In this document: one piece after another, positions 1-64,000 of the stretch | Layout of the letters: each line of letters begins with the position of its first letter | Numbering within the stretch: position 1 is the first letter of the stretch | NCBI RefSeq assembly: GCF_028369105.1 | Contig: NZ_JAQNDO010000001.1 | Coordinates: forward strand, 1,971,711-2,035,710 | Direction: 5' to 3' | Length of the DNA stretch: 64,000 bases | DNA from: Polyangium mundeleinium | GTDB lineage: Bacteria > Myxococcota_A > Polyangia > Polyangiales > Polyangiaceae | Notes under the pieces: model-generated | The model's database searches: none | Told to the model about the DNA's origin: nothing | Seen by the model: the letters and a program-made list of their open reading frames with translations, nothing else | Made by a program: the position numbers and the translations under genes

Positions 1-1
1 T

Positions 2-1414
2 CTTCCCGTCGCGCTCGTTGTGGGGATGGCGACGCTGCCTTCATGCACGGACGAGGGGGAGGGCGGGTTCGGAGGAAACGGGGGAGCAGGCGCGACCGGC
101 GGCACGGGCGCCGCGGGCGGAATGGGCGGGATGGGCGGCGTCGGTGGAATGGGCGGCGTCGGTGGAATGGGCGGGATGGGCGGCGCCGGGGGCGCGGGCG
201 GCTCGATGGCCGCGCCCGACCTGGATACGAATCTGGAGTGGTACGGGCAGAACCGCGACGCGCTCGACAAGATGATCGACGAGGCCGGAGTGAACAGCCC
301 GTCCTACGATCCCACGCAGAAGCCCGTCGCGATTTTCGACTGGGACAACACGGTCATCAAGAACGACGTGGGGGATCTCGTGTTCTTCTGGCTCGTGAAG
401 AACGACAAGATCATGCAGCCGCCGAACAAGGATTGGCGCGCGACGAGCCGCTTCTTGACGAATGAAGCGCGAAACGCGCTGAGCGCGGCGTGTGGGGACC
501 TGGCCGACGCGGGGATGCCGCTGCCGACGAGCACGAACGCGGAATGCGCGGACGAGATCCTCGCCGTGTATACGACGGCGAAGACGGTGGACGCCAAGGC
601 GGCGTTCGAGGCCTGGAACTACCGCACGATGGAGCCGTCGTACGCCTGGGCCGCGCAGATGCAAGCGGGATACACGCCGGCCGAGATGAAGGCATTCGCG
701 AAGAGCGCGATCGAGGAGGGGCTCGCTGCGGCGGAGGGGTCGAAGCAGACGATCGGGACGATGTCGGTCAATGCCTACGTGCGGGTTTACGATCAGATCG
801 GGGATCTGATCGACGTGATGCAGAAGAACGGGCTCGACGTGTGGGTGATTTCGGCGTCACCGCAGCCGAACGTGGAGGCGTTCGCGGAGCGGGTGGCCGT
901 GGGCGCGGATCACGTGGTTGCGATCCGGAACCTGCTCGACGGGGCCGGGAAGCTCACGTACGACTTCGAGGGCTGTGGGTCGGTCGTGGATGGATCGGGC
1001 AGTGGGGGGAACCCGGTCGGCAATACGATGATCACGTACATCGAGGGCAAACGCTGCTGGATGAACAAGGTGATCTACGGGGTGACCGGCCCCGACGCCG
1101 AGAAGCCGAACGCGGACATGAAGAAACGTCCGGTGTTCGGCGCGGGCGATTCGGATACGGACATTTCGTTCCTACATGACGCGACGATGTTGAAGCTCGT
1201 GATCAACCGCAACAAGAACGAGATCATGTGCAACGCGTACGCGAACTACATGGACAAGTGGATCGTCAATCCGATGTTCATCCTGCCCAACCCGCAGAAG
1301 GCCGCGGCCTACCCGTGTGCGACGACCGGGTGCAAGGACGCGACGGGCGCCGGCGTGGCGTGCGTGAACGAGGCGGGTGAGGTGATCCCGGATCAGATGG
1401 ATACGGTGTTCTGA
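2..1414 (+). CDS. HAD-superfamily hydrolase-like lipoprotein with Gly-rich (GGMGG) N-terminal low-complexity region. The ORF is open to the window edge, so the 5' end is probably just upstream.
   Basis: HAD motif I 'IFDWDNTVIKNDVGD' and a 'GDSDTD' motif III-like element. Hydrophobic 'LPVALVVGMATLPSC' reads through the window start. Codon usage is typical of the host. Confidence 0.6.
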   Translation, partial: LPVALVVGMATLPSCTDEGEGGFGGNGGAGATGGTGAAGGMGGMGGVGGMGGVGGMGGMGGAGGAGGSMAAPDLDTNLEWYGQNRDALDKMIDEAGVNSPSYDPTQKPVAIFDWDNTVIKNDVGDLVFFWLVKNDKIMQPPNKDWRATSRFLTNEARNALSAACGDLADAGMPLPTSTNAECADEILAVYTTAKTVDAKAAFEAWNYRTMEPSYAWAAQMQAGYTPAEMKAFAKSAIEEGLAAAEGSKQTIGTMSVNAYVRVYDQIGDLIDVMQKNGLDVWVISASPQPNVEAFAERVAVGADHVVAIRNLLDGAGKLTYDFEGCGSVVDGSGSGGNPVGNTMITYIEGKRCWMNKVIYGVTGPDAEKPNADMKKRPVFGAGDSDTDISFLHDATMLKLVINRNKNEIMCNAYANYMDKWIVNPMFILPNPQKAAAYPCATTGCKDATGAGVACVNEAGEVIPDQMDTVF

Positions 1415-1427
1415 GCGCGGACGCGCG

Positions 1428-1460
1428 AGGGGAGGGCTCCACGCGGGGCCCTCCCCGGGC
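1428..1460. terminator. GC-rich hairpin (ggggagggc / gccctcccc) between convergent genes; probable bidirectional terminator.
   Basis: Perfect 9-bp inverted repeat with a 9-nt loop, immediately after the stops of both flanking convergent CDSs. Confidence 0.5.
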
Positions 1461-1462
1461 GT

Positions 1463-2461
1463 TCAAGGGTTTCGCACGCAACGAAAGCCGAGCCCGGGGA
1501 CCTCGTAGGTATGAATGGCGGCGCCACGGAAGGACGCCTGGATGCCGAGGTTCGATCGATTCCAGCCGCCCCCGCGCACGACGTGCACGAGCACGCCGGG
1601 CTTCTGCACGTGGGGATCCGTGACCGGGTCGGCGCCATATTTGGCGTACGTGTCGTCGCACCACTCCCATACGTTGCCCGCGAGGTCGTGGAGCGTGCCG
1701 GTGGGCCAGGTGCGGTCGCCCTTCGGATGGGAACGAACGGGCGAGGTGCCGCCGCCATGGCAGCCGGAGTCGCCGCCGGGCGAGACGAGGACACCCATCG
1801 TGAAATCGGCGTGCTCGCAGGTGGGCTCGTCGTTGCCCCAGGGCCATTTGCGTCCGTCGCCGCCGGTCGCCGCCCATTCCCATTGCGCCTCGGTGGGGAG
1901 GTCTTTCCCCTGGGCCTTGCAATACTTCTTGGCCTTGTCCCAGGAGACCTCGTTGGCCGGATGATCGGGGCGGCGAGGATAATTCGCCCATACCTCGAGC
2001 GTCTTCGGCGGAGCGCAGGCCTTCGCGTCGACGCATGTCTTCATCGCCGCGACGGTGACCTCGGTCTCGTCCATGCAAAACGGGCGGGTGAGGACGACGC
2101 GGTGCGGGCGATCGGAGTCGGGCTGATGTCCCTTGCGGAGGCGGCGCGCGCCGCCATTCAAGGTAAATCCTTTGCCCATGACGAACCCGTCCGGACCGGT
2201 CTTCGGGATGTAAACCTCACCCGCGGGGCAATGCGGGACGCACGCGCCCGTGGCCTCGTCGCAGCGCTCGATCGAGGCGCAGGCGACGGCGGCACAGCGG
2301 GACGGTTCGGGCGGCGGCGCAGCCGAGGGGAGGGGCGTGGGCGCAGGCGTCAACGAGGCCGCAGATGCGGGCGGGGAGGGCGCGGGTGATGCGTCCGGGG
2401 AGGAGCAGGCGGCGGCCCCGAGGAAGAGGGCCGCCGCAGAGGGGAGCAGGCGCGAGGCCAA
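1463..2461 (-). CDS. Formylglycine-generating-enzyme (FGE-sulfatase/SUMF1) domain lipoprotein.
   Basis: Signal/lipobox 'LFLGAAACSS'. C-terminal 'GNVWEWC...RGGSW...GFRCV' motifs are characteristic of the FGE-sulfatase family. Confidence 0.8.
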   Translation of the reverse strand: MASRLLPSAAALFLGAAACSSPDASPAPSPPASAASLTPAPTPLPSAAPPPEPSRCAAVACASIERCDEATGACVPHCPAGEVYIPKTGPDGFVMGKGFTLNGGARRLRKGHQPDSDRPHRVVLTRPFCMDETEVTVAAMKTCVDAKACAPPKTLEVWANYPRRPDHPANEVSWDKAKKYCKAQGKDLPTEAQWEWAATGGDGRKWPWGNDEPTCEHADFTMGVLVSPGGDSGCHGGGTSPVRSHPKGDRTWPTGTLHDLAGNVWEWCDDTYAKYGADPVTDPHVQKPGVLVHVVRGGGWNRSNLGIQASFRGAAIHTYEVPGLGFRCVRNP

Positions 2462-2471
2462 GCGCCTGGGA

Positions 2472-5400
2472 TCAGTCGAGGCCGAGGCGCGCGCGTGCGT
2501 CGGCGTAGGCGTCGCTCACCGAGAAGACGATGAGCTCGCGCGCCTCGGCGTTGCGGCCGATCCAGGTGAGGCGCTCCTTGCCGGACGCCGGAGGCTGGTT
2601 CGTGTGGCCGCCGGCCCAGGCGATGCCCGTGAGCGCGATGTTGGGATCCCCGACCGCGAGCAGGCCCGCGCGTGCGCCCCAGCCGTTCACCGCGGTGTTG
2701 AGGGTCGAGGCGCGGTTGCCGATGTTGGCGATGACGTCGGTCGCGAGCGTGCGCACCTGGGGATCGAGGCTCCCCGGGAGCGCCTTCGCGACGCGCGTCG
2801 AGGCGTCGTTGAGCTTGGCCGGGTCGACCCCTTGCGGGGCAAACCCAGGGCTCAACGCCTTGAGGTACGCGGCGAGCAGCGGCCAGAGGTCGATCGGCGC
2901 GGTGCGCGCGAAGGCCGTGGCGTTCGCCTGGACGACCTTGAGCGCGCGGTGGACGAGGAACGAGCGAACCGCCTCGTTCGTCGCGGCCACGAGCGGCGCG
3001 CCGAGAACGATCGTCGGCGGATGCGCGCTCGCGGCGACGCACACCGAGCCGAGCGTGGACGACTGCAGCACCTTGAGATCCTCGATCCCGTAGGCGCGAG
3101 CGAGCTCCTTGATCTCCTCGGCGAGGTGCGCCTGCGGGGGCGGGAAGGGCGTCGCGCGGACCGACGTGACGTCGAACGGCACGGCGGTGTCGAGCATCGG
3201 CCCGGTGCGCTGCAAGAGGTCGCGGAACGCAGGCGTCATCACGTCGGGAGCGATGAGCTCGTCGAGCGAGATGTCGGCCGCCGCCACGCCCGCGCCCGCG
3301 AGCTCGACCGCGCCGCCGTCGAGGGCCGACACGCTGCCACGCGCGATGCGCGCGACCTCGGGACGGCCGCGCAGATCGGCGACGGTCGCGACGGTGCTGA
3401 AGAGGTACGGCTCGAAGCGACCGGTGCCGAGCGCGCGCCGCGCGTCGGCGACGGCACGATCGAGCAGCACGTTCGCGGCCTGCGCTTGATCGGTGCGCTG
3501 GTAGAAACTCGCGAGCGCGCCGAGCGCGACGTCGTCCTTGGGCCAGGTCTTGCGCGCCTGGAGCAAGGTCTGCTCGGCCTTCTTGAGGTCGCCCATCGCC
3601 TCGTAGATCTCGGCGAGCTGCGTCGTGCGGCGGCACTTCGCCTCGGGCTCCTCGACGTTGTTGATGAGGATCGTCTGCTGCTCGAGGGCCTTCGCCGTAT
3701 CGCCGAGGTTCTTGTAGAGATCGACGAGGCGTTCACGCGCGGCCTCGTTGTTCGCGAAGCGCTTCAAGACCTCCTGGTAGGAGAGCTCGGCGCGCTCGGC
3801 GTTCGGCAGCGGGCCGTTGTAGAGGTCGCCGAGGCGCATGTAGAGCTCGGCCTGGCGCTCGGGCTCCGCGACGAGGCGCGCGAGCCGGATCCAGGCCTGC
3901 TCCGCGCCGCCCCAGTCGTCTTCCTTCGCGCAGACGTCGGCGAACGCCGTCAGAGCCTCGACGTGGTCGGGGTTTTGATCGAGCGCCGCCGCGAGGGCCT
4001 GCTTCGCCGCTGCCGCGTCGCCGACATCGGCGAGCGCGCGGCCACGCAGGACCTCCATCTCGACACGCTCGGCCGGATCCGTGACGGCATCGAGGCGACG
4101 TTCGAGGAGCGCCGCGAGCTCGGCCCGCGCGCCGCTGGCGACGTAGATCGCCTGCAAGCGCTGGAAGACGTCGAGGTACGAGGGATCGACCGCGAAGACG
4201 CTCTCAAAGGCGCTCCGCGCTCGCTCGGTCTCGCTCGTCTTGTCGGCCCAGAGCACAGCCGCGAGGTAGAGGTTGCGCACGCGCTCCTCGGCCGTCGCGC
4301 TGGTCTGCGCGGCTGCTTCGAGCGCGGTCGCAGCGCCCACCGCGTCGCCGCTCTGCTCGAGGGCGCGGGCCCGTTCGAGATGCACCACGAGGTGACCCGG
4401 GACGAGCTCGATCGCCTTGTCGAGCAGCTCGCGGGCCTTCTCGGGTTGACCCGCGCGCGCCGCGGATTCGGCCGCGCGCAGCGAGAGCGTGGCGATCTCG
4501 GAGGCGCGCTCGGTGCGGTTCGCGAGCTCGAGGTCGACCTCGAGCGCCGTCGCCTCGTCGCCACGCGCGCGGGCATGCGCCGCCATCTGGCGGAGCGCCC
4601 AGAGCCCGCGAGGCTCGTTGCGATAGGCGATCTCGACCGGCTCGCGCGTCTCGTCCCAGCCGTGAATGCGGAGGCGGAGGCGCGCGGAGAGGTGCGCGTG
4701 CGCGATGGCCTCGGGGCCTTCGAGCGTCCTCGCGAGCGTGAAGACGACCGGCTCGAGCTCCTCGTCGCGGCCGCCCGCGATGAGGGCGCTCGCGACGCGG
4801 CGGAGCGTCGGCAGGTGCGTGGGCGTCTCTTCGAGGATCGTGCGGCGCCAGAGCAGGCCGCTCGCCGCGTCGCCACGGCCGACCTCGTCGAGCTCGGCGA
4901 GGCGCTCGTACGCCTGCAGGCGCTCGACGGCATCCTCCGTCGCGCGGGCGTACTGCAAGAGGCCGTCGACGAGATCACTCGTGCCATGGCCTGCGAGCGC
5001 GGCGCGGAACGCGCAGAGCGGCGCGAGCAGCGTCTCGCCCGCAGCGATGGCTTGCCGCGCGAGGGCCGCGGCCTTCTCGAGGTCGCCGTCGCGCTCGAAC
5101 TCGAGCGCGGCTTCGAGCGAGAAGCGCGCGGCGTCGGGGCCCGTGGAGGCCGCGGCGCGCTCGGCACGCCAGGACGCACGATCCGCGGGGCGCTCCGGCG
5201 AGAGGCGCTCGTAGAGCTCCCGCAGCCCGATGTCGTCGGGCCGCGCCGTGAGCGCCTGCGCGAGCAGGCGCGCCCCGTGCGCGGCGCCTTCCGGCGTGAT
5301 GAGCGCCTCGCGCACGAAGTCGCGGGCCTGCTCGATCGGATCCTCGCTCGCCTGACGGCGGAGGTGGAGCCACTCGATGAGGCCGTCGCGATCGCCCACG

Positions 5401-7516
5401 CCGCGCGCCGTGCGCTCGCCGAGGTGCACGGAGAGCGGGAGGCGCGCGTCGATCTCGGCCGCGCCGCGGAGGAGTTTGTCGCGCTCGTCGTCGATCGAGG
5501 TGTCGGGCACCTCGACTTCGAGCAAGCGGATCGCCGCCTCCGTGAGCAGGAGCGCGGCGCGCGTGCCCGGCTCGATCGACTGCGCGAGGCCGGCGAGGAC
5601 GCTCGACGCGGTCGTGGCGTCGGCGCCGGTCGCGCGAGCGCGCGTGGCGCCTTCGTGGGCCGGGTCGGACTGGCGGGCGCGATCGTACCCCTCGGCTGCG
5701 AGCTCTGCGTCGCCCGCGAGCTCGGCGAGGAGCGCGCTCGCGAGCGCGCTGTCGCGGTCCCCGTCCTCGGCGCCGCGCCACGCGGCGACGGCGCGCGCGA
5801 CGTTTGCGCCGGCCTTCGACTCGAGGTCGAGCTCGAGCTTCAGCGCGCGACCCGTGCCGCTATCGGCGGCGTACTCGGTGTAGCCGAGGATCGCCGCGGC
5901 GAGGGCGTCGCTCTCGCCGAGGGGTTTGCCGTCGGGACGCGCGTCGGCGAGGGCACGGCCGAGCGACGCGGAGGCGCGTGCGCTCGGGCTGCCAGCGCCG
6001 ATGACGCTGGTCGAAAGCGCGTCGGCCTCGCGGGAGGCCGCGCTCGCCGCGGCGAGCAACGGCGCGAGCTCGTCGTCGCCTGCGGCCGCTTCGACGGCCT
6101 GCTCGAAGAGCTCACGCGAGCCTCCGGTGAGCGCCGTCAAGGAGAGGCGGTCGGCAGCCGAGAACGCGATCGTGTCGCTGCCTTCGACGGCCGCGCGTGC
6201 TGCGGCGGCGTCGCCGAGCTCGATCGCGCGGGCCGCGAGGGCGCGCCGCGCGTCGGCGTCGTGCGTGCCGTCGAGTGCGCCGCGCAGGGCCTCGATCGAG
6301 CCCGGACGCGTGTCCTTGCGCGCGGCCGCGAGCATGCCCGCGAGCCAGCCCGCGCCGCCCTTGAGGGAGGCGGTGCTGCGCAGGCGCCCGAGGCTCGACA
6401 CCGCGAGGGACACGTCGCCCGCTTCGAGCGCGGCGCGCGCGCGTAGCAGCGCGTCGTACGCGGAGACGACGCCGCGGAGGCCACGCGGCACCACGCCGCG
6501 GTGGATCGCGACCTGCGTGAACGCGTCGCGCAGCGCCGAGAGCTCGTTCGCCTCCGGCGCGCGCACCCTCGTGAATGTGTCGTCCGCCGTGCCGAGCGCC
6601 TCGCAGAAGCGCTGCACGTGCGGGCGCGGATCCGAGGTGAGCGAGCGTTGCGCCAGATCCATGTACTTCTGCGCGCCCTCCTCGTCCTCCTGGCGGACCC
6701 GCAGGACCTCGGCGCCGAGCACGGCCGCGTGGGCGCGCGCGTCCGGCGTCGGCGCGATGCGCGCCTCGGTGTCGAGCACCTCGAGCGTGCCTTGCCAGTC
6801 CTGATCCCGCGCGAGCAAGCCGCGGAGCTGGCGATGCGCGAGCGGAGAGCTCGGCGCGAGCTCGCGCGCCTCGGCCGCGATCGCGCGCGCCGTCTGCTCC
6901 TCGCCTGCCATCACGTAGATCTCGGACACCGCCACGAGCGCTCGCGCGCGCGCGGCCTTGTCCTCCATCGCCTCCGCTTCGGCGCGCAGCCACGCGGCCC
7001 GCTCGGCCCATGCGTCACGCTGCTGCGTGCGCACGAGGTGCGCGCTCGCGTCCTGCTCGTCGTCGAACTTGGGCGCTCCCGCGACGGGCGCGCGCTCGCG
7101 ACGCGACGGCGCCACGGGGACATCGTCCACGGGCTCCGCCTCGGCCACGACCGCGGCCACCGGCGTCTCCTCGACCGCAGGCCCTGCGGGCGTGACCGCG
7201 TCGTGGGCGATCTCCTCCACGGAAGGCGGCACCTTCGTCTCCTCGACGAGGGCCTCCACCAGCCCGTCTTCCTCGGGCGGCACCGTGGGCATCTCGTCCC
7301 GCTCCCGCGCGTCCTCTTTCATACGCGCGCTCACCTCGCCAATCTCGGGCTCGTTGCGGGCGCCCCGCAGCGACTGCATCAGCTCGTCGGGCACGTGCGC
7401 CATGATGGTCGCCGCGTCGTCATCGTCGTCGTCGACAATCGCGTCCTCTGCGAGGTCGATCTCGTCTTCGGGCTCGCTCACGGGGCTTTGATCCTTTGCT
7501 CCAGAGTCGTCGCTCA
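2472..7516 (-). CDS. Giant tetratricopeptide-repeat (TPR) protein, about 1680 aa. Likely start is a GTG overlapping the stop of the upstream TPR gene (GTGA).
   Basis: Long ORF with dozens of TPR-like helical repeats and an acidic DDDDDD N-terminal tract. The listed ORF start at 7724 overlaps the upstream gene; the rc sequence 'cggTGAgcgac' gives a GTG start overlapping the TGA stop. Confidence 0.7.
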
Positions 7517-10500
7517 CCGGACACCCATGCCGAGCTTCTTGCGCAGCTCGAGGTAGCTGGGGGAAAGCACGAACGAGAGAAGGCGACGCGAGCGCTCGCT
7601 CTCGGTGACCACCGAGCCGAGCTGATCCCGCGGCACGCTCATGATGTCGCTCAGCACGATCGAGACGTCGCCGGCGGCGATCACCGCCATGCGATCCAGG
7701 CTGCGCCGTGCCGCGTTCGTCCACGCGCGCGCGTCCTGCTTGCTCGCCACGACCTTCTGGCAGACATCACCGATGCTCTTGCGGATCTTGCGCGAGATCT
7801 CCTTGTGCACCGCGCGCTGGATCTCGCCGTAGACCGCGTACCCGGGGTTCGCGACCTTGATGTCGACCTCGTTGCACGCCGCGATGACCACGGACGCGAC
7901 CGTGGCCTCGTCGCGTGTGCGGAGCGAGGTGATCCCGCGCCGCAGGGCGAAGACCGTCCGCGCGATGGCCGAGCGCGCCGCCGCGTCGAGCGGCGCTGTG
8001 ATCCCGGAGCCGATGACGATCGCGGGCACCTCGCCGGAGACGCCGTGCACGCCCTTCGGCTCGGAGCCGCCGACGTAGAGCTCGAAGTCACCCTCGAAGC
8101 CCACCGCGCCCATCCACTCGGCGACCGCCACGCGCAGCGGATGGCCGCCGCGTGAGTCGATGCGCTCCTTCTTGCCGACGTTCAGCGAGCCGAGCGTCGG
8201 GCCGAGCGCGAGCGTCACCGTCTCGGCCATGAGCACGAAGAGCTCCGCGATCGGGCCGTTGTCCTCCGGATCGGCGATCTCGGCCATGGCCTTCGCGTCG
8301 AGCACGATCTGAGGCCGCGTCGCGACGCGACCGTCGATCCGTTTGAGCTCCGTCGAGATCGCATCGTCGTCGCGGCCGAGCGAGACCAGGCAGCCGAGCG
8401 TCGCCTGCCGGAGCGCCGCGTCCTGCCCGGCCTGCGCGATCTTCGCGAGCCGCTCGACGCGGTCGGCGTCGCACGGATCCTCGGAGAGCTTCTGCACGAG
8501 CACGGACTTCGCGCGGCCGAGCAGGCGCTGGCGGAGCGACGCGTCGTAGCTCGTGGTGAGCACGAGATCGAGCGCCTCGCCGTCGTCCGGCGACTCGTCG
8601 AGCAGCTTCACGACCGAGGCCTCGGCCTTCAGCGGCTCGTTGATCTTGTCGCGCCAGATGGCCATCGAGAGCCGCGCGGCCTCCATGCGCCCCTCGCGCT
8701 TCTCACGCTCCTGCATGAGCTGCTCGAGGATCGCCGTCGCGCGCGACCAGGCGCCCGTCTTTGCCGCGACGCGCGCGAGGCGCTCGCGCACGGGCGGCGT
8801 GGACAGGCCTGCCTCGTGGAGACCCACGAGCACCTTGAGCGCCTTCTCCGGGGCGTTCAGCTTGTTCTCGTAGATGTCCACCGCCGCGACGCCGGACATC
8901 AGCCGCTGCTGCGCTGGCGCCTCGCCGATGCCCGAGAGCCGGCCGAGCAGATCCGCCGCCTCGGCGAACTTGCCCATCGTGATCGAGATCTCGCCCGCGA
9001 GCGCGAGCGCGCCGACGTGGTCGGGCTCGAGCATCGTGACGTTCTCGAGCGCCGAGAGCGCGCCCTCGCGATCGCCCTTCTTGCGGAGCACGCGCGCGCG
9101 CTCCCAGAAGAGCTTGCCGATCTCCGCCTCGTCGTCGGCGACGTCGAGGCGACGCCCGATGATGTCGAGCAGCTTGTCGTCCTCGTTGCGCGAACGTACG
9201 CGGCGGAAGAGTTTGTCGAAGGCGATGCTGCGGCTCGGATCCCGATCGAACGCACGGGCGAACGCGATCTCCGCGTCGTCGTGCGCGTCGGTGTGCTCGA
9301 GCAGGATGACGCCCGCGGACTCCCAGAACGCCGCGCCGCGCCCGTCGTCCTTGCTGAGGGCGCCGAGCTGCGCGAGCGAAAGCGCCGTGGAGACGTGGTC
9401 GCCGAGCGCCTCGCTCGCGGCGCGCACGCCTTCCCACGACACGATGTCGTCCTGGCGACGCTCGACGGCCGCGCGGAAGGTGGCGAGCGCCGCCTCCACG
9501 TTGCCCGCCGCGAGCTCCGACCAGCCCGAGAGCGCCGATGCGTCGCTCCCCGCCTCCTCGCCGAGCGCCCCGCCCACGTTTTGCAGGGCGAACGCGCGCC
9601 GGCGTGGATCGCAGCCGGGCATCGCGAGCTCCAGGTTCCCGAGGCGCGTCGCGTCCGACGTGCCGGCGAGCAAGGGCTGCGGCGTGTTCGGCTGATCGAG
9701 CATCGCCACGAGCGCGGCCGACGCTTCCATCGCCGACCACGGCTCGTCGTCGAGGAACGAGCCCACCGCGCGGCGCGCGGCCACCTCGGCCTCGCGATCC
9801 TTTGCAGTGAGCGACGCGCTGAGCCACTCGAGCGCGGCGTAGAGCTTCGGCTCCGCGTCCGCCCAGGCCGCCGCGCGCGACACCGCCGCGCCCGGGTCCT
9901 GATCGACCACGCGCGCCAGCCGGTACGCCTCGGCGCGGGCGATCGCCGTCGCCTCGTCGCCCTGATCCTCCAGCCGATCGAGCGCGCGATCGATCGCCGC
10001 CCGGTCACTCTGCGCATCAGGCCACGTCAGACGCGCGAGCCCCGCGGCGACCGTGATGTCGCCCGAGCCCTCGGCCTCCGCCGTCTCCAGCGCCGTGAGC
10101 GCCTCGGCGCGATCGCCCGCCTCGCCCTGGCCCACTTCCAGGCCGAAGCGCTCGATCGCGATGCTCGCCGGATCCGCGCCCGCCTCCGCGGCCGTGAGCA
10201 GCGCGCGGCGACGACCGTCGAGGCTGTCCGGATCGGCCCCGCGCAGCGCCCACGCGAGCAGCGCTGCGGCCGCCTTCGACGCGCTGCCACGCGCCTGCTC
10301 GATGAGCTCGATCGTCTTCTGCCGATCGCCGATCCGCCACGTGAGAAGCGCGGCTTCCAGGTAGAGCGCGGCGCCGAGCTCGATGTCCTCGGTCGTCGTC
10401 GCGCACGTCGACAGGATGTTCGACGCGGACGCGAGGTCCCCTGCGCGGCGCTCGAGCTCCGCGAGGAAGAGCGCGACCACCTCGTCCGACGGTGACGCCT

Positions 10501-12349
10501 CGTGCAGCTCGCGCAGCCGCGCGCGCGCCAGCTCGGTGTTGCCCGAGCGCGTGCTGCGCAGTGCAGCGACCACCCACAGGCCACGCGCGAGCGTCGGGTC
10601 CGTCTCGACCTTCGCGAGCTCCTCGATCGTCGACGCGAGCGGCCGGACTGCGATCACCTCGCCCGGCTCGGCCTTCTTCGCGCCGAGCGCGTATGCCGCG
10701 AGCACACGGCCGAGCCACGTCGAGGCGTCGCCGTCGAGCGTCGCGAGCTTCGCGAACGCCTCGGCTGCGCCGTCCGCGTCGCCGCGGAGCGCACGGCTCC
10801 GGCCGAGCTCGAACCAGAGGCTCGCCTCTTCGCCGGGCTCCGCGCCGCTCGCGACGAGCTCTGCCGTCACCTGCTCGTACCACGCCGCGTCGCCGCGGAC
10901 GGAGGCGAGCGTGCGGGCGATCCGCGCGAGCAGCGGCGCCGGCGTGCCGAGCGCCGCGGCCCGACCGAGCGCTGCCTTCGCGCCGTTCGAGTCACCCGCC
11001 TGGCAAGCCCACACGTAGGCCGCGATGATCTCCGCGCGCGCCTTCGCCTCGTTCGTCGAGCACGACGCGCCCGACGCTTCGAGGGATCGCGCGAGCGCTG
11101 CCGGATCCTGCGCGTCGCTCAGCAGATCGAGCTCGAGCGCGCGCGCCATGATCGACGCCGGGTCCGCTTCGAGCGCGCTGCGCAGCGCTTCGAGCGCGCC
11201 GTCCCGGTCGTTGTCGAGCATCGCTGCCTCGGCGATGCGCAGCCAGAGCGCTGCTGCGGCCGGGCCCGGGACGCCCGCGCCCCGCGCGAGCTCGGCCCGC
11301 GCGAGATCCGCCGCGCCCTTCGCGTCGCCGTTCGCCTCCAGCGAGGCGAGACGCGACCGCGCGATGACCGACGACTGCGGCAGTTGCTCGGCGGCCCGCG
11401 CGAGCAGCTTCACCCAGCCCTCTTGATCTCCTGCGCGCCGCTTCAGCTCGGCTGCGCGCAGCCATGCGTCGGCCGCGTACTCGGCGCGCCGCGCGAAGCG
11501 GGGCACGCCGCTCGCGTCGCCGCGCGCTTCGTCTTCGAGGGCCTCCTCGATGAGCTGCGCTTGCCCTTCGAGGGCCCGCGCCAGCGCCGTCGGGTTGTCC
11601 TCCCGCGCCGAGATCGCTTCGAGCGTCACCTGCGACCGGAACTGGCCTTGACCATCCAGCGCGGCGGCGGCGTCGATCAGATCGTACGCACGCTGCGCAT
11701 CGCCGGCCTTCGCCGAGAGCTCCGCGAGCTCGATGAACAGGTACGCCTTCCACGTCGGATCGCTGGCGAGCTCGGCGCGCGCCTCGATGGCGCGCATGCG
11801 GCCGGGCAGGTCGCCGTCCTTCGCCGCGATGAGCTCGAGCTCGAGCCACGGCGTCGGGTCCTCGGGGCTCGCGCTGACGGCCTCTTCGAGCGCTTCTTTC
11901 GCGCCCGGAAGATTCTGCTCGTAGTCCTGCAGGAACGCGGCGCGCTCCCAGAACGCGCGTGCGCGCTCCTCCGGGGTCACCGAGGCGCGTGTCAGCGCTT
12001 CGAGCAGTTTCCCGAGGTTCTTGATGGACTTGCGTCGGGTCAGGATCCGGACGAGGGACTCGAGCGGCTCGCGGAACTGCGGGTCCGCGTTGAACGCCGC
12101 GAGGTAGTCCCGCGCGGCGGACGGCTCCTCCCCGTGCTTCTCCTCGAGGACGCCACACTCGTGCAGGAGCAGGGCTTGGAGCGCCTGATCCTCCTGCGCG
12201 GCGTGCTCGGACCGTAAACGATTGAGGAAGGCCGCCGCATCCTCGGCCTGCCCCGTGGGCATGGGTGTCTCTACCGTCATTGGGCTCGACGCGCCTCCCG
12301 CGGAGACGGGTTTCTGGTCCATTGCATGCTGCGTGGGGAGACTAGCCAA
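7514..12349 (-). CDS. Giant TPR-repeat protein (1611 aa), paralogous in architecture to the downstream gene.
   Basis: 1611-aa ORF, TPR-rich throughout. No signal peptide. Confidence 0.7.
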   Translation of the reverse strand: MASLPTQHAMDQKPVSAGGASSPMTVETPMPTGQAEDAAAFLNRLRSEHAAQEDQALQALLLHECGVLEEKHGEEPSAARDYLAAFNADPQFREPLESLVRILTRRKSIKNLGKLLEALTRASVTPEERARAFWERAAFLQDYEQNLPGAKEALEEAVSASPEDPTPWLELELIAAKDGDLPGRMRAIEARAELASDPTWKAYLFIELAELSAKAGDAQRAYDLIDAAAALDGQGQFRSQVTLEAISAREDNPTALARALEGQAQLIEEALEDEARGDASGVPRFARRAEYAADAWLRAAELKRRAGDQEGWVKLLARAAEQLPQSSVIARSRLASLEANGDAKGAADLARAELARGAGVPGPAAAALWLRIAEAAMLDNDRDGALEALRSALEADPASIMARALELDLLSDAQDPAALARSLEASGASCSTNEAKARAEIIAAYVWACQAGDSNGAKAALGRAAALGTPAPLLARIARTLASVRGDAAWYEQVTAELVASGAEPGEEASLWFELGRSRALRGDADGAAEAFAKLATLDGDASTWLGRVLAAYALGAKKAEPGEVIAVRPLASTIEELAKVETDPTLARGLWVVAALRSTRSGNTELARARLRELHEASPSDEVVALFLAELERRAGDLASASNILSTCATTTEDIELGAALYLEAALLTWRIGDRQKTIELIEQARGSASKAAAALLAWALRGADPDSLDGRRRALLTAAEAGADPASIAIERFGLEVGQGEAGDRAEALTALETAEAEGSGDITVAAGLARLTWPDAQSDRAAIDRALDRLEDQGDEATAIARAEAYRLARVVDQDPGAAVSRAAAWADAEPKLYAALEWLSASLTAKDREAEVAARRAVGSFLDDEPWSAMEASAALVAMLDQPNTPQPLLAGTSDATRLGNLELAMPGCDPRRRAFALQNVGGALGEEAGSDASALSGWSELAAGNVEAALATFRAAVERRQDDIVSWEGVRAASEALGDHVSTALSLAQLGALSKDDGRGAAFWESAGVILLEHTDAHDDAEIAFARAFDRDPSRSIAFDKLFRRVRSRNEDDKLLDIIGRRLDVADDEAEIGKLFWERARVLRKKGDREGALSALENVTMLEPDHVGALALAGEISITMGKFAEAADLLGRLSGIGEAPAQQRLMSGVAAVDIYENKLNAPEKALKVLVGLHEAGLSTPPVRERLARVAAKTGAWSRATAILEQLMQEREKREGRMEAARLSMAIWRDKINEPLKAEASVVKLLDESPDDGEALDLVLTTSYDASLRQRLLGRAKSVLVQKLSEDPCDADRVERLAKIAQAGQDAALRQATLGCLVSLGRDDDAISTELKRIDGRVATRPQIVLDAKAMAEIADPEDNGPIAELFVLMAETVTLALGPTLGSLNVGKKERIDSRGGHPLRVAVAEWMGAVGFEGDFELYVGGSEPKGVHGVSGEVPAIVIGSGITAPLDAAARSAIARTVFALRRGITSLRTRDEATVASVVIAACNEVDIKVANPGYAVYGEIQRAVHKEISRKIRKSIGDVCQKVVASKQDARAWTNAARRSLDRMAVIAAGDVSIVLSDIMSVPRDQLGSVVTESERSRRLLSFVLSPSYLELRKKLGMGVR

Positions 12350-12475
12350 ACGGTGCGTCGGGAGTAAAGCGTGCTCGCGACGGATCGCGACGATCCCGCG
12401 CCCCTCCGCGCGGTTCGCCTTCTCTCGCCGCGCGGAGAGGGGGGAGAGGGGTGAGGCTCGTGCCTGCTCGCTCGC

Positions 12476-12602
12476 TCAGAGGGTGTTCCGCAGGCGTCGC
12501 GAGCGGCTCGATGCTAGGGAGGCCGAGCGAGGCGTACACTGTACGTCGAGCGAGGCCGACCGACGCGTCGAGCCGCGCAGCAGCCTGCGGAACACCCTCT
12601 CA
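12476..12602. promoter_or_regulatory. Long-range inverted repeat (cagagggtgttccgcaggc ... gcctgcggaacaccctctca) enclosing an internal palindrome GTACACTGTAC. Probable terminator/insulator between the PHA-PPIase operon and the TPR gene promoter.
   Basis: About 18-bp perfect inverted arms roughly 85 bp apart. Arm 2 abuts the stop of the 12600..12896 CDS. Confidence 0.4.
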
Positions 12603-12896
12603 GCCCTTGCCGAGCATCGCGTCGAGCTTCTCGTGCAGCTTGGACTCGACCACGGGGCGCATCGCGCGGAGCAGGAGCGGCAGCTCCACCCGGATCCGCA
12701 CGGCCTCCGCGGTCACGCGCACCGACCCCCGCGTCCCCTTCGCGGGCCCGCTCGGCGCGTCCAGACACAACTCGTCGCCTTCCCAGCGCCAGCGCACCCC
12801 GCGGCGCTGCTCCAGGCGCCGCGCCAGGTCTTCCGCGCGCCGACGCGCCGCGTCCTGGCTCATGCCGTGGGGTTTCAGGATGTCGATCTGCGCCAT
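12600..12896 (-). CDS. Putative polyhydroxyalkanoic-acid system family small protein (PHA_gran_rgn-like).
   Basis: 98 aa. 'DILKPHGMSQDAARRRAEDLARRLEQRRGVRWRWEGDEL...PVVESKLHEKLD' matches the TIGR02610-type family pattern as recalled from memory. Confidence 0.55.
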   Translation of the reverse strand: MAQIDILKPHGMSQDAARRRAEDLARRLEQRRGVRWRWEGDELCLDAPSGPAKGTRGSVRVTAEAVRIRVELPLLLRAMRPVVESKLHEKLDAMLGKG

Positions 12897-12924
12897 CGCG
12901 TCCGTCCCCTCTGCCTTCGTGGGC

Positions 12925-13503
12925 TTACTCGACCCGCTGCAGGATCCAGTAGCCGCGCGGCGTGTCCACGACCTCGCTCACCGCGCCCTTGGCCAGGCTG
13001 AAGAGAACATACTCCGGCGCAGGCTCCAAAATTCCGCGCGGCAGCCGCCCCGCGTTCTCCATCGAGCCCTTGTCGCCCTTCGCCACCGCCGCCTTGAAGT
13101 CCGTCTTCGCCTCCTCGGCGAGCTGCTTGGCGAGCGTCAGCGCCTCCTCGCGCGGCCGCGCGTTCGGCGGCGCGCCCTGGGCGCCCTTGTACTGCACGAG
13201 GACCACCCCGAAGATCACCGACTTCGGCGCCTCGCCCGCGAGCGGCGGCGGCGCCTCGCCCGTGAGCAGCAGCGTCCCGCCTGCGTCGACCGGACCTCCC
13301 GGCTCCACCTCGCCGCTCGCACCGGCGTCCGAGGGCTCCGCGCCTGCGTCCGCGGTCGGCGTCTCGCCTGCGTCGCTCGGCGTGCCTGCGTCGGCGGCGG
13401 CCGTCTCGGTGGACGTGCTCCCCCCGCGACCGCGCGGAATGGCGACGAGCGCGATGGCCCCGAGGACCAACACGGCGAAGAGGAAGGCGGTCGCTTTCTG
13501 CAT
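12925..13503 (-). CDS. Secreted parvulin (PpiC-type) peptidyl-prolyl cis-trans isomerase.
   Basis: N-terminal signal peptide. C-terminal 'FGVVLVQYKGAQGA...MENAGRLPRG...GYWILQRVE' rotamase-domain pattern. Confidence 0.7.
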   Translation of the reverse strand: MQKATAFLFAVLVLGAIALVAIPRGRGGSTSTETAAADAGTPSDAGETPTADAGAEPSDAGASGEVEPGGPVDAGGTLLLTGEAPPPLAGEAPKSVIFGVVLVQYKGAQGAPPNARPREEALTLAKQLAEEAKTDFKAAVAKGDKGSMENAGRLPRGILEPAPEYVLFSLAKGAVSEVVDTPRGYWILQRVE

Positions 13504-13686
13504 GGGGCGAGCGCGTTAGCACATTTCCCCGGCCCAGCGGAAGCGCGCGACGAATCTGCGCCGCTCGGCCGCCCGCTGCCTCCGCGCCCGCCGTCCCCCT
13601 CGTGTCGCAAATGAGCCGCGAAGCCTCAAACCCTGGTAGAAGTGACGAACGCGGAACCATCGCGCGCCCCAGGGCCCCTCGAAGGC

Positions 13687-16600
13687 ATGAGCATGGTCAA
13701 GGTCGAGTGCGACGCCTGTAAGTCGCCGTACCAGGTGGAGGAACGACGGATCCCGGCGACGGGGCTCAAGATGCGCTGCTCCAAGTGCGGCAACAGCATC
13801 TTGGTGCGCAAGCCCGCGGAGGCCGCGGAGGGCCTCGGAGACGCCGAGGAGATCGATCTCCCCTCGCCGGTCGCGCCGCGCGCGAAGGCGGGCACCGAGC
13901 GGATGATGCCGCGCCCCGCGCCGGGCAAGGCGCCTGCCGCGCCGGTCGCGCCGAAGCCGCCCGTGCTCCCCGCCGTCAAGCCGAAGCCCGCTACGCCCGC
14001 ACCCGCGCCGAAGCCCGCCGCCGCGCCCGCGCCGAAGCCCGCCGAGGCCACGGAGCTCGAGCTGTGGAGCGGCGACGACGATCCTGGCTTCGGCGAGATC
14101 GATCTTCCCTCGCCCGCGAAGGCCACCGTGCGGCAGATGCCCGCCGCGTCCGTGCCCGCGCCCGAAGCCGAGGAGGAAGAGCTCGCGGACCTGCCCATGC
14201 CCGCGAAGGCCACCGTGCGGCAGATGCCCGCGGTCGTGAACGAATTCCCTCTCGATGATGAAGAGGAGGAGGACGCGGCGCTCGCGGCGATCGAGATGCC
14301 CGCGTCGTCGCCGAGCAAGCCGACGGTCCGGCAGATGGCGACCCCGGTGACGGCGTCGCTCGAAGTGGATCTGCCCTCGCCGTCGCCTTCGCCCTCGCCT
14401 GCGCGTGCGGCCGCGGCCAGGACGCCGCCGCCGCCGAGCCCTCCGAAGCCAGTCGACAAACCGACCGCGCCCGCGCGTCCTGCGGCGAAGGGTTTTGGCG
14501 AGATCGACCTGCCCTCGCCCGCGCGCCCCGCCGCGCCGAAGCCGCCGCCGCCGAAGCCGGACGAGAAGCTCACCGCGCCCGCGCGCCCCGCGGCCAAGAG
14601 CGCGCCCGAGCCCGAGGTCGATCTCCCGAGCCCCGCGCGTCCCGCGCGCCCCGCGCCGCCCGCGGCGAAGGGCTTCGGCGAGATCGATCTCCCCGCGCCG
14701 GCGAGGCCCCCCGCCGCGCGCCCCGCGCCGCCTGCGGCGAAGGGCTTTGGCGAGATCGATCTCCCCGCGCCGGCGCGCCCGCCCGCGAAGAAGGAGCCCG
14801 CCGATCTCCCCGCGCCGGCTCCGCCGGGCCCGAAGCACCGCTCCTCCGGCGCGACGCCCGCGGCGCTGCGCGCAAAACCCCTGAGCAGCTTCGACCTGCC
14901 TGCCGTCACGGCCGACACCGCGCTCGACCTCGGCGCGTTCGGCGAGATCGAACTGCCCGCGCCCGACCTCGGCACGTTCGGCGAGATCGAGCTGCCCACG
15001 CCCGATAGCGGCGCGTCGTTCGGCGACCTCGAGGCCCCGCTGTCGCCGCCCGCGGGCGCTGCGCGCAAGCTCGACCCCGGCGCGACCGTGCCGGTCGCTG
15101 CGATCGCGGCCTTCGACCCGGGCGACCTGAGCGAGCTCGAGTTCCCCCTCGCGAGTGCCCCTCCGCCTCCCCCTGCGTCCTCGCCGCGCGCCGCCGTGCC
15201 CGTGACGTCCGGCTTCGAGCTCGACGACGCGGCCTTCGACGCGGCCTTCGCCGATCCTCCGCCGAACAAGGCCGCCGCCGCGCCCAAGCCGCCCACGCCC
15301 GAGCCGCCGAAGAGCACGCGCGCCGCGGGCCCCATCTCGGCGCCGGGCGAGGAGTTTTCCCTCGGCGAGCCGGACATGGACCTCTCGACGGGCGCGCCGA
15401 TCAGCACGGGCGCGCCGCCCGCGCGCGCCCCCATCCACGCCGCCGACGAGCCCGACGAGCCCGCACCGCCGCCGGACAGCAGCGCCAGCATCGGCGACGA
15501 GGTCGACCTCGTGCCGGGCGAGTCCGACGGCCTCGACGCGCTCGGCAAGCGCGACAAAGCCCCGAAGAGCCTCGCCAAGCCCGCCGCCGGTGACAAGCGC
15601 CCCCGCGGACGTGGCCGTGTCTACGGCATCGGCGCGGCCGTCCTCATCGCGATCGGCGGCGGCGCCCTCGCGTTGCTCCCCGACATCGGCCCGTTCGGCG
15701 CGCACGCCGTGAGTGATCTCGTGAACGCCTCCGCGCACGCCGAGGCGCTCACCGGGCTCGAAAAGAACACGCAGGCCACGCTCGACGAAGACACCGCCGC
15801 CGCGGCCGCGCGCGGGCTGGAAGCTGCCAAGGCCGCGCAGCTCTCGCGCCCGCGCCACCGCCCGACGGCCGCGTATGCTGCGTTCGTCGCCTTCTCGCGC
15901 AGCCTCCGCCATGGCCGCCGCGGCGAAGACGAGACCCTCGGCAAGCAGCTCCTCGGCCAGACCGAGAGCCCGAGCCGCGAGCGCACCCTCGCCGTCGCCG
16001 CGCAACACGCGCTCGCGGGCCGCCTCGATCCGGCCCGCCGCCTCGCCAAGGACGCGCTCGACGCCGATGCGAACGACATCGACGCCGCTGTCCTCCTCGG
16101 CGAGATCGAGCTCGCCTCCGGCTCCATCGCCGACGCGCTCCCCGCCTGGAAACGCGCCGTCTCGATCCGCAAAGGCGCCCGCTCCCTCTACGGCCTCGCG
16201 CGCGCCGAGCTCGCGAAGGGCGACGCCGTGGCCGCCGAGAAGAGCGCCCGCGCCGCGCTCGAAGCCTCTCCGAAGCACGCTGGCGCCCGCACCTTGCTCG
16301 CCTCGATCCTCGGCCGCGACGCTGCCAAGGAAACCGAGGCCCTCGACCTCCTCGGCAAGGTCACGGCCGAGGGCGACATTCGTGCTTCCGGCAGCGACCG
16401 CGAGCTCGTCGACGCCTACCTCGAAACCGGCCGCATCCACCTCGCCCGTTCGCGCATCACCGCGGCCGAGCAGGCCTTCGCCGCCGCGCTCAAGATCGAC
16501 CCGCGCAGCGCCCCTGCGCTCATCGGCGACGGCGAGCTCTTCTACCGATCGAGCCGCTTCTCCCAGGCGCTCCTCCGCTTCGAGGAGGCCACGCGTGTCG

Positions 16601-18033
16601 ACGAGAGCAGCATCCCGGCCCGCATTGGCGCGACGAAGACCCTCCTCGCGCTCGAACGCCTCAAGGACGCGAAGGCGCTCGCCGAAAAGCTCCGCGCCGA
16701 CAAGCCCGACGCCGCCTCCTCCGCGTACTGGCTCGGCCGCGCCGAGGACGCGCTCGGCAACAAGAAAGAGGCCGAGGCCCTCTACCTCCAGGCCATCAAG
16801 CTCGGCGGCATGCAGACCGAGGCTGTCGAGGCGTACGTCGCGCTCGCCTCGATCCTCGCGGCCGCCGGCCGCAACGACGAGGCCCAGGCCAAGCTCGCCG
16901 AGGCCAGCGCGAAATTCCCCGACCTCGCGGCGCTCCACCGCGCGAAGGGCGAGGTCTTCTCGCAGGCGGGCCGTTATCCCGAGGCGCGCACCGAATTCGA
17001 GGCTGCGCTCGCCAAGGAGGACGACCTCGGCACGCGATTCCGCCTCGGCATCACGCTCCGCCGCATGGGCGCCTTCGAGGACGCGCAAAAGGTCTTCGAC
17101 CAGATCGCGGCCGTCGACAAGGCGTTCCCGGGCCTCTCGCTGGAGCGTGGCCTCTTGTACGAGGAGACGGGCCAGAGCGAGCGTGCGCTGGAGATGTATG
17201 CGGCGGCGCTGGAGAAGGCGCCGACGGACATCGACCTCAAAATGCGCGTCGGCTCGGCGCAGGTCATGGCGGGCCACGCGGCGCAGGCCGAGCCGATCCT
17301 GCGTGAGGTCTTGAAAGAGCGCGCCGGCTCCGCGGACGCGAACCATTTCCTCGGCCGGGCCCTGCTCTTGAAGGGCGGCAGCAGCGCCGCGGGCGAGGCG
17401 ATCCGCTTCCTCGAACGGGCCACGGAGATCGACGGCAATCGCGCCGAGTATTTCCTTTACGTCGGCTGGGCGGCGAACGTCCTCGGCCAGTTCCCGAAGG
17501 CCGAGGCGGCGTTGAAGCGCGCCTTGGAGCTCGATCGCGAGCTCGCGGACGTGTACTGGCAACGCGGCGTCTTGGCCCACAAGCAGGGCCGCACGCTCGA
17601 CGCCCTGGCGGACCTGGAGATCGCCTTGCAAAAGCGCCCCTCCCGGCACGAAGCGCACGCCACGATGGCGCTCTGTTACCAGGAGCTCGGCCGCTGGCCG
17701 GAGGCGCAGACGGCGTGGCAAAAGGCGATCGCCGGCAATGGCACGGTGGCCGAGTGGCATTACCGGCTCGGGAAGATCTTCGAATCGAACGGGAACAAGC
17801 TCGCGGCGACGCCGGAGCTCGACAAGGCCGTGGAGCTGCTCGCGCAGAAGGGCGGGCCGGCCGAGAACTGGCAGGCCGACGCGTATTTCCTCCACGCCGA
17901 GGCCATGCGCACCACGGGGCAAAAGGACAAGGCCGTGAAGAGCTACCTCCGGTTCAAGGAGGTGGCGACGATGGACAATGCGTACCGGACCGATGTGGAG
18001 CGGGCGTTGTTATCGCTGGGGCACGGGCCGTAG
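13687..18033 (+). CDS. MJ0042-type zinc-ribbon protein with a Pro-rich repeat region ('KGFGEIDLP[SA]PAR' x7 or more), a predicted transmembrane segment and a C-terminal TPR array.
   Basis: N-terminal 'MVKVECDACKSPYQV...MRCSKCGNSI' CXXC...CXXC. Repeated GFGEIDLP motifs. Hydrophobic 'VYGIGAAVLIAIGGGALALL'. TPR repeats over the C-terminal roughly 800 aa. Confidence 0.75.
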   Translation: MSMVKVECDACKSPYQVEERRIPATGLKMRCSKCGNSILVRKPAEAAEGLGDAEEIDLPSPVAPRAKAGTERMMPRPAPGKAPAAPVAPKPPVLPAVKPKPATPAPAPKPAAAPAPKPAEATELELWSGDDDPGFGEIDLPSPAKATVRQMPAASVPAPEAEEEELADLPMPAKATVRQMPAVVNEFPLDDEEEEDAALAAIEMPASSPSKPTVRQMATPVTASLEVDLPSPSPSPSPARAAAARTPPPPSPPKPVDKPTAPARPAAKGFGEIDLPSPARPAAPKPPPPKPDEKLTAPARPAAKSAPEPEVDLPSPARPARPAPPAAKGFGEIDLPAPARPPAARPAPPAAKGFGEIDLPAPARPPAKKEPADLPAPAPPGPKHRSSGATPAALRAKPLSSFDLPAVTADTALDLGAFGEIELPAPDLGTFGEIELPTPDSGASFGDLEAPLSPPAGAARKLDPGATVPVAAIAAFDPGDLSELEFPLASAPPPPPASSPRAAVPVTSGFELDDAAFDAAFADPPPNKAAAAPKPPTPEPPKSTRAAGPISAPGEEFSLGEPDMDLSTGAPISTGAPPARAPIHAADEPDEPAPPPDSSASIGDEVDLVPGESDGLDALGKRDKAPKSLAKPAAGDKRPRGRGRVYGIGAAVLIAIGGGALALLPDIGPFGAHAVSDLVNASAHAEALTGLEKNTQATLDEDTAAAAARGLEAAKAAQLSRPRHRPTAAYAAFVAFSRSLRHGRRGEDETLGKQLLGQTESPSRERTLAVAAQHALAGRLDPARRLAKDALDADANDIDAAVLLGEIELASGSIADALPAWKRAVSIRKGARSLYGLARAELAKGDAVAAEKSARAALEASPKHAGARTLLASILGRDAAKETEALDLLGKVTAEGDIRASGSDRELVDAYLETGRIHLARSRITAAEQAFAAALKIDPRSAPALIGDGELFYRSSRFSQALLRFEEATRVDESSIPARIGATKTLLALERLKDAKALAEKLRADKPDAASSAYWLGRAEDALGNKKEAEALYLQAIKLGGMQTEAVEAYVALASILAAAGRNDEAQAKLAEASAKFPDLAALHRAKGEVFSQAGRYPEARTEFEAALAKEDDLGTRFRLGITLRRMGAFEDAQKVFDQIAAVDKAFPGLSLERGLLYEETGQSERALEMYAAALEKAPTDIDLKMRVGSAQVMAGHAAQAEPILREVLKERAGSADANHFLGRALLLKGGSSAAGEAIRFLERATEIDGNRAEYFLYVGWAANVLGQFPKAEAALKRALELDRELADVYWQRGVLAHKQGRTLDALADLEIALQKRPSRHEAHATMALCYQELGRWPEAQTAWQKAIAGNGTVAEWHYRLGKIFESNGNKLAATPELDKAVELLAQKGGPAENWQADAYFLHAEAMRTTGQKDKAVKSYLRFKEVATMDNAYRTDVERALLSLGHGP

Positions 18034-18046
18034 GTAGGCCGCGGGC

Positions 18047-21000
18047 CTATTGAAAGCTCACCGAGATGTTGTCGAGGCCCCAGCCCTCGTCGCCGACGCC
18101 TTGCAGCATCATGGCGCCGAATTCGAACATGACCTCGCTCTGCGTGTGCGGCAGCGCGTGGCTCAGGTGGTAGACGGAGTCGAGCGGCTGGCCACTCCAC
18201 AGGTAGCCGAGTGAGTTCACCTCGGTCGCGCCCGAAAGGCCGGGGTGGGAGGTCGGCGGCGTGCCCCAGTTGTCCGGATACGACTGCGCCCCGTTTGGCC
18301 CGTTTGCGAACGTCGTGCCCATGACGAAGACGCTGTCCATCTTGAGCCCCCATCCATCCGGCCCGGCGTTGCCGTCCCAGCTCTGGATCACGTAGAGATC
18401 GAACGCCAGCGTGATGCTCTCGTGCGGCGGCAAGTGCGCGAGCGTCAGCTTCATCGTGTGGTTGTCGAACTGCCCCAGGAACTTCGTCGCTGGACGGCTC
18501 CCGCCGGGCGTCTCGGAGACGAGGGCGGCCGGCAGTGCGCCCGAGACGAGGCTCCATTCGGATCCCACCGCGCCCTCGAAATCGTTGAAGTAGCTCCCCA
18601 TCGTGGCGATGGGCAGGGGCGCGTTCACGAGCGCGGTTGCGTACGACGCGTCGTTCGTCGAGGCCACGTCGAGGATGCATGCATTGAGGAGCCCCGGGTC
18701 CGTGACGCCCGCCTGCGTGCAGACCTGCTCGGCGGCCGTGTACGCTGCGGGCTCGAGCGATTGCGCGCTCGTCGGCTGCGCCGGGAACGCCAGATCCGTG
18801 TACGTCGCCGTGCTCTCCCCTGCCGCATAGTCGAAGAGCGACTCCACCTGCGAGATTCTCCAGCCATCGGCGAAGGTGTCGTGCAGGACCTCGTGCGAGA
18901 GCGGCTGCTCGAGTGGTGTGCCGTCGCGCAGGGCGAACTCGTTCGAGGGGATCCCATCGAAGTTGCCGAGCAGGCCGCTGACCTGCCCCGAATGCAGGTC
19001 GGTGAGCTTCAGCTGGAGGTCGATGCGATCGCCGGGATGCACGCGGACGACCAGCTTGTCGCCGCTGCTCCAGCGCACCACGAAATCGTGACCGCGATAC
19101 GAGACCGTGCCGCCGTCGAGCGGGATGCTCCCGACGCTGGAGAGGGGCACTTCGGCGCCATCGACGACGAGGCGCATCGAGGGGCGCGCGTGGAGGGCCA
19201 CGCGCTGCAGGCCGACGCGCGCCGCTACCGCGGTGTTCACGGCGATCGAGTTCGAGCTGCCGACGGGCTCCTGGCGGACCTGGGCCGTCAGCGTCGGCGT
19301 CGCCGCGAGCACGAATTCCCCGACGGACTGGAGGTCGTACAAGAGCCCATCGAACGTGACGAGGTGGGGATCGCCCGTGCTGCCCCCGCCCGTCGTGGGC
19401 GGCTCGGGGTCGCCGCCGCCGCCTCCACCGCCACCCCCACCGCCGCCGTCGCCGCAACGTCCGCATACCGCGCAGGCATTGGGGCAGCAGTCGCCGAACA
19501 CGACGCAGAGCGGATCACAATGGCAGCCTCCGCCGGCGCTGTTGCATTCGTTCGGCGAGCAGAGGCCGTCGAAGCAGTCGACCGCGCAGCTCACGGCGTT
19601 CTCGTCCGCCTCGCAGACCCCGTTTCCGCAGCAGGTGGTCTCGGCGCTGCTCGAATAAAACCACGTGGGATCCCAGAAGCTCGACTTGACGACGCTCGCT
19701 TGCGTGGCGTTGTCGATGATGAAGCCGAACTCCGAAACGGCGCCCCCGCAGTAGCTATCCATGAGCCCGCCCGGGTAGAGGTTCTGCGAGCCGATGTAGA
19801 ACGCTTGCTCGTCGATCATCACGAACTTGGAGTGGTTCGTGTACTCGATCCCGTCCGCCCACGTGGGAGCGAAGGCGTGCCTGAACTCCGCGACGTGCAC
19901 CTTGCCGCAATAAAGCTGCTCCGCCGTGGCGTACCCGAGCGCGGCGAGCTCGCCCGGGGGGATGGGGTCCTCGAGGAAGAACTGTTCGAGCTGCTGGGCC
20001 GTCCAGTCGACCGTCCATCCATTCTGGTAAAACCCCCCATCGAGGACGATCTTGACCTCGACTCCGCGGCGGATCGCGGCGCGTAGCTTCTCCCAGAGTT
20101 GATCGGAATAGGAGTGGTACCGGCAAATCGGAGAGGCGAACAGATCTTGCTGGCTGATGAGGATCGACGTTTGCGCCGCGTCGATGAGCGCATAAAGCGC
20201 CCGGTCACCAGCCAGCGAATCGCCGACGTCTCCGATGTTGGTCCCCGAGGTGCCGACCGAGATGACGCGGAGACGGGCGTGCGGGATGCTGGGCGGCGCC
20301 GTGAACCGATCAAGACAAGCGCCAGCATTGAGGTGGATGGGGGTCTTGGGGACGCTGATCCAGTGCGCGGGCCATGCGTTCTCACAATCCATGTCCTGGA
20401 GCTGGTTTACGTACTGCTGCGCGTGCGCGGCGGCGGCGCCGCGGAGCCGAACGGAGAGATCGTGCACGGGCGACAGGCGGTCGATGTAATCGTGGGCCCA
20501 CAGATTGATCCCGCCCGCGATGACCTCTTGGCCATCCGCGGCGACGATCTTCGAGTGGTTGAGCGGGAAGTCCCAGAACACGAGATGGCTCGGCATCCTC
20601 CCTGCGGAGACGCGGATGCGAAGGTCGGCCAGGAAGGGCGCCGTCACCTTGTCGACGATCTCCTCTGGCTCGAGGCCGCCATGGCCCGTGACGAACCGGA
20701 CGTGCAGCCGGGGCGCCCAGGGCTCCGCCGGCGGCGGGATCGGCGCCTTGCTGTTCAGCTTCTCGAGGGCCCCGGTGATCGCCTCCAGGAATCTGTCGTC
20801 ATGGAACGACAGGCTCGTGATATCGACGTATTGCTCCCCGCTCAGGATGACGTCGACGATCTCGTGGAGGTAGTCGTCGGAGTGATTGAGCGGCAGGGCG
20901 TTGTTGCCCCACCACCGCTGGTGGGGGAACTGGAGCAGGCCGACCATCGTGTTGTTGCACGAGGAATCCCAGTAGCGGCCCGGGGGCTCGGCCGCGTCGA

Positions 21001-21222
21001 GCGCGGCGATGACCTGGTCCCCGATCGTCGAACCGTTGCACCAGAGCTGCAACGGCGGCGCCGGCACCTCCACCTCCACGGGCGCCTCTTTCCTCCCCTG
21101 CGGTCCCCCTGTCCACGGAGCCCCGTTGTTGTTGGCGAGGGCGCCGCTCGCGTGTGCTGCAATCGTGGACGCGGCGGCGAGCGCGAGACACGCCTCTCGG
21201 CGGAAACGATGTGTCTGTTTCA
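18047..21222 (-). CDS. Secreted phospholipase D-family (two HKD motifs) protein fused to a von Willebrand factor type D (VWD) domain.
   Basis: Signal peptide 'RREACLALAAASTIAAHASGA' with a GTG start near 21222; the ORF in the track is extended 5' through the repeat array. HKD motifs 'NHSKIVAAD' and 'NHSKFVMIDEQ'. Cys-rich module, poly-Gly linker, and VWD signature 'GDPHLVTFDGLLYDLQSVGEFVL'. Confidence 0.75.
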
Positions 21223-21411
21223 CGGGGAAACCTCCGGGACGGAACCATGACGAGACGAACGCGAAGGCGAACGCGAAGGGGGGATGCTCACATCCGCATG
21301 GGTTGATCAAGATATTTGTAGGCGGGCTGAGGATGTTCGCGGGGGCTATGCCAAGGGGACGGGCGGGATTGGCGTCCACGCCCGGGGCAACGTGAACGAG
21401 GTGCCGAGAGG

Positions 21412-21905
21412 TCGAAGGCACGCTCGCCGGGCTTGTCGCAAGGGCTGGGAGGTTGTCGACGTGCTCGCCGGGCATGTCGGCAAGGGCTGGGGTGGTTGTC
21501 GACATGCGCGCCGGGTTCGTCGGCAAAGGCTGGGGAGGTTGTCGACATGCGCGCCGAGCTCGTCGGCAAGGGCTGGGGTGGTTGTCGACATGCGCGCCGG
21601 GCTCGTCGGCAAGGGCTGGGGTGGTTGTCGACATGCGCGCCGGGTTCGTCGGCAAAGGCTGGGGAGGTTGTCGACATGCGCGCCGGGCTTGTCGGCAACG
21701 GCTGGGGACTTTGTCGACATGCGCGCCGAGCTCGTCGGCAAGGGCTGGGGAGGTTGTCGACGTGCGCGCCGGGCTCGTCGGCAAGGGCGGGGGAGGTTGT
21801 CGACGTGCTCGCCGTGGTGGCCGGCAACGGTTGGGGACTTTGTCGACATGCTCGCCGGGCTCGTCGGCAACGGTTGGGGACTTTGTCGACATGGTCGCCC
21901 GTGGT
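21412..21905. repeat. Approximately 12 tandem copies of a 43-bp direct repeat (consensus cgccgggctcgtcggcaagggctggggaggttgtcgacatgcg), each containing the palindrome TGTCGACA.
   Basis: GTCGAC recurs with an exact 43-bp period (21455, 21498, 21541, 21584, 21627 and onward). The period is not a multiple of 3, and there are no intervening unique spacers. Confidence 0.9.
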
Positions 21906-22153
21906 TGCCGGGGGGGAGTCCCGTAATTACGGCAGTCGGAGTCCAAATGACGGCAGTCTGTACCGCCCTTTCACCCGCCCTCGACCCGCTCCCCTGAACA
22001 CGTGTGCTCGGATCGACCGTGATTGGCCCGGCTTGCCCGCGTCGGAGAGCGCGCCCGCGACGTCGCTCCTCCCGCTTGGATCGATCGGATGCGCGCGGTG
22101 GTCGTGGGATGTTGACAAGGCTCCCGGGGGTGACGTAAGCTGATATACGGGAC

Positions 22154-22384
22154 ATGCGGACCTTTCTTGCACTCTTCTGTGTAGCGGTCCTCGTGGAGGG
22201 GTGCGTTGACGAGCCCAGGAGGCGACCACCCTGCACGGATCCAGACGAATGTGCCGTGCAACGAGACAACTGCTTCAACGGCTGCGCCCAGCGTCATGCC
22301 CCAGTAAGCTGTGCAGATTGCTGTAACAGTGTGTTCAGGAGCTGCGATGATTGCAAATCATGGAACTTCGAGTCGTGCAGGTGA
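22154..22384 (+). CDS. Small secreted cysteine-rich protein (76 aa, 13 Cys) in a low-GC islet.
   Basis: Signal-like 'MRTFLALFCVAVLVEGC'. Dense Cys pattern. Local GC is lower than the surroundings. No recognizable family. Confidence 0.35.
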   Translation: MRTFLALFCVAVLVEGCVDEPRRRPPCTDPDECAVQRDNCFNGCAQRHAPVSCADCCNSVFRSCDDCKSWNFESCR

Positions 22385-22790
22385 CTCGTTCAAACCCGGA
22401 CTCGCAGCCATCCTCGTGGGCGGACTGCTCGCATTGTTCTGCGGATGCGGACGAAATGCGCCCCATCAACTCGTCCTGCGATACGATGAGGTGGCCCACG
22501 TGAGTGGATGCAACATCCGCCTCATTCAGATCACCATCCGTGACGATGGCTACGAGCCGTTCGCGGCTCTCAATTACAATTGCGGAGGCTTACCGGAGTC
22601 GGACCTGTTCGAGAAGAATTGGTCGAAGGACTATCTCCCGCCCCTCGGGTTCACGATGAACGTCGGGGATTGTCAGCTCTTCAAGGACACGTTCTACTGC
22701 GTCGAGGCCATCGAAACCGACAAGGTGACGCTCCAGGCGACGTACAAGTGGGCCAACCCAGACCATTCGCGAATCGAGCGGATCAAGTAA
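22347..22790 (+). CDS. Hypothetical secreted/lipoprotein in the low-GC islet.
   Basis: Hydrophobic 'LAAILVGGLLALFCGC' signal. The start is uncertain and overlaps the preceding small ORF. No family recognized. Confidence 0.4.
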   Translation: MIANHGTSSRAGDSFKPGLAAILVGGLLALFCGCGRNAPHQLVLRYDEVAHVSGCNIRLIQITIRDDGYEPFAALNYNCGGLPESDLFEKNWSKDYLPPLGFTMNVGDCQLFKDTFYCVEAIETDKVTLQATYKWANPDHSRIERIK

Positions 22791-23012
22791 TCTGCAAAGG
22801 CCCCGCCCCATCCACGCGCCTGTGCATCTCCAGGCACGCCTGATCCACCATCCCGCGCATCATCCGCGGCGCGACCCCGAGCACCGGACGCCCTGAGACG
22901 CATAACGGGCATTCCGCGCGGACGTCGCGGATCCGGGCCAACTCCACGCAGGAGCACGGCTGGCCGAAGTCAGCGGGTCGCCTCACGGGGGCTGCCGCCC
23001 TTCATCGAATCA

Positions 23013-23864
23013 TCACGGGCCGCTCGAGAGCCGGTACGTCGCGATCCATTGGTAACGGCTGCTCCGCGGCAGTTCGGAGGGATCGAAGGCGCCGGCCCAT
23101 GGCACCGCGTCCGAAACCCACAGGTTGGCCCGCACCTCTTGCGGGTGCTCGAGTTCACGCAAGATCACCGCGTCGGTGAAGCGGTGCAATTCGCGCCCGT
23201 CCACCCAGTAGGCGATGCGATCGGGCAGCCATTCGATCTCCCAGGTGTGGAAATCGGCGGAAGCATCGAAGTCGAGGTCCACCCTCTTCTCCGTTTGGTG
23301 CTTCGTCCCGCCATCGTCCACCCAGTGGAGCGCAAACTGCACGGCTTGGGTCCCGCCGACGAACTCGATGTCGATCTCGGCGGTCTCGAGCAGCTTCGTG
23401 TAGCTGGCGTCGAACTGGTAGAAGGCGGTGAAAAACGAGGCGACCATGCCCGGGCGGGCGGTGGGGCGCATGCGCGTGAGGAAGCGCCCGAACTTCTGCG
23501 CGCCGGTCCGAGCGTACTCCGCGCCCAGAATCGTGCGATCCGAGTCGATGACGGTGTCGCCGCGCGCGGTGAGCCACAGATCGAGGGCGCCCTCGCTGGT
23601 GCGGACGTTCGAGGGATGGAGCCAGGCGAGGTTCGAGCCAAAGGTCCAGTCACCGAGCGTCGAGGGACCGAGCCCCTGCTCGAAATCATCCAACCACGAG
23701 AGCTCGTACGCGATGCCGCCGCGCGTGGCGCGTGGGGGGAGCTCGCTCTCGTGCGTGGGGGCGAGGTCGCCTTGGGGCGAATCGGGGAGGTCGGTTCGTG
23801 GAGCAGGAGCCGGTGCGCAAGCCGCGGCGAGGGCGGCCGAGCAGAGGACGAGCGTGGCGCGCAT
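23013..23864 (-). CDS. Glycoside hydrolase family 16 (beta-glucanase/laminarinase-like) lipoprotein.
   Basis: Signal/lipobox 'LAAACAP'. GH16 catalytic motif 'EIDIEF' in a beta-jelly-roll-like context. Confidence 0.8.
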   Translation of the reverse strand: MRATLVLCSAALAAACAPAPAPRTDLPDSPQGDLAPTHESELPPRATRGGIAYELSWLDDFEQGLGPSTLGDWTFGSNLAWLHPSNVRTSEGALDLWLTARGDTVIDSDRTILGAEYARTGAQKFGRFLTRMRPTARPGMVASFFTAFYQFDASYTKLLETAEIDIEFVGGTQAVQFALHWVDDGGTKHQTEKRVDLDFDASADFHTWEIEWLPDRIAYWVDGRELHRFTDAVILRELEHPQEVRANLWVSDAVPWAGAFDPSELPRSSRYQWIATYRLSSGP

Positions 23865-23937
23865 CCTGCGGAGTGTAGGCGCGGGGAGGGAGGGGAGGAA
23901 GCGGTGGGTGGTGGGCGCCCACCCATCACGCCACAGC

Positions 23938-26325
23938 CTACGCCCTTGGCCGTCGCCGCAGAAGGAGCCATGCAGCGATCACCAGCCACCCCGTGGGGCC
24001 CGTCGGCGAGCCGCTCGTGCCGCAGCCGCCGCTCGTCGGTCCTTCGCCTTTGGCGCCGGTATCCCCGCCTTCCCCTCCGTCAGCACCGCCGCCGCCCTCA
24101 CTGCCGCCGCCTGCGCCGCCGTTCCCCAGGCACACGCCCGACTGGCACGTCCCCAGGCTGCAAGGTGTCCCGTCGGGCTTGGCTGCGCTCCCGCAGCCGG
24201 TTTGCGGGTCGCACGCGCTCGCCTCGTGGCATTCGTCCGGCGCCACGCAGACCAGGGGGTTCCCGGTGCACAGGCCGCTCTGGCAAGCATCCGCCTGCGT
24301 ACAGAGATTGCCGTCGTCGCACGGGACGCCATCCGGCGCCGGTCCATCCGCCGGGCATGCGCCCATGTCGCCGGAGCAGACCTCGGGCGCATCACAGGTG
24401 CCTGTCGCCGCGCGGCATTCGGTCCCGGCCGCGAGAAGGGTGCATTGGCCGATGGAGCCAGGGACGTTGCAGGCCTGGCAATCGTCCGTCGCCCCGTCGC
24501 CGCACGCCGTATCGCAGCAATGGCCGTCGACGCAGAACCCCGTCGGACAAGTGTCCGCCGATGAACACGCGGAGCCCGCGGGGCCCGTGTAAAGGAGGGC
24601 CCCCAGGGCCACGGTGCTGCCTGTCACAAAGCCGCCCGCCACGAGCACACGACCGTCTTGCAAGAGCGTGGCCGTTTGCCGGTATCGCACGCCGTTCATG
24701 GATACCGTGCCCATGAAATCACCGAGGTGGAGGCTGTAGAGCTCTGCGGTCGCCAGAGCCCCGCCCACCGTCCCCGCGCCGCCCACGAGGAGGACGTACC
24801 CCGTCGGCAGGAGCGTCGCCGTGTGTTGCGCCCGCGCGGCGAGCATGGGGGGGAGGGTCGACCATTTGCTGGTGGCCCGGTCGAAGACCTCGGCGGTCTT
24901 GAGCGCGACGGTCCCGACGCCATAACCGCCGGAGATCAGCACCTTGCCGCCCGGGAGCGCGACGGCCGCGAACGACTCCCGGGCCGTCTCGAGGGGCGGC
25001 AAGCTGGACCAGGTATTCGCGGACGGATCGTAAATCTCGGTCTCCGCCAGGTGGGTTGCGGAGTTGCCGACGCCACCGGTGACGAGCACCTCTCCGCTCG
25101 ACAGGAGCACCGCGGCGTGGCTCGCGCGGGCGAGCGCGAGCGGCGCCGTGGGTTGCCACGTGTTCGTGGCCGGATCGAAGACCTCCGCGCTCGCCACGCG
25201 GGTGGGCGTACCGGTGTTGAGCCCGGCGGTGATGAACACCCGGCCGTCCTGCAGCTTCGTGGCCTGGTGCCTCGTCCGCGCCGTGCTCATGGACGGCAGC
25301 GTCGTCCACGTCGCCGTGGCGGGGTCGTAGGCCTCGACGGTCGCAGAAGAGGCGCCGCTGAGCCCCCCGCCCGTGACGAGGACACGCCCATCGTCGAGCA
25401 GGTTCGCCGTGTGGAAGGCGCGCGCGTTGACCATCGACGCTGTGTAGGACCATTGGTTCGTGACCGGGTCATAAAGCTCGGCCGATTTGCCGGTCGTGGT
25501 GACGCTCGAGCCTCCCACGACCAGGACCCTGCCGTCCTGGAGCAGCGTCGCCGTGTGGAGATCGCGCCCGGCCTGGAGCGAGCCTGCCGGCGACCACAAG
25601 GGGTCGATGAGCAGCGCAGAAGCAAAAGGCGCATCGACCATCAGATCGATGAAATGGCCCCGCGCCACGAGCCGCACGGCGACCTCGCCTCCGCCTTCGG
25701 CGTACGCCACGGGGGCGGTCACCTGGATGCGCGCGTGGCCCTGGCCGTCGACGATCTGCACGGCATGGGCGGCCTGCCGGACCTCGGCGCCGTCGATTTC
25801 CCAGGTCGCCACGGCTTCACCCGCGCGCGTCGCTCCGGGCTCGACGTGGAGCCACTCCTCGAGGCCGCCGGCCGCGAGCGTCCAGAAGGATGTGCCCCCG
25901 GCGCGACGATAGGCAATGGCGCGGTCCGCCGGCGCGGCCTCGCCCTCGCGCCCGAGCTCGCGGACGTGAAAGGAAAAGCCGCCGGGCAAGGACATACGAA
26001 GGGGCTGATCGGATGCCCGTGGCAGCTCGACGCCGAGCGCGCCCCAGTGGGCTTCGCCGGGAGCCGGCAGGCCCCGGACGAATGCGCCGTCCCGCGCGGC
26101 GAAGAGCTGCTCGGCTTCGAGCACGGGACGGGAGCGTTCGGGGAAACGAAGGCGGAGACGCGTGGCTTCATGAGAGGCGGTCGGCTGGGAATGCGCGAGG
26201 CTTTCGAGCGAGCCCTCGTCCGGGTTGCTTTCGCTGCTGCAACCGAGCCCTCCCAAGGGCGCGCTCGCAACCGTCGCAGCGAACACCATGGGGGCGAGGT
26301 GTTGGAAGGATGGGCGGAGGTGCAT
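23938..26325 (-). CDS. Kelch-repeat beta-propeller surface protein with a myxobacterial Cys-rich repeat module and a MYXO-CTERM sorting signal.
   Basis: Multiple 'DGRVLV.GG' Kelch motifs. 'CPTGFCVDGHCCDTACG...' Cys-rich repeats. C-terminal 'GGCGTSG...WLVIAAWLLLRRRPRA'. Confidence 0.8.
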   Translation of the reverse strand: MHLRPSFQHLAPMVFAATVASAPLGGLGCSSESNPDEGSLESLAHSQPTASHEATRLRLRFPERSRPVLEAEQLFAARDGAFVRGLPAPGEAHWGALGVELPRASDQPLRMSLPGGFSFHVRELGREGEAAPADRAIAYRRAGGTSFWTLAAGGLEEWLHVEPGATRAGEAVATWEIDGAEVRQAAHAVQIVDGQGHARIQVTAPVAYAEGGGEVAVRLVARGHFIDLMVDAPFASALLIDPLWSPAGSLQAGRDLHTATLLQDGRVLVVGGSSVTTTGKSAELYDPVTNQWSYTASMVNARAFHTANLLDDGRVLVTGGGLSGASSATVEAYDPATATWTTLPSMSTARTRHQATKLQDGRVFITAGLNTGTPTRVASAEVFDPATNTWQPTAPLALARASHAAVLLSSGEVLVTGGVGNSATHLAETEIYDPSANTWSSLPPLETARESFAAVALPGGKVLISGGYGVGTVALKTAEVFDRATSKWSTLPPMLAARAQHTATLLPTGYVLLVGGAGTVGGALATAELYSLHLGDFMGTVSMNGVRYRQTATLLQDGRVLVAGGFVTGSTVALGALLYTGPAGSACSSADTCPTGFCVDGHCCDTACGDGATDDCQACNVPGSIGQCTLLAAGTECRAATGTCDAPEVCSGDMGACPADGPAPDGVPCDDGNLCTQADACQSGLCTGNPLVCVAPDECHEASACDPQTGCGSAAKPDGTPCSLGTCQSGVCLGNGGAGGGSEGGGGADGGEGGDTGAKGEGPTSGGCGTSGSPTGPTGWLVIAAWLLLRRRPRA

Positions 26326-26640
26326 GCGTACGGAGATCCTGGTTGATGGTTGGCTGTCTGCGTAGGTTGCCACGCTACAGGAAGTTACGACCCGGAGGAA
26401 GATGAACGCTCACGACCCCCCTTTCAGTCCAAGTTCGTCTCCCAATCCTCGAAGGGTGGCTCTACGACGTACGCCGCGTCCACGTAGCTCCGGATGTACT
26501 GGGCGGCGTGGTTCTCCGCCTGCTTTGCATTGCGTACGACGCCCTCCTCGTCCAGCTCGAGCACGTTGACGAAGAGCGCGCACGTCATCTCGACCGACTC
26601 TGTTATATGCGACTCCATGAACGGTATGTCGATTTCATCG

Positions 26641-28167
26641 ATGTTGCGTAGGCGCCCGCTCGTGCTCCTCGTCGGGGCCTTTCTTTCCCTCGGAGGCACG
26701 CGTGCCCTGGCGTCCCCCGTCCCCGTGGCGCAGTTCAATTGGACCCAGCAGCAGAAGCTCTTCATCGAGAACCCGATGGTCGGCGATCTCGCCGCGCAAG
26801 CGATCGGCCTCTCCGGCGATGTCATCATCGTCGGCGCGGCCGAGGCCGACCTCAAGGGGAGCCGATCCGGCGTGGCGCAGGTCTTCGTGCGAGCGGGAGG
26901 CTCCTTCGCCCCGACGCAGACGCTCTCCCCCGACGACGGGCAGCCCGACGACTATTTCGGCCACGCGGTCGACGTGGACGGCGATATCGCGATCATCAGC
27001 GCAGCCTTGGACGACGACAATGGGTTGAACAAAGGCTCGGCCTATGTGTACGCCCGGAGCGGGGGCGTCTACACGATGCAGCAGAAGCTCTTGGCACCTC
27101 CGGCGACCCTCGGCAGCTACGCATCCACCGTGGCCGTCAGCGGGACGACGATCCTCCTGGGGGGCGAGGGCAGCGGAGGTTTCGTGTATACCCAGAGCGG
27201 CTCGACCTGGTCGCTTCAGCAGAAGATCGCGCCGGCCGACCACGTCACGACGCATTTCGGCAATGCCGTCGACCTCTCCGGCGACACGGCCATCATCGCG
27301 GCATTCGCGGATCCCACGATGAGCGTCGATGGTGGCTCGGCCTCTCTCTATGTGCGCAGCGGCGCGACCTGGACGGAGCAACAAAAGGTCTTCCCGTCCG
27401 ATCCGACGGTAGGGCAAAACTTCGGGTATTCGGTCGCCATCGACGGCGATACGGCGGTCGTGGGCGCCATCGGCGACAGCGAGAAGGGGACGTGGGCCGG
27501 CGCGGCGTATGTCTTCGTCCGCAATGGCGTCACGTGGAGCCAGCAGCAGAAGCTCGTCGCGAGCGACGCGCAGGAGAGAGCGCAGTTCGGGTGGGGCGTC
27601 GCGGTGCAGGGGGACAGGGTGCTCATCGGGACCCCCACGATGAAGACGGCCGTGACGCAGCCGGGAGCGGCGTACGTCTTCGAGAGGAGCGGCGGCGTCT
27701 GGACCGAGGCGAACAAGCTCACGGCCTCGGACGCGGTGGCGGTGGAGAACAGGTTCGGCTGGTCTTGCCGTCTCGACGGCGAGACGGCGGTCGTCGGCGC
27801 GCCCAGCGATGCAGAAAAAGGCGGCTCCTCGGGCGCGGCGTACGTGTTCGCGATGGAGATGGGCGGGTCCGGTGGAATGGGCGGGGCCGGCGGAATGGGC
27901 GGGGCCGGCGGCGCGGGTGGGTCCGGTGGAATGGGCGGGTCCGGCGGAATGGGCGGGTCCGGCGGAATGGGCGGGTCCGGCGGAATGGGCGGGTCCGGCG
28001 GCGCTCCGTCGACGGAGGAGAGCGGCTGCGGCTGCCGGATGGCCGGCGCGGAGCGAGGCGGCGGGGCAGCATGGTTGCTCGCGCTGGGAGGGGTGGTCCT
28101 CGCCGGGAGTCAGCGGCGCGCGCGCTCCCGGAGCATTGTGCGGCGGGGCGACGGCTCGACGTTCTAG
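26641..28167 (+). CDS. FG-GAP (integrin-alpha-like) repeat protein with a GGMGG low-complexity linker and a MYXO-CTERM signal.
   Basis: Signal peptide 'MLRRRPLVLLVGAFLSLGGTRALA'. Repeated 'FG.AV...GD...IGA..' motifs. 'ESGCGCRMAG...LAGSQRRARS' at the C-terminus. Confidence 0.75.
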   Translation: MLRRRPLVLLVGAFLSLGGTRALASPVPVAQFNWTQQQKLFIENPMVGDLAAQAIGLSGDVIIVGAAEADLKGSRSGVAQVFVRAGGSFAPTQTLSPDDGQPDDYFGHAVDVDGDIAIISAALDDDNGLNKGSAYVYARSGGVYTMQQKLLAPPATLGSYASTVAVSGTTILLGGEGSGGFVYTQSGSTWSLQQKIAPADHVTTHFGNAVDLSGDTAIIAAFADPTMSVDGGSASLYVRSGATWTEQQKVFPSDPTVGQNFGYSVAIDGDTAVVGAIGDSEKGTWAGAAYVFVRNGVTWSQQQKLVASDAQERAQFGWGVAVQGDRVLIGTPTMKTAVTQPGAAYVFERSGGVWTEANKLTASDAVAVENRFGWSCRLDGETAVVGAPSDAEKGGSSGAAYVFAMEMGGSGGMGGAGGMGGAGGAGGSGGMGGSGGMGGSGGMGGSGGMGGSGGAPSTEESGCGCRMAGAERGGGAAWLLALGGVVLAGSQRRARSRSIVRRGDGSTF

Positions 28168-28192
28168 AGCGCCGAACAGTTCGGCGCTCTGC
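28168..28192. terminator. GC hairpin (gagcgccgaa cagt tcggcgctc) immediately after the stop codon; probable intrinsic terminator.
   Basis: 10-bp perfect stem starting 2 nt after the TAG at 28165-28167. Confidence 0.45.
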
Positions 28193-28287
28193 GAGATCGC
28201 GAAGCGAGCTCGCCTCGGGGGGTGAATCGGCCGGGCTCCGCCTGGCCGAGAGGGGGACGCGAGGCGTCCCCCTAGGGACGAAAGAAG

Positions 28288-28330
28288 CCTAGAACATCGA
28301 GCGGTTGTCAAACCGATCGATGTTCTAGGC
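28288..28330. promoter_or_regulatory. AT-rich 13-bp perfect inverted repeat CCTAGAACATCGA-N16-TCGATGTTCTAGG in an intergenic region; candidate operator or terminator.
   Basis: Seen directly in the sequence. The composition is strikingly AT-rich relative to the surrounding roughly 70% GC. Confidence 0.5.
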
Positions 28331-28612
28331 GGCCCCCACGCAGCCCGCGCTCCTGCCCTCCAGCGACCTTCGCGGTTCGCGGCCGGGCTCGGTCTGGCGG
28401 GTCCGCGAAGGCCATTCAAAGCAAGACGCGTGGGCGTGATGCGGGACGACCTGGCCCCGTGACGGTGACCTCTCGACGCCCGTCGCCATCGCTGCGGACG
28501 GCCGACTTGCGGCCCTCGGCGAGCGGCTCAACGTTCGGTCATGACGGGACCGAGCGGCGCGCGGAAAGAACCCTGCGCGGCGCGAGGGGACCACACGCGA
28601 GGGGGGCCGACG

Positions 28613-29689
28613 ATGACCCGACAATCGAGAAAGCCGAGAGGAGACTGGGAGCGTCGAGGGATCATCTCCCTGGGTTTGATCTTCGTGGGGCTGTCGTTCG
28701 TGGCATGCGACGAAAGCCTCGGGCAACGAGCGCGTATGGGAGGCGCGTGCCCGCCCGGGGAGATCTGCTCGGAGCAGACGCCGAGGGGCCTGGTATTCTT
28801 TGGCGCGCGGACATTCAACGATGCGGAAGCCAATGAACGCCTCGCCACGGCCCTTGGGGGCACGCAGACGATGTTCCTCCGCTACCCGGAGCCGCCCTAT
28901 GATCCCTTCGTGGCTGGCTTCAAGGCGATGCTCGTCGATTCCAGGGCTGCCGCGATCGAATCGAGTGGCGCCGCCTCGGTCGTCCTGCGAGGTGTCTCCG
29001 AGGGCCAATCCTTGCTGCGACTCCTCGAGCCAGGGACGAACAAGCTACTCGACCGGTACGCGATCAAGGTTGCGCCCGTCGCGCGTGTCGCCCTGCTCCC
29101 GCGGGAGCTTCGGGAAGAGGATGCGGACGTCGTGCGCTGGAAGGTGCTCGCCGGGAACCCGGCCTTGCTCGGGGTCCTGCTCTTCGACCCGAATGACCAC
29201 CAGCTCGTCGACGAGGGGCTCGAGGTGCGCGCCCACGCGGCAGAGGTCTCGCGGCATGCGTGGGATCTCTTCCAGGTCACGGTGGTGATCTCGGGGGAGC
29301 GGGTGCTCCTCACGATGCGGGCGGGCGACCGTTCCTTTGTCTCCAACGTGGAGGTCGCCTCGTCGGTCGACGCCATCGCCCTGCGATCCCCCGCGGCCCC
29401 GGAGGAGGGGCGCCCCATCGAGATCAAACGCGGAGCGCCCGGCACGCAGCTCTGCTTTCGCGCAGCCTCGAACAGCACCACGGTGGTCGGGGCGACGTGG
29501 GAGTTCCGCCCGTCCGAGACCGTCTCGATCGAGCGTCCGGAGCCGCCGTCGGGGGAGGAACTGTTGAATACGCCGCTCTGGACGACGCCGGGCTGCGTGA
29601 CGCTCTCCGGGAGGGAGGTCGGACCCGCGACGCTCGGGGTCACTGCGAGCAGCCACTTCGAGATGTTCAAGCTTCTCGTGGTCGAATGA
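28613..29689 (+). CDS. Hypothetical lipoprotein.
   Basis: Canonical lipobox 'LSFVAC' after a basic N-terminus. No family recognized. Coding-like codon bias. Confidence 0.5.
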   Translation: MTRQSRKPRGDWERRGIISLGLIFVGLSFVACDESLGQRARMGGACPPGEICSEQTPRGLVFFGARTFNDAEANERLATALGGTQTMFLRYPEPPYDPFVAGFKAMLVDSRAAAIESSGAASVVLRGVSEGQSLLRLLEPGTNKLLDRYAIKVAPVARVALLPRELREEDADVVRWKVLAGNPALLGVLLFDPNDHQLVDEGLEVRAHAAEVSRHAWDLFQVTVVISGERVLLTMRAGDRSFVSNVEVASSVDAIALRSPAAPEEGRPIEIKRGAPGTQLCFRAASNSTTVVGATWEFRPSETVSIERPEPPSGEELLNTPLWTTPGCVTLSGREVGPATLGVTASSHFEMFKLLVVE

Positions 29690-30094
29690 CCCCTGGAGGG
29701 TCCGATGAAATCATGGCTCACGGTGTTCGTCGCGCTGGGCTCGATCGATCGGCCCGAGTCATCGAAGGCTCCGACGTAGATCGGTTCCGGGTGCGTGGGC
29801 GTGAACGAATACCCGATGGTGCCAGCGCTCTCGCATGTGGCCGGCTCGTCGTGGCTCGTCGTGGTGCGTGACATATCGACGGTATCGACTTAAGGCACGC
29901 TCCGGATGACCGTCGCGTCGCGGAGAAGGCGCGAAGACCCGCCGCAAGAACCAGGTCGCGAAAGCCACGCCCGTGTCGAGCGACGGCACGTCATCGCCTC
30001 GCGCGCCCTCTATGCGCTTCTCTCCTCCACTGGCTCGTGGTACAGGTCCCTACCACGATTGGGCAGTATGTGCTGCCACAGTGGATGAGGTGTT

Positions 30095-33000
30095 ATGTCT
30101 GGACTCGTATCTTCGTGTCCGAGGAAGTCTCGTGCTCGGATTCGGCGCGGCCTGTGGTCCGCGCTCGTTGTCTGTATCGTCGCGCTCGTGGCGTCGTGCT
30201 CTGCCCGCGATGCGGAGCTCTCGTTGCAGGAGAGCACGCCTCCGGAGTCTGTGCCCGCGCGCGCGTCGGCGAAACAAACGCAGGTATCGGCGCCGTTTGA
30301 TCTCGACGGCGTCATGCGGCAGGTCCATTTCGCGTTCCGGAAGGACGGCGAGCGCTGGACGGGCGGGCACACGACCTACGGCGTGCGCGCCTCGACCTCG
30401 GCCTTTTCGGTCCGGCCCGCGTCCGCGGAGGTCGAGGGGGCGGAGGCCACGTTCGAAACCGTCGCGATGACCCGCGGCGCGGCCCGGAATCTCCGCGGCG
30501 TGGAGGGGCGCGTCGAGAAGGATGGCCACCTCGCCGTCGCGCGCGGCGAGGTCACCGAGCATCTGCGGAATGACGACGAGGGCGTCGAGCAGAGCTTCTC
30601 GTTCGAGGCGCGGCCGGAAGGGCGGGGCGACCTCGAGATTCGCGTGCGCGTCACGGGCCAGGCGTACGCGGGCGAGACCGCGGCGGGGCACCATTTCGTC
30701 GATCCGGCGACGGGCCTCGGGCTTCGGTATGGCCTGGCCACGTGGATCGACGGGCGCGGGGAACGGACGGCGGTGCCGGTGCGGTATACGAAGGCCGAGA
30801 GCGAGCTCGTCTTGACCGTGCCCGCGGCCGTCGTGGAGGGCTCCGCCTATCCTGCGGTGCTCGACCCGACGATTGGGCCGGAGTTCGGCCTGGATGCGCC
30901 GATTTATTTCCCGGTGTCCACGGCGCAGTCGTCCATGCAGGTCGCCTTCGACGGGACGAATTGGCTCGTCGCCTGGATTGACTTGCGGCAGCTCAACAAG
31001 ATCAGCGGGCAAACGATCGTCGGCGTCCGCGTCACGCCCGCAGGCGTGATCCTCGACCCGGGGGGCTTCGAGATCGGAGCCGGGATCAGCCTCGTCGCCG
31101 GCTACAATAGGGCGCTCGCTGTGGCCTTTGCAGGCACCCACTACCTCGTCGTGTGGGCGACGTATGCTTCCGAAGGGCTCGTCTATGGCGTGCGCGTCAC
31201 GCCGAACGGCGTCGTGCTCGACCCGACCCCGAAGAAATACGGGAGCCATTCCAGCGGAATCAGCGCGGTCGACGTGGCCGCCGGGGACACGAATTCCCTC
31301 GTCGTATGGGCGTCGACCGACGGGAAGGTGCAAGCCGCGCGCGTCGACGCGACGGGCACGGCCCTCGGCAGTTCCTTCACCGTCCTGCCGAGCACGGGCA
31401 AGGTCGAGTCCAACGCCGTGGTGGCGTCGAATGGAACCGACTTCCTCGTCGCGTGGGAAGACACGCGAAACAACGCCATCGCGGACATCTACGGCGCGCG
31501 CGTGACCGCGGCTGGGGCCGTGCTCGATCCGACCGGCTTTGCGATCTCGCTCGGGGCGCAGACCCAGCTCCTCCCCTCCGTCGCCTCCGACGGGACGGAC
31601 TACTTCGTCGCCTGGGAAGACGGCAGGTGGGGAAACAAAGATATCTACGGCGCGCGGGTCACGTCGTCAGGGGCCTTGCTCGATCCGCTCGGCATGCAGG
31701 TCTGCATGAACGCGGGGACGCAGGCGGCCCCTGACGTCGCGTTCGACGGCAGCCAGTACGTCGTCGTCTGGAGCGACAATCGCGCCGGCAGCACCTCCGA
31801 CATCTGGCAGGGGCGAGTCTCGGTCGACGGCGCTGCGCTCGACGGCACGGGGACCCCGGTCGCCGTCGCCACGAGCTCGCAGTTGCGGCCGAGCGTCGCG
31901 TGCAACGGCGGCGCTTGTTTCGCCGCCTGGGAAGACCAGCGCGCCGGCGGCAGTGCGGTTGCCTATGGCGCGCGCTTCACGGGGAGCACGGTCCACGAAC
32001 CGCTGGGCCTGCTGCTCCTCTCGGCCGCCAACCAGCAGGACGCGCCCTCCGTCGCCTACGACGGCACGAACTATCTCGTCGTCTGGCAGGACCTCCGCAC
32101 CAACACGAACCTCGACATCTACGGCGCGCGGGTCTCGCCGGACGGTGACGTGCTCGATCCCTCGGGCATCCAGGTGTCGGCCGCGACCGGCGATCAGTCC
32201 TCCCCGAAGGTCGTTTGGGGCGGCAGCCAGTACATGATCGTCTGGGAGGACAAGCGCTCGGGGACCTATTACGACGTCTATGCCGCACGCATGACCGCGG
32301 CCGGCGTCGTCAGCGATCCCAGCGGGATCCCCCTCGTCGCCGTCGCCAACCGGTATGAACAAGCCCCGCTGCTCGCGTTCGACGGCACGAATTACCTCGT
32401 CATCTGGCAGGACAATCGTGCGAGCGCCTCCTCCTTCAGCCTCTACGGCGCCCTGCTGACCCAGGCCGGCACGCTGCTCCAGCCGACCGGCTTCATGGTC
32501 GGGTCGTTCGGCGGGACCGGTTTGACGCACGCCTTGGCGTTCGGCGGGGGTCAATACTTCGCGGCATGGATGGCTCCTGGCAGCTACGGCGGGGGCCTGC
32601 GAGGTGGGCGCATCACGACCGCCGGGGCGCTCCTGGACAGCACGTCGGGGGTCTCCATTCGGCCCAACACCCCCACCGGCGGCACCGTCGCGGCGGCATA
32701 CGACGGTCTGAACTTCACCGTCGCGTACAGCACGGGACGCGTCTTTTTGGCCCGCGTGACGGCCGCCGGGGTCCTCATCGACACCCTCGACGTCGAGCTG
32801 TCCCCCAATGCCCAGAGCAGCACGCCTGCCATCGCCTTCGACGGGACCGATTGCCTCATCGTCTGGCGTGACGGGAGGCACGGCGCCAATGGCGCCATTT
32901 ACGGGAGCTGGGTGACCGAGGCCGGCGACGTCCTCACCCCCGGCGGCCAGCCCTTCGCGGGCAATGGCTCCATGTTCCACGGTCGGCCTGCGCTCGCGAG

Positions 33001-34189
33001 CGACGGCGCGGGGCACCTGCTCCTCGCTTATACGAAAGGCGACACCGCGCCGCCCTTCGGAAGCAACCGCGTCCGCGCCCGTCTCCTCACGACCTCGCAG
33101 CCCCTCGGCGCGGCCTGCTCCGCGTCGACCGATTGCGCGAGCGGCTTCTGCGCGGACGGCGTCTGCTGCAACACGAGTTGCGGCGGCTCGGCGCCCGATT
33201 GCCAGGCTTGCGCGGTCGCGCTCGGCGCGTCGGCCGACGGCACCTGCACGCCGCTCACGGGCGCGACGTGCGACGACGGCAATGCCTGCACGCAAAGCGA
33301 CGCCTGCGACGCGGGCGCATGCGTCGGCGCCGATCCGGTGGTCTGTACGGCTGAGGACGAGTGCCACGACCCCGGGACCTGTGATCCGGGGACGGGCACC
33401 TGCGATAACCCGACGAAGGAGGACGGCGAATCCTGCGCGGGTGGCACCTGCACGAGCGGGGTTTGCGAAAGCAGCAGCGCCGGCGCGGGCGGCAGCGGCG
33501 GCGGTGGCGGCAGTGGCGGCAGTGGCGGCAGCGGCGGCAGTGGCGGCAGCGGCGGCAGTGGCGGAAGCAGTGAATCCACCGCTTCGGGTGCGGGCGTGAA
33601 ACCAGGCGAAGGCGGCGAATCCGCCCTGGCCTCTGGCTCGGCCACCTCCGTCGGCTGCCAGGCCTCGGGCGCGCCCGCGACCGGGACGCCGATCGCCGCG
33701 CTGGTGATCGCCGCCGGGCTCCTCGTGCGTCGACGCGCCCCTCGCGCCGCCGCGACGCGTTGTCCTCCCGCGCCTGATTCGCTCCGCCTGAATCTTTCCG
33801 CGCGAGGGCAGGAGACGCCCCACGTCAAGCCTCGACACAGAGCCCTCGCGTATCCCCTCCGCTTCTCCTCGCTCGCCCCCTCGCTCGGCCCATCCCCCCT
33901 CCTCGGCGATCGCACAGCCGTCCGCGCTAACCCATCGTTTCCATTCTCCTCCGCATCCTACCTTCGCGAGTTTGTAGACCCGTCCCACACGATCGCTCTA
34001 CCCTTGCGAGACTCATGGGCGACTCCAGGCACGGTCGGGGTGGGGCGATGGGCAGGGCGCGATGGATCGCAGCGCTTGCCCTGGCCCTTCCTTTGGGCCT
34101 CGGGTGCTCCTCGGGCCCCCCGGCGACGCGGTTTCTCGTCGAGGTCGCAATCACCGCGAAGGCGAACCGGAATTCGCCCGTCCCCATGA
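30095..34189 (+). CDS. Large secreted/lipoprotein-like protein with tandem ~55-aa repeats (...VAW.D.R...DIYGARVT..G..LDP.G...), a myxobacterial Cys-rich repeat module, a Gly-Ser linker and a MYXO-CTERM-like motif. The ORF runs about 140 aa past the MYXO-CTERM (possible frameshift or missed stop).
   Basis: Signal/lipobox 'CIVALVASCSA'. At least 10 tandem repeats. 'CSASTDCASGFCADGVCCNTSCG...' then 'SVGCQASG...ALVIAAGLLVRRRAPRA' followed by non-protein-like read-through. Confidence 0.6.
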   Translation: MSGLVSSCPRKSRARIRRGLWSALVVCIVALVASCSARDAELSLQESTPPESVPARASAKQTQVSAPFDLDGVMRQVHFAFRKDGERWTGGHTTYGVRASTSAFSVRPASAEVEGAEATFETVAMTRGAARNLRGVEGRVEKDGHLAVARGEVTEHLRNDDEGVEQSFSFEARPEGRGDLEIRVRVTGQAYAGETAAGHHFVDPATGLGLRYGLATWIDGRGERTAVPVRYTKAESELVLTVPAAVVEGSAYPAVLDPTIGPEFGLDAPIYFPVSTAQSSMQVAFDGTNWLVAWIDLRQLNKISGQTIVGVRVTPAGVILDPGGFEIGAGISLVAGYNRALAVAFAGTHYLVVWATYASEGLVYGVRVTPNGVVLDPTPKKYGSHSSGISAVDVAAGDTNSLVVWASTDGKVQAARVDATGTALGSSFTVLPSTGKVESNAVVASNGTDFLVAWEDTRNNAIADIYGARVTAAGAVLDPTGFAISLGAQTQLLPSVASDGTDYFVAWEDGRWGNKDIYGARVTSSGALLDPLGMQVCMNAGTQAAPDVAFDGSQYVVVWSDNRAGSTSDIWQGRVSVDGAALDGTGTPVAVATSSQLRPSVACNGGACFAAWEDQRAGGSAVAYGARFTGSTVHEPLGLLLLSAANQQDAPSVAYDGTNYLVVWQDLRTNTNLDIYGARVSPDGDVLDPSGIQVSAATGDQSSPKVVWGGSQYMIVWEDKRSGTYYDVYAARMTAAGVVSDPSGIPLVAVANRYEQAPLLAFDGTNYLVIWQDNRASASSFSLYGALLTQAGTLLQPTGFMVGSFGGTGLTHALAFGGGQYFAAWMAPGSYGGGLRGGRITTAGALLDSTSGVSIRPNTPTGGTVAAAYDGLNFTVAYSTGRVFLARVTAAGVLIDTLDVELSPNAQSSTPAIAFDGTDCLIVWRDGRHGANGAIYGSWVTEAGDVLTPGGQPFAGNGSMFHGRPALASDGAGHLLLAYTKGDTAPPFGSNRVRARLLTTSQPLGAACSASTDCASGFCADGVCCNTSCGGSAPDCQACAVALGASADGTCTPLTGATCDDGNACTQSDACDAGACVGADPVVCTAEDECHDPGTCDPGTGTCDNPTKEDGESCAGGTCTSGVCESSSAGAGGSGGGGGSGGSGGSGGSGGSGGSGGSSESTASGAGVKPGEGGESALASGSATSVGCQASGAPATGTPIAALVIAAGLLVRRRAPRAAATRCPPAPDSLRLNLSARGQETPHVKPRHRALAYPLRFSSLAPSLGPSPLLGDRTAVRANPSFPFSSASYLREFVDPSHTIALPLRDSWATPGTVGVGRWAGRDGSQRLPWPFLWASGAPRAPRRRGFSSRSQSPRRRTGIRPSP

Positions 34190-34512
34190 CCATGGTCGCG
34201 GTGCAGGACGCGAAGCTCTTCGACCAGATCATCAAGCTCACCGCCAAGCAGTGGTACGAGCAGCGCGAGCAGATGCGCCGGGATTTCCCGAGCGGCACCG
34301 CGTTCACCGAGTGGGATTGGGAATTCGTCCCGGGCCAGGCGCCCCCGCCCATGGTCGTCGAGGTCGACGGCAAGGCCGTCGGCGCCGTCATCTTTGCCAA
34401 TTATCGCTCGCCCGGCGATCATCGCTTTCGAATCGGACCGCAACGCCGGATGCGGGTCGACCTCGGCGACGACGACCTCGTCGTGAGCCCCCTCGATGCT
34501 CCGGAGGAATGA
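34048..34512 (+). CDS. tssJ: Type VI secretion lipoprotein TssJ-like.
   Basis: Lipobox 'LGLGCSS'. About 155 aa. 'ANRNSPVPMTMVAVQDAKLF' resembles the TssJ 'sG.pSPvvvRvYqLk...F' core. Sits immediately upstream of tssK. Confidence 0.6.
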   Translation: MGRARWIAALALALPLGLGCSSGPPATRFLVEVAITAKANRNSPVPMTMVAVQDAKLFDQIIKLTAKQWYEQREQMRRDFPSGTAFTEWDWEFVPGQAPPPMVVEVDGKAVGAVIFANYRSPGDHRFRIGPQRRMRVDLGDDDLVVSPLDAPEE

Positions 34513-34513
34513 C

Positions 34514-35842
34514 ATGAGCGCCGACGACATTCCGCTCGCGATTCAATGGCATGACGGGATGCTCCTGTCGCCGCAGCACTTCCAGGAGGCCGATCGCAGG
34601 TCCGAGCGCCTGCTCGCCTACCACCTCGGACAGGCCTCGCCGTACCACCACGGCATCGTCTCGCTGAAGCTCGCCGAAGGCACGCTCGGCAGCGGTCTCC
34701 TTCGTATCCAGCAGGTCGAGGCCATCATGCCCGATGGCACCCTCGTCCATCACGTCGGGGGCAAACACGATCTCTCCGTCGATCTGCGCCCCCAGGCCGC
34801 GCTCGTCCGCGACGCACCCGCCACCGTGTACCTCGCCGTCCCGCGCGCGCAGGCGGCCGTCTCCGCCTCCGCCGCGGACCTCGCGCGCCATCGCTCCGCC
34901 GAGGGCGCGCCCGTCGTCGACGAACACACCGGCGAGGATCCCCTCGAGATCCCGCGCATCGCGCCGAGCGTCCGCCTCCTCGTCGCCGCCGAACCTCCGC
35001 CGCGCCTCGTGTGCTTGCCCATCGCGCGCGTCCGCCTCGAAGGCGAGGCGTTCGTCTCGACCGGTTACATCCCGCCCACCCTCGGCGTCGCGCCTGGCTC
35101 GGAGCTCGACGAGATGTGTCAACGTCTTGCCGGTCGTCTGCGCGAGAAGGCGATGCGCCTCGCCGAGAAGGCGAACTTCCTGTCGCGCACCACCGATCGC
35201 GAGCTCATCGGCGAGGTGCGCCGCCAGATCCAGTGCCTCGTCGCGGCGCTCCCTCCGTTCGAGACCGTCCTCTACTCCGAGCGCCCGCACCCGTTCTCGC
35301 TCTTCGTCGCGCTCACGGGCCTGCTCGGACAGATCTCGTCGCTCGCGCGCACGCCCGTCCCGCCGCTCCTCCCGAAGTACCGGCACGACGACCTCCGCGC
35401 GACCTTCGAGAACGCCCGCGACCACATCTTCCGCATGGTCGACGAGGGCATCATCGAGTCCTTCACGGCCTACCCGTTCGATCTCAAGGACGGCAAGTAC
35501 AACGTCCTCTTCCAGCGCGAGTTCCGTACACGCGCCCTCGTCGTCGCCGTCCGCGTGCAGCGCGGCGTCCGCGAGGATCAGCTCCTCAACTGGATGAACG
35601 GCGCGCTCATCGGCGCCCCGGCGCGCCTCCGCACGATGCAGGAGAGCCGCATCCTCGGCGCCGGACGCAAGCGCGTCGAGCGCAACGGCGATCTCGTCGC
35701 CACGCCCGGCATCTTGCTCTTCGAGCTCGAAGAGCAGAGCGTCTACCTCGACCCGGGCGAACCGCTCACCTTGTGCAACACGGCCGATCCGACGGGGCAG
35801 AGCGGGCCCTCCGAGGCGGTCCTCTACGTGAAGAGCGGGTAG
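34514..35842 (+). CDS. tssK: T6SS baseplate protein TssK.
   Basis: N-terminal 'IQWHDGMLLSPQHFQEADR' TssK signature. Size about 443 aa. Confidence 0.85.
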   Translation: MSADDIPLAIQWHDGMLLSPQHFQEADRRSERLLAYHLGQASPYHHGIVSLKLAEGTLGSGLLRIQQVEAIMPDGTLVHHVGGKHDLSVDLRPQAALVRDAPATVYLAVPRAQAAVSASAADLARHRSAEGAPVVDEHTGEDPLEIPRIAPSVRLLVAAEPPPRLVCLPIARVRLEGEAFVSTGYIPPTLGVAPGSELDEMCQRLAGRLREKAMRLAEKANFLSRTTDRELIGEVRRQIQCLVAALPPFETVLYSERPHPFSLFVALTGLLGQISSLARTPVPPLLPKYRHDDLRATFENARDHIFRMVDEGIIESFTAYPFDLKDGKYNVLFQREFRTRALVVAVRVQRGVREDQLLNWMNGALIGAPARLRTMQESRILGAGRKRVERNGDLVATPGILLFELEEQSVYLDPGEPLTLCNTADPTGQSGPSEAVLYVKSG

Positions 35843-35846
35843 GGGG

Positions 35847-36602
35847 ATGGCTGCTTCTCCGGGACGACCCGCGCTCTCCCCCAAGCAGGCTGCCCTGCGG
35901 GATCAACGCGTCCTCGTCGACGCGTTCTGCAACTTCCACGCGGACGTCGTCACGCAGAAGCGCGTTGTCGTCGCCTCGGGCGGCGTGCTCCCGCACGACG
36001 CCGTCCAGCAGCGCCTCCTCGACGCGTTCGAGCAACAAGCGGGCAAGATCCAGGGCTCGCTCCCCGAGCACGAGCGCCGCCTCTTCGAGGAGACCCGCTA
36101 CGTCATGATCGCCATGGCCGACGAGGTCTTCCTCCACCTCGACTGGACCGGCAAGGAGCCCTGGGCGGACAAACCGCTCGAGTCCGTCGTCTTCCAGACG
36201 CGCGACTCGGGAGACCGATTCTTCAACCGCATCGACGACGCCCTCAACGGACGTATCCCCGCCTCGTCGCAGCTCCTCACCGTCTACCTCACGGCCCTCG
36301 CGCTCGGCTTCCGCGGACGGTATGCGCCGCTCGGCACCGGCGAGCCCGAGACCTACCGCCAGCGCATCGTCGACTTCCTCGCCCGCACCGATCCCGAAAT
36401 CGTCCGTGGAGAAGAGCTCTGCCCCCAGGCGCACGAGCACACCACGAACGACGCGCAGCAGAAGCGTTTGCCCTCCCTCTCCCGAGGCCTCCTGCCGTTC
36501 CTCGTCGTCATCCTCGGCTGGATCGTCATCGGTGAGATCCTCTGGCTCTATCGCACGGCCGAGCTCGACGACGTGCTCGACCGCATCGAGGACGCCACGT
36601 GA
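35847..36602 (+). CDS. tssL: T6SS membrane protein TssL (DotU-like).
   Basis: About 250 aa with a single C-terminal TM 'LPFLVVILGWIVIGEILWLY'. Positioned between tssK and tssM. Confidence 0.8.
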   Translation: MAASPGRPALSPKQAALRDQRVLVDAFCNFHADVVTQKRVVVASGGVLPHDAVQQRLLDAFEQQAGKIQGSLPEHERRLFEETRYVMIAMADEVFLHLDWTGKEPWADKPLESVVFQTRDSGDRFFNRIDDALNGRIPASSQLLTVYLTALALGFRGRYAPLGTGEPETYRQRIVDFLARTDPEIVRGEELCPQAHEHTTNDAQQKRLPSLSRGLLPFLVVILGWIVIGEILWLYRTAELDDVLDRIEDAT

Positions 36603-39600
36603 CCGTCGGCACCCTCCTCAAAATCGTCGCCGGCCTGATCGCGCTCGCGGTCGTCGTGACCGGGGCTTACGCGCTCTTCCTCGCGCAGAAGAAAAAAGCG
36701 CAGAAGGCCCTGGAGCTCGCCAAGCGCGAGGGCAAACCCGATCCGACGGCCGAGATCCGCGCCGCCTTCGACAAGGCCAAGGCCGCGCTCGTCAAGAAGG
36801 TCCAGGACAAGACCGCGCGCGAGGAGATGCCGCGTTACCTGGTCCTCGGCGAACCTTCGTCCGGAAAGACCACGCTCCTCGGCGGCTCCGGCCTCAGCGT
36901 CCAGCTCATCGAGGGCGGAGATCCCGCGCCCGGCGACACGTCGGCGGTCAACCTCTGGATGCTCGGCAAGGCGCTGCTCGTCGACGTCGCCGGCCGTCTG
37001 CTCTTCGGCGAGGGCGGCACGCCTGCGCCCGATCCGCCGTACCGCGCGCTCTTGCACGAGCTCAAGCGCCTGCACCCCGATCGCCCCGTCGACGGCATTC
37101 TTTTGACGGTCCCCTGCGCCGAGGTCATGCAGACCGCGCGCTCCACGCCGGCCGAGCGCAAGCGCAAGGCGACGGTCCTGCGCGCCGCCGTCTCCCTCGC
37201 GCAGCAGACGCTCGGCATGAACGTGCCGGTCTACGTGGTCGTCACGCAGACGATCGCCTCTCTGGCTTCCGCAGCCTCGGCATCGAGGTCACGCAGACCG
37301 GCCGCGACGACATCCTCGGTTGGTCGAGCCCGCACCCGCCCTTCACCGAGGGCTCCGAGGACTGGGTCGAAGAAGCGCTCGGCACCGTCCGGGATGCACT
37401 CCTCCGCTACCAGGCGCGACGGTTTGCCGGCGCCCCCGTCGTCCGCTCCCCCGACGACTTCTTCCTCTTCCCGAGCGAGATCGAGTCGCTCGCCGACGGC
37501 CTGCGCACCTACGTCGATCCCGTCTTCCTCGAAGGCGCCGGCCAGGAGACGCTCACCCTCCGCGGCATCTACTTCTGCGGCCTCGCCGATCCGCCCGCGG
37601 GCCCCCCGCAGCTCACGGCCCCCGGCGCCGCCCCCGCTGCGCCCGCGCCGCCGAAGCCCGCGGGGGCCGCCGCGCCGGGCAAGGTCCTCTTCACGAAGGA
37701 TCTGTTCGAGCACAAAGTGTTCGCCGAGCGGAACCTCGGCAAGCCCGCGGCCACCGCGCTCCGCCGCCGCCAGCGCATCAACCTCGCGCTCCAGATCGTG
37801 GCGTGTTGCCTCGGCGGCGCCTTCCTCGCGGCCCTCTGGATCGACGCCTCGCGCCTCGAACGCCGCACGACCGCGGTGATGCCTTTCCTGCGCGACGTCC
37901 AGAGCAACGTCCTGCAGGCGAAGAGCGAGACCCCGGGCACCGAGGCGAGCTTCGACACCAAGAAGCTCCGCGCCAAGGCCCTCATCGAGAAGCTCGAGAC
38001 GATCGAGGAGTCGGGCCGCCTGCGCTCGCCGCTGAACCCGGCGTCCTGGTGGGGCCGCCTCGACCGCCGCGTCGACACGGCCTTCGTCGTCGCGCTCGAA
38101 CACGTCCTCGTCGATACGTTCCGCGCCGGCCTCACCGAGGAGGCCACGCACCTGCTCCGCCCGCTCCCGCCGCAGCCCCCGCCCGACGCGTTTTTCCCGC
38201 TCAGCGTCGAGAAGAGCCAGGAGTACATCAACCTCGAAACGTGGCTCCGCGAGCTCACCGCGTTCGAGGCCCACGTCGCGCGCCACGATGGCCTGCTCGG
38301 CGAGCTGCCCAAGGACGCCACGCCCGACGCCCGCATGCAGAGCGTCGCTGATCTCTCGGACTACCTGCTCGGCTACAAGACCTCGCCCACGATCGCGGTC
38401 GACTACTACCGCAACGCCCTCACCCGCGGCGCGCGCCGTCAACCGTTTGACCTCGCCCCGCGTCGGGATCCTGCGCGCGAGAAGGCCACGGCGCTCTTCA
38501 AGGGCCTGCAGGATCGTGTCCTCGAAGCCTACAGCGACGCCGTCGTCCGCGCCGACGTCGAGCAGCTCGTGCAGAGCCTCAAGGATCTGGAGACCAAGGG
38601 CGCCGAGTACACCGCGCAGGATCTCTGGACCCTGCGCGACGCGATCGCGCGCGTCGAAGCGCACCTCGGCGCGCCCACGCTCTCCTGGGTCTCGGGCGAG
38701 TCGCTCCCGCCGAACGAGGGCATCGCGGGTCTCTTGAAGACCGTCAAGAACTCGCGCCTCCTCGGCGCCGACGTCGAGGCGTCGTTGCGCAGTGGCGTCG
38801 ACGCGCGCCTGCTCGACCTCAAGACCTACGTCGCGAGCGCCGGCGCGCCCCTCTCCGGGCCCATCCTGGAGCGCAAGGGCGGTGTCCTGCTCATGCGCCT
38901 CTCGCCCTTCATCCTCGGGCTCAAGGCGCCCATCGACGCGCTCCGCCAGCAGACGTTCATGACGGCCGAGGAGGAGAAGACCCTCACGCCCGATCTCGAT
39001 CGGTCGCGCGTCGACTGGGACGCCGAGGTCCTCAAGGAGGCCGCGCGCCTGCCCAAGGACTACGAGACCTTCCTCCAGGGCGGCGTGCTCAAGACGGTCG
39101 ACGCGCGCATCCGCAACACCATCTCCGATCTCACGGTCCGCCAGATCAAGGCGAGCACCCTCGGCGCCGTCGCCCGCGCCGCGCGCCCGGCGACGCCGCT
39201 GCCTGGGAACAACAATCGCCAGTTCGAAACCGTCCGCGGCGACGCGACGAACCTCGGCCAGGCGATGGCCCCCATCCGCGAGATGATCGGCGCGTTCGTC
39301 CGCCTGCGCATGGACGACACGCGCGATCGGCTGCGCGAGCTCTTGCGTGGCCAGGGCTCCGAGGTCCTCGGCCGCGCCGCCGACGTCCTCCGCGCCGAGA
39401 ACCTCTACGGCCTCAAGAAGGGCGGCTTCACCTGGTGGGACGGCAAAGGCACGCCGGCCTTCGAGGCGTTCAGCGTCCCCGACGCCGGCCGTTTGTCCGA
39501 GTATGCCGCGGCCCAGCGCACGCGCGCGGCCACGATGCACAAGGAGCTCGCCGAGCCTTTGCTCGCGGCCATGGAAAGCCCCGAGGTCGCGGGCGACGCG

Positions 39601-40650
39601 AGCGGCGATCCCAACGTCTCGCTCTGGCAGAACGTCGCCTGGCCGCTCAAGGATTACGAAAACAAGAAGGCGGGCAACGGGGTCTCGAACCTGGAGACCT
39701 TCATGCTCTCCGACCTGCCGCTCATCACGGCGAAGAACTGCATCGCCGAGCTCGACAAACGCGCCGGCGTCGACGGCTCGGGCGGCTTTTTCGCGGGCAA
39801 ACAGAAGTACATCGTCGAGGAGCTGCGCGAGCGCTGCCGTGTCCTCGCGAGCGAGGAGATGCGGGATCGTTATGCCGCGCTCCGTCGCACCTTCAACCGT
39901 GAGCTCTCGGGCAAGTTCCCCTTCGTCAAGATCGAGCCGGGCATTCGCGTCGAGGACGCGCGCCCCGAGACCGTGCGGCGGTTCCTCCAGGACGCGGCCG
40001 ATTTCCGCTCCGATTTCGGGTATGTCCTCGGCAAGGACACGAAGGCCTCGGCCGGCGAGGTCGGGCGATTCCTCGAAAAGATCGAGGCCGTCCGCGCCTT
40101 CATGATGCCCATGTGGGCGCAGGTCGAGTCGGCCGAGGACGGCATCTACGACGTCAAGGTCGAGTTCCGCGTCAATCCCGCCCTCGAGGTCGGCGGCAAC
40201 CGCATCGCCGACTGGGCCATGCGGCTCGCGGACGAGCGCCTCTTCCGCGACGGCCCCAAGGCCGAAGCGAGCTGGCGCGTGAACGACCCCGTCCGCGTCG
40301 ATCTGCGCTGGGCGAAGAGCAGCCTCGACGTGCCGCTCTCGACGCAGGGCCCGAATGTCTTCGTGAACGATCGGACCGTCACGTTCGAGGAGCGCGGCCC
40401 CTGGGCGCTCTTGCGCATGATCGCGTTCCACCAGAGCTCCGCGCGTGACGGCTCGCAGAAGACCGAGGGCGGATCCCACGTGCTCGGCTTCGTCGTGCAA
40501 TCGTCGCCCGATCCGACGGGCGGCTTCATCGAGCGCGTCGGCACCGACGCCAACACCGTCCGTGTCTTCGTCCGCCTCGCGCTCACCGGCGTCGAGAAGG
40601 ACCGGATGCTCAGATACCCCGAGTTCCCCGCGATCGCTCCGAACCTTTAG
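36599..40650 (+). CDS. tssM: T6SS membrane protein TssM (IcmF-like), interrupted by an apparent -1/+1 frameshift near 37245-37255. This is either a sequencing error or a pseudogene.
   Basis: GTG start overlapping the tssL stop (GTGA). N-terminal TM plus Walker A 'GEPSSGKTT'. The conserved 'VYVVVTQ|DRLSGF' (cf. 'LVLTKADLLAGF') is split between frame 2 (36599 ORF) and frame 1 (36322 ORF). The IcmF body continues to 40650. Confidence 0.8.
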
Positions 40651-40664
40651 GAGACAGAGCCTCG

Positions 40665-41753
40665 ATGTCGACGAAGGCCCCGCTCATCGATCTGGAGACG
40701 CTTCTCCTGCCCATCTCCGAGGAGGCGCCTTGTGGCTCGTCTCTCCGGTACGAAGGCACGTACGACCGCGTGCGCGAGGCGCGTCGCGAGGACGATCCCT
40801 CGCTGCCCATGGGCGAATGGGAGACCAAGCTCAAGGTCGCCGACTTCGCGCTCGTGGACAAACTTTGCCAGGACGCGCTGCGCAAGAAATCGAAGGACCT
40901 CCAGATCGCGGCCTGGCTCGTCGAGGCCTGGCTCCGGCGCTCCCGCGTGAAGGGCCTCGGCCAGGGTTTGTCCCTCGTCGCCGGGCTCTGCGAGCGGTAC
41001 TGGGACGGCCTCTTCCCCGCGCTCGGCGACGACGCCGATGCCTCGGCGCGCGTCGCGCTTTACGAGTGGATGGACGACATCCTCTCGGATCGCCTGCGCC
41101 GCACGCCGTTCGGGGACGGCGACGGGGCGTTTTCGCTGCTCGATTGGGATCTCGGCGGACAGGCTGCGCCGCCCGACGGGGACGGCGAGGGCGCGCGGCC
41201 GACACGAGAATCGCTCCTCGCCAAGATCTCGCTCGGCGGCGCGGCGACGCGCTGGTCCGAGATCGCGCTCGACGCGGGCACGTCGATCATGGCGGCCGAG
41301 GCGGCCGAGGCGGCGATCGCGACGCACGTCCCGCGCCCGCCCACGCTCCGCCGCGTGCGGGAGGTCCTCGGGCAGATCGAGGTCCTCGCGCGTGACGCGG
41401 CGCGCATCAATGGCGAGAGTGTCCCGGAGGCGAGCGCGTCCGCGGCGAGCCCGCCGCCGCTCGGATCGGCTGCGGCGGCCGCGGCCGCGGCGGCGTTCAC
41501 GGCGCCGGGCGGGGGAGGGGGAGGCGGCGGCTCGTTTGCGATCGCGAGCCGCGCCGACGCTTATTATCGGCTCGCCGAGGCGGCCGAGTACCTCATGCGG
41601 ACCGAGCCGCACAGCCCGGTCCCATACCTGGTCAAACGTGCGGTGCAGTGGGGCAACATGTCGCTCGCCCAGCTCCTCTACGAGTTCGTGGGGAACCCCG
41701 ACGATCTCGTGGCGATACAGCGCTTGCTCGGGATGCGCGGGAGGGAGGAGTAA
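40665..41753 (+). CDS. tssA: T6SS protein TssA (ImpA N-terminal domain).
   Basis: N-terminal ImpA_N-like region 'ISEEAPCGSSLRYEGTYDRVREARREDD...LVDKLCQDALRKKSKDLQIAAWLVEAWLR'. Confidence 0.8.
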   Translation: MSTKAPLIDLETLLLPISEEAPCGSSLRYEGTYDRVREARREDDPSLPMGEWETKLKVADFALVDKLCQDALRKKSKDLQIAAWLVEAWLRRSRVKGLGQGLSLVAGLCERYWDGLFPALGDDADASARVALYEWMDDILSDRLRRTPFGDGDGAFSLLDWDLGGQAAPPDGDGEGARPTRESLLAKISLGGAATRWSEIALDAGTSIMAAEAAEAAIATHVPRPPTLRRVREVLGQIEVLARDAARINGESVPEASASAASPPPLGSAAAAAAAAAFTAPGGGGGGGGSFAIASRADAYYRLAEAAEYLMRTEPHSPVPYLVKRAVQWGNMSLAQLLYEFVGNPDDLVAIQRLLGMRGREE

Positions 41754-41927
41754 CCGGGGGGAAGGACCGGGAGCGGGAGGGAGCGAGCGCCCTCACGAGG
41801 GTGTTGTGTTGACGAGCCCGAGCACGGTAAAAGGGTAATGCCCAGGAGTACACGCCGTGCGCGGGCGGTTTTTCGGAGACTTCAAAAGCCGCGGCGTCGC
41901 CGCGAGAGCCGAGGAAGGGAGCCATCG

Positions 41928-42428
41928 ATGGCAGAGAGCAAGCAGCACTGGCTGGACCGAAACCGTCCGCCTCGTGTGCAGATCACGTACGACGTCGAGA
42001 CGGGCAACGCAATCGAGAAGAAAGAGATCCCGTTCGTGGTCGGCGTGTTGAGCGATCTGGGGCAGAACCCGGCGAATCCGCTGCCCAAGTTGAAGGAGCG
42101 CAAGTTCGTCGAGATCGACCGCGACAATTTCAACGACGTCCTCGCCTCGACGAAGCCGGAGATCACGGTGAAGGTCGACGACGTGATCAAGGGGGCGGGG
42201 AAGATCTCGATCCCGCTCACGTTCACGCACCTCGACGATTTCCGGCCCGAGCGCCTCGTCGAGCGCATCCCGGAGCTCCGCAAGCTGCTCCGCGCGCGCG
42301 AGCGCCTGAACGACCTCCTCGGCAAGCTCGAGGGCAACGACGAGCTCTCGGCGGCGCTGCGTGAGGTCATGGAGAGCACCGAGGCTCTCCAGAAGATCAC
42401 GGCGGAAGTTTCCAAGGATCAGAGCTAG
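41928..42428 (+). CDS. tssB: T6SS sheath small subunit TssB (VipA).
   Basis: About 166 aa. 'RVQITYDVETGNAIEKKEIPFVVGVLSDL' TssB signature. Confidence 0.9.
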   Translation: MAESKQHWLDRNRPPRVQITYDVETGNAIEKKEIPFVVGVLSDLGQNPANPLPKLKERKFVEIDRDNFNDVLASTKPEITVKVDDVIKGAGKISIPLTFTHLDDFRPERLVERIPELRKLLRARERLNDLLGKLEGNDELSAALREVMESTEALQKITAEVSKDQS

Positions 42429-42448
42429 GCCGCGCGGAGGGTACGAAC

Positions 42449-43951
42449 ATGCCGGAAACTACGAGCGTCAAGCAACTCATCGCCTCGAGCGCGGACGGCG
42501 GGGCGATCATCGATCAGATCCTCGCCGAGGGCGCGATGGTTCGGGGGGACAACCCCGTCCAGAAGAAGCACGCCCGCGACATCGTCGGAGAGTTCTGCCA
42601 GCAGATCCTCGACGAGCGGGATCCGAAGGACAAGCAGCGCGCCATTGATCTCGGCGCGGTGGCGGCCATTCAGGATCGCATCAACGAGATCGACGAGATC
42701 ATCGGCAAGCAGCTCGACGTGATCCTGCACGCGCCCGAGTTCCAGTATCTCGAAGCGCGGTGGCGGGGCCTGCACTACCTCGTCATGAACACGGAGACGA
42801 GCACGCGGCTCAAGATTCGCGTGATCAACGTCCGCAAGGACGAGCTCCGCAAGGATTTCGAGGCCTCGCCCGAGTTCGATCGCAGCTCGCTCTTCAAGAA
42901 GGTGTACGAGGAGGAGTACGGCACGTTTGGCGGCGCGCCCTACGGCCTGCTCCTCGGCGACTACGAGTTCGACGGTTCGAGCCCGGACGTCGGCCTCTTG
43001 ACCGAGCTTTCGAAGGTCGCGGCGGCGGCGCACGCGCCGTTCATCTCGGCGTCGAGCCCGTACCTCTTCGACATGGAGAACTTCGGCCAGATCGGCGTGC
43101 CCGGTGATCTCGCCAAGCTCTTCGAGAGCACGCAGCTCATCCAGTGGAAGGAGTTCCGCGAGACCGAGGACAGCCGTTACGTCGGCCTCGTCCTGCCGCA
43201 CGTCCTCATGCGCCTGCCCTATGGCCCGAAGGGCGTGCCGGTGGACGGCTTCATGTACGAGGAGAACGTCGGCGCGGAGGACAAGAACTTCCTCTGGGGC
43301 AACGCGGCGTATGCACTCGGCCAGCGGATCACGAACGCGTTCGCGCATTATGGCTGGTGCGCGGCGATCCGCGGCGTCGAGGGCGGCGGCCTCGTCGAGA
43401 ACCTCCCGGTGCACGTCTTCAAGACGAGCGAGGGTGATCTCGCGGTGAAGACCCCGACCGAGGTGGCGATCACCGATCGTCGCGAGAACGAGCTCTCCGA
43501 GCTCGGGTTCATCTCGCTCTGCTATCGCAAGAACAGCGGCCAGGCCGCGTTCTTCGGCGGCGCGACCGCGAACAAGCCCAAGGTGTACAACCTGCCCTCG
43601 GCGACGGCGAACGCCCGTCTCTCGGCGCAGCTCCCGTACATCATGGCGACGAGCCGGTTCGCCCATTACATCAAGGTCATGATGCGCGACAAGATCGGCA
43701 GCTTCATGACGAAGGACAACGTGTCGTCGTACCTCAACAACTGGATCGCGGACTACGTGCTCCTGAACGACGACGCGGGTCAGGACACGAAGGCGCGGCT
43801 GCCTTTGCGCGAGGCGCGGATCGACGTCACCGACGTTCCCGGCAAGCCGGGGGCGTACCGTGCCGTCGTTTTCTTGAAGCCGCACTTCCAGCTCAACGAG
43901 CTCACGGTCTCGATGCGCCTCGTGGCGGATCTTCCGCCTCCTGTGGCGTGA
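42449..43951 (+). CDS. tssC: T6SS sheath large subunit TssC (VipB).
   Basis: 500 aa. Conserved TssC blocks ('GGAPYGLLLGDYEF', 'WGNAAYA'). Confidence 0.9.
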   Translation: MPETTSVKQLIASSADGGAIIDQILAEGAMVRGDNPVQKKHARDIVGEFCQQILDERDPKDKQRAIDLGAVAAIQDRINEIDEIIGKQLDVILHAPEFQYLEARWRGLHYLVMNTETSTRLKIRVINVRKDELRKDFEASPEFDRSSLFKKVYEEEYGTFGGAPYGLLLGDYEFDGSSPDVGLLTELSKVAAAAHAPFISASSPYLFDMENFGQIGVPGDLAKLFESTQLIQWKEFRETEDSRYVGLVLPHVLMRLPYGPKGVPVDGFMYEENVGAEDKNFLWGNAAYALGQRITNAFAHYGWCAAIRGVEGGGLVENLPVHVFKTSEGDLAVKTPTEVAITDRRENELSELGFISLCYRKNSGQAAFFGGATANKPKVYNLPSATANARLSAQLPYIMATSRFAHYIKVMMRDKIGSFMTKDNVSSYLNNWIADYVLLNDDAGQDTKARLPLREARIDVTDVPGKPGAYRAVVFLKPHFQLNELTVSMRLVADLPPPVA

Positions 43952-44055
43952 CGGGCCTCGCAAATCAGTGTAGGGTATGATCAGGAAGTTACCGCCCCGC
44001 GCTCGAACGGAGCGCGCGGGCGGTGACCGTCGACGGGGACGCGGAGGAGTGAACG

Positions 44056-44550
44056 ATGGAAACGAGTTTTTTGGAGATTGAAGGCGTCAAGGGCGAGAGC
44101 ACGGCGAGCCAGGGCAAGGACAAGGTCGAGATCCTTTCCTTCAGCCACGGCGTCTCGATGCCCCTCACGGCGGGCGCCTCGGCGAACGCGCGTTCGCACG
44201 GCCGCACGGTTCATCAGGACTTCACGTTCAGCAAGTTCCTCGACATCACGTCGCCCACGCTGAACCTCAAGTGCAGCGGCGGCGACAACATCAAGAAGGC
44301 CGAGCTCACCGTCTTCCAGGCCGACAAGAACGACGGCGACATGGTCCTTTATTACAAGATCACGTTCGAGGACGTGATCCTGACGAACGTCTCGGTGAGC
44401 GGCGGCAGCGGCGGTCGTCCCATCGAGACGGTCACGTTCAACTACCGCAAGATCAAGTGGTCGTACGCCCAGCAGGGCCAGCCTTCGCCGGCCGGCAAGA
44501 AGGGCACGGCCGAGGCGGGTTGGACGCTCGAGGAGAACAAGAAGCTCTAA
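44056..44550 (+). CDS. hcp: Hcp (TssD) inner tube protein.
   Basis: 164 aa. 'FLEIEGVKGEST...KVEILSFSHGVSMP' Hcp1-family pattern. Confidence 0.9.
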   Translation: METSFLEIEGVKGESTASQGKDKVEILSFSHGVSMPLTAGASANARSHGRTVHQDFTFSKFLDITSPTLNLKCSGGDNIKKAELTVFQADKNDGDMVLYYKITFEDVILTNVSVSGGSGGRPIETVTFNYRKIKWSYAQQGQPSPAGKKGTAEAGWTLEENKKL

Positions 44551-44586
44551 CCCGAGGACGCTTCATCGTCCCAGGGGAACGACAGA

Positions 44587-45063
44587 ATGGCGAAGGCGTG
44601 GGGATCCACGAGCGCGGGCAGGGTTCCCCTGTTCGACCGGTTGGTCGACGAGAACCCTGCTCAAAAACAAGAAGCGGTCCCCTATTGCACCCTCGATCGA
44701 GACGGGCTGCGCGCCTCGGTGGCCCGCGAGCTCGGTCGAATCCTCGGCACCCGCAGCCCCATCTCCGGCGACGAGGCTCTCTCCCGGCAGCGCACGACCC
44801 TCGATTACGGTTTGCCCGACCTCGAGCTCGGCGGCCGTGCGCTCGTCCCGGAGGAGCTTCGCCGCCTCGTGCGCCTCGTGCAAAAGACGATCGAGGCGTA
44901 CGAGCCGAGGCTCCAGAACGTACGCGTGGAGATCAAACGACGCGAGGACGCGGCGCCGCATGCGCGCCTCGTGGTCGCGCTCTCGGCGACGCTCGTCACG
45001 GACGAGGTGCGTGAGCCGCTCTCCTTCGAGGCTCCGCTCGACGCGAGCCAGGGGGCCTTATGA
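44587..45063 (+). CDS. tssE: T6SS baseplate protein TssE (gp25-like).
   Basis: 158 aa. 'PLFDRLVDENP...' GPW/gp25 lysozyme-like fold pattern. Position hcp-tssE-tssF. Confidence 0.8.
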   Translation: MAKAWGSTSAGRVPLFDRLVDENPAQKQEAVPYCTLDRDGLRASVARELGRILGTRSPISGDEALSRQRTTLDYGLPDLELGGRALVPEELRRLVRLVQKTIEAYEPRLQNVRVEIKRREDAAPHARLVVALSATLVTDEVREPLSFEAPLDASQGAL

Positions 45064-46868
45064 GCAAGGGAGATCCCGATCGGGAGATGCTCGAGCTCTA
45101 TGCGCGCGAGCTCGCGTATCTGCGCGAGCGTGGCGCCGAGTTCGCGAAGGACTATCCGAAGATCGCGGCGCGCCTCGGTACCTCGAACCAGGCCTCGGCC
45201 GATCCCCACGTCGAGCGCCTCGTCGAGGCCTTTGCGTTCCTCTCGGCGCGCCTCACGCGGGACATCGAGGCCGAGCTGCCGATTTACACGACGTCGCTGC
45301 TCGGCACGCTGTATCCGCAGCTCGCGTGTCCCGTGCCGGCAATGGCGATCGCCGGGTTCGAGATCGACCCGAAGGAAGCCAAGCTCGGCTCCGGGTACAC
45401 GGTCGAGAAGCACACGCCGCTCTTCGCGGCCTCGCAGAGCGGCCCTGTTTGTTATTTTCGTACGGCGTTTCCGGTCACGCTCTGGCCGATCGAGATCGTC
45501 AATGCGGGCATGGTCCCGCCCGAGAACCTCGACGTCCCCTCGTGGCTGCTCACGAACGCCGCGGCGGCGCTCGAGATCGAGATCGCGACCGGCGGGGTGC
45601 CGCTCGACAAACTCGGCATGCGCTCGCTGCGCTTCCACATCGCGGGCGGCGGCATGGGCGCGGCGCGCCTCTACGATCTGCTCGCGGCGCACGCCGTGCA
45701 GGTCCTCGTGGTCGGGGAAAACCCCTCGCAAGATTGGACGTACGGCAAGATTCGCCCCGTCGGCTTCGAGGCGAACGAGGACGTCCTGCCGTATCCGCCG
45801 CACGCGCACCGCGGCCATCGCCTCGTGCAGGAGTATTTCGCGTTCCCGGAGAAGTTTCATTTCTTCGACATCGAGCTGCCGAAGCTCCCGCCGCGCAAGA
45901 ACGCGAAGATCCTGGTCCTCTTCGATCAGAAGCCGCCGGCCGGCGTCGCGGTCCGCCCGACGACGTTGAAGCTCGGCTGCACCCCGATCATCAACCTCTT
46001 CCCGCGCAGCGCCGAGCCCATCCGCGTCGATCACACGCGGCCCGAGTATCGCCTCGTCGCCGACGCGCGCCGCGAGCGGACCACCGAGGTCCATTCAATC
46101 ACGCGCGTCGCGGCCACCGCGCCCGGCGAGCCCAAGCAGGTCGACTACGCGCCGTTCTTTTCCTTCGTGCACCACCGCGCGGGCGAGCGGCCGCGCGCGT
46201 TCTGGCACGCGCGCCGCGTCGCCACGGGCCGCAAGGACCTGCCGGGCACCGACGTCTGGCTCACGTTCGTCGACACGGACTTCAAGCTCGCGCGTCCCCC
46301 GTCGGAGACCGTCTACGCCGGCGTCCTCTGCACGAACCGCGATCTCGCGAACGAGATCGCCAAGGACACGCAGCTCTCGCCCGAGCGCCCCGTCCCGGCG
46401 CGAAAAATCGTTTGTCTCACGAAACCGACCCCCCAGCGCGCCGCGCCCATGGGCGGCGAAGCGCTCTGGCGGCTCGTCTCGAACCTCTCGCAGAACCACC
46501 TCTCGATCACGGACGGCAAGACGGGCGTCGCGGCCCTGCGCGAGATCCTGCGCGCCTATGTCTTCGGCGACGCGCCCGACGCCGAGCGCCAGATCGACGC
46601 GCTCCTCGAAGTGTCGAGCCGCGTGGTCACGCGCCGCCTCGGCAGCGACGCGTGGCGGGGGTATTGCCGGGGCCTCGAGATCACGCTCACGCTCGCGGAC
46701 GAGCAGTTCGCCGGATCGAGCCCGGTCCTCTTGGCCTCGATCCTCAGCCGATTCTTCGCCTTACAGGCGCACATCAATGCGTTCACCGAGCTCGTGCTGA
46801 AGCGAGCATCGCGCGCGGAGGTCTGGAAACGATGGCCGCCCACGGCTGGCGAAAGAGCCCTTCTGTAG
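45060..46868 (+). CDS. tssF: T6SS baseplate protein TssF.
   Basis: 602 aa. ATGA overlap with tssE. TssF-like N-terminal region 'LELYARELAYLRERGAEFAKDYPKIAARLG'. Confidence 0.85.
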   Translation: MSKGDPDREMLELYARELAYLRERGAEFAKDYPKIAARLGTSNQASADPHVERLVEAFAFLSARLTRDIEAELPIYTTSLLGTLYPQLACPVPAMAIAGFEIDPKEAKLGSGYTVEKHTPLFAASQSGPVCYFRTAFPVTLWPIEIVNAGMVPPENLDVPSWLLTNAAAALEIEIATGGVPLDKLGMRSLRFHIAGGGMGAARLYDLLAAHAVQVLVVGENPSQDWTYGKIRPVGFEANEDVLPYPPHAHRGHRLVQEYFAFPEKFHFFDIELPKLPPRKNAKILVLFDQKPPAGVAVRPTTLKLGCTPIINLFPRSAEPIRVDHTRPEYRLVADARRERTTEVHSITRVAATAPGEPKQVDYAPFFSFVHHRAGERPRAFWHARRVATGRKDLPGTDVWLTFVDTDFKLARPPSETVYAGVLCTNRDLANEIAKDTQLSPERPVPARKIVCLTKPTPQRAAPMGGEALWRLVSNLSQNHLSITDGKTGVAALREILRAYVFGDAPDAERQIDALLEVSSRVVTRRLGSDAWRGYCRGLEITLTLADEQFAGSSPVLLASILSRFFALQAHINAFTELVLKRASRAEVWKRWPPTAGERALL

Positions 46869-47890
46869 AGGCCTGGCTCTTCGACGAGGGGCACGCGTTC
46901 GATTTTTATCAGGCCGTCTCCCTCCTCGAACACTGGCGCGAGGGCGACGCCGTCCCCGTCGGCGAAGGCTCCGATCCGTCGCGCGAGTCCGTGCGATTTG
47001 CCGGGAGCGTCGCGCTCGCCTTCCCCGAGACCGACGTCGCGCGTATTCGCCCGCCGCACCGCGAGGGCGAGCCTGCGAAGATGCTCGTGAACTTCCTCGG
47101 CCTCGGCGGCGCCCTCGGCCCGCTGCCGCCGCCCATCGTCGAGTCGATTTACATGCGCGCCGTCCGCGGCGACACCGCGGCGCGTGATTTCCTCGACATC
47201 TTCAACCACCGCCTCGTCTCGTTTGCTTATCGCATCCGCAAGGGCCACCGCGTCGGCCTCGGCGCCTCCTCGCCCGAGAAGGACGATGCGGCGCGGCACC
47301 TCTTCGCCCTGCTCGGCCTCGGCTTCAAGGCGCTCGAAGGCCGGCTCGCGGTCCAGGATCGGGCGCTCCTCGAGCACGCGGCGAACCTGGGGAGCGAGTC
47401 GCGCTCGCTCGAAGGCCTCGTCGCGATCCTCCGCCGGCATTTCGGCGTTCCCATCGAGCCCATCCCGCTCACCGGGGCCTTTCACCCGATCGAGGAGGCC
47501 GACCGCACGGCGATCGGCCGATCCGGCCAGAACCGCGCGCTCGGCCGTGACGCTTGCCTCGGGGGGCGTTTCTGGGATCAGGAGTCCACGTTCGATCTGC
47601 GCATCGGGCCCATGAAGCTCGATGAATTCCTTCGATTCCTCCCGGACGGCGACGCGCTCGGGCCTCTCTGCTCCCTCGTCCGTTTTTATGCAGGCGCACG
47701 ATTCCACTTCGGCCTCATCCTCGTCCTCGCCGAGCGCGAGGCGCCGCGGATCGAGCTCGGGAGCGCCACGTGCGCGCTCGTCGGCCAGATCGCCTGGCTC
47801 GGAAACGTGAACAAGAACGGCGGCAAGATCCGCGAGGTGCGTTTGTCCCGTGCGGCCATTCGGAAGGGGCTCGGCGAGGCGCCGGGCTGA
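46832..47890 (+). CDS. tssG: T6SS baseplate protein TssG.
   Basis: About 350 aa starting 'MAAHGWRKSPSVEAWLFDEGHAFDFYQAVSLLE'. The ATG overlaps the end of tssF. The listed 1017-aa ORF in this frame is an upstream read-through. Confidence 0.8.
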   Translation: MAAHGWRKSPSVEAWLFDEGHAFDFYQAVSLLEHWREGDAVPVGEGSDPSRESVRFAGSVALAFPETDVARIRPPHREGEPAKMLVNFLGLGGALGPLPPPIVESIYMRAVRGDTAARDFLDIFNHRLVSFAYRIRKGHRVGLGASSPEKDDAARHLFALLGLGFKALEGRLAVQDRALLEHAANLGSESRSLEGLVAILRRHFGVPIEPIPLTGAFHPIEEADRTAIGRSGQNRALGRDACLGGRFWDQESTFDLRIGPMKLDEFLRFLPDGDALGPLCSLVRFYAGARFHFGLILVLAEREAPRIELGSATCALVGQIAWLGNVNKNGGKIREVRLSRAAIRKGLGEAPG

Positions 47891-48108
47891 AGGACTCCCT
47901 CATCCCCGCCCCTCGTTCATCGCTTGGGGGCTTCGCTTGGACGAGCCGAGCTCTGCCCCCAAACCCCCCTCGCGGGAGAGGGGAGAAGAGGCGTCTGGCG
48001 AGGGGTGAGGCTTGTCAACGGCGCGCGCGCCGCGGTATCGTGGCATCCCGATTTCGTGGGCATCGCTCGCCGTGACCGCGCCATTGGGAGAGGACGGTTC
48101 TTAGCCGC

Positions 48109-51100
48109 ATGACGACCGCAGATCAGAGCCAGGGCGCCACGGAGAGCATTCCGAGCAAGCTCGGGAAGTTCGCCTCGGAGCAGATCGACAAGGCCGAGGT
48201 CACGGTCACGAAGGGCGTCTCGACCGTCCGCGACTCGACGAACCAGATCATCAGCAAGGCCGAAGAGCAGATCCTCAAGCTCAACAAGGCCCTCTACGAG
48301 ACCAAGAACGGGATCTCGGCCGGCATCGACACGGCGATCAAGGAGACCGAGGGCCAGCTCAAAGGGATCACGCCCGAGCTCAAGAAGATGGGCGAGGAAG
48401 CCATCTCGACGGCCAAGGGCAAGCTCGACGGCCTCGTCGACGAGGTCGAGGGCAAACTCGAATCGCAGAAGGACACCCTCGTCAAGACGGCGCAGGATCA
48501 GATTCAGAGCGCGGCCGACGCGGCGAAGGGCAAGATCGACGAGATCGGACAGCTCGGCGAGGATCAGGCGACGAAGGTCCTCGACGCGGTGAAGGCGCAG
48601 GCCGACACGGTCGATCAGAAGCTCGGTGATCTCGGCGGACAGATCGACGGCAAGATCGAGGCGATCGGCTCCGATCTGCGCGCCAAGTTCGAGCTGGCGC
48701 TCGCGAAGGTGCCCGACCACGACGGCGCGAAGGTCGAGATGTCGGCGAACGTCGACGCTGTCGTCGACGAGCTGCGCTCTGCGACGAAGGACTCGATCGA
48801 GCAGGCGCGCGAGACGCTGAAGTCGCTGGTCAAGCAGACCGACGACACGATCAAGCAGACGATCGGCGACGTGCGGCGCACGATCGGCGAGGTCCCCACG
48901 CGCATCAACCAGTGCGCGCAGGACATCATCGCGAAGGTCAATGACGCGATCCAAAAGACGATCGACGAGATCTCGAACCTCGCGCACGGGCTCGTCGCGC
49001 GCACGGCGGAGCTGCTCAACGAGGCGCTGCTCACGATCACGAGCACCGTGGACAAACTCCTCGCGGACGGCTTCGCGCTCGTGCGGGGGATCAAGGCCGA
49101 TCTCGATCGTCTGCTCGACAAGCTGCTCGAACAGATCCGCGATTTGACGCTCGGCACGCTGGAAGACGTGCGCAAGGCGGCGAACGAGCTGCTCGGCACG
49201 TTCGAGACCGAATGCAAGAAGATCCTCCAGACGATGGAGGATTCCGTCGTGGGCTCGGTCGAGGAGCTCGGCGGCAAGATGAACGCCTCGATCAAGGCGC
49301 TCCAGGCCGAGTTGAACCTCGACGCCGACAAGATCGTCCGGGATCTCGTGGCCGAGGGCGCGAAGGGCCACGACGACGCGCTCGCCGACTTCATCAGCGC
49401 TGGTTACGAAGAGGACACCTCGGTCATCCCCAAGATCCGCGCGAAGGGCGAGGCTGCGATCAAGCAGATCGAGGCCAAGACGAAGGCGCAAGGGGAGAAG
49501 CTGATCAAGGACTTCGAGATGCAGGCGACCCTGCTGAAGCCCAAGATCCAGGCGCAGGGCATCAAGGTCGTCGCGCAGATCGCCGCGCTCGGGCCGAAGC
49601 TCGCGATGCAGGCGGTTCAGATCGCGTCGAGCATCGCTTCGAGCATCAAAGACAAGGGCGAGGCGGTCAAGAAGACGTTCGAGGAGCTGCAGAAGACGCT
49701 CGTCGACGCGATCACGAAGAAGATCCCCGATTACCTCGACAACTGCAAGAAGCAGATCAAGGCCGCGGCCGACGCGCTCGTCGAGGCGGGCAAGACGTTC
49801 TACGAGAAGACGCTCGCCGACCTCATGGCGACGATCAAGGCGGCCGAGGCGCGTTTCAAGAAGCTCGCCTTGGAGATGAAGGACCTCATCGAGACGCAGG
49901 TCCTCGAGCTCGTCGCCTCCATTCGCAGGACGGTGGAGACCTCGATCCAGCGCTTCAAGGATCTCGGCAAGGCGTTCGAGGACAAGACGAACGCGCTCAT
50001 CAACGACATCCCGGCGCGGCTCATCAAGCTGGAGCAGGTCGCGAGGCTCGCGGTCGATCGGGAAATCGCGCTGGCGAAGGGGCTCGCCAATGCGACGAAG
50101 GAAGACATTCTCCTCAAGGCGCGGACGGCGCTTTCGGAGATCAAGAAAGCGGCGTACGGGGTCCTCGGCGGGATTCAGGGGGATCTCGGCGCGGTGCAGG
50201 GCTCGCTCGCGCTCGTGATCCCGGCGGGCGCAGGGCTCGACGCGGCGGGCGCGATCAACCTCGCGGTGTCGGGCGGGCTCGAAGGGATGATTGCGTCGGC
50301 GGCGAACGCGGCGTCGGCCGTGGTGACGGCGGGCGTGAATGCGGCCGAGGCCGTGAATTCGGCGGCGGAGCAGGCGGCGGCCGCGATGGGCGCGGCGGGA
50401 TTCGAAGGCGCGGCGAATGCATTGACGGGCGTGCTCTCGCAGCAGATGGGCGAGGTGCGGACGGAAGGCGAGAAGGCCAAGAACGTCATTGCCGCGGCCA
50501 AGGAGAAGATGACGGCGGTCGCCAAGGAGGCGAGCGATACGTGCACGCAGGCGGCGCAGGCGGCGCAGGCCGCGGCCGCGGAGGTCGTGGAGGCCGCGAA
50601 TGCGACGGGTGACGCGGTCAAGGCGTCGGCCGAGAACCTGACGAAGGGCCTCGAAAAGGCGAAGGACATCGTCAAGGAAGCCGGCAAGACCGCGATGCAA
50701 TCGATGAAGGAGGCCCAGGACGCGCGCAAGGGCGGCGACGGCGCGCAGGCCGGCGCGGGCGCGCAGGCCGGGGCCGGCGGCGCGGATGCTGCGGCCGGCG
50801 GCGCGGAGGCGGGCGGCGCGGACGCGGCGGCAGGCGGCGCGGACGCGGCGGCAGGCGGTGCGGATGGCGCGGCGGCGCCCGAGGGCGAGGCGGCGGCGGA
50901 TGCGGCTGCGGAGGCAGCGGCTCCGGACGCGAAGGCAGCGGCCCCGGACGCGAAGGCAGCGGTTCCGGACGCGAAGGCAGCGGTTCCGGACGCGAAGGCA
51001 GCGGTTCCGGACGCGAAGGCAGCGGCTCCGGACGCGAAGGCAGCGGTTCCGGGCGCCCCTGCGGGAGTTCCGGACGCAAAGGCAGCGGTTCCGGGCGCTC

Positions 51101-51915
51101 CTGCGGGAGTTCCGGACGCGAAGGCAGCGGTTCCGGGCGCCCCTGCGGGAGTTCCGGACGCGAAGGCAGCGATTTCGGGCGCCCCTGCGGGAGTTCCGGA
51201 CGCGAAGGCAGCGGTTCCGGGCGCCCCTGCGGGAGTTCCGGACGCGAAGGCAGCGATTCCGGGCGCCCCTGCGGGAGTTCCGGACGCGAAGGCAGCGGTT
51301 CCGGGCGCCCCTGCGGGAGTTCCGGACGCGAAGGCAGCGGTTCCGGGCGCCCCTGCGGGAGTTCCGGACGCGAAGGCAGCGATTCCGGGCGCCCCTGCGG
51401 CGGTTCCAGGCGCCCCTGCGGCGGTTCCGGGTGCGGACGCGGCCGCCGCAGCAGCGCCGAAGCCCGGTGAAAAGCCTGCCATTCCAGGCGGCGCGGCCGT
51501 GCCCGCGGCCCCGAAGGTCGGCGATAAACCCGCCGTGCCCGCGGGCGCCGCGCCTGCCGCGCCCGCCGTCCCCGGTGCTCCCGCGGCCTCCGGTGCTCCC
51601 GCCGTCCCCGGTGCTCCCGCGGCCCCGAAGGTCGGCGACAAACCCGTCGTGCCCGCGGGAGCCGCTGCTCCCGCCGCGCCTGCTGCGCCCGGCGTCCCGG
51701 CGGCCCCTGCGGCCAAGCCCGCGGCGCCCGTGGTCCCCGCCGGCGCCAAACCCGCGCCCGCAGCCCCCGGCGCCCCCGTGGTCCCTGCCGGCGCCAAACC
51801 CACGCCCGGCGCCCCCGTGCCTCCGTCCGCGCCCGCATCCCCCGGCGCCAAGCCGGGCACCCCTGCCGCTCCCGGCGCGAAATGGCCCGGCAGCGGCGGC
51901 AAACCCGGCGTGTGA
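48109..51915 (+). CDS. Large (1268 aa) K/E/A-rich alpha-helical-repeat (apolipoprotein/tape-measure-like) protein with a C-terminal tandem Pro/Ala repeat region ('PDAKAAV' x6, then 'VPGAPAGVPDAKAA' x9) and a P/A/G/V-rich tail. Function unknown; encoded directly after tssG in the T6SS operon orientation.
   Basis: No TM or signal peptide. Strong host-like codon usage. Perfect 21-bp and 42-bp DNA tandem repeats at about 50923-51420. Confidence 0.6.
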   Translation: MTTADQSQGATESIPSKLGKFASEQIDKAEVTVTKGVSTVRDSTNQIISKAEEQILKLNKALYETKNGISAGIDTAIKETEGQLKGITPELKKMGEEAISTAKGKLDGLVDEVEGKLESQKDTLVKTAQDQIQSAADAAKGKIDEIGQLGEDQATKVLDAVKAQADTVDQKLGDLGGQIDGKIEAIGSDLRAKFELALAKVPDHDGAKVEMSANVDAVVDELRSATKDSIEQARETLKSLVKQTDDTIKQTIGDVRRTIGEVPTRINQCAQDIIAKVNDAIQKTIDEISNLAHGLVARTAELLNEALLTITSTVDKLLADGFALVRGIKADLDRLLDKLLEQIRDLTLGTLEDVRKAANELLGTFETECKKILQTMEDSVVGSVEELGGKMNASIKALQAELNLDADKIVRDLVAEGAKGHDDALADFISAGYEEDTSVIPKIRAKGEAAIKQIEAKTKAQGEKLIKDFEMQATLLKPKIQAQGIKVVAQIAALGPKLAMQAVQIASSIASSIKDKGEAVKKTFEELQKTLVDAITKKIPDYLDNCKKQIKAAADALVEAGKTFYEKTLADLMATIKAAEARFKKLALEMKDLIETQVLELVASIRRTVETSIQRFKDLGKAFEDKTNALINDIPARLIKLEQVARLAVDREIALAKGLANATKEDILLKARTALSEIKKAAYGVLGGIQGDLGAVQGSLALVIPAGAGLDAAGAINLAVSGGLEGMIASAANAASAVVTAGVNAAEAVNSAAEQAAAAMGAAGFEGAANALTGVLSQQMGEVRTEGEKAKNVIAAAKEKMTAVAKEASDTCTQAAQAAQAAAAEVVEAANATGDAVKASAENLTKGLEKAKDIVKEAGKTAMQSMKEAQDARKGGDGAQAGAGAQAGAGGADAAAGGAEAGGADAAAGGADAAAGGADGAAAPEGEAAADAAAEAAAPDAKAAAPDAKAAVPDAKAAVPDAKAAVPDAKAAAPDAKAAVPGAPAGVPDAKAAVPGAPAGVPDAKAAVPGAPAGVPDAKAAISGAPAGVPDAKAAVPGAPAGVPDAKAAIPGAPAGVPDAKAAVPGAPAGVPDAKAAVPGAPAGVPDAKAAIPGAPAAVPGAPAAVPGADAAAAAAPKPGEKPAIPGGAAVPAAPKVGDKPAVPAGAAPAAPAVPGAPAASGAPAVPGAPAAPKVGDKPVVPAGAAAPAAPAAPGVPAAPAAKPAAPVVPAGAKPAPAAPGAPVVPAGAKPTPGAPVPPSAPASPGAKPGTPAAPGAKWPGSGGKPGV
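50923..51420. repeat. Intragenic tandem DNA repeats (6 x 21 bp, then about 9 x 42 bp) encoding PDAKAAV/VPGAPAGVPDAKAA units.
   Basis: Near-identical repeat units with a g/a, t/c wobble, visible directly in the sequence. Confidence 0.85.
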
Positions 51916-51979
51916 CGTTCGCCCGCGGAGATGAGGCACAGCGCCGTTTGACCCGAAAGCCGGGCTCCGGCGTCGACCC

Positions 51980-53041
51980 ATGAGCGACTACCAGGACTGC
52001 ACGCTCATCGAGATTCGCGGGGCGAGGGAATTCGTCGTCGACGCACGACGGGTGCATGCAGATGCGCTGCTGCCGCTGCCGTCGGACCCCGCCACGATGC
52101 TGCGCATGCTTTGTGAAGGAACACGCGCGAAGGCGCTGCCGACGATCGCGCCCGACCTCGATTATTTCGACGAAGCGCAGCTCCTCGACAAGGCGAGTGG
52201 TTTCTTCGACGACGTGGAAGTCCTCGCGTGTGGCGCGCGCGCGGGCCAGCTCGAAGCGCGGTACCGGATCCGCTTGCGGACAAACCTCGACTGGCGTCGC
52301 CACGAAGCGGGCGCGCGGTGGGGCGCAGCCGCGGCCGTCTGGCTGCCCGGTGTGGGCGGAGCGCCCAGCGAGCTGCTCACGCATCTCGCCAGAAATGCGC
52401 GAGGCAAAAAAGGGGGTACGCCCGCCGAGCGCCTCGCGACGTTGAAGAACATCATTCGAACCCGCGTGCGCGACGTCGGCGCGGCCGCGAAGCAGCTCGG
52501 CACGTTCGAGGCCGAGGCTTCGGACATGGCGTTCGAGTTGAGCCGATTTCTCTATTACCCGTACCTCGCGGTCGACGTCGCGCCCGCGCTCGGGCTCCTC
52601 GGTCATCCGTCCGCCGTTGGACCGCTCGTCCTCGCGCTCCTGCACACCGAGCGCCTGAGGTTGCCCCATGACAAACCGTGTGCGCCGTATTTTCAGCAGG
52701 CGCTCGCCTGGCTCGGCCCGATCGCAAAGCCACTCGCCGAGGCTGTCCTCCGCGCGCCCGGGGAGGAGACCCTGGAGCTTGATTTTGCGCGATGGCGCGT
52801 GCTCGGCGACGATGACGCGCGCCGCAGGTTCGTCGCGACGAAGGCGCCCTCCAACGTCAACGCCGCCCTGATGTTCAAGCTCCGGCGCAAGGCCCTCCTT
52901 ATCGACGGCCCGAGCACGCAGCTTCGAGACATCATCGACGGCGTGCGGGAGGGCCTCCGCAAAAAGAAAGACCTCGACGGCCTCGGGACGTCCTTCGCGC
53001 AGCTCGAAAAGGTCGCCCTCGCGCGTTGCGCCAAGGCGTAA
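51980..53041 (+). CDS. Hypothetical protein (353 aa), convergent with the PAAR-like gene.
   Basis: Coding-like codon bias. No family recognized. Confidence 0.5.
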   Translation: MSDYQDCTLIEIRGAREFVVDARRVHADALLPLPSDPATMLRMLCEGTRAKALPTIAPDLDYFDEAQLLDKASGFFDDVEVLACGARAGQLEARYRIRLRTNLDWRRHEAGARWGAAAAVWLPGVGGAPSELLTHLARNARGKKGGTPAERLATLKNIIRTRVRDVGAAAKQLGTFEAEASDMAFELSRFLYYPYLAVDVAPALGLLGHPSAVGPLVLALLHTERLRLPHDKPCAPYFQQALAWLGPIAKPLAEAVLRAPGEETLELDFARWRVLGDDDARRRFVATKAPSNVNAALMFKLRRKALLIDGPSTQLRDIIDGVREGLRKKKDLDGLGTSFAQLEKVALARCAKA

Positions 53042-53047
53042 CGCCTC

Positions 53048-53437
53048 TCAGGGCACCTGGACCGTGACCTGCCCGGGGAACGAGATCTGAATCACGCCGC
53101 CCCACATACACATCAGCTTCGAGCTGTTGTTCAGCGCGGGCATGTTCGCCAGGAGCACCGTGGGTGCACCAACGATCCACGGCGCCGGCGTGTTCGGAAT
53201 GCACGGCATCGGCGTGAGCACGCCCATCGCCGCCGCCGTCGCCGCGGCCACCGTCGGGTTCGCCAGGCTCTGACACATCCCGAACGGCAGCACGTTCAGC
53301 ATCGGCTTGCCGTCCATGATGTTCGCCAGCGGTCCTGCGCTGTTCAACGTCCGGTTCGCGGGCAGCACCGTGAGCGAGCTCGGCGCCACGCCGAAGCTGC
53401 ATTGCATCATCGCGCCCATGCATACGTGCTGGCCCAT
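53048..53437 (-). CDS. PAAR-like DUF4280-family protein.
   Basis: 129 aa. 'CMGAMMQCSFGVAPSSLTVLP...LPFGMCQSLANPTVAAATAAAMGVLTPMPCIP...KLMCMWGGVIQI' matches the DUF4280 pattern. Located downstream of vgrG. Confidence 0.8.
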   Translation of the reverse strand: MGQHVCMGAMMQCSFGVAPSSLTVLPANRTLNSAGPLANIMDGKPMLNVLPFGMCQSLANPTVAAATAAAMGVLTPMPCIPNTPAPWIVGAPTVLLANMPALNNSSKLMCMWGGVIQISFPGQVTVQVP

Positions 53438-53439
53438 CG

Positions 53440-54192
53440 TCAGCCTCCCGCGAGCTTGTTCACGATCTTGTCGAAGAAGGACGTCTCCTTCTCCTCCTTC
53501 GACTTGGGAATGCCCTTGTCGTCGTACTCGACTTCGCCGCGCTTCTCGCCGTCCTTGTACGACGCCTTCGCCTTCAGCTTGCCTTGCACGTCGTAGCTGA
53601 ACGCGTCGCCTTGTTTCTTGCCGTTGTCGTACGTGGCGCGCTCGCGGACCTCGCCGTTCGGGAAGTACTCGATCACTTCCCCGTGCAGTTTGTCCGCCTT
53701 GTAGTTCGCTTTCCGCAGCGTGTTGCCCTTGCCGTCGAGGAACAAGGACTCGCCTTCGAGCTTGCCGTTCTTGTAGAACGACCGCACGACCTCGTTTCCC
53801 TGCTCATCGAACGACAGGAACGGGCCGTTCTGTTTGCCCTTCTCGAAATGCATCAGCGTCCGCAGCCGGCCCTCGTCGTAAAGACGCGTCGGCCCGTGCT
53901 GCTCGCCTTTCACGAACGTCACGATCTGCGAGATCTTGCCGTGCTCGTCGAAGAGCTTCGTCTCGCCGTGCAGCGCGCCGTTCTCGAAGGACGAACGCTC
54001 GACCTCGCGCCCCTCCGGGTCGTACGTGATCGACAGCCCGTGGAGCTTGCCCTTCGCGTAATTCGCCCGGTGCGCGATCTGCTTTTCGGTCTCCCCGTAC
54101 TGGACGAACTCCCCGTGCAGCTCGCCCTCTTCCATCTGGAACCGGGAGATCAGCTTGCCGGTTTCGTCGCGCTCTTCGTGGTCGGTCGGCAT
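53440..54192 (-). CDS. MORN-variant (YwqK-family) repeat protein, 250 aa, between vgrG and the PAAR-like gene.
   Basis: About 8 tandem 'G..HG....Y..NG.L' MORN_2-type repeats. The real start 'MPTDHEERDE' lies 12 nt after the vgrG stop; the 627-aa ORF in the track is an antisense/frame read-through of vgrG. Confidence 0.75.
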   Translation of the reverse strand: MPTDHEERDETGKLISRFQMEEGELHGEFVQYGETEKQIAHRANYAKGKLHGLSITYDPEGREVERSSFENGALHGETKLFDEHGKISQIVTFVKGEQHGPTRLYDEGRLRTLMHFEKGKQNGPFLSFDEQGNEVVRSFYKNGKLEGESLFLDGKGNTLRKANYKADKLHGEVIEYFPNGEVRERATYDNGKKQGDAFSYDVQGKLKAKASYKDGEKRGEVEYDDKGIPKSKEEKETSFFDKIVNKLAGG

Positions 54193-54203
54193 CGGGCCCT
54201 CGC

Positions 54204-56204
54204 TCAGTTGATCTTCACCATGCCGCCCTTCAACGTCAGCATGCCGCCGCCCTCCACCGCCGCCTGCGCGCCGCCCTTCGCCTTCAGCGCGATCGCGCCC
54301 TCGAGCGTCATGTTCGTCCCGCCCTTGGCCTTGAAATCGGTGCCGGCCTTCAGCGTCATCCCCGTCCCGGACTCGGCCTTGAAATCCGTGCCCGCCTTCA
54401 TCGTGAACGCCTGCTTGGCCTTGATCGTGACGCTCTTCGCCTCGATCACGAGGTCGCCGTCGACCTTGATCGTGTAGTTCTTCGTCACCTTGTAATCGAG
54501 GTTCGCCTTGTTCGTGTGCGCCTCGTCCTTGGTGATCTCCAGCGTGCGTTTGCCCTTCACGCTGTGCGTCTCGTCGCCCTTGTCGACCTTGATCGTGCGG
54601 TTGCCCTTGGTGACCGTGAGCGACTCGTCGCCCTCTTCGATCGTCACCTTCCGCTCGTTTTTGACGTTCTTCGTGTAATCGTGGAGGACCTTCACCGTCC
54701 AGTCGTTCTCCACCTCGAAGAGCATGTCCTTCTGGGCGTGCGCGTAGAACTCCTCGCTGTCCTTCTTGTCCTCGAAGCGCAATTCGTTCCCCGCGTCGCC
54801 CTCCTTCGTCGAGCGGCTCAGGATCGTGCTCTTCGTCTGCGCGCCCGGCAGCCCATAAGGCACCGTTTGCTCCGCGTTGTACACCGAGCCCGTCACGAGC
54901 GGCCGGTCCGGATCGCCGTCGATGAAGCTCACGACGACCTCTTGCCCGATGCGCGGCAAGAACCACGCGCCCCAGCTCTTGCCCGCCCAGGACTGCACGA
55001 CCCGCACGAAGCACGAGCTCTTGTCGTCCTTCGCGCCCTTGCGATCCCAGTGGAACTGGACCTTGATGCGCCCGTATTCGTCCGTCCACTGCTCCTCGCC
55101 GCTCTTGCCCACGACGACGGCCGTTTGCGTGCCGGGGATCGCGGGCTTCGGCGTGATGCGCGGCGGGCGGTACGGCGTCTTCTTCGGGAAGCCCTCGAAG
55201 GTATTCGTGTACCCCTCCTGGCTCGCCCGATGCACGACCGCGCCGAGGACCCAGTCGGTGTTCGCGTCGTCCCGATCGTGCTCGTCGAGCTTGAACGCGT
55301 GGCCCGCGGTGAAGGCGCGACAATTGGATGCGCCGGACAAACGCACCGCCCGCGCCTCCTCCGCTTCGATGCGGAGCTTCGCGCGCGCGTCGCCCGGGCT
55401 CTTCTCGATGTGCCCGCCCGGGTACTCGAAGAGCTCGAGCTTGCCGGATTCACCCGAGACCTCCGCGAGCAGCGACGTGCTCGGCATCTCGAAGTTGTAA
55501 TCCGTCGACGCGTACTTCCCCGCGACGATCTCTTCTTCGAGCGTGCACTCGACGACCGCGTCCTCGTCCGTCGACGACGAGAACTGCTCGACGAACCGCG
55601 CCTTGTCGAGGTTCGGGCACGGCACGGCCGACGCGCTGTCGTCGGTCAAGACCATCACGTGCTTGCCGTCCTCGTGCGTGAAATAATAGTGGATCCCCTC
55701 GTCCTCCATGAGACGCGACACGAAATCGAGCGCGGTCTCCTGGTACTGCACGCAGTAGGGGCGCGGCGCGTACGAGCCCTTCAGCGAATCCTTGAAGTGC
55801 TCGCCCGACGAGAAGCCGAGCTCCTGGAAGAGCGCCTTCAGGATGTCGGGTACGCTCTTCTCCTGGAAGATGCGGCAATCGCTGGTCTTGCCGAGGAGCC
55901 ACAACCACGGGTGCAGCTCCGCGCGGTAGCGTGTCTGCTTGCCGACGCGACCTGCCTGGACGAACCGCGTGCAGATCCCGTGGATGAAGCGCGGCTTCTC
56001 CTTGGCCATGCCCCGGATCGTCAAGGTCACGCCCTTGCCGACGATCGCCTTGAAGTCGAGCGCCTTTTCCGGCGACACGAGCTCGAGCTCGAAGCGGAAG
56101 AGCCCCGAGATCCGCTCTTCACCGTGCAGATCGACGAGCAGAACCGCATCCGCGCCGAAAGGCGTCGAGATGGCGATGCCGAGGCTGCCCTGCGGATAAG
56201 GCAT
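54204..56204 (-). CDS. vgrG: VgrG (TssI) spike protein.
   Basis: 666 aa with gp27-like and gp5-like regions ('RFIHGICTRF', 'WAGKSWGAWFLPRIGQEVVVSFIDGDPDRPLVTGSVYN'), and C-terminal beta-helix repeats 'TMKAGTDFKA...'. Confidence 0.9.
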   Translation of the reverse strand: MPYPQGSLGIAISTPFGADAVLLVDLHGEERISGLFRFELELVSPEKALDFKAIVGKGVTLTIRGMAKEKPRFIHGICTRFVQAGRVGKQTRYRAELHPWLWLLGKTSDCRIFQEKSVPDILKALFQELGFSSGEHFKDSLKGSYAPRPYCVQYQETALDFVSRLMEDEGIHYYFTHEDGKHVMVLTDDSASAVPCPNLDKARFVEQFSSSTDEDAVVECTLEEEIVAGKYASTDYNFEMPSTSLLAEVSGESGKLELFEYPGGHIEKSPGDARAKLRIEAEEARAVRLSGASNCRAFTAGHAFKLDEHDRDDANTDWVLGAVVHRASQEGYTNTFEGFPKKTPYRPPRITPKPAIPGTQTAVVVGKSGEEQWTDEYGRIKVQFHWDRKGAKDDKSSCFVRVVQSWAGKSWGAWFLPRIGQEVVVSFIDGDPDRPLVTGSVYNAEQTVPYGLPGAQTKSTILSRSTKEGDAGNELRFEDKKDSEEFYAHAQKDMLFEVENDWTVKVLHDYTKNVKNERKVTIEEGDESLTVTKGNRTIKVDKGDETHSVKGKRTLEITKDEAHTNKANLDYKVTKNYTIKVDGDLVIEAKSVTIKAKQAFTMKAGTDFKAESGTGMTLKAGTDFKAKGGTNMTLEGAIALKAKGGAQAAVEGGGMLTLKGGMVKIN

Positions 56205-56319
56205 GGATCTCGGGAAGAGCGTACCGGGGTTCTCAGGCTTTCGGCAAGAGGCTTGATCTCCGGCGCGCGCTCATCGAAGATCACGAGACCGTGGTACGCT
56301 TCTGGGAAGAGACCTGCCG

Positions 56320-57186
56320 ATGACGTTCTTTCGAACGGGCATGGGGCTCTTCCAGCTCGGCCGCCCCAAGCTCCCGAGCCGCGACGAGGCCGTCGAGATG
56401 CTCGTGCAAATGGCCCAAAAGCGGGGCGGCGCGCGGTATCTGCGAGGCGTCCTCGCCGACGACGTCCCCAAGGTCCTCGTCGACACGATGCCCGACGACG
56501 AGGTCTTGCGTTCGCTCGTCGAGCGCATCTCGACCGGACGCATCACGTTCGTGCTCTTGCGCCCGCGCGACACCCGCGCGCCGGGCTTCTTCGTCGAGGG
56601 CGACGCGACGGGCGCCGTGCTCGGCCCGGAAAACAAGGCCGGCGATCTGCGCCCCGCGCCCGAGGTCCCGCCCGAGTATCCGGTGCTCGCGCGCGTCGAG
56701 AGCGATCAGGTCATCGAATCCACGGCGAAGCTCGTGGCGGATCTCGCGGCGCTGCTCTTCGGCAGGTTCGCCCGGGAGAAACGCGAATCGACGATCGCGC
56801 GCACGTACGTGCTCGTCGCGGGCGAGGAGGGATCGCGGATCCAGGGCGCGCGCAGCACGGTCGATATCGCGCTCGACACCGCGCGCTGGCCTGGCGGCGG
56901 CCTCGGGCGGCCGAAGCCTTCGGTGCCGGTCGAATACAAGAGCGCCGCGAAGACCACCGGCGAGAGCGCGCGCTTCGCGATCGACAAGCTCTCCGCCTCG
57001 CTCGGCCCTGCGTCGCCTCCGACGTCGAGCCGCCCCGCGCCCGCGGTGCCGGACACCTACGTGAACGTCGCGAGTGGCACCGCGCAGACGACGAAGGGCG
57101 CGATCGACTCGCTCGGCAAGAGCTTCGCCGACCTTTTCCGCGAGGCGCCTTTCGTGCGTCCGCGTAACACGAGTCCTGTCGAATGA
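56320..57186 (+). CDS. Hypothetical protein, paralog A of a duplicated pair (shares a conserved central domain with the downstream gene).
   Basis: 288 aa. The 'NKAGDLRPAPEVPPEYPVLARVESDQVIESTAKL' block is shared with gene B, including a 64-bp identical DNA run. Confidence 0.5.
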   Translation: MTFFRTGMGLFQLGRPKLPSRDEAVEMLVQMAQKRGGARYLRGVLADDVPKVLVDTMPDDEVLRSLVERISTGRITFVLLRPRDTRAPGFFVEGDATGAVLGPENKAGDLRPAPEVPPEYPVLARVESDQVIESTAKLVADLAALLFGRFAREKRESTIARTYVLVAGEEGSRIQGARSTVDIALDTARWPGGGLGRPKPSVPVEYKSAAKTTGESARFAIDKLSASLGPASPPTSSRPAPAVPDTYVNVASGTAQTTKGAIDSLGKSFADLFREAPFVRPRNTSPVE

Positions 57187-58730
57187 GCGCCGAGACGACA
57201 GGCTTCGGGAACATCCTGCTGGGCCGCCCGCGGCGCCTCGATCGGCACGGCATCCTCGCGTTTTTGCGCAACGTCGCGCTCGATCGCCGCGGCATGCTGG
57301 AGCTCCGGCGCATGCTCGCCGAGGAGCTCCATCGCTCCTCGATTCATCACCTCCGCGACGACGTTGTGATCGAGCAGCTCGCGGATCGATACCTGCGCGG
57401 CTCGCTCTCGCTCGTCCTCGTGCACCCGCGCGACGTCGAGCTCGAAGGCTTCATGGTCGAGGGCGCGGACACGACGCCCCTCACGGGTCCGAAAAACGAG
57501 GCCGGCGATCTGCGCCCCGCGCCCGAGGTCCCGCCCGAGTATCCGGTGCTCGCGCGCGTCGAGTCCGATCAGGTCATCGACTCCACGCTGAAGCTCATCG
57601 CGAAGCTCACCGATCTGCTCTTCGGCTCGTTTGGCCTGCAAAAACGCCCCTCGACGCTCGCGAAAGAGCTCGTGCTCCTCGCGGCCGACGAGGCGCGCGG
57701 CGTGAAGACCGCGAACACGAAGGTCGATCTCGACCTCGCGCTTCAGCTTCATCCCCAAGGCAACGTCATCGTCCCCGATCCGCAGGTCAAGGACGCGTAC
57801 GTCGCCGCCGCGGCCGAGATTGCGGCCGGGCCGCATCCCGCCGCGAAGGGCCTCATCGATCTGATCTTCCCGCTCGCGCGCGTCGACGTCTCGCGCAGGT
57901 TCGACAATCCCGTGAAGAGCGGGTCTGTCCGGAATGACCGGATGGGCGAGGACAAGGCCGAGGACGGCTCGGGGGATTGGGTCGAAATCGAACTCGTCGA
58001 CGACGGCGATCCGCCGAAGCCGCTCGTGGGCCAGCCGTTCCGGGTCGAGCTTCGGAATGGCAAGGTCGTCGAGGGCGTGCTCGACGAGAATGGCAAGGCG
58101 CGCGTCGAGGGCGTCACGGCGGGCAGCGCCACGGTCACGTTCCCCGAGATCGACAAGAAGAAGTGGAAGCCCAACGACGAGGGCAAGGCCTACGGCCTCG
58201 GAGGCCCGGCGCCTGCCGGCGCGAGCCCCGTCACGGGATCGTCCGTCGCGGAGGACACGACGTTCGTCGAAGTGGAATTGCTCGACGACGGCGATCCGCC
58301 GAAGCCCGTGGCCGGCGCGCGTTATCGTGTCGAGCTCGACAGCGGCGAGACCTTCGAGGGGACGCTCGACGACAGCGGCAAGGCGCGCCTCGAAGGTTTG
58401 CCCAAGGGCAAGGGGACGATCACGTTCCCCGACATCGATCAAGGGCAATGGGAGCCGAACGAGGGCGGCACCTTCACGCCCCCGAGCGCGGGCGCGAGCG
58501 CCGCGTCCGCGGCGTCGCCCGTACCTGCGGGCGCGTGGACCGACATCGAGCTCGTCGACGACGGCGACCCGCCGAAGCCCGTGGCCGGCGCGCGGTATCG
58601 CCTGGAGCTCGCGGACGGCAAGGTGATCGAGGGGACGCTCGACGAGAATGGCAAGGCGCGGATCGACGACGTCCCCGAAGGCAGCGGGACGCTCACGTTC
58701 CCGGACATCGACGAAGGCCAGTGGCGCTGA
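57183..58730 (+). CDS. Hypothetical protein, paralog B: the conserved N-terminal domain plus three CarboxypepD_reg-like beta-sandwich repeats.
   Basis: 515 aa. ATGA overlap with gene A. Three repeats of 'ELVDDGDPPKPVAGARYR.EL..G...EGTLDENGKAR...VP.GSGT.TFPDID'. Confidence 0.55.
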   Translation: MSAETTGFGNILLGRPRRLDRHGILAFLRNVALDRRGMLELRRMLAEELHRSSIHHLRDDVVIEQLADRYLRGSLSLVLVHPRDVELEGFMVEGADTTPLTGPKNEAGDLRPAPEVPPEYPVLARVESDQVIDSTLKLIAKLTDLLFGSFGLQKRPSTLAKELVLLAADEARGVKTANTKVDLDLALQLHPQGNVIVPDPQVKDAYVAAAAEIAAGPHPAAKGLIDLIFPLARVDVSRRFDNPVKSGSVRNDRMGEDKAEDGSGDWVEIELVDDGDPPKPLVGQPFRVELRNGKVVEGVLDENGKARVEGVTAGSATVTFPEIDKKKWKPNDEGKAYGLGGPAPAGASPVTGSSVAEDTTFVEVELLDDGDPPKPVAGARYRVELDSGETFEGTLDDSGKARLEGLPKGKGTITFPDIDQGQWEPNEGGTFTPPSAGASAASAASPVPAGAWTDIELVDDGDPPKPVAGARYRLELADGKVIEGTLDENGKARIDDVPEGSGTLTFPDIDEGQWR

Positions 58731-58739
58731 GCGCGCGGC

Positions 58740-61700
58740 TCACATGGGCTTCTTGATGTTCCGGTACTTCGTCTTGCCGTTCGCGTCGCTGTAGGCTTCG
58801 AGGATCTCTTTGCGGTTCGTCCCGGTGGTGTACGAGACGTGCACCCAGCGGTTGAATTCGAAGATCACCTGATCGAAGGGCATCTTCGATTCGAACGCGA
58901 TGTAGTTGAAGACCTCCTTCACGGTCTTGCCGGAGACCTTGAAATCGGCGGCCTCGCCCTTCACGTGTTGCGACGTCGTCGATCCGCCGATGGCGGTGTT
59001 CAGCTTCTCGCAACGGAAGCCGCTGGAGACGGCGACAGAGGCGCCGAAATGCGCGCGGACCTTCTCCAGCACGTTGTCGCAGAGCGCCTTCATGGCTGCG
59101 ATCTCGGAGGCCTTGGGCGTGTTCTTGATGCCCTTCTTGTCGGCCGTCGAGGAGGCGATGAACTCGGCGAGCGTGAAATGCTCGCTGAGCTTCCCGTCGG
59201 TCACGTTGCCGTCGTACTTCTTTCCGCCGCCCGACGAGCTGGACGAGGAGCTGGACGACGAACTCGACGACGACGAGCTGCTCGTGTTCGACGAGCTCTG
59301 CGAGCCCGTGCTCGACGACGTTTGCGAGCTCGTATTCGACGACGTTTGCGAGCTCGTCGACGAACTCGACGACGACTGCGCGCTCGACGATGCCGCCGGC
59401 TGCGGGGCTGCCTCGCCGCTCGCCAGCGCGACGCGGTAGAGGAACGTGATCGGGTTGTAATGCCAGACCTTGGGGCTCGCGGGCAGCGGGACCTTCTTCC
59501 CTTGCGCCTCCTGCCACCAGATCGAGGGCTTCAGCCGATCCTCGAGCCCCCACGTGTTGAACCGGCCCTTCATCGCCGGGATCGCCTTCGACAGATCCAC
59601 GGCCCACTCGCTGATGAAGCGGCACGCATAGTTGCGCAGGTCCCGCGACTTGGGGTTCGTCTTGTAGAAACGGTGCAGCTCGTCGACGCTGAGGATCTCG
59701 TTCTCGTCGTAGAAGCTCCACGAGACCTCGTCCTGCTCCACCATCTTCAGGATGGCGTCGCAGTCCATGTTGAAATCGTCGTCCATGTCCTCGACCTTCT
59801 TGGCCCAGGGCAGCACGAACTCCTCCGAGAAGATCTCCCAGTGGACCATGCCGGTCCGCGCGCCGGTCGAGCCATACAGGCCCGACACCCAGAGCACGTC
59901 ACCCGTCTCCACCTCGCGATCGACCTTCGCCACGACGCCCTTGTCGAGCTCCTTCACGAGCGCCGCGTCGAGCTCGACGCCGCCATTGCCCGCCGGCGGC
60001 GGCGGCTGGCAGAGCTTGCCCCACGTCGTCCCGCCCGGATCCACGCGGCCGTCCGGCTTCTTCGCCCACGCCGACTGGAACGTCTTGATCGCGTCCTTCG
60101 TCGCCTGATCACAGGCGTCCTGGATCGCGCCCTTGTATTTGCCGTGCTTCTGCAGCCGCGTCTGCACCTTGCGGACGTCGGCCGCCTTGTTGATCCCGCC
60201 CTCGCCCACGGAGGCGGAGATCGTGTCCGTCGACGCCGGCTCTGTCGCGGGCTTCGGCGCGTGGAGCCATTTCACCGCCTTGAAGAGCTCGTTCGAGCCG
60301 TCGAACTTCACGGCCCCGAGGTGCATGTAGAGCGACCAGAACTTGTATTGCTTCTTCTCGTCGAGCTTCGGGAACGTGACCGCTTCGTGGTACGACTGGA
60401 ACCAGTCGCCCTTCACCGCGACATATCCCTTTTTCCCCTTCAGCGCCGCGTCCGCCGAGCGCGTCACCGTCACCTGGGCCCAGACGAACCCGTCCGCCGA
60501 GGTGTACTTGTCCGTGACGAGGTCGACGCGGTCGCCTTCCTTCAGCACGCCGACCTTGTCGGCCGATTTCGTGGCCTTCGCCCGCACGTTCACGTCCTGC
60601 GTGGCGCGATAGCCGATCACCTTGCCGCGCGGGGCCGTCTTGTTCAGCGTCGCCCCGTCGATCTCGTGCTGGAGCAGCACGAAGCTCATGCTGCCGTAAT
60701 GCGTGATCGCCTTCTTCGGGTCCGAGGGCAAACGCGCCGCGATGACCTTCCCCTTGTAAGGCGCCACGACCTGCGTCCCCTCGGCCACGTGCAGGTGCAC
60801 GCCGCCATGCCAGACCGTGTTCGCGCCGAGCGGGTAATACCCGCCTTTGCTCTCGACCTCGGTGTGCGCGTAGTACGCCGCCGCGTTCTCGGGCGAGGCG
60901 ACGCGCGAGTCCTTCAGCGCCACGGGGAAGCTTATCGGCGTGCGCCGCGGGCTCAGCGCGTCACCCTCGACGAGCGTGTAAATGATCGAGCGCGTCCCGT
61001 CCTTGCTCGCCTTCGGCGACAGCTCGTTCGTCGTCGTGTTCTTGAGCGAGTGATCCGTCTCGAGGAGCTGGATGAAGCGCAGGTAGTTCGCCATCCCCGA
61101 GAGGACCTGGCAGCCCTCGGACCACGCGCCCGCGCGATCCTCGGCGACCGTGTTCTTCTCGCCGCCGTAATGGATGTTGATCGACGCGTTGTCGTGCGTG
61201 CTCGCCGCGCTCTCGCCGACGGCGCCGACGTTGCTCGCGTCCGTGATGCGCGTGCACTTCACGTGCGGATCCGGGTTCAGCGCGCGATAGCCGAACCCCT
61301 TGATGTCCGCGTACGCCTTCACGCCCACGAGCGGTTTGTACTCCCTGTCCTTCTTGTGCACGGCCAGCTTGTACTTGTGCTGGCCGAGCAGGATGACGGC
61401 CGACGCGCCCGCCGACGTCCACTCCGTCGTGCACTGGAACTTCGAGACGGCTTTCTTGCCGTCCTTCTTGTAGATCAGGAAGAGGCAATCGTCGTATTTC
61501 GTGTTCGTGCTCGGGACGGGCACCATCGTGTCGAACTCGAACCCGCGCGCGCCGAGGAGGTTCATGCGGCCCTCCTCGTCCTGGAAATCGAACTCCGCCT
61601 TGCCCTCGTTGCCGAACCGCTTCTGCGAGCGCTTCCACACGTCGCGCAGGTGATCGTAGAGCTGCTCCTGCGAGAAGTTCTTCAGGTCGAACGTGGTCGT

Positions 61701-62492
61701 CGGCTCGCGGAGGATCACCTGATCGCTCGGGCCCGAGCTCGTGCTCTGGCTCTGGCCTTTCCCGCCGCAAAGGATGAAGAGCTGGTAGCGCGCGCCGAGC
61801 GTCAACCGCGAGTGGTCCTTCACCCAGGACTCCTTCGCGGCCGTCTCCCAGTTCTTCTCCTTGATGGCCTTGTTCATATTCTTGAACTTGTCGAGGCCGG
61901 AGTTGCCGACCGCGAAGGCCAGGTTGATGACGAGCGCCCAGGCGATGGCCGGGTAATCGAGGTAGCCGCCCTCGTGCTGCTTCGTGTTCGGATACGCGGT
62001 GTTGAACAGCGAGTCCGCCTTCGACTTCATCACCTCCGTGCACTTCTTCCGCGCCGTCTCCGTGCTGATCTGGCACTTCATCAGCGAGGCGTACTTCGAG
62101 GCGATCGGTGGTTTGTCGCTGTGGTCGTTGAAATGATCCTTCGCGGCGTCCCAGTCTTTTTTCTTGTCGGACGCGGAGGCCGCGGCGCCCGTGCTCTTCA
62201 ACGTCATCGGCAGGCTGTCGAGCGCGCTCTTCGCGCTGCCATCGAGCAGGAGGCCAATGCCGATCGTCACGAGCCCGAGGTGATCGCAGTACATGTGCGT
62301 CAGGCAGCCCTCGAACCGCCCCGCGAGCAGCGCGGCGATCTCCAGGCACTTCGCCGCGCCCACGTCGCGCACCGTCTTCCCGACGTACGGCGACACGTCT
62401 GCCCACACCGCGTCGAGCTCCCCCTGCGTGCAGACGCCGCCCTTGTCGGACGTGAGCTTGTCGGTGATGTACTTGTCGAGCTTCAGGGTCAT
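58740..62492 (-). CDS. Giant (1250 aa) multi-domain peptidoglycan hydrolase: N-terminal GH24 (T4-lysozyme-like) domain, a possible Cys-His domain, an M23/LytM-like peptidase domain, a PG_binding_1 domain, a Ser/Gly-rich linker and a C-terminal peptidase M15A (zinc D-Ala-D-Ala carboxypeptidase-like) domain. No signal peptide; candidate T6SS cargo effector.
   Basis: 'FEGCLTHMYCDHLGLVTIGIG' lysozyme motif. 'GGVHLHVAEGTQVVAPYKGKVIAA...HYGSMSFVLLQHE...SLYMHLG' is M23-like. 'VRKVQTRLQKHGKYKGAIQDACDQATKDAIKTFQ' is PG-binding. 'SQHVKGEAADF' is the M15 SxHxxGxAxD motif. Confidence 0.8.
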   Translation of the reverse strand: MTLKLDKYITDKLTSDKGGVCTQGELDAVWADVSPYVGKTVRDVGAAKCLEIAALLAGRFEGCLTHMYCDHLGLVTIGIGLLLDGSAKSALDSLPMTLKSTGAAASASDKKKDWDAAKDHFNDHSDKPPIASKYASLMKCQISTETARKKCTEVMKSKADSLFNTAYPNTKQHEGGYLDYPAIAWALVINLAFAVGNSGLDKFKNMNKAIKEKNWETAAKESWVKDHSRLTLGARYQLFILCGGKGQSQSTSSGPSDQVILREPTTTFDLKNFSQEQLYDHLRDVWKRSQKRFGNEGKAEFDFQDEEGRMNLLGARGFEFDTMVPVPSTNTKYDDCLFLIYKKDGKKAVSKFQCTTEWTSAGASAVILLGQHKYKLAVHKKDREYKPLVGVKAYADIKGFGYRALNPDPHVKCTRITDASNVGAVGESAASTHDNASINIHYGGEKNTVAEDRAGAWSEGCQVLSGMANYLRFIQLLETDHSLKNTTTNELSPKASKDGTRSIIYTLVEGDALSPRRTPISFPVALKDSRVASPENAAAYYAHTEVESKGGYYPLGANTVWHGGVHLHVAEGTQVVAPYKGKVIAARLPSDPKKAITHYGSMSFVLLQHEIDGATLNKTAPRGKVIGYRATQDVNVRAKATKSADKVGVLKEGDRVDLVTDKYTSADGFVWAQVTVTRSADAALKGKKGYVAVKGDWFQSYHEAVTFPKLDEKKQYKFWSLYMHLGAVKFDGSNELFKAVKWLHAPKPATEPASTDTISASVGEGGINKAADVRKVQTRLQKHGKYKGAIQDACDQATKDAIKTFQSAWAKKPDGRVDPGGTTWGKLCQPPPPAGNGGVELDAALVKELDKGVVAKVDREVETGDVLWVSGLYGSTGARTGMVHWEIFSEEFVLPWAKKVEDMDDDFNMDCDAILKMVEQDEVSWSFYDENEILSVDELHRFYKTNPKSRDLRNYACRFISEWAVDLSKAIPAMKGRFNTWGLEDRLKPSIWWQEAQGKKVPLPASPKVWHYNPITFLYRVALASGEAAPQPAASSSAQSSSSSSTSSQTSSNTSSQTSSSTGSQSSSNTSSSSSSSSSSSSSSSSSGGGKKYDGNVTDGKLSEHFTLAEFIASSTADKKGIKNTPKASEIAAMKALCDNVLEKVRAHFGASVAVSSGFRCEKLNTAIGGSTTSQHVKGEAADFKVSGKTVKEVFNYIAFESKMPFDQVIFEFNRWVHVSYTTGTNRKEILEAYSDANGKTKYRNIKKPM

Positions 62493-62514
62493 GGCATCGT
62501 CCCGCGAGCGCCGC

Positions 62515-62802
62515 TCACATCGAGAGTTCGAAGGAAGGCAGGACCTCGAGCGAATTCACGAGCACGGTCCCCTCGGCCGAGCGCGCGACGAGCCGGATCC
62601 CCATCTGCATCGCCGGCTTCTCCGGCGACTCGCCCGCCGCGGCCTCTTCCTCGGGGATCTCGGGATCCTCGGCGGGCGCGCCCTCGGCGCTCTCCTCCTC
62701 GGGCTCCGCGCCGCCCGTCGGGGCCGTCGTCGCGCCTTTCTCCTCCAGCGCGTCGTCTGCCTCCGAGATGAACTCGAGCCCGAGATCCTCGACGTCATCC
62801 AT
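62515..62802 (-). CDS. Small acidic protein (95 aa), immediately upstream of the giant hydrolase gene in the same operon. Function unknown (adaptor or chaperone candidate).
   Basis: pI strongly acidic. 'MDDVEDLGLEFISEADDALEE...' No signal peptide or TM. Confidence 0.4.
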   Translation of the reverse strand: MDDVEDLGLEFISEADDALEEKGATTAPTGGAEPEEESAEGAPAEDPEIPEEEAAAGESPEKPAMQMGIRLVARSAEGTVLVNSLEVLPSFELSM

Positions 62803-62816
62803 GGCCGCTCTCCCGA

Positions 62817-63449
62817 TCAGAACCCGTAAAACTCCGCGAGCGCCTTCTGCGTCGCCGCGTCGTACTTCCCCGTCACGCCGAGCTTTTGAATGCGCTGGAA
62901 GAACTCGATCGCGGCCGTGGTCTCGTCGCCGAGCTCGCCGTCGAGCTCGCCGCGGTAGAGGCCGAGGTTGTGGAGGCGCGTCTGCGCGCCGCGGATCGTG
63001 TCGATCGGATCGATGTCACCGAGCACCAGCGTGTACGTCTGTTGCCTGCGCGGCAGCGTCAGCACGAGGTCTTTCTGATCCGACGGCACCTCGGCTTCGA
63101 GCATCCCTTCGCCCGAGGTTTTTCCTTCGATCTCGTGCTCGCCGAACTCGATCCGGTAGGGCTCGTCCTTCAGCGGCTCGCGGTTTGCCGTGAGCCGGAG
63201 GTGGACCTTGATGCGCTCGCGGTGGATCACGAACCGGTGCGCCTTGCCCGTCTCGATCGGCGACTGCCGCGGCTTCGCCTTCGGCACCGTCACCTTGTCG
63301 CCCGGCGCGAGCACGTTCGGATCTTTGCGCGTCTTGCGCAGCGCCGCGTTCTCCGGCGCTTCCCATACCGTCTTCCAGGGGACGCCGTACTGCGCCGCTA
63401 TGGTGGCGATGCACTCCCCCGGTTTGACCTCGTGTGTCGTGCCTGCCAT
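62817..63449 (-). CDS. LysM-domain protein with a C-terminal peptidoglycan-binding (PG_binding_1-like) domain; no signal peptide.
   Basis: N-terminal 'HEVKPGECIATIAAQYGVPWKTVWEAPENA...LAPGDKVTVP' LysM. C-terminal 'TRLHNLGLYRGELDGELGDETTAAIEFFQ'. Start 'MAGTTHEV' chosen; the track ORF extends upstream of it. Confidence 0.7.
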   Translation of the reverse strand: MAGTTHEVKPGECIATIAAQYGVPWKTVWEAPENAALRKTRKDPNVLAPGDKVTVPKAKPRQSPIETGKAHRFVIHRERIKVHLRLTANREPLKDEPYRIEFGEHEIEGKTSGEGMLEAEVPSDQKDLVLTLPRRQQTYTLVLGDIDPIDTIRGAQTRLHNLGLYRGELDGELGDETTAAIEFFQRIQKLGVTGKYDAATQKALAEFYGF

Positions 63450-63487
63450 GGAGATCCGCCGACGATGATACACGCCGCGGCGCCCGA

Positions 63488-64000
63488 TCACTCCATCAAA
63501 AAACCCATCCGCGCAAAGCGCAGGAGTTTTTGCTCGGTGATCTCGGCGAAGACCTCGCCGTCCACGCAGGGCGCGCCGTTCATCTCCACCGACACCACGC
63601 CGCGCCGCGCGTCTTCGAGCGCCGCCGCCGTGAGCGCCGCGGCGTCGCGCGTTCCATCCATGCGCGCGAGGATCACCCGATCGAACGAGTCGACCTGCAC
63701 GCCTTCGTGCAGGAGCGTGGTGCAAAACGGGCTGCCGATGCTCGCCTGATAACGGGCGAACGGGAAGGCGCGTGGTCTTTCGTCGGGCGCCCGGGCCGCG
63801 GGCTTCGCCGAGGCCCAGAGCCGGATCGCGCCCTTCGTGTAGAGCCCGAGCAGGTTCCGCGCGAGCCGCGCCCGCGCCTCGCCCTCGAATGCGGCGAGCC
63901 CGAGCTTCTCGCCGGTCTCCCAGGCGAGCGCGTCGAACGAAAGCCCGCCCGGCGCATACGCGGCGAGCGCGACGAGCGCGGCCTTGAGCGTCGCCTGGTC
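63488..64000 (-). CDS. Hypothetical protein, 5'-partial (continues beyond the window end).
   Basis: The open frame on the minus strand runs from the window edge to the stop at 63488. Coding-like bias. No family recognized. Confidence 0.35.
   Translation of the reverse strand, partial: DQATLKAALVALAAYAPGGLSFDALAWETGEKLGLAAFEGEARARLARNLLGLYTKGAIRLWASAKPAARAPDERPRAFPFARYQASIGSPFCTTLLHEGVQVDSFDRVILARMDGTRDAAALTAAALEDARRGVVSVEMNGAPCVDGEVFAEITEQKLLRFARMGFLME

Follow-up and report, generated by a model that had tools for sequence, protein, structure and literature searches.

A non-coding 43-bp tandem repeat array beside a PLD-VWD gene of Polyangium mundeleinium is probably one locus of a minisatellite family dispersed across the genus

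Results and Discussion

Genes and features around the array

The window, the whole stretch of 64,000 nucleotides that was analysed, carries a TPR protein to which a P. mundeleinium protein is 100% identical (99% query coverage). The longest contig of the P. mundeleinium assembly is 13.2 Mb, which suggests that the assembly is complete or near-complete. The following features surround the array.

13642–18033, plus strand: conserved zinc-ribbon/TPR gene (Pfam; orthologues 76–100% identical across Polyangium species)
18034–21376, minus strand: lineage-specific cassette, consisting of the PLD-VWD gene and its own upstream region 21227–21376 (Pfam and locus comparisons)
18047–21226, minus strand: PLD-VWD gene (Pfam PLDc_2, PLDc and VWD)
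21339–21353, minus strand: sigma-54-like -24/-12 element TGGCATAGCCCCCGC (pattern match to TGGCAYRNNNNYYGC)
21392–21439, plus strand: left-end module GTGAACGAGGTGCCGAGAGGTCGAAGGCACGCTCGCCGGGCTTGTCGC, which also precedes arrays at non-orthologous loci
21440–21912, plus strand: core array, 11 units each exactly 43 bp long and arranged head to tail (Tandem Repeats Finder and in-register units)
21913–22029, strand not assigned: 117-bp segment bordering the array on its right; it contains a palindrome, CCGTAATTACGG, as well as direct repeats of GGAGTCC and of ACGGCAGTC
22154–22384, plus strand: small cysteine-rich ORF (76 aa), whose N-terminus resembles that of a lipoprotein (...LVEGC); no Pfam match

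The PLD-VWD gene likely starts at the GTG at 21226 on the minus strand, is preceded by a GGAGG ribosome-binding site and encodes a protein of 1059 aa. A PLD homologue of 1061 aa gives 100% query coverage from this start. The array lies 171 bp upstream of it, in line with the first-pass annotation, which had placed the repeats immediately 5′ of the PLD/VWD gene. The sole close PLD homologue is found in Polyangium sp. 6x1, with 66% identity and in a different neighbourhood. To the left of the TPR gene, synteny is maintained in loci L058–L061. The right-hand neighbour of the array is the small cysteine-rich ORF, which is 95% identical in the metagenome contig L051 and stands at the beginning of a low-GC islet; this islet, already noted beside the array, spans about 22200–22800 with 55–58% GC. 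The array and its surroundings have a GC content of 66–70%. A type VI secretion cluster and TPR genes are also present in the surrounding window.

The sigma-54-like element lies within the cassette, upstream of the PLD start by 113 nt, and 44 bp separate it from the array. A scan of 20900–22500 for sigma-70 promoters and terminators gave nothing beyond shuffle expectation. The repeat unit and the left module were compared by eye with consensus sequences as possible sigma-54 or ECF-type promoters and were rejected, the spacings being unsuitable.

Anatomy of the array

Tandem Repeats Finder reports a period of 43 bp with 11.0 copies, 89% matches and 0% indels at 21425–21893. GTCGAC occurs at 11 sites (21455, 21498 ... 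21885), and all 10 intervals between them are exactly 43 bp. The consensus of the unit is AGGGCTGGGGAGGTTGTCGACATGCGCGCCGGGCTCGTCGGCA, in which two related boxes, TTGTCGACA and TYGYCGGCAA, have their centres 21/22 bp apart. All 11 core units contain TTGTCGAC. The full TGTCGACA is found in 8 of the 11, and TGTCGACG in the remaining 3. The earlier statement that each unit carries the palindrome thus stands for TTGTCGAC and falls short for TGTCGACA. Every one of the 8 TGTCGACA sites in the window is within the array. A search with the 33-nt core of the unit, allowing up to 3 mismatches, returned 8 matches versus 0 in 100 shuffles, and no copy in the rest of the window.

A degenerate first unit, 21397–21439, belongs to the left-end module, which begins at 21392; in this unit TCGAAGGCAC stands in place of TTGTCGACAT. 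The module aligns directly to the unit (z = 11) and gives no alignment to the reverse complement of the unit. The first-pass description of 12 copies with a perfect 43-bp period is correct if the degenerate leading unit is counted; otherwise there are 11 exact 43-bp units. On the other side of the array, the 117-bp segment has no match in any fetched locus and is missing from L051, which is 95% identical to the window.

Central units differ from one another at 0–6 bases and edge units at 7–17. A homogeneous centre with more divergent edges is what is expected of a genuine tandem array and not of a collapsed one. The clustering of copy numbers at 11–12 may be a ceiling from short-read assembly. 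The units abut head to tail without spacers and have no match to the CRISPR direct repeats of Rfam, which bears out the view that the array is not a CRISPR; the Rfam scan of the whole window gave no match of any kind.

Neither a coding sequence nor a conserved RNA structure is supported

All six frames are open over the array because it contains no stop triplet on either strand at any offset. Two coding readings would follow from this, an N-terminal extension of the PLD protein (ORF 18047–21946) or a separate repeat protein, and one frame of the unit, VDMLAGLVGNGWGG, has a high third-position GC. However, with a period of 43 bp each unit is read in another frame than the one before it, and the variable positions have no third-codon bias, being spread equally over first, second and third codon positions. 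The PLD homologue accounts for the entire protein from the GTG at 21226, and the P. sorediatum array exists without a PLD gene. Translation of the repeat is effectively refuted, and the first-pass annotation was right to regard the array as non-coding and the ORFs through it as artefacts.

Alternatively, the array could act as RNA, as a structured 3′-UTR or intergenic transcript of the G-rich strand with a stabilising or terminating role of the kind found in REP/BIME and BOX RNA. At about 7 of 9–10 distinct loci, a gene whose sense strand is the G-rich one ends 20–120 bp before the array. This orientation bias is weak, at about 8/10 with a sign test of about 0.05, and some of the upstream genes carry their own hairpins ahead of the array. 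A stretch of five units folds better than shuffles on the plus strand (z = -4.1) and not on the minus strand (z = -1.3), and TTGTCGAC can pair with GTCGGCAA, including one G-U pair, on the plus strand only. The multi-unit fold is attributed to the palindromes of different units pairing together, whereas single units fold no better than shuffles, the minimal element has a non-significant z of -1.8, and the main variants yield different structures. Compensatory changes are absent from all three candidate stems; the pair 5–23, for instance, is A-T in 91 units, an A-C mismatch in 37 and G-C in only 1. With Rfam also empty, we regard a function as RNA as highly improbable. The lack of a codon pattern together with the lack of compensatory base-pair changes leaves both coding and conserved RNA structure unsupported.

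As judged by eye only, neither a G-quadruplex potential of the G-rich strand nor a Z-DNA potential of CATGCGCGC is conserved in the family.

The unit recurs at many intergenic loci of Polyangium

The family was searched for by scanning for two TTGTCGACRTG cores 38–48 bp apart, in one genome per species. The scan gave 43-bp arrays in Polyangium sp. 6x1, sp. 15x6, sp. y55x31, P. fumosum, P. jinanense and a Polyangium MAG, and further arrays were found in soil metagenome contigs and in P. sorediatum. Arrays of the 43-bp unit, with about 4–12 copies, occur in at least 8 Polyangium species as well as in the soil metagenome. The search for other copies of the 43-mer, suggested by the first-pass annotation, therefore ends differently at two scales: there are none elsewhere in the window, and there are at least 9 distinct loci across Polyangium species by flank comparison, all of them intergenic. 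As lower bounds, a genome holds at least 5 arrays in sp. 6x1 (L002, L019, L040, L042, L062) and at least 3 in each of P. fumosum, P. jinanense and sp. 15x6. No gene class consistently adjoins the arrays, and one P. fumosum array (L009) sits between convergent genes.

The window unit matches the family consensus GTCGACATGCTCGCCGNGSTYGYCGGCAACGGCTGGGGNNNTT, which has a period of 43 bp. Compared with the consensus of 14 other arrays, the window consensus is identical at 33–41 of the 43 positions, reaching 41/43 with the P. fumosum array L009, and an HMM built from the window's own units recovers units of other arrays. The left module GTGAACGAGGTGCCGRGAGGTCSAAGGCA, at 21392–21439 in the window, is also present at L012, L041, L042, L051, L058 and L062, and partly at L009. 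A right module, GTCGACACAGRTCGTGRAGGT..TCGACRCGCCGGTYGGTGGTCG, is found at L002, L003, L012, L042, L044, L052, L055 and L062. It is missing at the window array, which ends in GTCGACATGGTCGCCCGTGGTTGCCGGGGGGG, and likewise at the P. sorediatum orthologue; the right module is therefore a feature of a subset and not of the whole family. The canonical element can be written L-(U)n-R, where n is 1 at L062 and about 12 at the most. Copy numbers at other loci are 12, 11 and 4.9 (L003, L040, L043) and 9.0, 11.8, 8.8 and 9.9 (L012, L041, L042, L044).

Seven single-unit metagenome matches (L045, L046, L048, L050, L053, L054, L057) were rejected as repeat units: they apparently arose by chance in DNA that looks coding, and three of them read VDGRAVLVGN. 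In Bacteroidota and Treponema, arrays of 41–42 bp share the 11-mer core, which probably reflects the design of the search pattern. By blastn the array has no match among 72,556 plasmids or 50,697 phages, and scanning viral contigs gave none either. The GC skew of the flanks was compared with array orientation, and its sign was inconsistent. In the literature searched, no paper connects Polyangium, Sorangium or the myxobacteria with such repeats, and the 43-bp family is apparently undescribed.

The PLD cassette entered beside an older array

The orthologous site in other species reveals the history of the locus. In P. sorediatum, 75 bp separate the TPR stop codon from the left module, which leads into about 10 units, and there is no PLD gene. 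In sp. 6x1, the gap is 95 bp, and the left module is followed by 1 unit and then by the right module, again with no PLD gene there. In sp. y55x31, P. spumosum and one ENA contig, the site after the TPR gene has 0 units. L051 has about 2 units, and a copy of the 3′ end of the TPR gene adjoins its array, which could be partly collapsed in the metagenome assembly. Copy number, which the first-pass annotation had proposed to compare between strains, thus varies between relatives at the orthologous site: 11–12 in the window, about 10 in P. sorediatum, about 2 in L051, 1–2 in sp. 6x1 and 0 in the three others.

These comparisons show that the element at this locus originally came right after the stop codon of the TPR/zinc-ribbon gene and that the PLD-VWD cassette entered later, between the TPR gene and the older array, since in P. 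sorediatum and sp. 6x1 the TPR gene is followed directly by the element, with no PLD gene in between. The adjacency of array and PLD gene is therefore secondary, and the position "upstream of PLD" is a historical accident.

This history bears on the proposal that the array is an enhancer of PLD-VWD, in which the units would form a multimerised upstream activating sequence for a bacterial enhancer-binding protein acting on a sigma-54 promoter. The sigma-54-like element on the PLD strand, so close to the array, fits this proposal, as does its pattern, which has 2 matches in the 64-kb window versus 0.61 expected; myxobacterial proteins of the PexR type are known to bind tandem palindromic repeats upstream of sigma-54 promoters (PMC12754779). 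However, the array is older than the PLD cassette at the site, and the predicted promoter lies inside the cassette. The strict sigma-54 pattern is found within 600 bp on either side of none of about 20 other arrays, and a looser pattern gives only two weak matches beside them. The PLD homologue of sp. 6x1 has neither an array nor a sigma-54-like element, the L051 array has about 2 units and is 170 bp farther off, and the array between convergent genes in P. fumosum does not fit either. Known upstream activating sequences comprise 3–5 sites versus the 11–12 units seen here. An enhancer role is thus very unlikely, and the first-pass idea of a regulatory platform or promoter-spacing element of the PLD gene is not supported for an element that predates the gene at the site and recurs at 9 or more unrelated loci.

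Variation within the unit and rearrangement around the arrays

Over 136 units, variation clusters at positions 7, 17, 19, 21, 23, 34, 39 and 41 (chi-square 1232, 42 degrees of freedom), a significance that is overstated because the units do not vary independently of one another. The consensus of all 15 arrays is the same at 27 of the 43 positions. Mean identity between array consensus sequences is 87%, versus 70% at the fourfold-degenerate sites of the PLD gene pair. Positions 7, 17, 21 and 34 are CpG/TpG alternatives, while the other CpG sites, the one in the core included, are invariant. The uneven conservation could come partly from recent common ancestry, from gene conversion between arrays or from hot spots of CpG transition.

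A rival reading takes the array for a minisatellite that is purely neutral or selfish, whose conservation reflects only shared ancestry and homogenisation and whose unit is recognised by nothing. Copy number and presence vary freely among relatives, no gene class is consistently adjacent, the edges are degenerate, and the hypervariable positions are mostly transitions at CpG sites, all of which agrees with neutrality. The agreement at 27 positions, however, extends over 15 arrays from species only 70% identical at fourfold-degenerate sites, homogenisation within an array cannot account for agreement between different loci, and the remaining CpG sites are invariant. Pure neutrality is in our judgement unlikely.

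The arrays also coincide with breaks in gene order. In 24 of 26 locus pairs with one common flank, the other flank is unshared, so that the arrays sit at synteny breakpoints; array-bearing loci were scored, and the coincidence is a correlation. The common side is collinear over 3.6–5 kb in several pairs. The first-pass suggestion of a recombination hot spot accordingly gains comparative support, both from the breakpoints between species and from the orthologous copy numbers of 0, about 1–2, about 2, about 10 and 11–12.

A dispersed minisatellite family as the likely explanation

We consider it likely that the array is one locus of a genus-wide, non-coding 43-bp minisatellite family dispersed in Polyangium, a VNTR of the BOX/MIRU type. 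Such an array would grow and shrink through replication slippage and unequal crossing-over between units, a mechanism suggested by the homogeneous central units, the divergent edges and the copy-number differences between relatives. The dispersed copies may tend to break or to recombine ectopically, and this would account for arrays marking breaks in gene order between species. The units may in addition be recognised by a DNA-binding protein that is sequence-specific and probably dimeric and that would sit on roughly one side of the helix, since some two thirds of the unit, the GTCGAC core and the box 21/22 bp away among them, is identical in every array and species. The putative protein would be spaced every two to four helical turns, as SopB is on F-plasmid sopC. 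By analogy, the conserved palindromic boxes may be its binding sites.

Several consequences follow for annotation and for the study of these genomes. Annotation should treat the array neither as a regulatory element of PLD nor as a portion of the PLD ORF. The family, apparently undescribed, belongs to a genus with very large, poorly studied genomes. Its loci could serve as VNTR markers for strain typing in Polyangium, and the arrays are likely trouble spots in short-read assembly. Because they mark interspecies breaks in gene order, they are useful landmarks for genome plasticity, for example in the variable region beside the type VI secretion cluster.

Comparison with known repeat systems

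The BOX elements of Streptococcus pneumoniae, with the architecture boxA-(boxB)n-boxC, are like the Polyangium family dispersed intergenic composites in which a tandem internal module stands between conserved end modules (PMC3049150). In both, length varies between strains via slippage or unequal crossing-over, and effects on neighbouring genes are suspected (PMC3049150). The sequences are unrelated, and the end modules of Polyangium differ in being direct degenerate copies of the unit; no terminal inverted repeats and no stem between the end modules were found (left versus reverse-complemented right, z = 0.85). The Polyangium family is seemingly low-copy, with at least 5 arrays per genome versus more than 100 BOX elements (PMC3049150), and its arrays are longer, with up to about 12 units, each with a palindromic core.

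The MIRU-VNTRs of Mycobacterium tuberculosis are tandem repeats of 46–101 bp at 41 loci (PMC3914561). They resemble the Polyangium arrays in their unit length of tens of bp, in being spread over tens of intergenic sites of a high-GC chromosome, in copy numbers that are polymorphic in close relatives and in an orientation that often follows the flanking genes (PMC3914561). As in a MIRU-like VNTR, the Polyangium repeat has several intergenic loci per genome (sp. 6x1 and others) and a copy number that is polymorphic at orthologous sites. Supply et al. are said to have described, in 1997 and 2000, small ORFs embedded in MIRUs that overlap the stop and start codons of the neighbouring genes. In-phase ORFs of this kind are inapplicable to the Polyangium unit because 43 is not a multiple of 3. 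There is also no sequence relationship, and the Polyangium unit differs in consisting of two palindromic boxes two helical turns apart.

The PexR sites of Myxococcus xanthus (PMC12754779) resemble the window locus in being tandem palindromic repeats upstream of a sigma-54-type promoter, but known enhancer-protein sites of this kind serve one regulon, whereas the Polyangium arrays are otherwise without sigma-54 association. REP/BIME elements and plasmid iterons also include protein-bound extragenic palindromic units or repeats phased at 21–22 bp. BIMEs are alternating inverted REPs, unlike the Polyangium units, which are all head-to-tail. Iterons adjoin a rep gene or origin with an AT-rich region and DnaA boxes. 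An iteron-type origin was looked for here, and there is no DnaA box in the window, no rep gene in the Pfam scans and no AT-rich region.

The closest likeness in form is to sopC of the F plasmid, a set of 12 direct 43-bp repeats in each of which SopB binds a 16-bp inverted repeat (PMC3177203). One repeat corresponds to about four helical turns, and conservation extends over the whole unit, beyond the 16 bp that are bound (PMC3177203). The Polyangium array equals sopC in period and nearly in copy number, and both have a palindrome in every unit and conservation along the entire unit. It has to be asked, therefore, whether the arrays are centromere-like or nucleoid-organising sites, coated by a ParB/SopB-like or nucleoid-associated protein that would partition, insulate or organise the 13-Mb chromosome. 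Besides the shared anatomy, the core is invariant across species and arrays persist at orthologous sites of several species. Yet the Polyangium palindrome is 8–10 bp, versus 16 bp, and its sequence is unrelated. No ParA, ParB or CbiA domain was found by Pfam among about 28 ORFs of the window, which has neither parS nor the SopB box TGGGACCRYGGTCCCA and no sopA/sopB or parA/parB near the array. Centromeres of the sopC type are known only from enterobacterial plasmids, whereas the Polyangium arrays are chromosomal and occupy many loci. For the window array the chromosomal setting is indicated by the type VI secretion cluster and TPR genes around it, by synteny with four Polyangium chromosomes and by the negative plasmid and phage searches. 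The arrays are also dispensable at a given locus, and the 0–2 copies at the same site in relatives argue against an essential site. A centromere-like or organising role is accordingly decidedly unlikely.

sopC is still the best model, by analogy, for how a phased protein-binding array of such shape might work. A related proposal is that the Polyangium arrays are sopC-like phased platforms for a Polyangium-specific DNA-binding protein, forming nucleoprotein complexes at a dozen or so sites beside conserved genes. They would then serve as domain boundaries, or as entry or exchange points for variable island DNA in the 13-Mb genomes, and their coincidence with breakpoints would be a consequence of function and not of repetitiveness. 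We hold this proposal to be quite unlikely. If a specific binding protein does exist, the family would be a chromosomal counterpart of the sopC architecture, and one that is directly testable.

Array organization and neighbouring genes

Tandem Repeats Finder (TRF) resolves nt 21425–21893 as a single array of period 43, with 11.0 copies, 89% matches and no indels. GTCGAC occurs 11 times from nt 21455 to 21885, and every interval is exactly 43 bp. The first-pass annotation had described 12 units of perfect period, each carrying a palindrome. The exact spacing holds for 11 units, while the twelfth is a strongly degenerate leading unit; TTGTCGAC is present in all 11, but the complete 8-bp palindrome TGTCGACA in only 8, the other 3 having TGTCGACG. 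All eight TGTCGACA sites of the 64-kb window lie within the array. The 33-nt unit core is not found elsewhere in the window, and shuffled sequence gave no match to it. Base differences number 0–6 among central units and 7–17 for edge units, the usual pattern where unequal exchange has homogenised a genuine tandem array. The original observation is confirmed, and its interpretation is supported in part. The features discussed below are as follows.

13642–18033 (+): conserved zinc-ribbon/TPR gene
18047–21226 (−): PLD-VWD gene
18034–21376: putative inserted segment, PLD-VWD gene with its own upstream region
21397–21439: strongly degenerate leading unit, directly before the 11 in-register units
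21440–21912: core array, 11 units in register
22154–22384: 76-aa cysteine-rich lipoprotein-like ORF, in the low-GC islet
Overlapping the 76-aa ORF: 159-aa ORF, in the low-GC islet
34487–46868 (+) and 54204–56270 (−): complete-looking type VI secretion cluster with VasE/TssK, DotU, IcmF, ImpA, VipA, VipB, Hcp, gp25 and TssF
In the same cluster, opposite strand: VgrG-like gene

The PLD-VWD gene has the Pfam domains PLDc_2, PLDc and VWD. Its start is most likely GTG 21226, which is preceded by a GGAGG ribosome-binding site. The 1059-residue product from this start is 100% covered by a 1061-residue homologue, so the array lies 171–686 bp upstream of the gene and outside it, in agreement with the earlier claim that it is not translated with PLD-VWD. 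The secreted protein, encoded 13 kb from the type VI secretion cluster, could be a candidate effector.

The 117 bp to the right of the array (nt 21913–22029) contain the palindrome CCGTAATTACGG and two duplicated motifs, GGAGTCC and ACGGCAGTC. The segment is missing from the 95%-identical soil metagenome contig L051 and has no match among the other fetched loci. ACGGCAG-like motifs are also found immediately right of two other arrays (L030 and L017). The low-GC islet that had been noted beside the array is real and lies on this side, at nt 22200–22800 (55–58% GC vs about 68% around). Its left part is 95% identical in L051, which reaches to window nt 22339, and neither of its two ORFs has a Pfam match.

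Other repeats of the window are found in genes. At nt 50944–51407 a second 11-copy array, of period 42 bp and 94% matches, encodes the 14-residue repeat PDAKAAVPGAPAGV in a 1279-residue protein with weak apolipoprotein-like matches. Two large secreted-protein genes contain short glycine-rich repeats in frame, of 18 bp (nt 27859–28001) and 9 bp (nt 33474–33568); one encodes an FG-GAP protein and the other a product of 1366 residues with no Pfam match.

A dispersed repeat family in Polyangium

One genome per bacterial and archaeal species was scanned for two TTGTCGACRTG cores 38–48 bp apart. Arrays were found in Polyangium sp. 6x1, sp. 15x6, sp. y55x31, P. fumosum, P. jinanense and a Polyangium MAG, and P. 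sorediatum has one also. The Polyangium arrays from the scan comprise 4–12.4 units of 43 bp with one common consensus, GTCGACATGCTCGCCGNGSTYGYCGGCAACGGCTGGGGNNNTT (TRF), and the myxobacterial matches are from Polyangium only. A metagenome scan added six further arrays, all from a single soil sample; seven single-unit pattern matches in it are not repeat units and apparently occur by chance in coding-looking DNA. Flank comparison separates at least nine distinct loci, several found in 3–5 genomes, and all family arrays are intergenic. No similar array was found in viral contigs by the pattern scan or in plasmid and phage collections by blastn.

Many arrays open with a common degenerate first unit, GTGAACGAGGTGCCGRGAGGTCSAAGGCA, located at nt 21392–21439 in the window. 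This left module aligns directly with the unit, of which it is a degenerate copy (z = 11). Several arrays are closed by a right module of about 55 bp, GTCGACACAGRTCGTGRAGGT..TCGACRCGCCGGTYGGTGGTCG, which the window array does not contain. The two modules are not inverted repeats of one another.

A related array of 21/22-bp units, GTCGACATGCTCCCGGCGGWC, occupies nt 6181–6663 of L024, a locus of Polyangium sp. 15x6. Because the 12-mer GTCGACATGCTC is common to this array and the 43-bp family, the 43-bp unit may have arisen from a box unit of about 21.5 bp.

Arrays of 41–42 bp with a CATGTCGACAA core were also matched in AT-rich Bacteroidota and Treponema genomes (L018, L025, L036; L004, L005, L010). 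The first three belong to the Sphingobacteriales MAG JADJTE, with at least three loci of 8–14 copies each, and some of these 41–42-bp arrays are made of half-units of about 21 bp. Their core may be a product of the search pattern, which forces the 11-mer.

Conservation and structure of the unit

From 15 arrays, 136 units were aligned with no prior selection for similarity. Variation along the unit is far from uniform (chi-square 1232, 42 degrees of freedom, for units related by descent). It is concentrated at positions 7, 17, 19, 21, 23, 34, 39 and 41, and the GTCGAC core, GGCAA and GGG are nearly invariant. The consensus of all 15 arrays is identical at 27 of the 43 positions, and mean consensus identity between arrays is 87%, vs 70% at fourfold-degenerate sites of the PLD gene pair. 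Given that the units share a common ancestry and that several of the variable sites alternate between CpG and TpG, these sequence comparisons are suggestive of constraint but not proof of it. Each unit holds two related boxes, TTGTCGACA and TYGYCGGCAA, with centres 21 and 22 bp apart. This spacing equals two helical turns, and the whole unit about four. From the conserved, phased palindromes we infer a putative protein-binding platform.

The array has no stop triplet at any offset on either strand, which explains the six open frames across it. The variable positions are spread over all three codon positions and thus show no sign of coding; a coding array is rejected, and the six-frame ORFs are artefacts, as had been proposed. 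Single units fold no better than shuffled sequence, the main variants fold differently, three candidate stems contain no compensatory changes, and Rfam gave no match. When several units are folded together, the plus strand does outperform shuffled sequence (z = −4.1, vs −1.3 for the minus strand), which reflects pairing between palindromes of different units.

History of the locus

The TPR protein is 100% identical to a P. mundeleinium protein (longest contig 13.2 Mb) and has orthologues of 76–93% identity in P. sorediatum, sp. y55x31, sp. 6x1 and P. spumosum, in all of which the synteny left of the gene is kept. P. sorediatum has no PLD gene here: 75 bp separate the TPR stop codon from the left module, behind which lie about 10 units of the window subtype. 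In sp. 6x1 the distance from the stop codon is 95 bp, and the element is minimal, with a single unit between the left and right modules. No array follows the TPR gene in sp. y55x31, P. spumosum or one ENA contig.

Contig L051 matches the window at 95% identity on either side of the array. Its own array consists of the left module and one unit only, with 170 bp between it and the PLD upstream region. Within this stretch, 109 bp repeat the 3′ end of the TPR gene (its last 109 bp, stop codon included) at 96% identity. The simplest reading of these alignments is that the array originally lay directly after the TPR gene and that the segment 18034–21376 would have been inserted between the gene and the older array in the mundeleinium lineage. 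The setting of the only close PLD homologue, from sp. 6x1 at 66% identity, agrees with this: its neighbourhood is unrelated and contains no array.

The insertion also bears on whether the array acts as a PLD enhancer, co-opted locally with a sigma-54-like promoter. A sigma-54-like −24/−12 element, TGGCATAGCCCCCGC, is located at nt 21353–21339 on the same strand as PLD-VWD, at a distance of 44 bp from the array and 113 nt upstream of the gene's start. The 64-kb window contains 2 such matches vs 0.61 expected, the other being at nt 46203–46217 (+) within the type VI secretion cluster, and myxobacterial enhancer-binding proteins do use tandem palindromes (PMC12754779). However, the predicted promoter lies within the inserted cassette, such a promoter is absent near all other arrays and from the sp. 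6x1 PLD homologue, and one family array is between convergent genes. An enhancer role is therefore of low probability, and we favour an array that was in place before the PLD-VWD gene.

Arrays and genome rearrangement

Of 26 array-locus pairs with at least one common flank, 24 do not share the other, and in several pairs the common flank is collinear for 3.6–5 kb. In P. jinanense, array L017 shares its right flank with a sp. 6x1 array (L042), but the left flanks differ. In sp. 15x6 the sequence that flanks the P. fumosum array L033 on the right is inverted and lies 4.3 kb from an array. A second P. jinanense array, L043, has been shortened to 4.9 units and adjoins small regulator-like genes missing from its orthologues in sp. 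15x6 and sp. 6x1, which have a lipoprotein gene instead. Among these ORFs, all within L043 nt 1–1980, one by eye resembles a helix-turn-helix protein and one a sigma-factor region 4. They could be a mobile-element insertion at the array.

The window array itself borders the region between the TPR gene and the type VI secretion cluster, the gene content of which differs in every species examined. Over nt 18034–34400 the window has PLD-VWD, GH16, Kelch and FG-GAP genes, and four relatives (L058, L059, L061, L062) have unrelated genes. By gene content, this stretch behaves like a hypervariable island. The unshared second flanks and the variable adjoining region support the proposed recombination hot spot as a correlation.

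Comparison with known systems

By kind, the array is an interspersed bacterial minisatellite. CRISPR is ruled out, as the first-pass annotation held, by the lack of spacers, and an iteron origin by the lack of DnaA boxes, an AT-rich region and a rep gene. A literature search returned no description of the Polyangium 43-bp family, which is a new repeat family with a suggestive architecture and not a categorically new system; its recognition also usefully corrects the interpretation of the array.

The family resembles pneumococcal BOX elements (PMC3049150) in its variable length and its architecture of end module, repeated unit and end module, and MIRU-VNTR loci (PMC3914561) in being dispersed, polymorphic and intergenic. 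It belongs to neither, because its sequence is unrelated, terminal inverted repeats are absent and in-phase ORFs are impossible. By geometry the closest match is F-plasmid sopC, with 12 direct 43-bp repeats and an inverted repeat in each, where the whole unit is conserved and only the palindrome is bound (PMC3177203). No parA/parB genes were found among about 28 window ORFs scanned against Pfam, the window contains no SopB box or parS, and sopC-type membership fails on every defining feature except geometry. Unlike sopC, the Polyangium array is chromosomal, present at many loci and dispensable at a given locus.

What the first reader, a model, noticed from the sequence alone, without database searches (positions are those of the whole stretch)
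48109..51915. 1268-aa helical-repeat, Pro/Ala tandem-repeat protein encoded where clpV normally follows tssG
The T6SS core set in this window is tssJKLMAB C hcp EFG but has no tssH/clpV. Immediately after tssG, in the same orientation, sits a large protein with no recognizable enzymatic domain. It has about 800 aa of K/E/A-rich amphipathic helical repeats (resembling apolipoprotein, LEA or tape-measure proteins) followed by perfect 21-bp and 42-bp coding tandem repeats (PDAKAAV; VPGAPAGVPDAKAA) and a P/A/G/V-rich tail. It could be a novel T6SS accessory or structural component (a length-determining, tether or cap-associated protein) or a membrane-active effector. The near-perfect DNA repeats indicate recent expansion and likely copy-number variability.
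Basis: partly seen in the sequence, partly recalled or inferred. Interest (0 to 1): 0.7.

Follow-up and report, generated by a model that had tools for sequence, protein, structure and literature searches.

The report
Giant helical-rod protein beside T6SS genes
A real, conserved 1268-residue gene for a long amphipathic helical rod with a fast-evolving Pro/Ala repeat tail sits where clpV lies in Myxococcus, but it has its own promoter and its relatives elsewhere (even in archaea) are not next to type VI secretion genes, so it is probably an unnamed structural protein family rather than a secretion-system part.

Summary
ORF 48109..51915 (+) is a genuine gene (GC3 0.86; dN/dS 0.12-0.26). It follows tssG in a Polyangium T6SS cluster that has no clpV in 64 kb. 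Residues ~14-695 are long helices with an 11/3 (hendecad) hydrophobic period. The tail holds near-perfect 21-bp and 42-bp coding repeats.

The T6SS interpretation is mostly not supported. The gene follows tssG in six Polyangium genomes. Orthologs of 71-80% identity in three other Polyangiaceae contigs, and distant relatives in other bacteria and in marine archaea, have no T6SS gene nearby. A promoter-like TTGTCA-N18-TATCGT element stays with the gene in both T6SS and non-T6SS settings, while the rest of the tssG spacer varies from 101 to 538 nt.

An exhaustive HMMER search of 1.84 billion representatives found only about eight full-length relatives, none named. Each library returns its own long-helix family: apolipoprotein, tape measure, ZorA tail, BAR domain. 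The resemblance is therefore generic.

Best reading: a member of a small unnamed family of rod-plus-disordered-tail proteins, probably membrane- or envelope-associated. It is lodged between two convergent T6SS operons. A role as T6SS cargo is not excluded; an OmpA domain in signal-less relatives and a baseplate-hub-like partner gene in archaea hint at it. Interest is moderate.

The parts
48012..48041 (+). Promoter-like element TTGTCA-N18-TATCGT, about 68 nt upstream of the ATG
   Evidence: It is the only sigma-70-like match in 47600..53500. It is unique in the window, with 0 expected by chance. The hexamers are conserved in all Polyangium loci, and in the non-T6SS loci L008, L009 and L023. The rest of the spacer varies from 101 to 538 nt.
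47891..48108 (+). 218-nt tssG-to-target spacer with a stable GC-rich hairpin region
   Evidence: It folds at -67.2 kcal/mol, z = -2.95 against shuffles. In L003 and L006 the spacer holds inserts of about 300-400 nt with inverted repeats. A variable spacer argues against tight translational or transcriptional coupling to tssG.
48109..51915 (+). Whole gene, 1268 aa, no signal peptide and no transmembrane segment
   Evidence: highest Kyte-Doolittle 19-mer is 1.57; purifying selection.
48148..50193 (+). Conserved family domain (about aa 14-695): long helices with hendecad periodicity and a strongly amphipathic surface
   Evidence: AlphaFold2 model, pLDDT 72. Period 3.66-3.68. Hydrophobic moment 1.25 against 0.52 in shuffles, with K/R at the interface and D/E at the polar centre. 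Colinear alignment with relatives of 23-28% identity.
49399..49452 (+). Most conserved motif of the family: AGYEEDTSVIPKIRAKGE (aa 431-448), a helix break. The most hydrophobic conserved stretch follows it (aa ~482-513, QGIKVVAQIAALGPKLAMQAVQIA...)
   Evidence: Invariant G432, Y433, E435, I440, I443, G447, then F469, Q483 and G484, in 9-11 sequences. pLDDT dips at 428-435. Hydropathy.
50206..50448 (+). Uncharged Ala/Gly-rich segment (aa ~700-780), specific to the Polyangium lineage
   Evidence: Composition A35 G14, 0 K/R and 5 D/E. Not conserved in the archaeal or distant bacterial members.
50923..51048 (+). Six tandem 21-bp coding repeats, PDAKAA[A/V]
   Evidence: Three consecutive units are identical.
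51049..51426 (+). About 8.5 tandem 42-bp coding repeats, PGAPAGV-PDAKAA[V/I]
   Evidence: Tandem Repeats Finder: period 42, 94% matches, score 753. Units laid out.
51427..51912 (+). Pro/Ala/Gly/Val/Lys-rich tail ending in KWPGSGGKPGV. The end motif is shared with P. jinanense (SKWPGSGNKP)
   Evidence: Further 18-bp and 48-bp repeats.
46865..47890 (+). tssG, the upstream neighbour (context, not part of the protein)
   Evidence: Pfam T6SS_TssG, 3.5e-85.
53048..56204 (-). Convergent operon vgrG - MORN_2 protein - DUF4280 (PAAR-like) (context)
   Evidence: Pfam. The order is conserved in P. jinanense L004.

Best explanation
The gene encodes a member of a small, unnamed family of very large non-enzymatic proteins. 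Each member has a rod of about 700 residues made of long, nearly straight amphipathic helices with an 11-residue (hendecad) periodicity. The rod breaks at a conserved GY-ED-x-x-I-P-x-I-R loop. A long disordered tail follows, lineage-specific and rich in repeats.

In Polyangium the gene is an independent transcription unit with its own promoter. It lies between two convergent T6SS operons, in the position where clpV lies in Myxococcus xanthus. That adjacency is a genus-level accident of gene order, not a functional replacement of ClpV.

Inferred mechanism (not shown): the rod presents a continuous hydrophobic face with Lys/Arg at its edges. It uses this face either to lie on a lipid or membrane surface, like exchangeable apolipoproteins and BAR-type bundles, or to bundle with itself into a fibre of about 25-30 nm. 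The Pro/Ala repeat tail acts as a flexible spacer or brush. Its length changes quickly by repeat gain and loss.

Shown: the gene is real and under purifying selection; its helical, hendecad, amphipathic anatomy; the promoter-like element that travels with it; the lack of T6SS linkage outside Polyangium; and the small size and lack of annotation of the family.

Inferred: lipid or self-association, the spacer role of the tail, and the cellular location.
For: Gene reality:
- Codon-position GC.
- dN/dS 0.12-0.26.

Family:
- Exhaustive HMMER over 1.84e9 representatives found only 13 hits below 1e-30. About eight are full length, 1054-2275 aa.
- They are colinear over about 690 residues with few invariant residues, clustered at aa 417-484.
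- No source gives any member a name.

Anatomy:
- All-helical AlphaFold2 model.
- 11/3 periodicity.
- Class-A-like charge distribution.
- No signal peptide or transmembrane segment in any member.

Generic nature of the similarity. Each library returns its own long-helix family:
- Pfam: Apolipoprotein, 64 bits against a cut-off of 90.
- PDB profile search: ApoA-IV 4.7e-11, ApoA-I, ApoLp-III.
- PHROGs: tape measure proteins.
- PADLOC: only the tail part of the ZorA profiles.
- Foldseek: SMC arms, TM-score <= 0.22.

Independence from the T6SS:
- The gene follows tssG in six Polyangium genomes.
- Orthologs of 71-80% identity in L008, L009 and L023 are not next to T6SS genes. L009 has DUF2330, cytochrome bd I and II, and a MopE protein upstream.
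- No T6SS homolog at tblastn E < 1e-3 in any of L008-L024.
- Archaeal loci carry archaellins and a GPN ATPase.
- The promoter-like element is conserved in both settings.

ClpV not replaced (inference):
- TssC keeps an N-terminal IIDQIL helix of the LLDEII class, which binds ClpV-N in V. cholerae (PMC4239648).
- Other T6SSs work without a clustered clpV, for example Francisella with ClpB, and Campylobacter.
Against: - The position inside a T6SS cluster is kept in all six Polyangium genomes and could reflect function.
- No direct evidence shows lipid binding or self-assembly. The AlphaFold2 tertiary packing is uncertain (pTM 0.38, alignment of 2 sequences).
- Three relatives carry an OmpA-like peptidoglycan-binding insert: P0006 (precomputed Pfam OmpA hit); P0009 (read from the sequence only; it keeps the N-x-x-L-S-x-x-R-A pattern); and a degenerate form in P0008. 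P0006 also has a faint Pfam hit (low-confidence tier) to the SpaA prealbumin-like fold domain, and none of the three has a signal peptide. A purely cytoplasmic role explains this poorly. It hints at export by a non-Sec route.
- Whether clpV exists elsewhere in the genome could not be tested.
Confidence: 0.5

Rival explanations
1. The protein is T6SS (or, more broadly, contractile-injection-system) cargo. It has no signal peptide. It is loaded on the VgrG/PAAR spike encoded opposite it and delivered to a neighbour's periplasm or membrane. There the amphipathic rod coats or perturbs membranes. In relatives, an OmpA-like domain would bind peptidoglycan.
For: - The gene lies between tssG and the convergent vgrG-MORN_2-DUF4280 operon in six genomes.
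- No family member has a signal peptide or transmembrane segment.
- P0006 nonetheless carries an OmpA domain by Pfam, plus a faint Pfam hit (low-confidence tier) to the SpaA prealbumin-like fold domain. P0009 shows the OmpA motif by eye only.
- In every archaeal contig the family gene is adjacent to, or 3 kb from, a conserved gene of 455-700 aa. That gene hits PHROG 4930 'baseplate hub' at 1.3e-05 to 1.5e-05.
Against: - Close orthologs and all distant bacterial relatives have no T6SS or CIS gene within up to 10 kb.
- The gene has its own promoter and is convergent to vgrG, not in the vgrG operon.
- There is no toxin domain, no MIX, PAAR, Hcp or VgrG fusion, and no adaptor family.
- There is no conserved downstream immunity-like gene. 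The 353-aa ORF 51980..53041 is absent in P. jinanense.
- The hub-like call is weak. Only 2 of 8 members reach E < 0.01. There is no Pfam, NCBIfam or PDB hit. hhalign against the window VgrG is negative. The AlphaFold2 model is unusable at pLDDT 40.
- A disordered tail of about 400 residues is unusual for spike-borne cargo.
Confidence: 0.2
2. The protein belongs to the cell envelope or surface. It is exported by a non-classical route. The rod lies on or between membranes, and the Pro/Ala tail spans the periplasm or wall as TonB/TolA-type or OmpA-hinge linkers do. It is unrelated to T6SS firing.
For: - OmpA-like inserts in relatives: Pfam in P0006; by eye in P0009.
- A faint Pfam hit (low-confidence tier) to the SpaA prealbumin-like fold domain in P0006.
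- A Pro/Ala/Lys-rich extended tail with a conserved KWPGSG end.
- A class-A amphipathic surface.
Against: - No member has a Sec or Tat signal, a lipobox or a transmembrane anchor.
- The archaeal members have acidic tails ending in a basic patch, and no peptidoglycan-related domain was found in them.
- No export system is linked to the gene.
Confidence: 0.15
3. The protein is a dedicated structural accessory of the Polyangium T6SS: a tether, cap, stabiliser or length-setting (tape-measure-like) element that compensates for the missing clpV.
For: - It occupies clpV's syntenic slot after tssG (PMC4239648).
- Five PHROG tape-measure families match at 3e-11 to 7e-07.
- The TssA here is the short form (362 aa). 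In other systems short TssA recruits accessory stabilisers (PMC7896307).
Against: - There is no AAA+ domain, so it cannot do ClpV's job.
- The known short-TssA partners TagB and TagJ are proteins of about 30 kDa, and no Pfam or NCBIfam family assigns the target to any T6SS family.
- Orthologs in related Polyangiaceae and all other relatives are far from T6SS genes.
- The archaeal members are in contigs with no T6SS gene.
- No relatives were found in viral contigs.
- The tape-measure hits are matched by equally good hits to apolipoproteins and ZorA tails, so they are periodicity-driven.
- The tail length varies between species while the T6SS proteins are 94-99% identical.
- Canonical T6SS sheath length is not known to be set by a tape measure (established knowledge).
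Confidence: 0.07

Closest known systems
Exchangeable apolipoproteins (ApoA-I, ApoA-IV, ApoE, apolipophorin III; Pfam PF01442, PF07464)
   Same: Long amphipathic helices with 11/22-residue periodicity, and basic residues at the polar/non-polar boundary. These are the best sequence-profile matches in Pfam and the PDB.
   Different: - The score is below Pfam's gathering threshold (64 against 90 bits).
- There are no Pro-punctuated 22-mers and no internal sequence repeats in the rod.
- The protein is three to five times longer.
- It is prokaryotic and has no signal peptide.
- It has a conserved GY-ED loop and a Pro/Ala repeat tail.
The resemblance is analogy, not shown homology.
ZorA cytoplasmic tail (Zorya anti-phage system)
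   Same: A very long helical tail region. PADLOC ZorA profiles match at up to 1e-15, and PDB 8vvn_C at 5.6e-04.
   Different: Matches cover only profile positions after about 265, which is the tail. There is no MotA/ExbB membrane domain and no ZorB neighbour.
Phage and CIS tail tape measure proteins
   Same: Long helical proteins without enzymatic domains. Five PHROG tape-measure families match.
   Different: - No tail, tube, sheath or chaperone genes adjoin the bacterial relatives.
- No viral relatives were found.
- The domain architecture and length vary within the family (OmpA inserts; 1054-2275 aa).
- The disordered tail varies between species.
T6SS accessory proteins TagA, TagB, TagJ and the ATPase ClpV/TssH
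   Same: The gene sits in a T6SS cluster, at the place clpV occupies in M. xanthus.
   Different: There is no sequence or domain similarity. TagB and TagJ are about 30 kDa (PMC7896307). ClpV is an AAA+ ATPase. Linkage to the T6SS is limited to one genus.
BAR/F-BAR/I-BAR domains and the ClyA-type helical bundle
   Different: Sequence identity is 5-11% and rmsd is high. The matches cover about 200-260 of 696 residues. Any long helical bundle would give such matches.

Membership tests
ClpV/TssH (T6SS AAA+ unfoldase) | Two AAA+ nucleotide-binding domains and a ClpV-type N-domain | tested here: not met
   No AAA, Clp_N or related hit in Pfam or NCBIfam at E <= 1. The protein is all-helical rod plus low-complexity tail.
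Dedicated T6SS component (core or accessory) | Co-occurrence with T6SS genes across the lineages that carry the gene | tested here: not met
   Adjacent to tssG in six Polyangium genomes. No T6SS homolog is near the gene in L008, L009, L023, L010-L013, L024 or the archaeal loci.
Dedicated T6SS component (core or accessory) | Co-transcription with the T6SS operon | tested here: inconclusive
   Sequence only. The spacer is 218 nt and variable, and holds a conserved promoter-like element and a stable hairpin. No RNA data are available.
Known T6SS accessory families (TagA, TagB, TagJ, TssA-like) | Sequence match to the family models | tested here: not met
   No T6SS family in Pfam or NCBIfam matches the target. 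TagB and TagJ are about 30 kDa.
Exchangeable apolipoprotein (PF01442) | Score at or above Pfam's gathering threshold | tested here: not met
   64.2 bits against a cut-off of 90.
Exchangeable apolipoprotein (PF01442) | 11/22-residue amphipathic periodicity of class A type | tested here: met
   Period 3.66-3.68. K/R peak at 90-120 degrees and D/E at 120-180 degrees from the hydrophobic centre.
Exchangeable apolipoprotein (PF01442) | Reversible lipid binding | not testable with these tools
   Needs liposome or lipid-droplet binding assays.
Tail tape measure protein | Encoded within a tail or CIS module, next to tube, sheath, chaperone or hub genes | tested here: not met
   The condition holds only in Polyangium, where the module is a canonical T6SS that has no known tape measure. 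It does not hold in the other bacterial loci. The archaeal loci have one weak hub-like neighbour and no other tail genes.
Tail tape measure protein | Relatives in viral genomes | tested here: not met
   No relative in IMG/VR with the family motif. The PHROG hits of 3e-11 to 7e-07 are matched by non-phage long-helix families.
ZorA (Zorya) | MotA/ExbB/TolQ membrane domain and a ZorB partner | tested here: not met
   PADLOC matches cover only the tail part of the profiles. There is no transmembrane segment. No MotB/ZorB-like neighbour was found.
T6SS cargo effector | Marker domain or fusion (MIX, FIX, PAAR, VgrG, Hcp, Rhs), or a neighbouring adaptor (DUF4123, DUF1795, DUF2169) and immunity gene | tested here: not met
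   No such Pfam hit in the target. The downstream 353-aa ORF matches nothing in Pfam, PHROGs, NCBIfam or PADLOC and is absent in P. jinanense.
T6SS cargo effector | T6SS-dependent secretion | not testable with these tools
   Needs secretome comparison of wild type and a tssM mutant.

The most novel reading that the evidence does not exclude
The family is a previously unrecognised class of cargo or accessory protein of contractile injection machines, shared by bacteria and archaea. It is placed in the T6SS cluster opposite vgrG/PAAR in Polyangium, and it is paired with a baseplate-hub-like gene in marine archaea. Some bacterial members have no signal peptide yet carry an OmpA peptidoglycan-binding domain, as expected for something delivered into another cell's envelope. 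Its amphipathic hendecad rod would then be a new kind of membrane-coating payload.
Probability: 0.12. Interest if true: 0.75.

Novelty: new variant of a known kind. Interest (0 to 1): 0.38.

Why it matters
As a T6SS matter it is mostly a caution. Position inside a secretion-system cluster, even in the slot of a missing core gene, does not make a gene a component. Here the comparative context argues against that.

The protein itself belongs to a rare family with no name: about eight clusters at 50% identity among 1.84 billion representatives. The family is shared by Polyangiaceae, other bacterial contigs (one recovered from a TARA Oceans marine sample) and marine archaea. It has an unusually long, unbroken hendecad amphipathic rod and a hypervariable repeat tail.

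If the weak hints of a link to contractile injection systems were confirmed, it would define a new cargo or accessory class spanning two domains of life. If not, it is still a candidate prokaryotic counterpart of apolipoprotein-like or BAR-like membrane-surface proteins, and worth a localisation experiment.

The repeat tail also breaks short-read assemblies. That is a practical warning for annotation of these genomes.

Tried and rejected
- **Word-indexed homolog search** with the N-terminal 864 aa returned one protein. The candidate list was saturated by low-complexity words. The exhaustive representative search replaced it.
- **Exact-sequence look-ups** of the window protein and of the P. jinanense ortholog found nothing on record.
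- **Fold comparison** of the N-domain model gave only generic long-helix matches. The afdb50 library was unavailable.
That model was too poor to use, pLDDT 40.
- **The hub-like partner** had no Pfam, NCBIfam, PADLOC or PDB-sequence match, and hhalign against the window VgrG was negative. Only PHROG 4930 matched, in 2 of 8 members.
- **The viral contig scan** found no relatives.
A narrower alignment found two more loci, neither linked to a T6SS.
- **Literature searches** for apolipoprotein-like T6SS proteins, and for Polyangium T6SS, gave nothing specific.
- **Whether clpV lies elsewhere in the genome** could not be tested.
- **Rejected: ClpV substitute.** There is no ATPase domain.
- **Rejected: ZorA.** Only the tail part of the profiles matches.
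- **Rejected: true apolipoprotein family member.** The score is below threshold.
- **Rejected: tape measure.** The genomic context is wrong and there are no viral relatives.
- **Error in one calculation:** the dN/dS rows for L008 are out of register and were ignored.

Full report
**1. The observation**

The window has 69% G+C and comes from a Polyangium species. The target's first 696 residues are 97% identical to P. fumosum DSM 14668 and 89-94% identical to five other Polyangium genomes.

ORF 48109..51915 (+) encodes 1268 residues and begins at the first start codon after an in-frame stop. In such GC-rich DNA long ORFs appear in several frames; an antisense ORF of 1354 aa overlaps this one. 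Three results single out the + frame:
- G+C by codon position is 0.72/0.51/0.86.
- dN/dS is 0.12-0.26 against orthologs.
- It has colinear homologs down to 23-28% identity.

Pfam confirms the neighbours:
- Upstream on the same strand: tssK, tssL, tssM, tssA, tssB, tssC, hcp, tssE, tssF, tssG.
- Downstream on the opposite strand: vgrG, a MORN_2 protein and DUF4280 (PAAR-like).
- The small ORF before tssK has no family hit, but it has a lipobox at the place expected for tssJ.
- No ORF of ClpV size in the 64 kb has an AAA+ hit.

The tandem repeats are as described. There are six 21-bp units (PDAKAA[A/V], 50923..51048), then about 8.5 units of 42 bp (PGAPAGV + PDAKAAV, to about 51426). Many units are identical at the DNA level.

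**2. Anatomy of the protein**

- AlphaFold2 (pLDDT 72, pTM 0.38) predicts helices at 14-198, 204-260, 262-431, 440-657 and 664-695.
- The hydrophobic periodicity is 3.66-3.68 residues, that is 11/3. Its power is 220-410, against at most about 100 in shuffles.
- The helices are strongly amphipathic, with a hydrophobic moment of 1.25 against 0.52 in shuffles.
- Aliphatic residues lie within about 60-90 degrees of the hydrophobic centre. Lys and Arg peak at the boundary. Asp and Glu lie at the polar centre.
- There is no signal peptide and no transmembrane segment.
- After residue 695 come four regions: an uncharged Ala/Gly-rich stretch (700-780), a further helical stretch (780-875), Ala/Gly/Asp low-complexity sequence, and then the repeats and a Pro/Ala/Gly/Val/Lys tail ending in KWPGSGGKPGV.

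**3. What the libraries say**

No library places the protein in a family above a curated threshold. Each library returns whatever long-helix family it holds.

| Library | Best matches |
|---|---|
| Pfam | Apolipoprotein, 64 bits against a cut-off of 90; Baculo_PEP_C |
| NCBIfam | Only E > 5e-4 |
| PDB, family profile | ApoA-IV 4.7e-11, ApoA-I, ApoLp-III, ApoE, designed bundles, a ZorA chain |
| PHROGs | Five tape-measure families, 3e-11 to 7e-07 |
| PADLOC | The tail part of the ZorA profiles only; LeoA |
| Foldseek | SMC arms, chemoreceptor, PrgA, Umb1; TM-score <= 0.22 |

This spread shows that the similarity comes from periodicity and composition. It describes how the protein is built. It does not show which family it belongs to.

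**4. The family**

An exhaustive HMMER search of 1.84 billion cluster representatives found 13 proteins below 1e-30. About eight are full length (1054-2275 aa) and the rest are fragments. Below them comes a continuum of unrelated coiled-coil proteins.

- Members align colinearly over about 690 residues.
- The invariant positions cluster in the middle: G417, G432, Y433, E435, I440, I443, G447, F469, Q483, G484. This is the motif AGY-ED-x-S-V-I-P-x-I-R-x-x-GE, which coincides with a helix break. The most hydrophobic conserved stretch follows it.
- All members end in disordered, repeat-rich tails, but the tails differ by lineage. They are Pro/Ala/Lys-rich in Polyangium. In the archaeal members they are acidic repeats with a basic C-terminal patch.
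- P0006 carries an inserted OmpA-like domain (precomputed Pfam hit).
- P0009 shows the OmpA-type N-x-x-L-S-x-x-R-A pattern, read from the sequence only. P0008 has a degenerate form.
- P0006 also has a faint Pfam hit (low-confidence tier) to the SpaA prealbumin-like fold domain.
- No member has a signal peptide or a transmembrane helix.
- No source gives any member a name.

**5.

In six Polyangium genomes the gene directly follows tssG. Five of those contigs end inside the tail. This fits repeat arrays that short reads cannot resolve.

The one complete ortholog (P. jinanense, L004) is 1225 aa. It has different repeat units (AAKVE[A/V]P instead of PGAPAGV). It is followed directly by DUF4280 and lacks the 353-aa ORF found in the window.

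Outside this genus the linkage disappears:
- Orthologs of 71-80% identity in three contigs of about 57-58% G+C are not next to T6SS genes. L008 and L009 are titled as Polyangium and Polyangiaceae MAGs; L023 is an unlabelled metagenome contig.
- L009 has DUF2330, cytochrome bd subunits I and II, and a MopE-motif protein upstream.
- Distant bacterial members (L010, L011/L012 from a TARA marine sample, L013, L024) have no T6SS gene in up to 10 kb on each side.
- tblastn with all T6SS proteins of the window finds nothing at E < 1e-3 in any of L008-L024.
- Several members are archaeal. Their contigs carry archaellins, a GPN-loop ATPase and a geranylgeranyl reductase.

**6. Own promoter**

The 218-nt spacer after tssG contains the only sigma-70-like match in the region: TTGTCA-N18-TATCGT at 48012..48041. 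It is unique in the window, with none expected by chance.

In an alignment of the spacers these hexamers are the only conserved block besides the start codon. They are present in the non-T6SS loci L008, L009 and L023 too. The rest of the spacer ranges from 101 to 538 nt, and L003 and L006 have inserts of about 300-400 nt with inverted repeats. The first part of the spacer folds into a stable hairpin region (z = -2.95).

The element therefore travels with the gene, not with the T6SS operon. This is sequence evidence only; no transcript data were available.

**7. clpV**

In M. xanthus TssB is MXAN_4807, TssC is MXAN_4808 and ClpV is MXAN_4813 (PMC4239648). That numbering fits the order B-C-hcp-E-F-G-clpV, so the target sits in clpV's slot; the intervening gene assignments are from my own recollection, not from the paper.

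It cannot do ClpV's job, because it has no ATPase domain. The TssC of the window keeps an N-terminal IIDQIL helix. This belongs to the LLDEII class, which binds the ClpV N-domain in V. cholerae. That suggests a ClpV acts on this sheath and is encoded elsewhere. This is an inference; I could not scan the genome a second time.

T6SSs without a clustered clpV are already known. Francisella uses ClpB, and Campylobacter lacks ClpV.

**8. Hints that keep a link to injection machines alive**

- Signal-less relatives carry a peptidoglycan-binding domain. That is what one would expect of a protein delivered into another cell's periplasm.
- In every archaeal contig the family gene is next to, or in L019 3 kb from, a conserved gene of 455-700 aa.
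- That partner matches PHROG 4930, 'baseplate hub', at 1.3e-05 to 1.5e-05.

The partner's identity is weak. Only 2 of 8 members reach E < 0.01. There is no Pfam, NCBIfam, PADLOC or PDB match. hhalign against the window VgrG is negative. The AlphaFold2 model is unusable at pLDDT 40. No other tail gene lies nearby. The partner has no homolog in the window or in any bacterial locus.

**9. Conclusion**

The most likely account is an independent gene for a non-enzymatic rod-plus-tail protein. It is lodged between two convergent T6SS operons in one genus.

From its anatomy I infer two things. The rod binds a lipid or membrane surface, or bundles with itself. The Pro/Ala tail is a flexible spacer whose length drifts by repeat gain and loss.

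Confidences:
- Independent structural protein (main explanation): 0.5.
- Cargo of the T6SS: about 0.2.
- Envelope protein exported by another route: about 0.15.
- Dedicated T6SS structural part or tape measure: about 0.07.

The protein is not a member of any named family. I class it as a new variant of a known kind (long hendecad amphipathic helical proteins) and rate it of moderate interest.

Noticed in passing
L014:8427-9917 (+); also L001:3-668, L016, L017, L018, L019:8711-10204, L021:7027-8634, L022: In marine archaeal contigs the family gene is always paired with a conserved, unannotated gene of 455-700 aa (P0152-P0159). The only database match of that partner is PHROG 4930 'baseplate hub', at 1.3e-05 to 1.5e-05 in 2 of 8 members. 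In L019 the family gene (13293-16727) was not called by the gene finder.
   Followed up: partly
window 58740..62492 (-): A 1250-aa protein with SH3_3, PG_binding_1 and a C-terminal Peptidase_M15_3 domain lies close to vgrG. It is a plausible peptidoglycan-hydrolase T6SS effector. P. jinanense has a 42%-identical relative nearby in L004.
   Followed up: partly
window 56320..57186 (+) and 57183..58730 (+): Two ORFs lie divergent from vgrG. The first has no family hit. The second has two prealbumin/CarboxypepD_reg-like domains of the transthyretin-like kind, which from my own knowledge serve as T6SS effector-recruitment modules.
   Followed up: no
window 51980..53041 (+): A 353-aa ORF lies 64 nt after the target. 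It has coding-like G+C and no hit in Pfam, PHROGs, NCBIfam or PADLOC. It is absent from the same position in P. jinanense (L004), so it is a variable insert between the convergent operons.
   Followed up: partly
window 30095..34189 (+): A 1364-aa ORF lies directly upstream of the tssJ-like lipoprotein gene and has no Pfam family. Its only match is a weak beta-propeller repeat hit in NCBIfam. It may be a lineage-specific T6SS-associated protein.
   Followed up: no
window 42449..42560 (+), N-terminus of TssC: TssC keeps an IIDQILAEG helix that resembles the LLDEII ClpV-binding motif of V. cholerae VipB. This suggests a ClpV encoded elsewhere in the genome.
   Followed up: partly
L003:~9505-10000 and L006:~9597-10000: The tssG-to-target spacer carries inserts of about 300-400 nt with GC-rich inverted repeats (for example GAACTGCGC...GCGCAGTTC). 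They look like small mobile or REP-like elements and are shared by these two strains only.
   Followed up: no
P0001, P0002, P0005 N-termini (L001:834-...): Three archaeal members start with a Cys-rich motif, M-(T/S)-C-x-C-(V/I)-x-C. The bacterial members instead share (T)ES(I/V)P(S/A)(K/R)(L/M)G. The N-terminal peptide is thus conserved within each lineage, and its role is unknown.
   Followed up: no
window 2472..7724 (-), 7514..12349 (-), 13642..18033 (+), 18047..21946 (-): Upstream of the T6SS cluster lie three giant TPR-repeat proteins (1463-1750 aa, one with an N-terminal zinc ribbon) and a 1299-aa phospholipase-D/VWD protein.
   Followed up: no
L002, L003, L005, L006, L007 (contig ends about 600-790 nt after residue 696 of the target): Five of six Polyangium draft assemblies break inside this gene's low-complexity and repeat tail. 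The gene is therefore truncated or missing in their annotations.
   Followed up: partly

Follow-up and report, generated by a model that had tools for sequence, protein, structure and literature searches.

We have found that three adjacent genes of Polyangium mundeleinium are the T6SS spike-tip operon of a Polyangium-type myxobacterium, and that the middle gene, which codes for a protein of MORN_2 repeats, corresponds both in position and in sequence to tseF (PA2374) of Pseudomonas aeruginosa. The original prediction saw in this gene a distinct adaptor or effector class. Its counterpart has already been described, and the Polyangium protein thus adds a member to a module already known rather than defining a class of its own. 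By analogy with TseF we lean towards the view that the locus is an H3-like T6SS spike operon whose TseF-family MORN_2 protein is exported as VgrG-bound cargo.

Organization of the spike operon

The features of the window (the whole 64,000-nt stretch of DNA that was analyzed) on which the argument draws are as follows.

34496..47890 (+) T6SS core cluster tssK-tssL-tssM-tssA-tssB-tssC-hcp-tssE-tssF-tssG (Pfam, each gene)
53048..53437 (-) DUF4280 (PAAR-like) tip protein, 129 aa (PF14107)
53440..54192 (-) TseF-family MORN_2 repeat protein, 250 aa (PF07661)
53444..53449 (-) GGGAGG Shine-Dalgarno-like motif, 6 nt 5' of the DUF4280 ATG (sequence reading)
54197..54201 (-) GAGGG Shine-Dalgarno-like motif, 4 nt 5' of the MORN ATG (sequence reading)
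54204..56204 (-) vgrG (tssI), 666 aa (Pfam and TIGR03361)
58740..62492 (-) candidate cargo effector, 1250 aa, with SH3_3, PG_binding_1 and C-terminal Peptidase_M15_3 domains (Pfam)

The original prediction had placed the three spike genes on the minus strand at these positions, as is borne out here, but its intergenic gaps of 12 and 3 nt become, on reading the sequence, 11 nt between vgrG and the MORN gene and 2 nt between the MORN and DUF4280 genes. Third-position GC is high in all three ORFs, as in real genes, within a window of ~69% GC. The GAGGG motif sits in the 11-nt gap past the vgrG stop, and the GGGAGG motif falls within the 3' end of the MORN gene, a placement that fits translational coupling.

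VgrG contains the Pfam domains Phage_GPD (E 5.5e-97), Phage_base_V (1.5e-15) and Gp5_trimer_C (5.2e-25) and scores 606.4 bits against TIGR03361 (cut-off 186), with both gp27-like and gp5-like domains present. Its C-terminus is a beta-helical repeat region, and a Pfam search found no C-terminal effector domain. Pfam likewise upholds the domain assignments first made for the two smaller proteins, with the DUF4280 protein matching PF14107 (E 1.5e-35, 122.5 bits; cut-off 26.3) and the MORN protein matching PF07661 (MORN_2; E 4.7e-18, 63.6 bits; cut-off 29.6).

The DUF4280 protein has no N- or C-terminal extension, is 99% identical to a multispecies Polyangium protein, and matches IglG (NF041248), a PAAR-like protein of Francisella, below threshold. 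It is strikingly hydrophobic, and its identity across phyla is 62-68% as against 27-31% for the MORN protein; five cysteines are invariant across 33 relatives. The AlphaFold2 model, made from a shallow alignment, has a mean pLDDT of 34.7, and a PDB sequence search returned nothing significant (top matches PsaR, E 0.07, and the eCIS tip SalCis10, E 0.11). There are no MORN-DUF4280 fusions among the best 120 of 8000 DUF4280 relatives, all of which stand alone at ~128 aa.

The spike operon and the T6SS core cluster are convergent, and a tblastn search with a ClpV protein found clpV to be absent from the window. The 1250-aa hydrolase, in whose N-terminal sequence no signal peptide was found, is by genomic context a candidate cargo of the spike operon. 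The homologous giant protein beside vgrG-MORN-DUF4280 in other Polyangium strains ends in Peptidase_M74 or without a recognized domain.

Properties of the MORN_2 protein

Pfam detects no domain besides MORN_2 in the middle protein, and DUF4123, DUF1795 and DUF2169 are all without a match. The AlphaFold2 model (mean pLDDT 88.9) has 19 beta-strands across residues 3-223, which make up a region of beta-hairpin repeats, followed by a predicted short amphipathic C-terminal helix (residues 239-247, FFDKIVNKL). MORN1 proteins and junctophilin rank best when the fold of this model is compared with the PDB, and by sequence the PDB matches are all MORN domains of eukaryotes (SET7/9, MORN4), with no structure of TseF among them. 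A signal peptide is absent, the N-terminus (MPTDHEERDE...) being charged and without a hydrophobic leader.

Comparison with two other Polyangium genomes gives a dN/dS of 0.13-0.18, and the MORN gene is thus under purifying selection; the protein is 90-94% conserved across Polyangium strains. Such constancy beside a giant hydrolase that is swapped is more in keeping with an accessory part than with a polymorphic effector. No family-wide trend in charge is seen among MORN members, whose pI ranges from 4.9 to 9.4. We also asked, by comparing VgrG lengths, whether a longer beta-helix of VgrG provides the docking site for the sheet of MORN repeats. VgrG length is unrelated to the presence or length of the MORN protein, at 612-689 aa for VgrGs with a MORN protein and 612-639 aa for those abutting DUF4280.

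Correspondence to the tseF locus of P. aeruginosa

The locus is orthologous to the vgrG3–tseF(PA2374)–PA2375 locus of the P. aeruginosa H3-T6SS, in which tssI, a 178-aa 'YwqK family' protein and DUF4280 follow tssF-tssG-tssH and precede lldA. The VgrG is 44% identical to P. aeruginosa VgrG3 over its full length, and the DUF4280 protein is 65% identical to the tseF-adjacent DUF4280 protein. The MORN protein itself is 28% identical to TseF over 158 aa (BLASTP, E 4e-18), and comparison of the two profiles by hhalign gives a probability of 99.2% (E 6e-20). Because repeat proteins inflate E-values, and generic MORN_2 proteins at 24-29% identity occur in unrelated contexts, the orthology to TseF rests mainly on synteny. 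TepB, considered as an alias of TseF, was rejected, being the product of an M91 peptidase gene on the opposite side of vgrG3 from tseF.

TseF has been reported to be a secreted H3-T6SS effector that binds VgrG3, and its homologues mostly co-localize with vgrG (Lin et al. 2017, PMC5379069). Its release requires clpV3, hsiB3C3 and hcp3, it has been found in culture supernatants, and GST-TseF retains VgrG3 (PMC5379069). A 2025 review nevertheless calls the activity of TseF 'contentious' (PMC12133291).

Conservation of the arrangement

We anchored the survey of loci on DUF4280, of which the species-representative genomes contain more than 587 genes (PAAR_H); a five-sequence MORN alignment had no conserved stretch. 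The original prediction would have failed had the arrangement been unique to P. mundeleinium, but the order vgrG–MORN_2–DUF4280 recurs in 18 of the 80 genome loci with the closest DUF4280 relatives, in Myxococcota, Acidobacteriota, Alphaproteobacteria, Gemmatimonadota and one Melioribacteraceae MAG. The trio is also contiguous in Paraburkholderia and Cupriavidus replicons, three plasmid loci coming in addition to the 18 genome loci, and it has been noted in Paraburkholderia phymatum (PMC8356804) and Pseudomonas fluorescens (PMC7970981). Every one of 23 slot proteins matches PF07661, and -1 to 46 nt separate vgrG from the MORN gene in all but 2 of 23 loci (window included). The MORN gene remains with vgrG where DUF4280 is inverted, as in P. 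aeruginosa and in Azospirillum, where vgrG and the MORN gene are together and DUF4280 lies ~1.6 kb downstream on the opposite strand.

The slot is not always filled by a MORN gene. In 8 loci with the same VgrG type vgrG and DUF4280 abut, and in 2 loci (Chromatium okenii and Sedimenticola) the slot holds DUF4123, in agreement with the earlier statement that adaptors are found between vgrG and the tip gene. These exceptions indicate that the MORN protein serves as an accessory or as cargo and does not belong to the core. In a comparison of 19 loci, no family of toxins or effectors is conserved beside the module; the recurrent neighbors are T6SS core genes upstream and, downstream, only a protein with TM and SPOR domains, with transporter genes downstream in the beta-proteobacterial loci. 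The MORN protein is thus the operon's only non-structural product.

Role of the MORN_2 protein

In the mechanism that we favor, VgrG would form the trimeric spike, with the PAAR-like DUF4280 protein as its cap. The MORN_2 protein, a small all-beta repeat protein made in the cytoplasm, would be co-translated with the spike proteins and attach directly to VgrG. On sheath contraction it would leave on the spike and act outside the producer, its most likely target being a component of the envelope or of vesicles to which it binds. We infer that T6SS-dependent release and VgrG binding extend from P. aeruginosa TseF to the Polyangium protein. The binding of PQS and outer membrane vesicles by TseF and its part in FptA/OprF iron uptake are probably not transferable.

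It is possible, if on balance unlikely, that the MORN protein is not a payload and instead binds and covers the hydrophobic cone of DUF4280, or the place where VgrG and DUF4280 join, until the system fires. DUF2169 does likewise for DUF4150 'PIPY' tips, and the order vgrG-X-PAAR-like corresponds to DUF2169 'synteny type B' (PMC11883445). The hydrophobicity and extreme conservation of DUF4280 (with its far higher cross-phylum identity than the MORN protein) would suit such a role, as would the constancy of the MORN protein in Polyangium strains whose nearby effectors vary. Among the 80 loci with the closest DUF4280 relatives, 49 encode a MORN-type protein no more than 2.5 kb away from DUF4280, including 26 Paenibacillaceae eCIS, in which the MORN gene directly follows DUF4280, and 5 eCIS of Clostridia/Bacillota. 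An outer-membrane-vesicle or iron function makes no sense in Gram-positive eCIS loci, which counts against a TseF-type role. However, the eCIS proteins are 530-760 aa long and give better matches to canonical MORN (PF02493) than to MORN_2, and may represent a separate recruitment of the repeat. A chaperone would also not be obligatory, as the MORN gene is absent from the 8 loci in which vgrG abuts DUF4280; in the split loci of P. aeruginosa and Azospirillum the MORN gene stays by vgrG and not by DUF4280; and TseF is reported in supernatants (PMC5379069). That MORN proteins also neighbor near-identical DUF4280 genes in the eCIS of Firmicutes goes beyond the literature that we searched. We would put forward only tentatively, and with some doubt, the broader proposal that MORN proteins are general partners of DUF4280-tipped systems, both T6SS and eCIS, serving as a chaperone or co-factor in the manner of DUF2169–DUF4150; were it true, the iron/PQS role of TseF would be a species-specific addition or a side effect.

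Two further roles appear less probable. A non-secreted adaptor that loads cargo, here the 1250-aa peptidoglycan hydrolase, onto VgrG as DUF4123 (Tap/Tec) proteins do would occupy an equivalent slot, and in all Polyangium relatives examined the operon has a giant polymorphic hydrolase linked to it, in two arrangements. We nevertheless judge this improbable: the 19 loci share no effector family beside the module, the beta-proteobacterial loci have transporters downstream, and the hydrolase always comes with its own p288/p515-family genes, which are better candidates for adaptor or immunity proteins. The idea that the protein is a YwqK-type immunity protein or antitoxin against a toxin sent by the same T6SS, hinted at in the original prediction, is very improbable indeed. 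In Bacillus subtilis YwqK confers immunity to the LXG toxin YwqJ, and the family name (RefSeq 'toxin-antitoxin system YwqK family antitoxin') is all that speaks for this role. The hint proves to be annotation transfer, since the gene in the tseF position is likewise named 'YwqK family antitoxin' and there is no conserved toxin neighbor; given the similar generic MORN_2 proteins in unrelated contexts, the YwqK name carries no functional information. By Pfam, a toxin domain is absent from VgrG, DUF4280 and all conserved neighbors in the 19 loci, and the MORN protein has no signal peptide, although the candidate effector close by, a peptidoglycan hydrolase, acts in the periplasm.

The reading as VgrG-bound cargo remains the one that we prefer. 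Taken alone, the locus merely enlarges the TseF family by one member from a myxobacterium and is of minor importance. The comparison across genomes is of more use: the trio is found in several phyla in which PQS production is not expected, and MORN proteins occur also beside near-identical DUF4280 genes in Gram-positive eCIS. This comparative pattern offers a concrete test of a disputed family, between an envelope-binding cargo and the chaperone of a second non-canonical spike tip.

Comparison with known systems

YwqK of B. subtilis (COG2849) shares with the window protein only the name of the MORN_2-type repeat family, the relation being at the level of the repeat, and unlike it the window gene belongs to a Gram-negative T6SS spike operon without an adjacent toxin. 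DUF4123 proteins can occupy the identical slot between vgrG and the same DUF4280 subfamily, as in C. okenii and Sedimenticola, but have no sequence or fold relation to the MORN protein; moreover, a cognate effector gene normally follows DUF4123, and none is conserved after the MORN module.

The pairing of DUF2169 with DUF4150 (PIPY) shares the order of vgrG, accessory and PAAR-like gene, and in both cases one accessory family co-occurs strongly with one PAAR-like family (PMC11883445). The folds and families are nevertheless unrelated, the window protein having no DUF2169 match; the MORN-DUF4280 pairing is not strict, in contrast to DUF2169-DUF4150, as the 8 loci without a MORN gene demonstrate; and a MORN homologue is reported to be secreted. 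In Francisella the PAAR-like tip is likewise a DUF4280 protein, IglG, which acts together with IglF (PMC5014421), although the N-terminal extension of IglG is absent from the window DUF4280 protein.

TeoL (Reut_A1725) is a Cupriavidus necator T6SS1 effector that binds LPS and recruits outer membrane vesicles, and its gene directly follows vgrG1 (A1726) and clpV1 (A1727) (PMC8776902). The published tags (hcp1 A1731, tssM1 A1715) fit gene for gene a Cupriavidus locus of our survey (L004), which has the order hcp-tssE-F-G-clpV-vgrG-MORN-DUF4280-...-tssK-L-M. We infer from this gene-order arithmetic only that TeoL is a MORN_2 protein; PMC8776902 does not describe it as a TseF homologue, and none of the 6 relatives from the protein search for TeoL is a sequence of strain JMP134.

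With respect to TseF, the window protein is longer (250 aa as against 178 aa, or about three extra repeats), has the FFDKIVNKL-type C-terminal helix, and lies beside a DUF4280 gene that, unlike its P. aeruginosa counterpart, is not inverted. Its host is a myxobacterium, in which the PQS ligand is not expected; according to PMC8776902, no bacteria other than P. aeruginosa and its close relatives produce PQS, the ligand of TseF. The two proteins are nonetheless alike in consisting of MORN_2 repeats only, in having no signal peptide, and in being encoded directly after orthologous vgrG genes with orthologous DUF4280 genes adjacent.

The spike operon

The window has a GC content of ~69%, with genuine reading frames marked by third-position GC, and contains three consecutive genes on the minus strand:

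54204-56204, minus strand: vgrG, 666 aa, with Phage_GPD, Phage_base_V and Gp5_trimer_C domains (TIGR03361, 606 bits)
53440-54192, minus strand: MORN protein gene, 250 aa, with MORN_2 as the sole Pfam match (E 4.7e-18)
53048-53437, minus strand: DUF4280 gene, 129 aa (DUF4280, E 1.5e-35)

The reading frames and the Pfam matches to MORN_2 and DUF4280 bear out the three-gene arrangement of the original prediction. Its gap lengths of 12 and 3 nt are wrong: the MORN start codon lies 11 nt past the vgrG stop codon, and the DUF4280 gene begins 2 nt beyond the MORN gene. A Shine-Dalgarno-like motif lies ahead of each of the two downstream start codons. Domain matches place no C-terminal effector domain on the window VgrG, and comparison of the DUF4280 protein with the Francisella PAAR-like protein IglG gives only a sub-threshold match.

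AlphaFold2 models the MORN protein with confidence (mean pLDDT 88.9), as 19 beta-strands within residues 3-223 followed by a short C-terminal helix; the closest solved structures are MORN1 proteins and junctophilin. The protein starts with a charged N-terminus and lacks a signal peptide. A dN/dS of 0.13-0.18 indicates that the gene is under purifying selection.

Genomic surroundings

The other features of the window considered here are:

18047-21946, minus strand: 1299-aa protein with PLD-like and VWD domains
34496-47890, plus strand: T6SS core cluster (tssK, L, M, A, B, C, hcp, tssE, F, G)
48109-51915, plus strand: 1268-aa protein directly after tssG, with weak apolipoprotein-like helical repeats and a proline-rich tail
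56320-57186 and 57183-58730, plus strand: two paralogous genes, p288 and p515, upstream of vgrG and divergent from it
58740-62492, minus strand (as vgrG): 1250-aa giant hydrolase with SH3_3, PG_binding_1 and C-terminal Peptidase_M15_3 domains

The core cluster and the spike operon converge. Whereas proteobacterial relatives have the order tssG-clpV-vgrG, in the window tssG is followed by the 1268-aa protein, and clpV/tssH was not found anywhere in the 64 kb. Other Polyangium genomes conserve the first 873 residues of the 1268-aa protein at 93%, but neither its tail nor the 353-aa gene that follows it (51980-53041). The 1299-aa protein adjoins three giant TPR-repeat proteins of 1463-1750 aa (2472-18033).

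The giant hydrolase lacks a signal peptide and seems to be polymorphic. Its homologues in other Polyangium strains (L087-L089) keep the N-terminal and middle parts at 42-59% identity and end in Peptidase_M74 or, in a 1707-aa form, have no recognised domain. Genes of the p288/p515 family, which share an N-terminal region unlike any known family and have no family match, accompany the giant protein every time (window and L087-L089).

The window comes from a Polyangium species: its DUF4280 protein shares 99% identity with a multispecies Polyangium protein, and several Polyangium genomes have the same locus. In a syntenic metagenome contig (L001, ENA contig_85825) vgrG, the MORN gene and other genes are in fragments, probably through long-read frameshift errors; because of this fragmentation the MORN protein has a single close relative in the database, a 158-aa piece.

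Conservation and divergence of the arrangement

The arrangement is not unique to this genome. When plasmids and chromids were searched by tblastn with the MORN protein, the best matches were in Azospirillum, Paraburkholderia and Cupriavidus, and all four loci lie inside tssB-C-hcp-E-F-G-clpV clusters. The match in Paraburkholderia and Cupriavidus begins 8 nt after vgrG (42% identical to the window protein), and DUF4280 (66-68% identical) comes directly after it. The Azospirillum match lies 1 nt after vgrG (45% identical), but there DUF4280 (62% identical) is encoded on the other strand, ~1.6 kb further downstream.

We also took one genome per species, anchored a scan on the well-conserved DUF4280 protein, and searched the best 80 loci with a MORN-protein profile and the window T6SS proteins, calling genes by simple ORF rules.

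Contexts of the 80 DUF4280 loci, which are the nearest relatives of one protein, a non-random set with many phylogenetically related members
vgrG–MORN_2–DUF4280 contiguous: 18/80 (Polyangium, Minicystis, Vicinamibacterales, Pyrinomonadaceae, Thermoanaerobaculia, Stellaceae, Gemmatimonadota, a Melioribacteraceae MAG and others)
vgrG abutting DUF4280, no gene between: 8/80 (Acidobacteriota)
DUF4123 adaptor between vgrG and DUF4280: 2/80 (Chromatium okenii, L031 5446-5973; Sedimenticola MAG, L051 4966-5547)
eCIS (contractile injection loci other than T6SS), MORN protein within 2.5 kb: 31/80 (Firmicutes)
Contig ends after DUF4280, unclassified: 1/80 (Paenibacillaceae, L074)
Other contexts: 20/80 (various)

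All 23 proteins encoded in the slot after vgrG, those of the window and P. aeruginosa included, match PF07661 and are 178-256 aa long, and at 21 of these 23 loci vgrG and the MORN gene are separated by -1 to 46 nt. Eight loci have the same kind of VgrG and DUF4280 protein but no MORN gene, which therefore does not belong to the core of the module. At all depths compared DUF4280 diverges slowest and the MORN protein fastest, with VgrG between them.

Identity to the window proteins (DUF4280; VgrG; MORN)
Other Polyangium strains (L087-L089): 99%; 95-96%; 90-91%
Minicystis: 81%; 59%; 48%
Proteobacteria: 62-68%; 41-45%; 27-31%

Role of the MORN protein

The original prediction hinted at an antitoxin, from the YwqK-type annotation. 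This explanation fails: the operon contains no toxin domain, no toxin neighbour is conserved in the 19 loci compared, and the MORN protein lacks an export signal. An adaptor role for one specific effector has weak support: the only recurrent downstream gene in the loci compared encodes a membrane-anchored SPOR-domain protein, and the next genes in beta-proteobacteria are transporters. At least 16 T6SS loci (among them L010, L015, L072, L035, L047, L056, L060 and L063), some with a MORN gene and some without, have this SPOR protein just after DUF4280. Its N-terminus carries a transmembrane segment and its C-terminus the SPOR domain, which binds peptidoglycan. The window lacks such a gene, and in beta-proteobacteria a ~90-aa protein has a similar N-terminus but no SPOR domain.

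DUF2169 chaperones the DUF4150 tip in the gene order vgrG–DUF2169–DUF4150 (PMC11883445), and for this reason a similar partnership of the MORN protein with the DUF4280 tip is a reasonable rival, albeit one we consider rather unlikely. DUF4280 tips are already known from both T6SS and eCIS (PMC8651086), and MORN-repeat proteins recur beside DUF4280 genes (~70% identical to that of the window) in loci outside T6SS; our literature search found no paper linking MORN repeats with eCIS. At 26 Paenibacillaceae loci (L009-L078) DUF4280 is followed at once by a 530-760-aa MORN (PF02493) protein, with an eCIS_core protein next and an AAA ATPase nearby in the one scanned with Pfam (Brevibacillus, L016). 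Five Clostridia/Bacillota loci (L040, L042, L044, L075, L079) have a ~540-600-aa MORN protein upstream of DUF4280, with a Pvc16_N protein between the two in the scanned L079. However, these eCIS proteins, in which the N-terminal and repeat regions are conserved and the middle is variable, belong to the canonical MORN family and may have been recruited independently. The pairing is also not strict, and the MORN gene remains with vgrG where DUF4280 is inverted (Azospirillum, P. aeruginosa).

In the reading with the best support, the MORN protein would be cargo: co-produced with the spike proteins, it would bind VgrG and exit the cell on the spike. The binding and secretion steps are borrowed from P. 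aeruginosa TseF (PA2374), where GST-TseF retains VgrG3 and VgrG1b, and clpV3, hsiB3C3 and hcp3 are needed for release (PMC5379069). Three facts fit a PQS- or iron-specific effector awkwardly: the module extends to several phyla not expected to make PQS, MORN–DUF4280 pairs occur in eCIS loci, and the MORN protein is constant among Polyangium strains in which the catalytic end of the adjoining giant hydrolase is M15_3, M74 or none recognised.

Relationship to known systems

Our analysis establishes the anatomy and orthology of the MORN gene. Compared with the P. aeruginosa locus (vgrG3–tseF–PA2375), VgrG is 44% identical over its full length, DUF4280 65% and the MORN protein 28% (E 4e-18). A slot-protein profile matches TseF at 99.2% probability. 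Repeats inflate scores of both kinds, and generic MORN_2 proteins of similar identity also occur in unrelated contexts; the orthology is therefore supported chiefly by the flanking genes, both of them orthologous. In a 91-kb P. aeruginosa sequence filed as a plasmid (NZ_CP137515.1), which may be a misassigned chromosomal segment, the H3-T6SS end has the order tssF, tssG, tssH, hypothetical, M91 peptidase, tssI, 178-aa 'YwqK family antitoxin', inverted DUF4280 and, further on, lldA.

TseF homologues occur in diverse bacteria, mostly co-localised with vgrG (PMC5379069), and in the T6SS-b locus of Paraburkholderia phymatum vgrG has been described as preceding genes for a 'YwqK family antitoxin' and a 'PAAR-like protein', in that order (PMC8356804). 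The Cupriavidus necator teoL gene lies directly after vgrG1 and clpV1 (PMC8776902); the published locus tags fit our Cupriavidus locus gene for gene, and from this gene order alone we infer that TeoL is the counterpart of the MORN protein there. The value of these findings is modest and lies in the comparative pattern, not in the window locus by itself. The original interpretation is partly right but not new: rather than a distinct class, the window locus is a member of the known vgrG–TseF–DUF4280 module.
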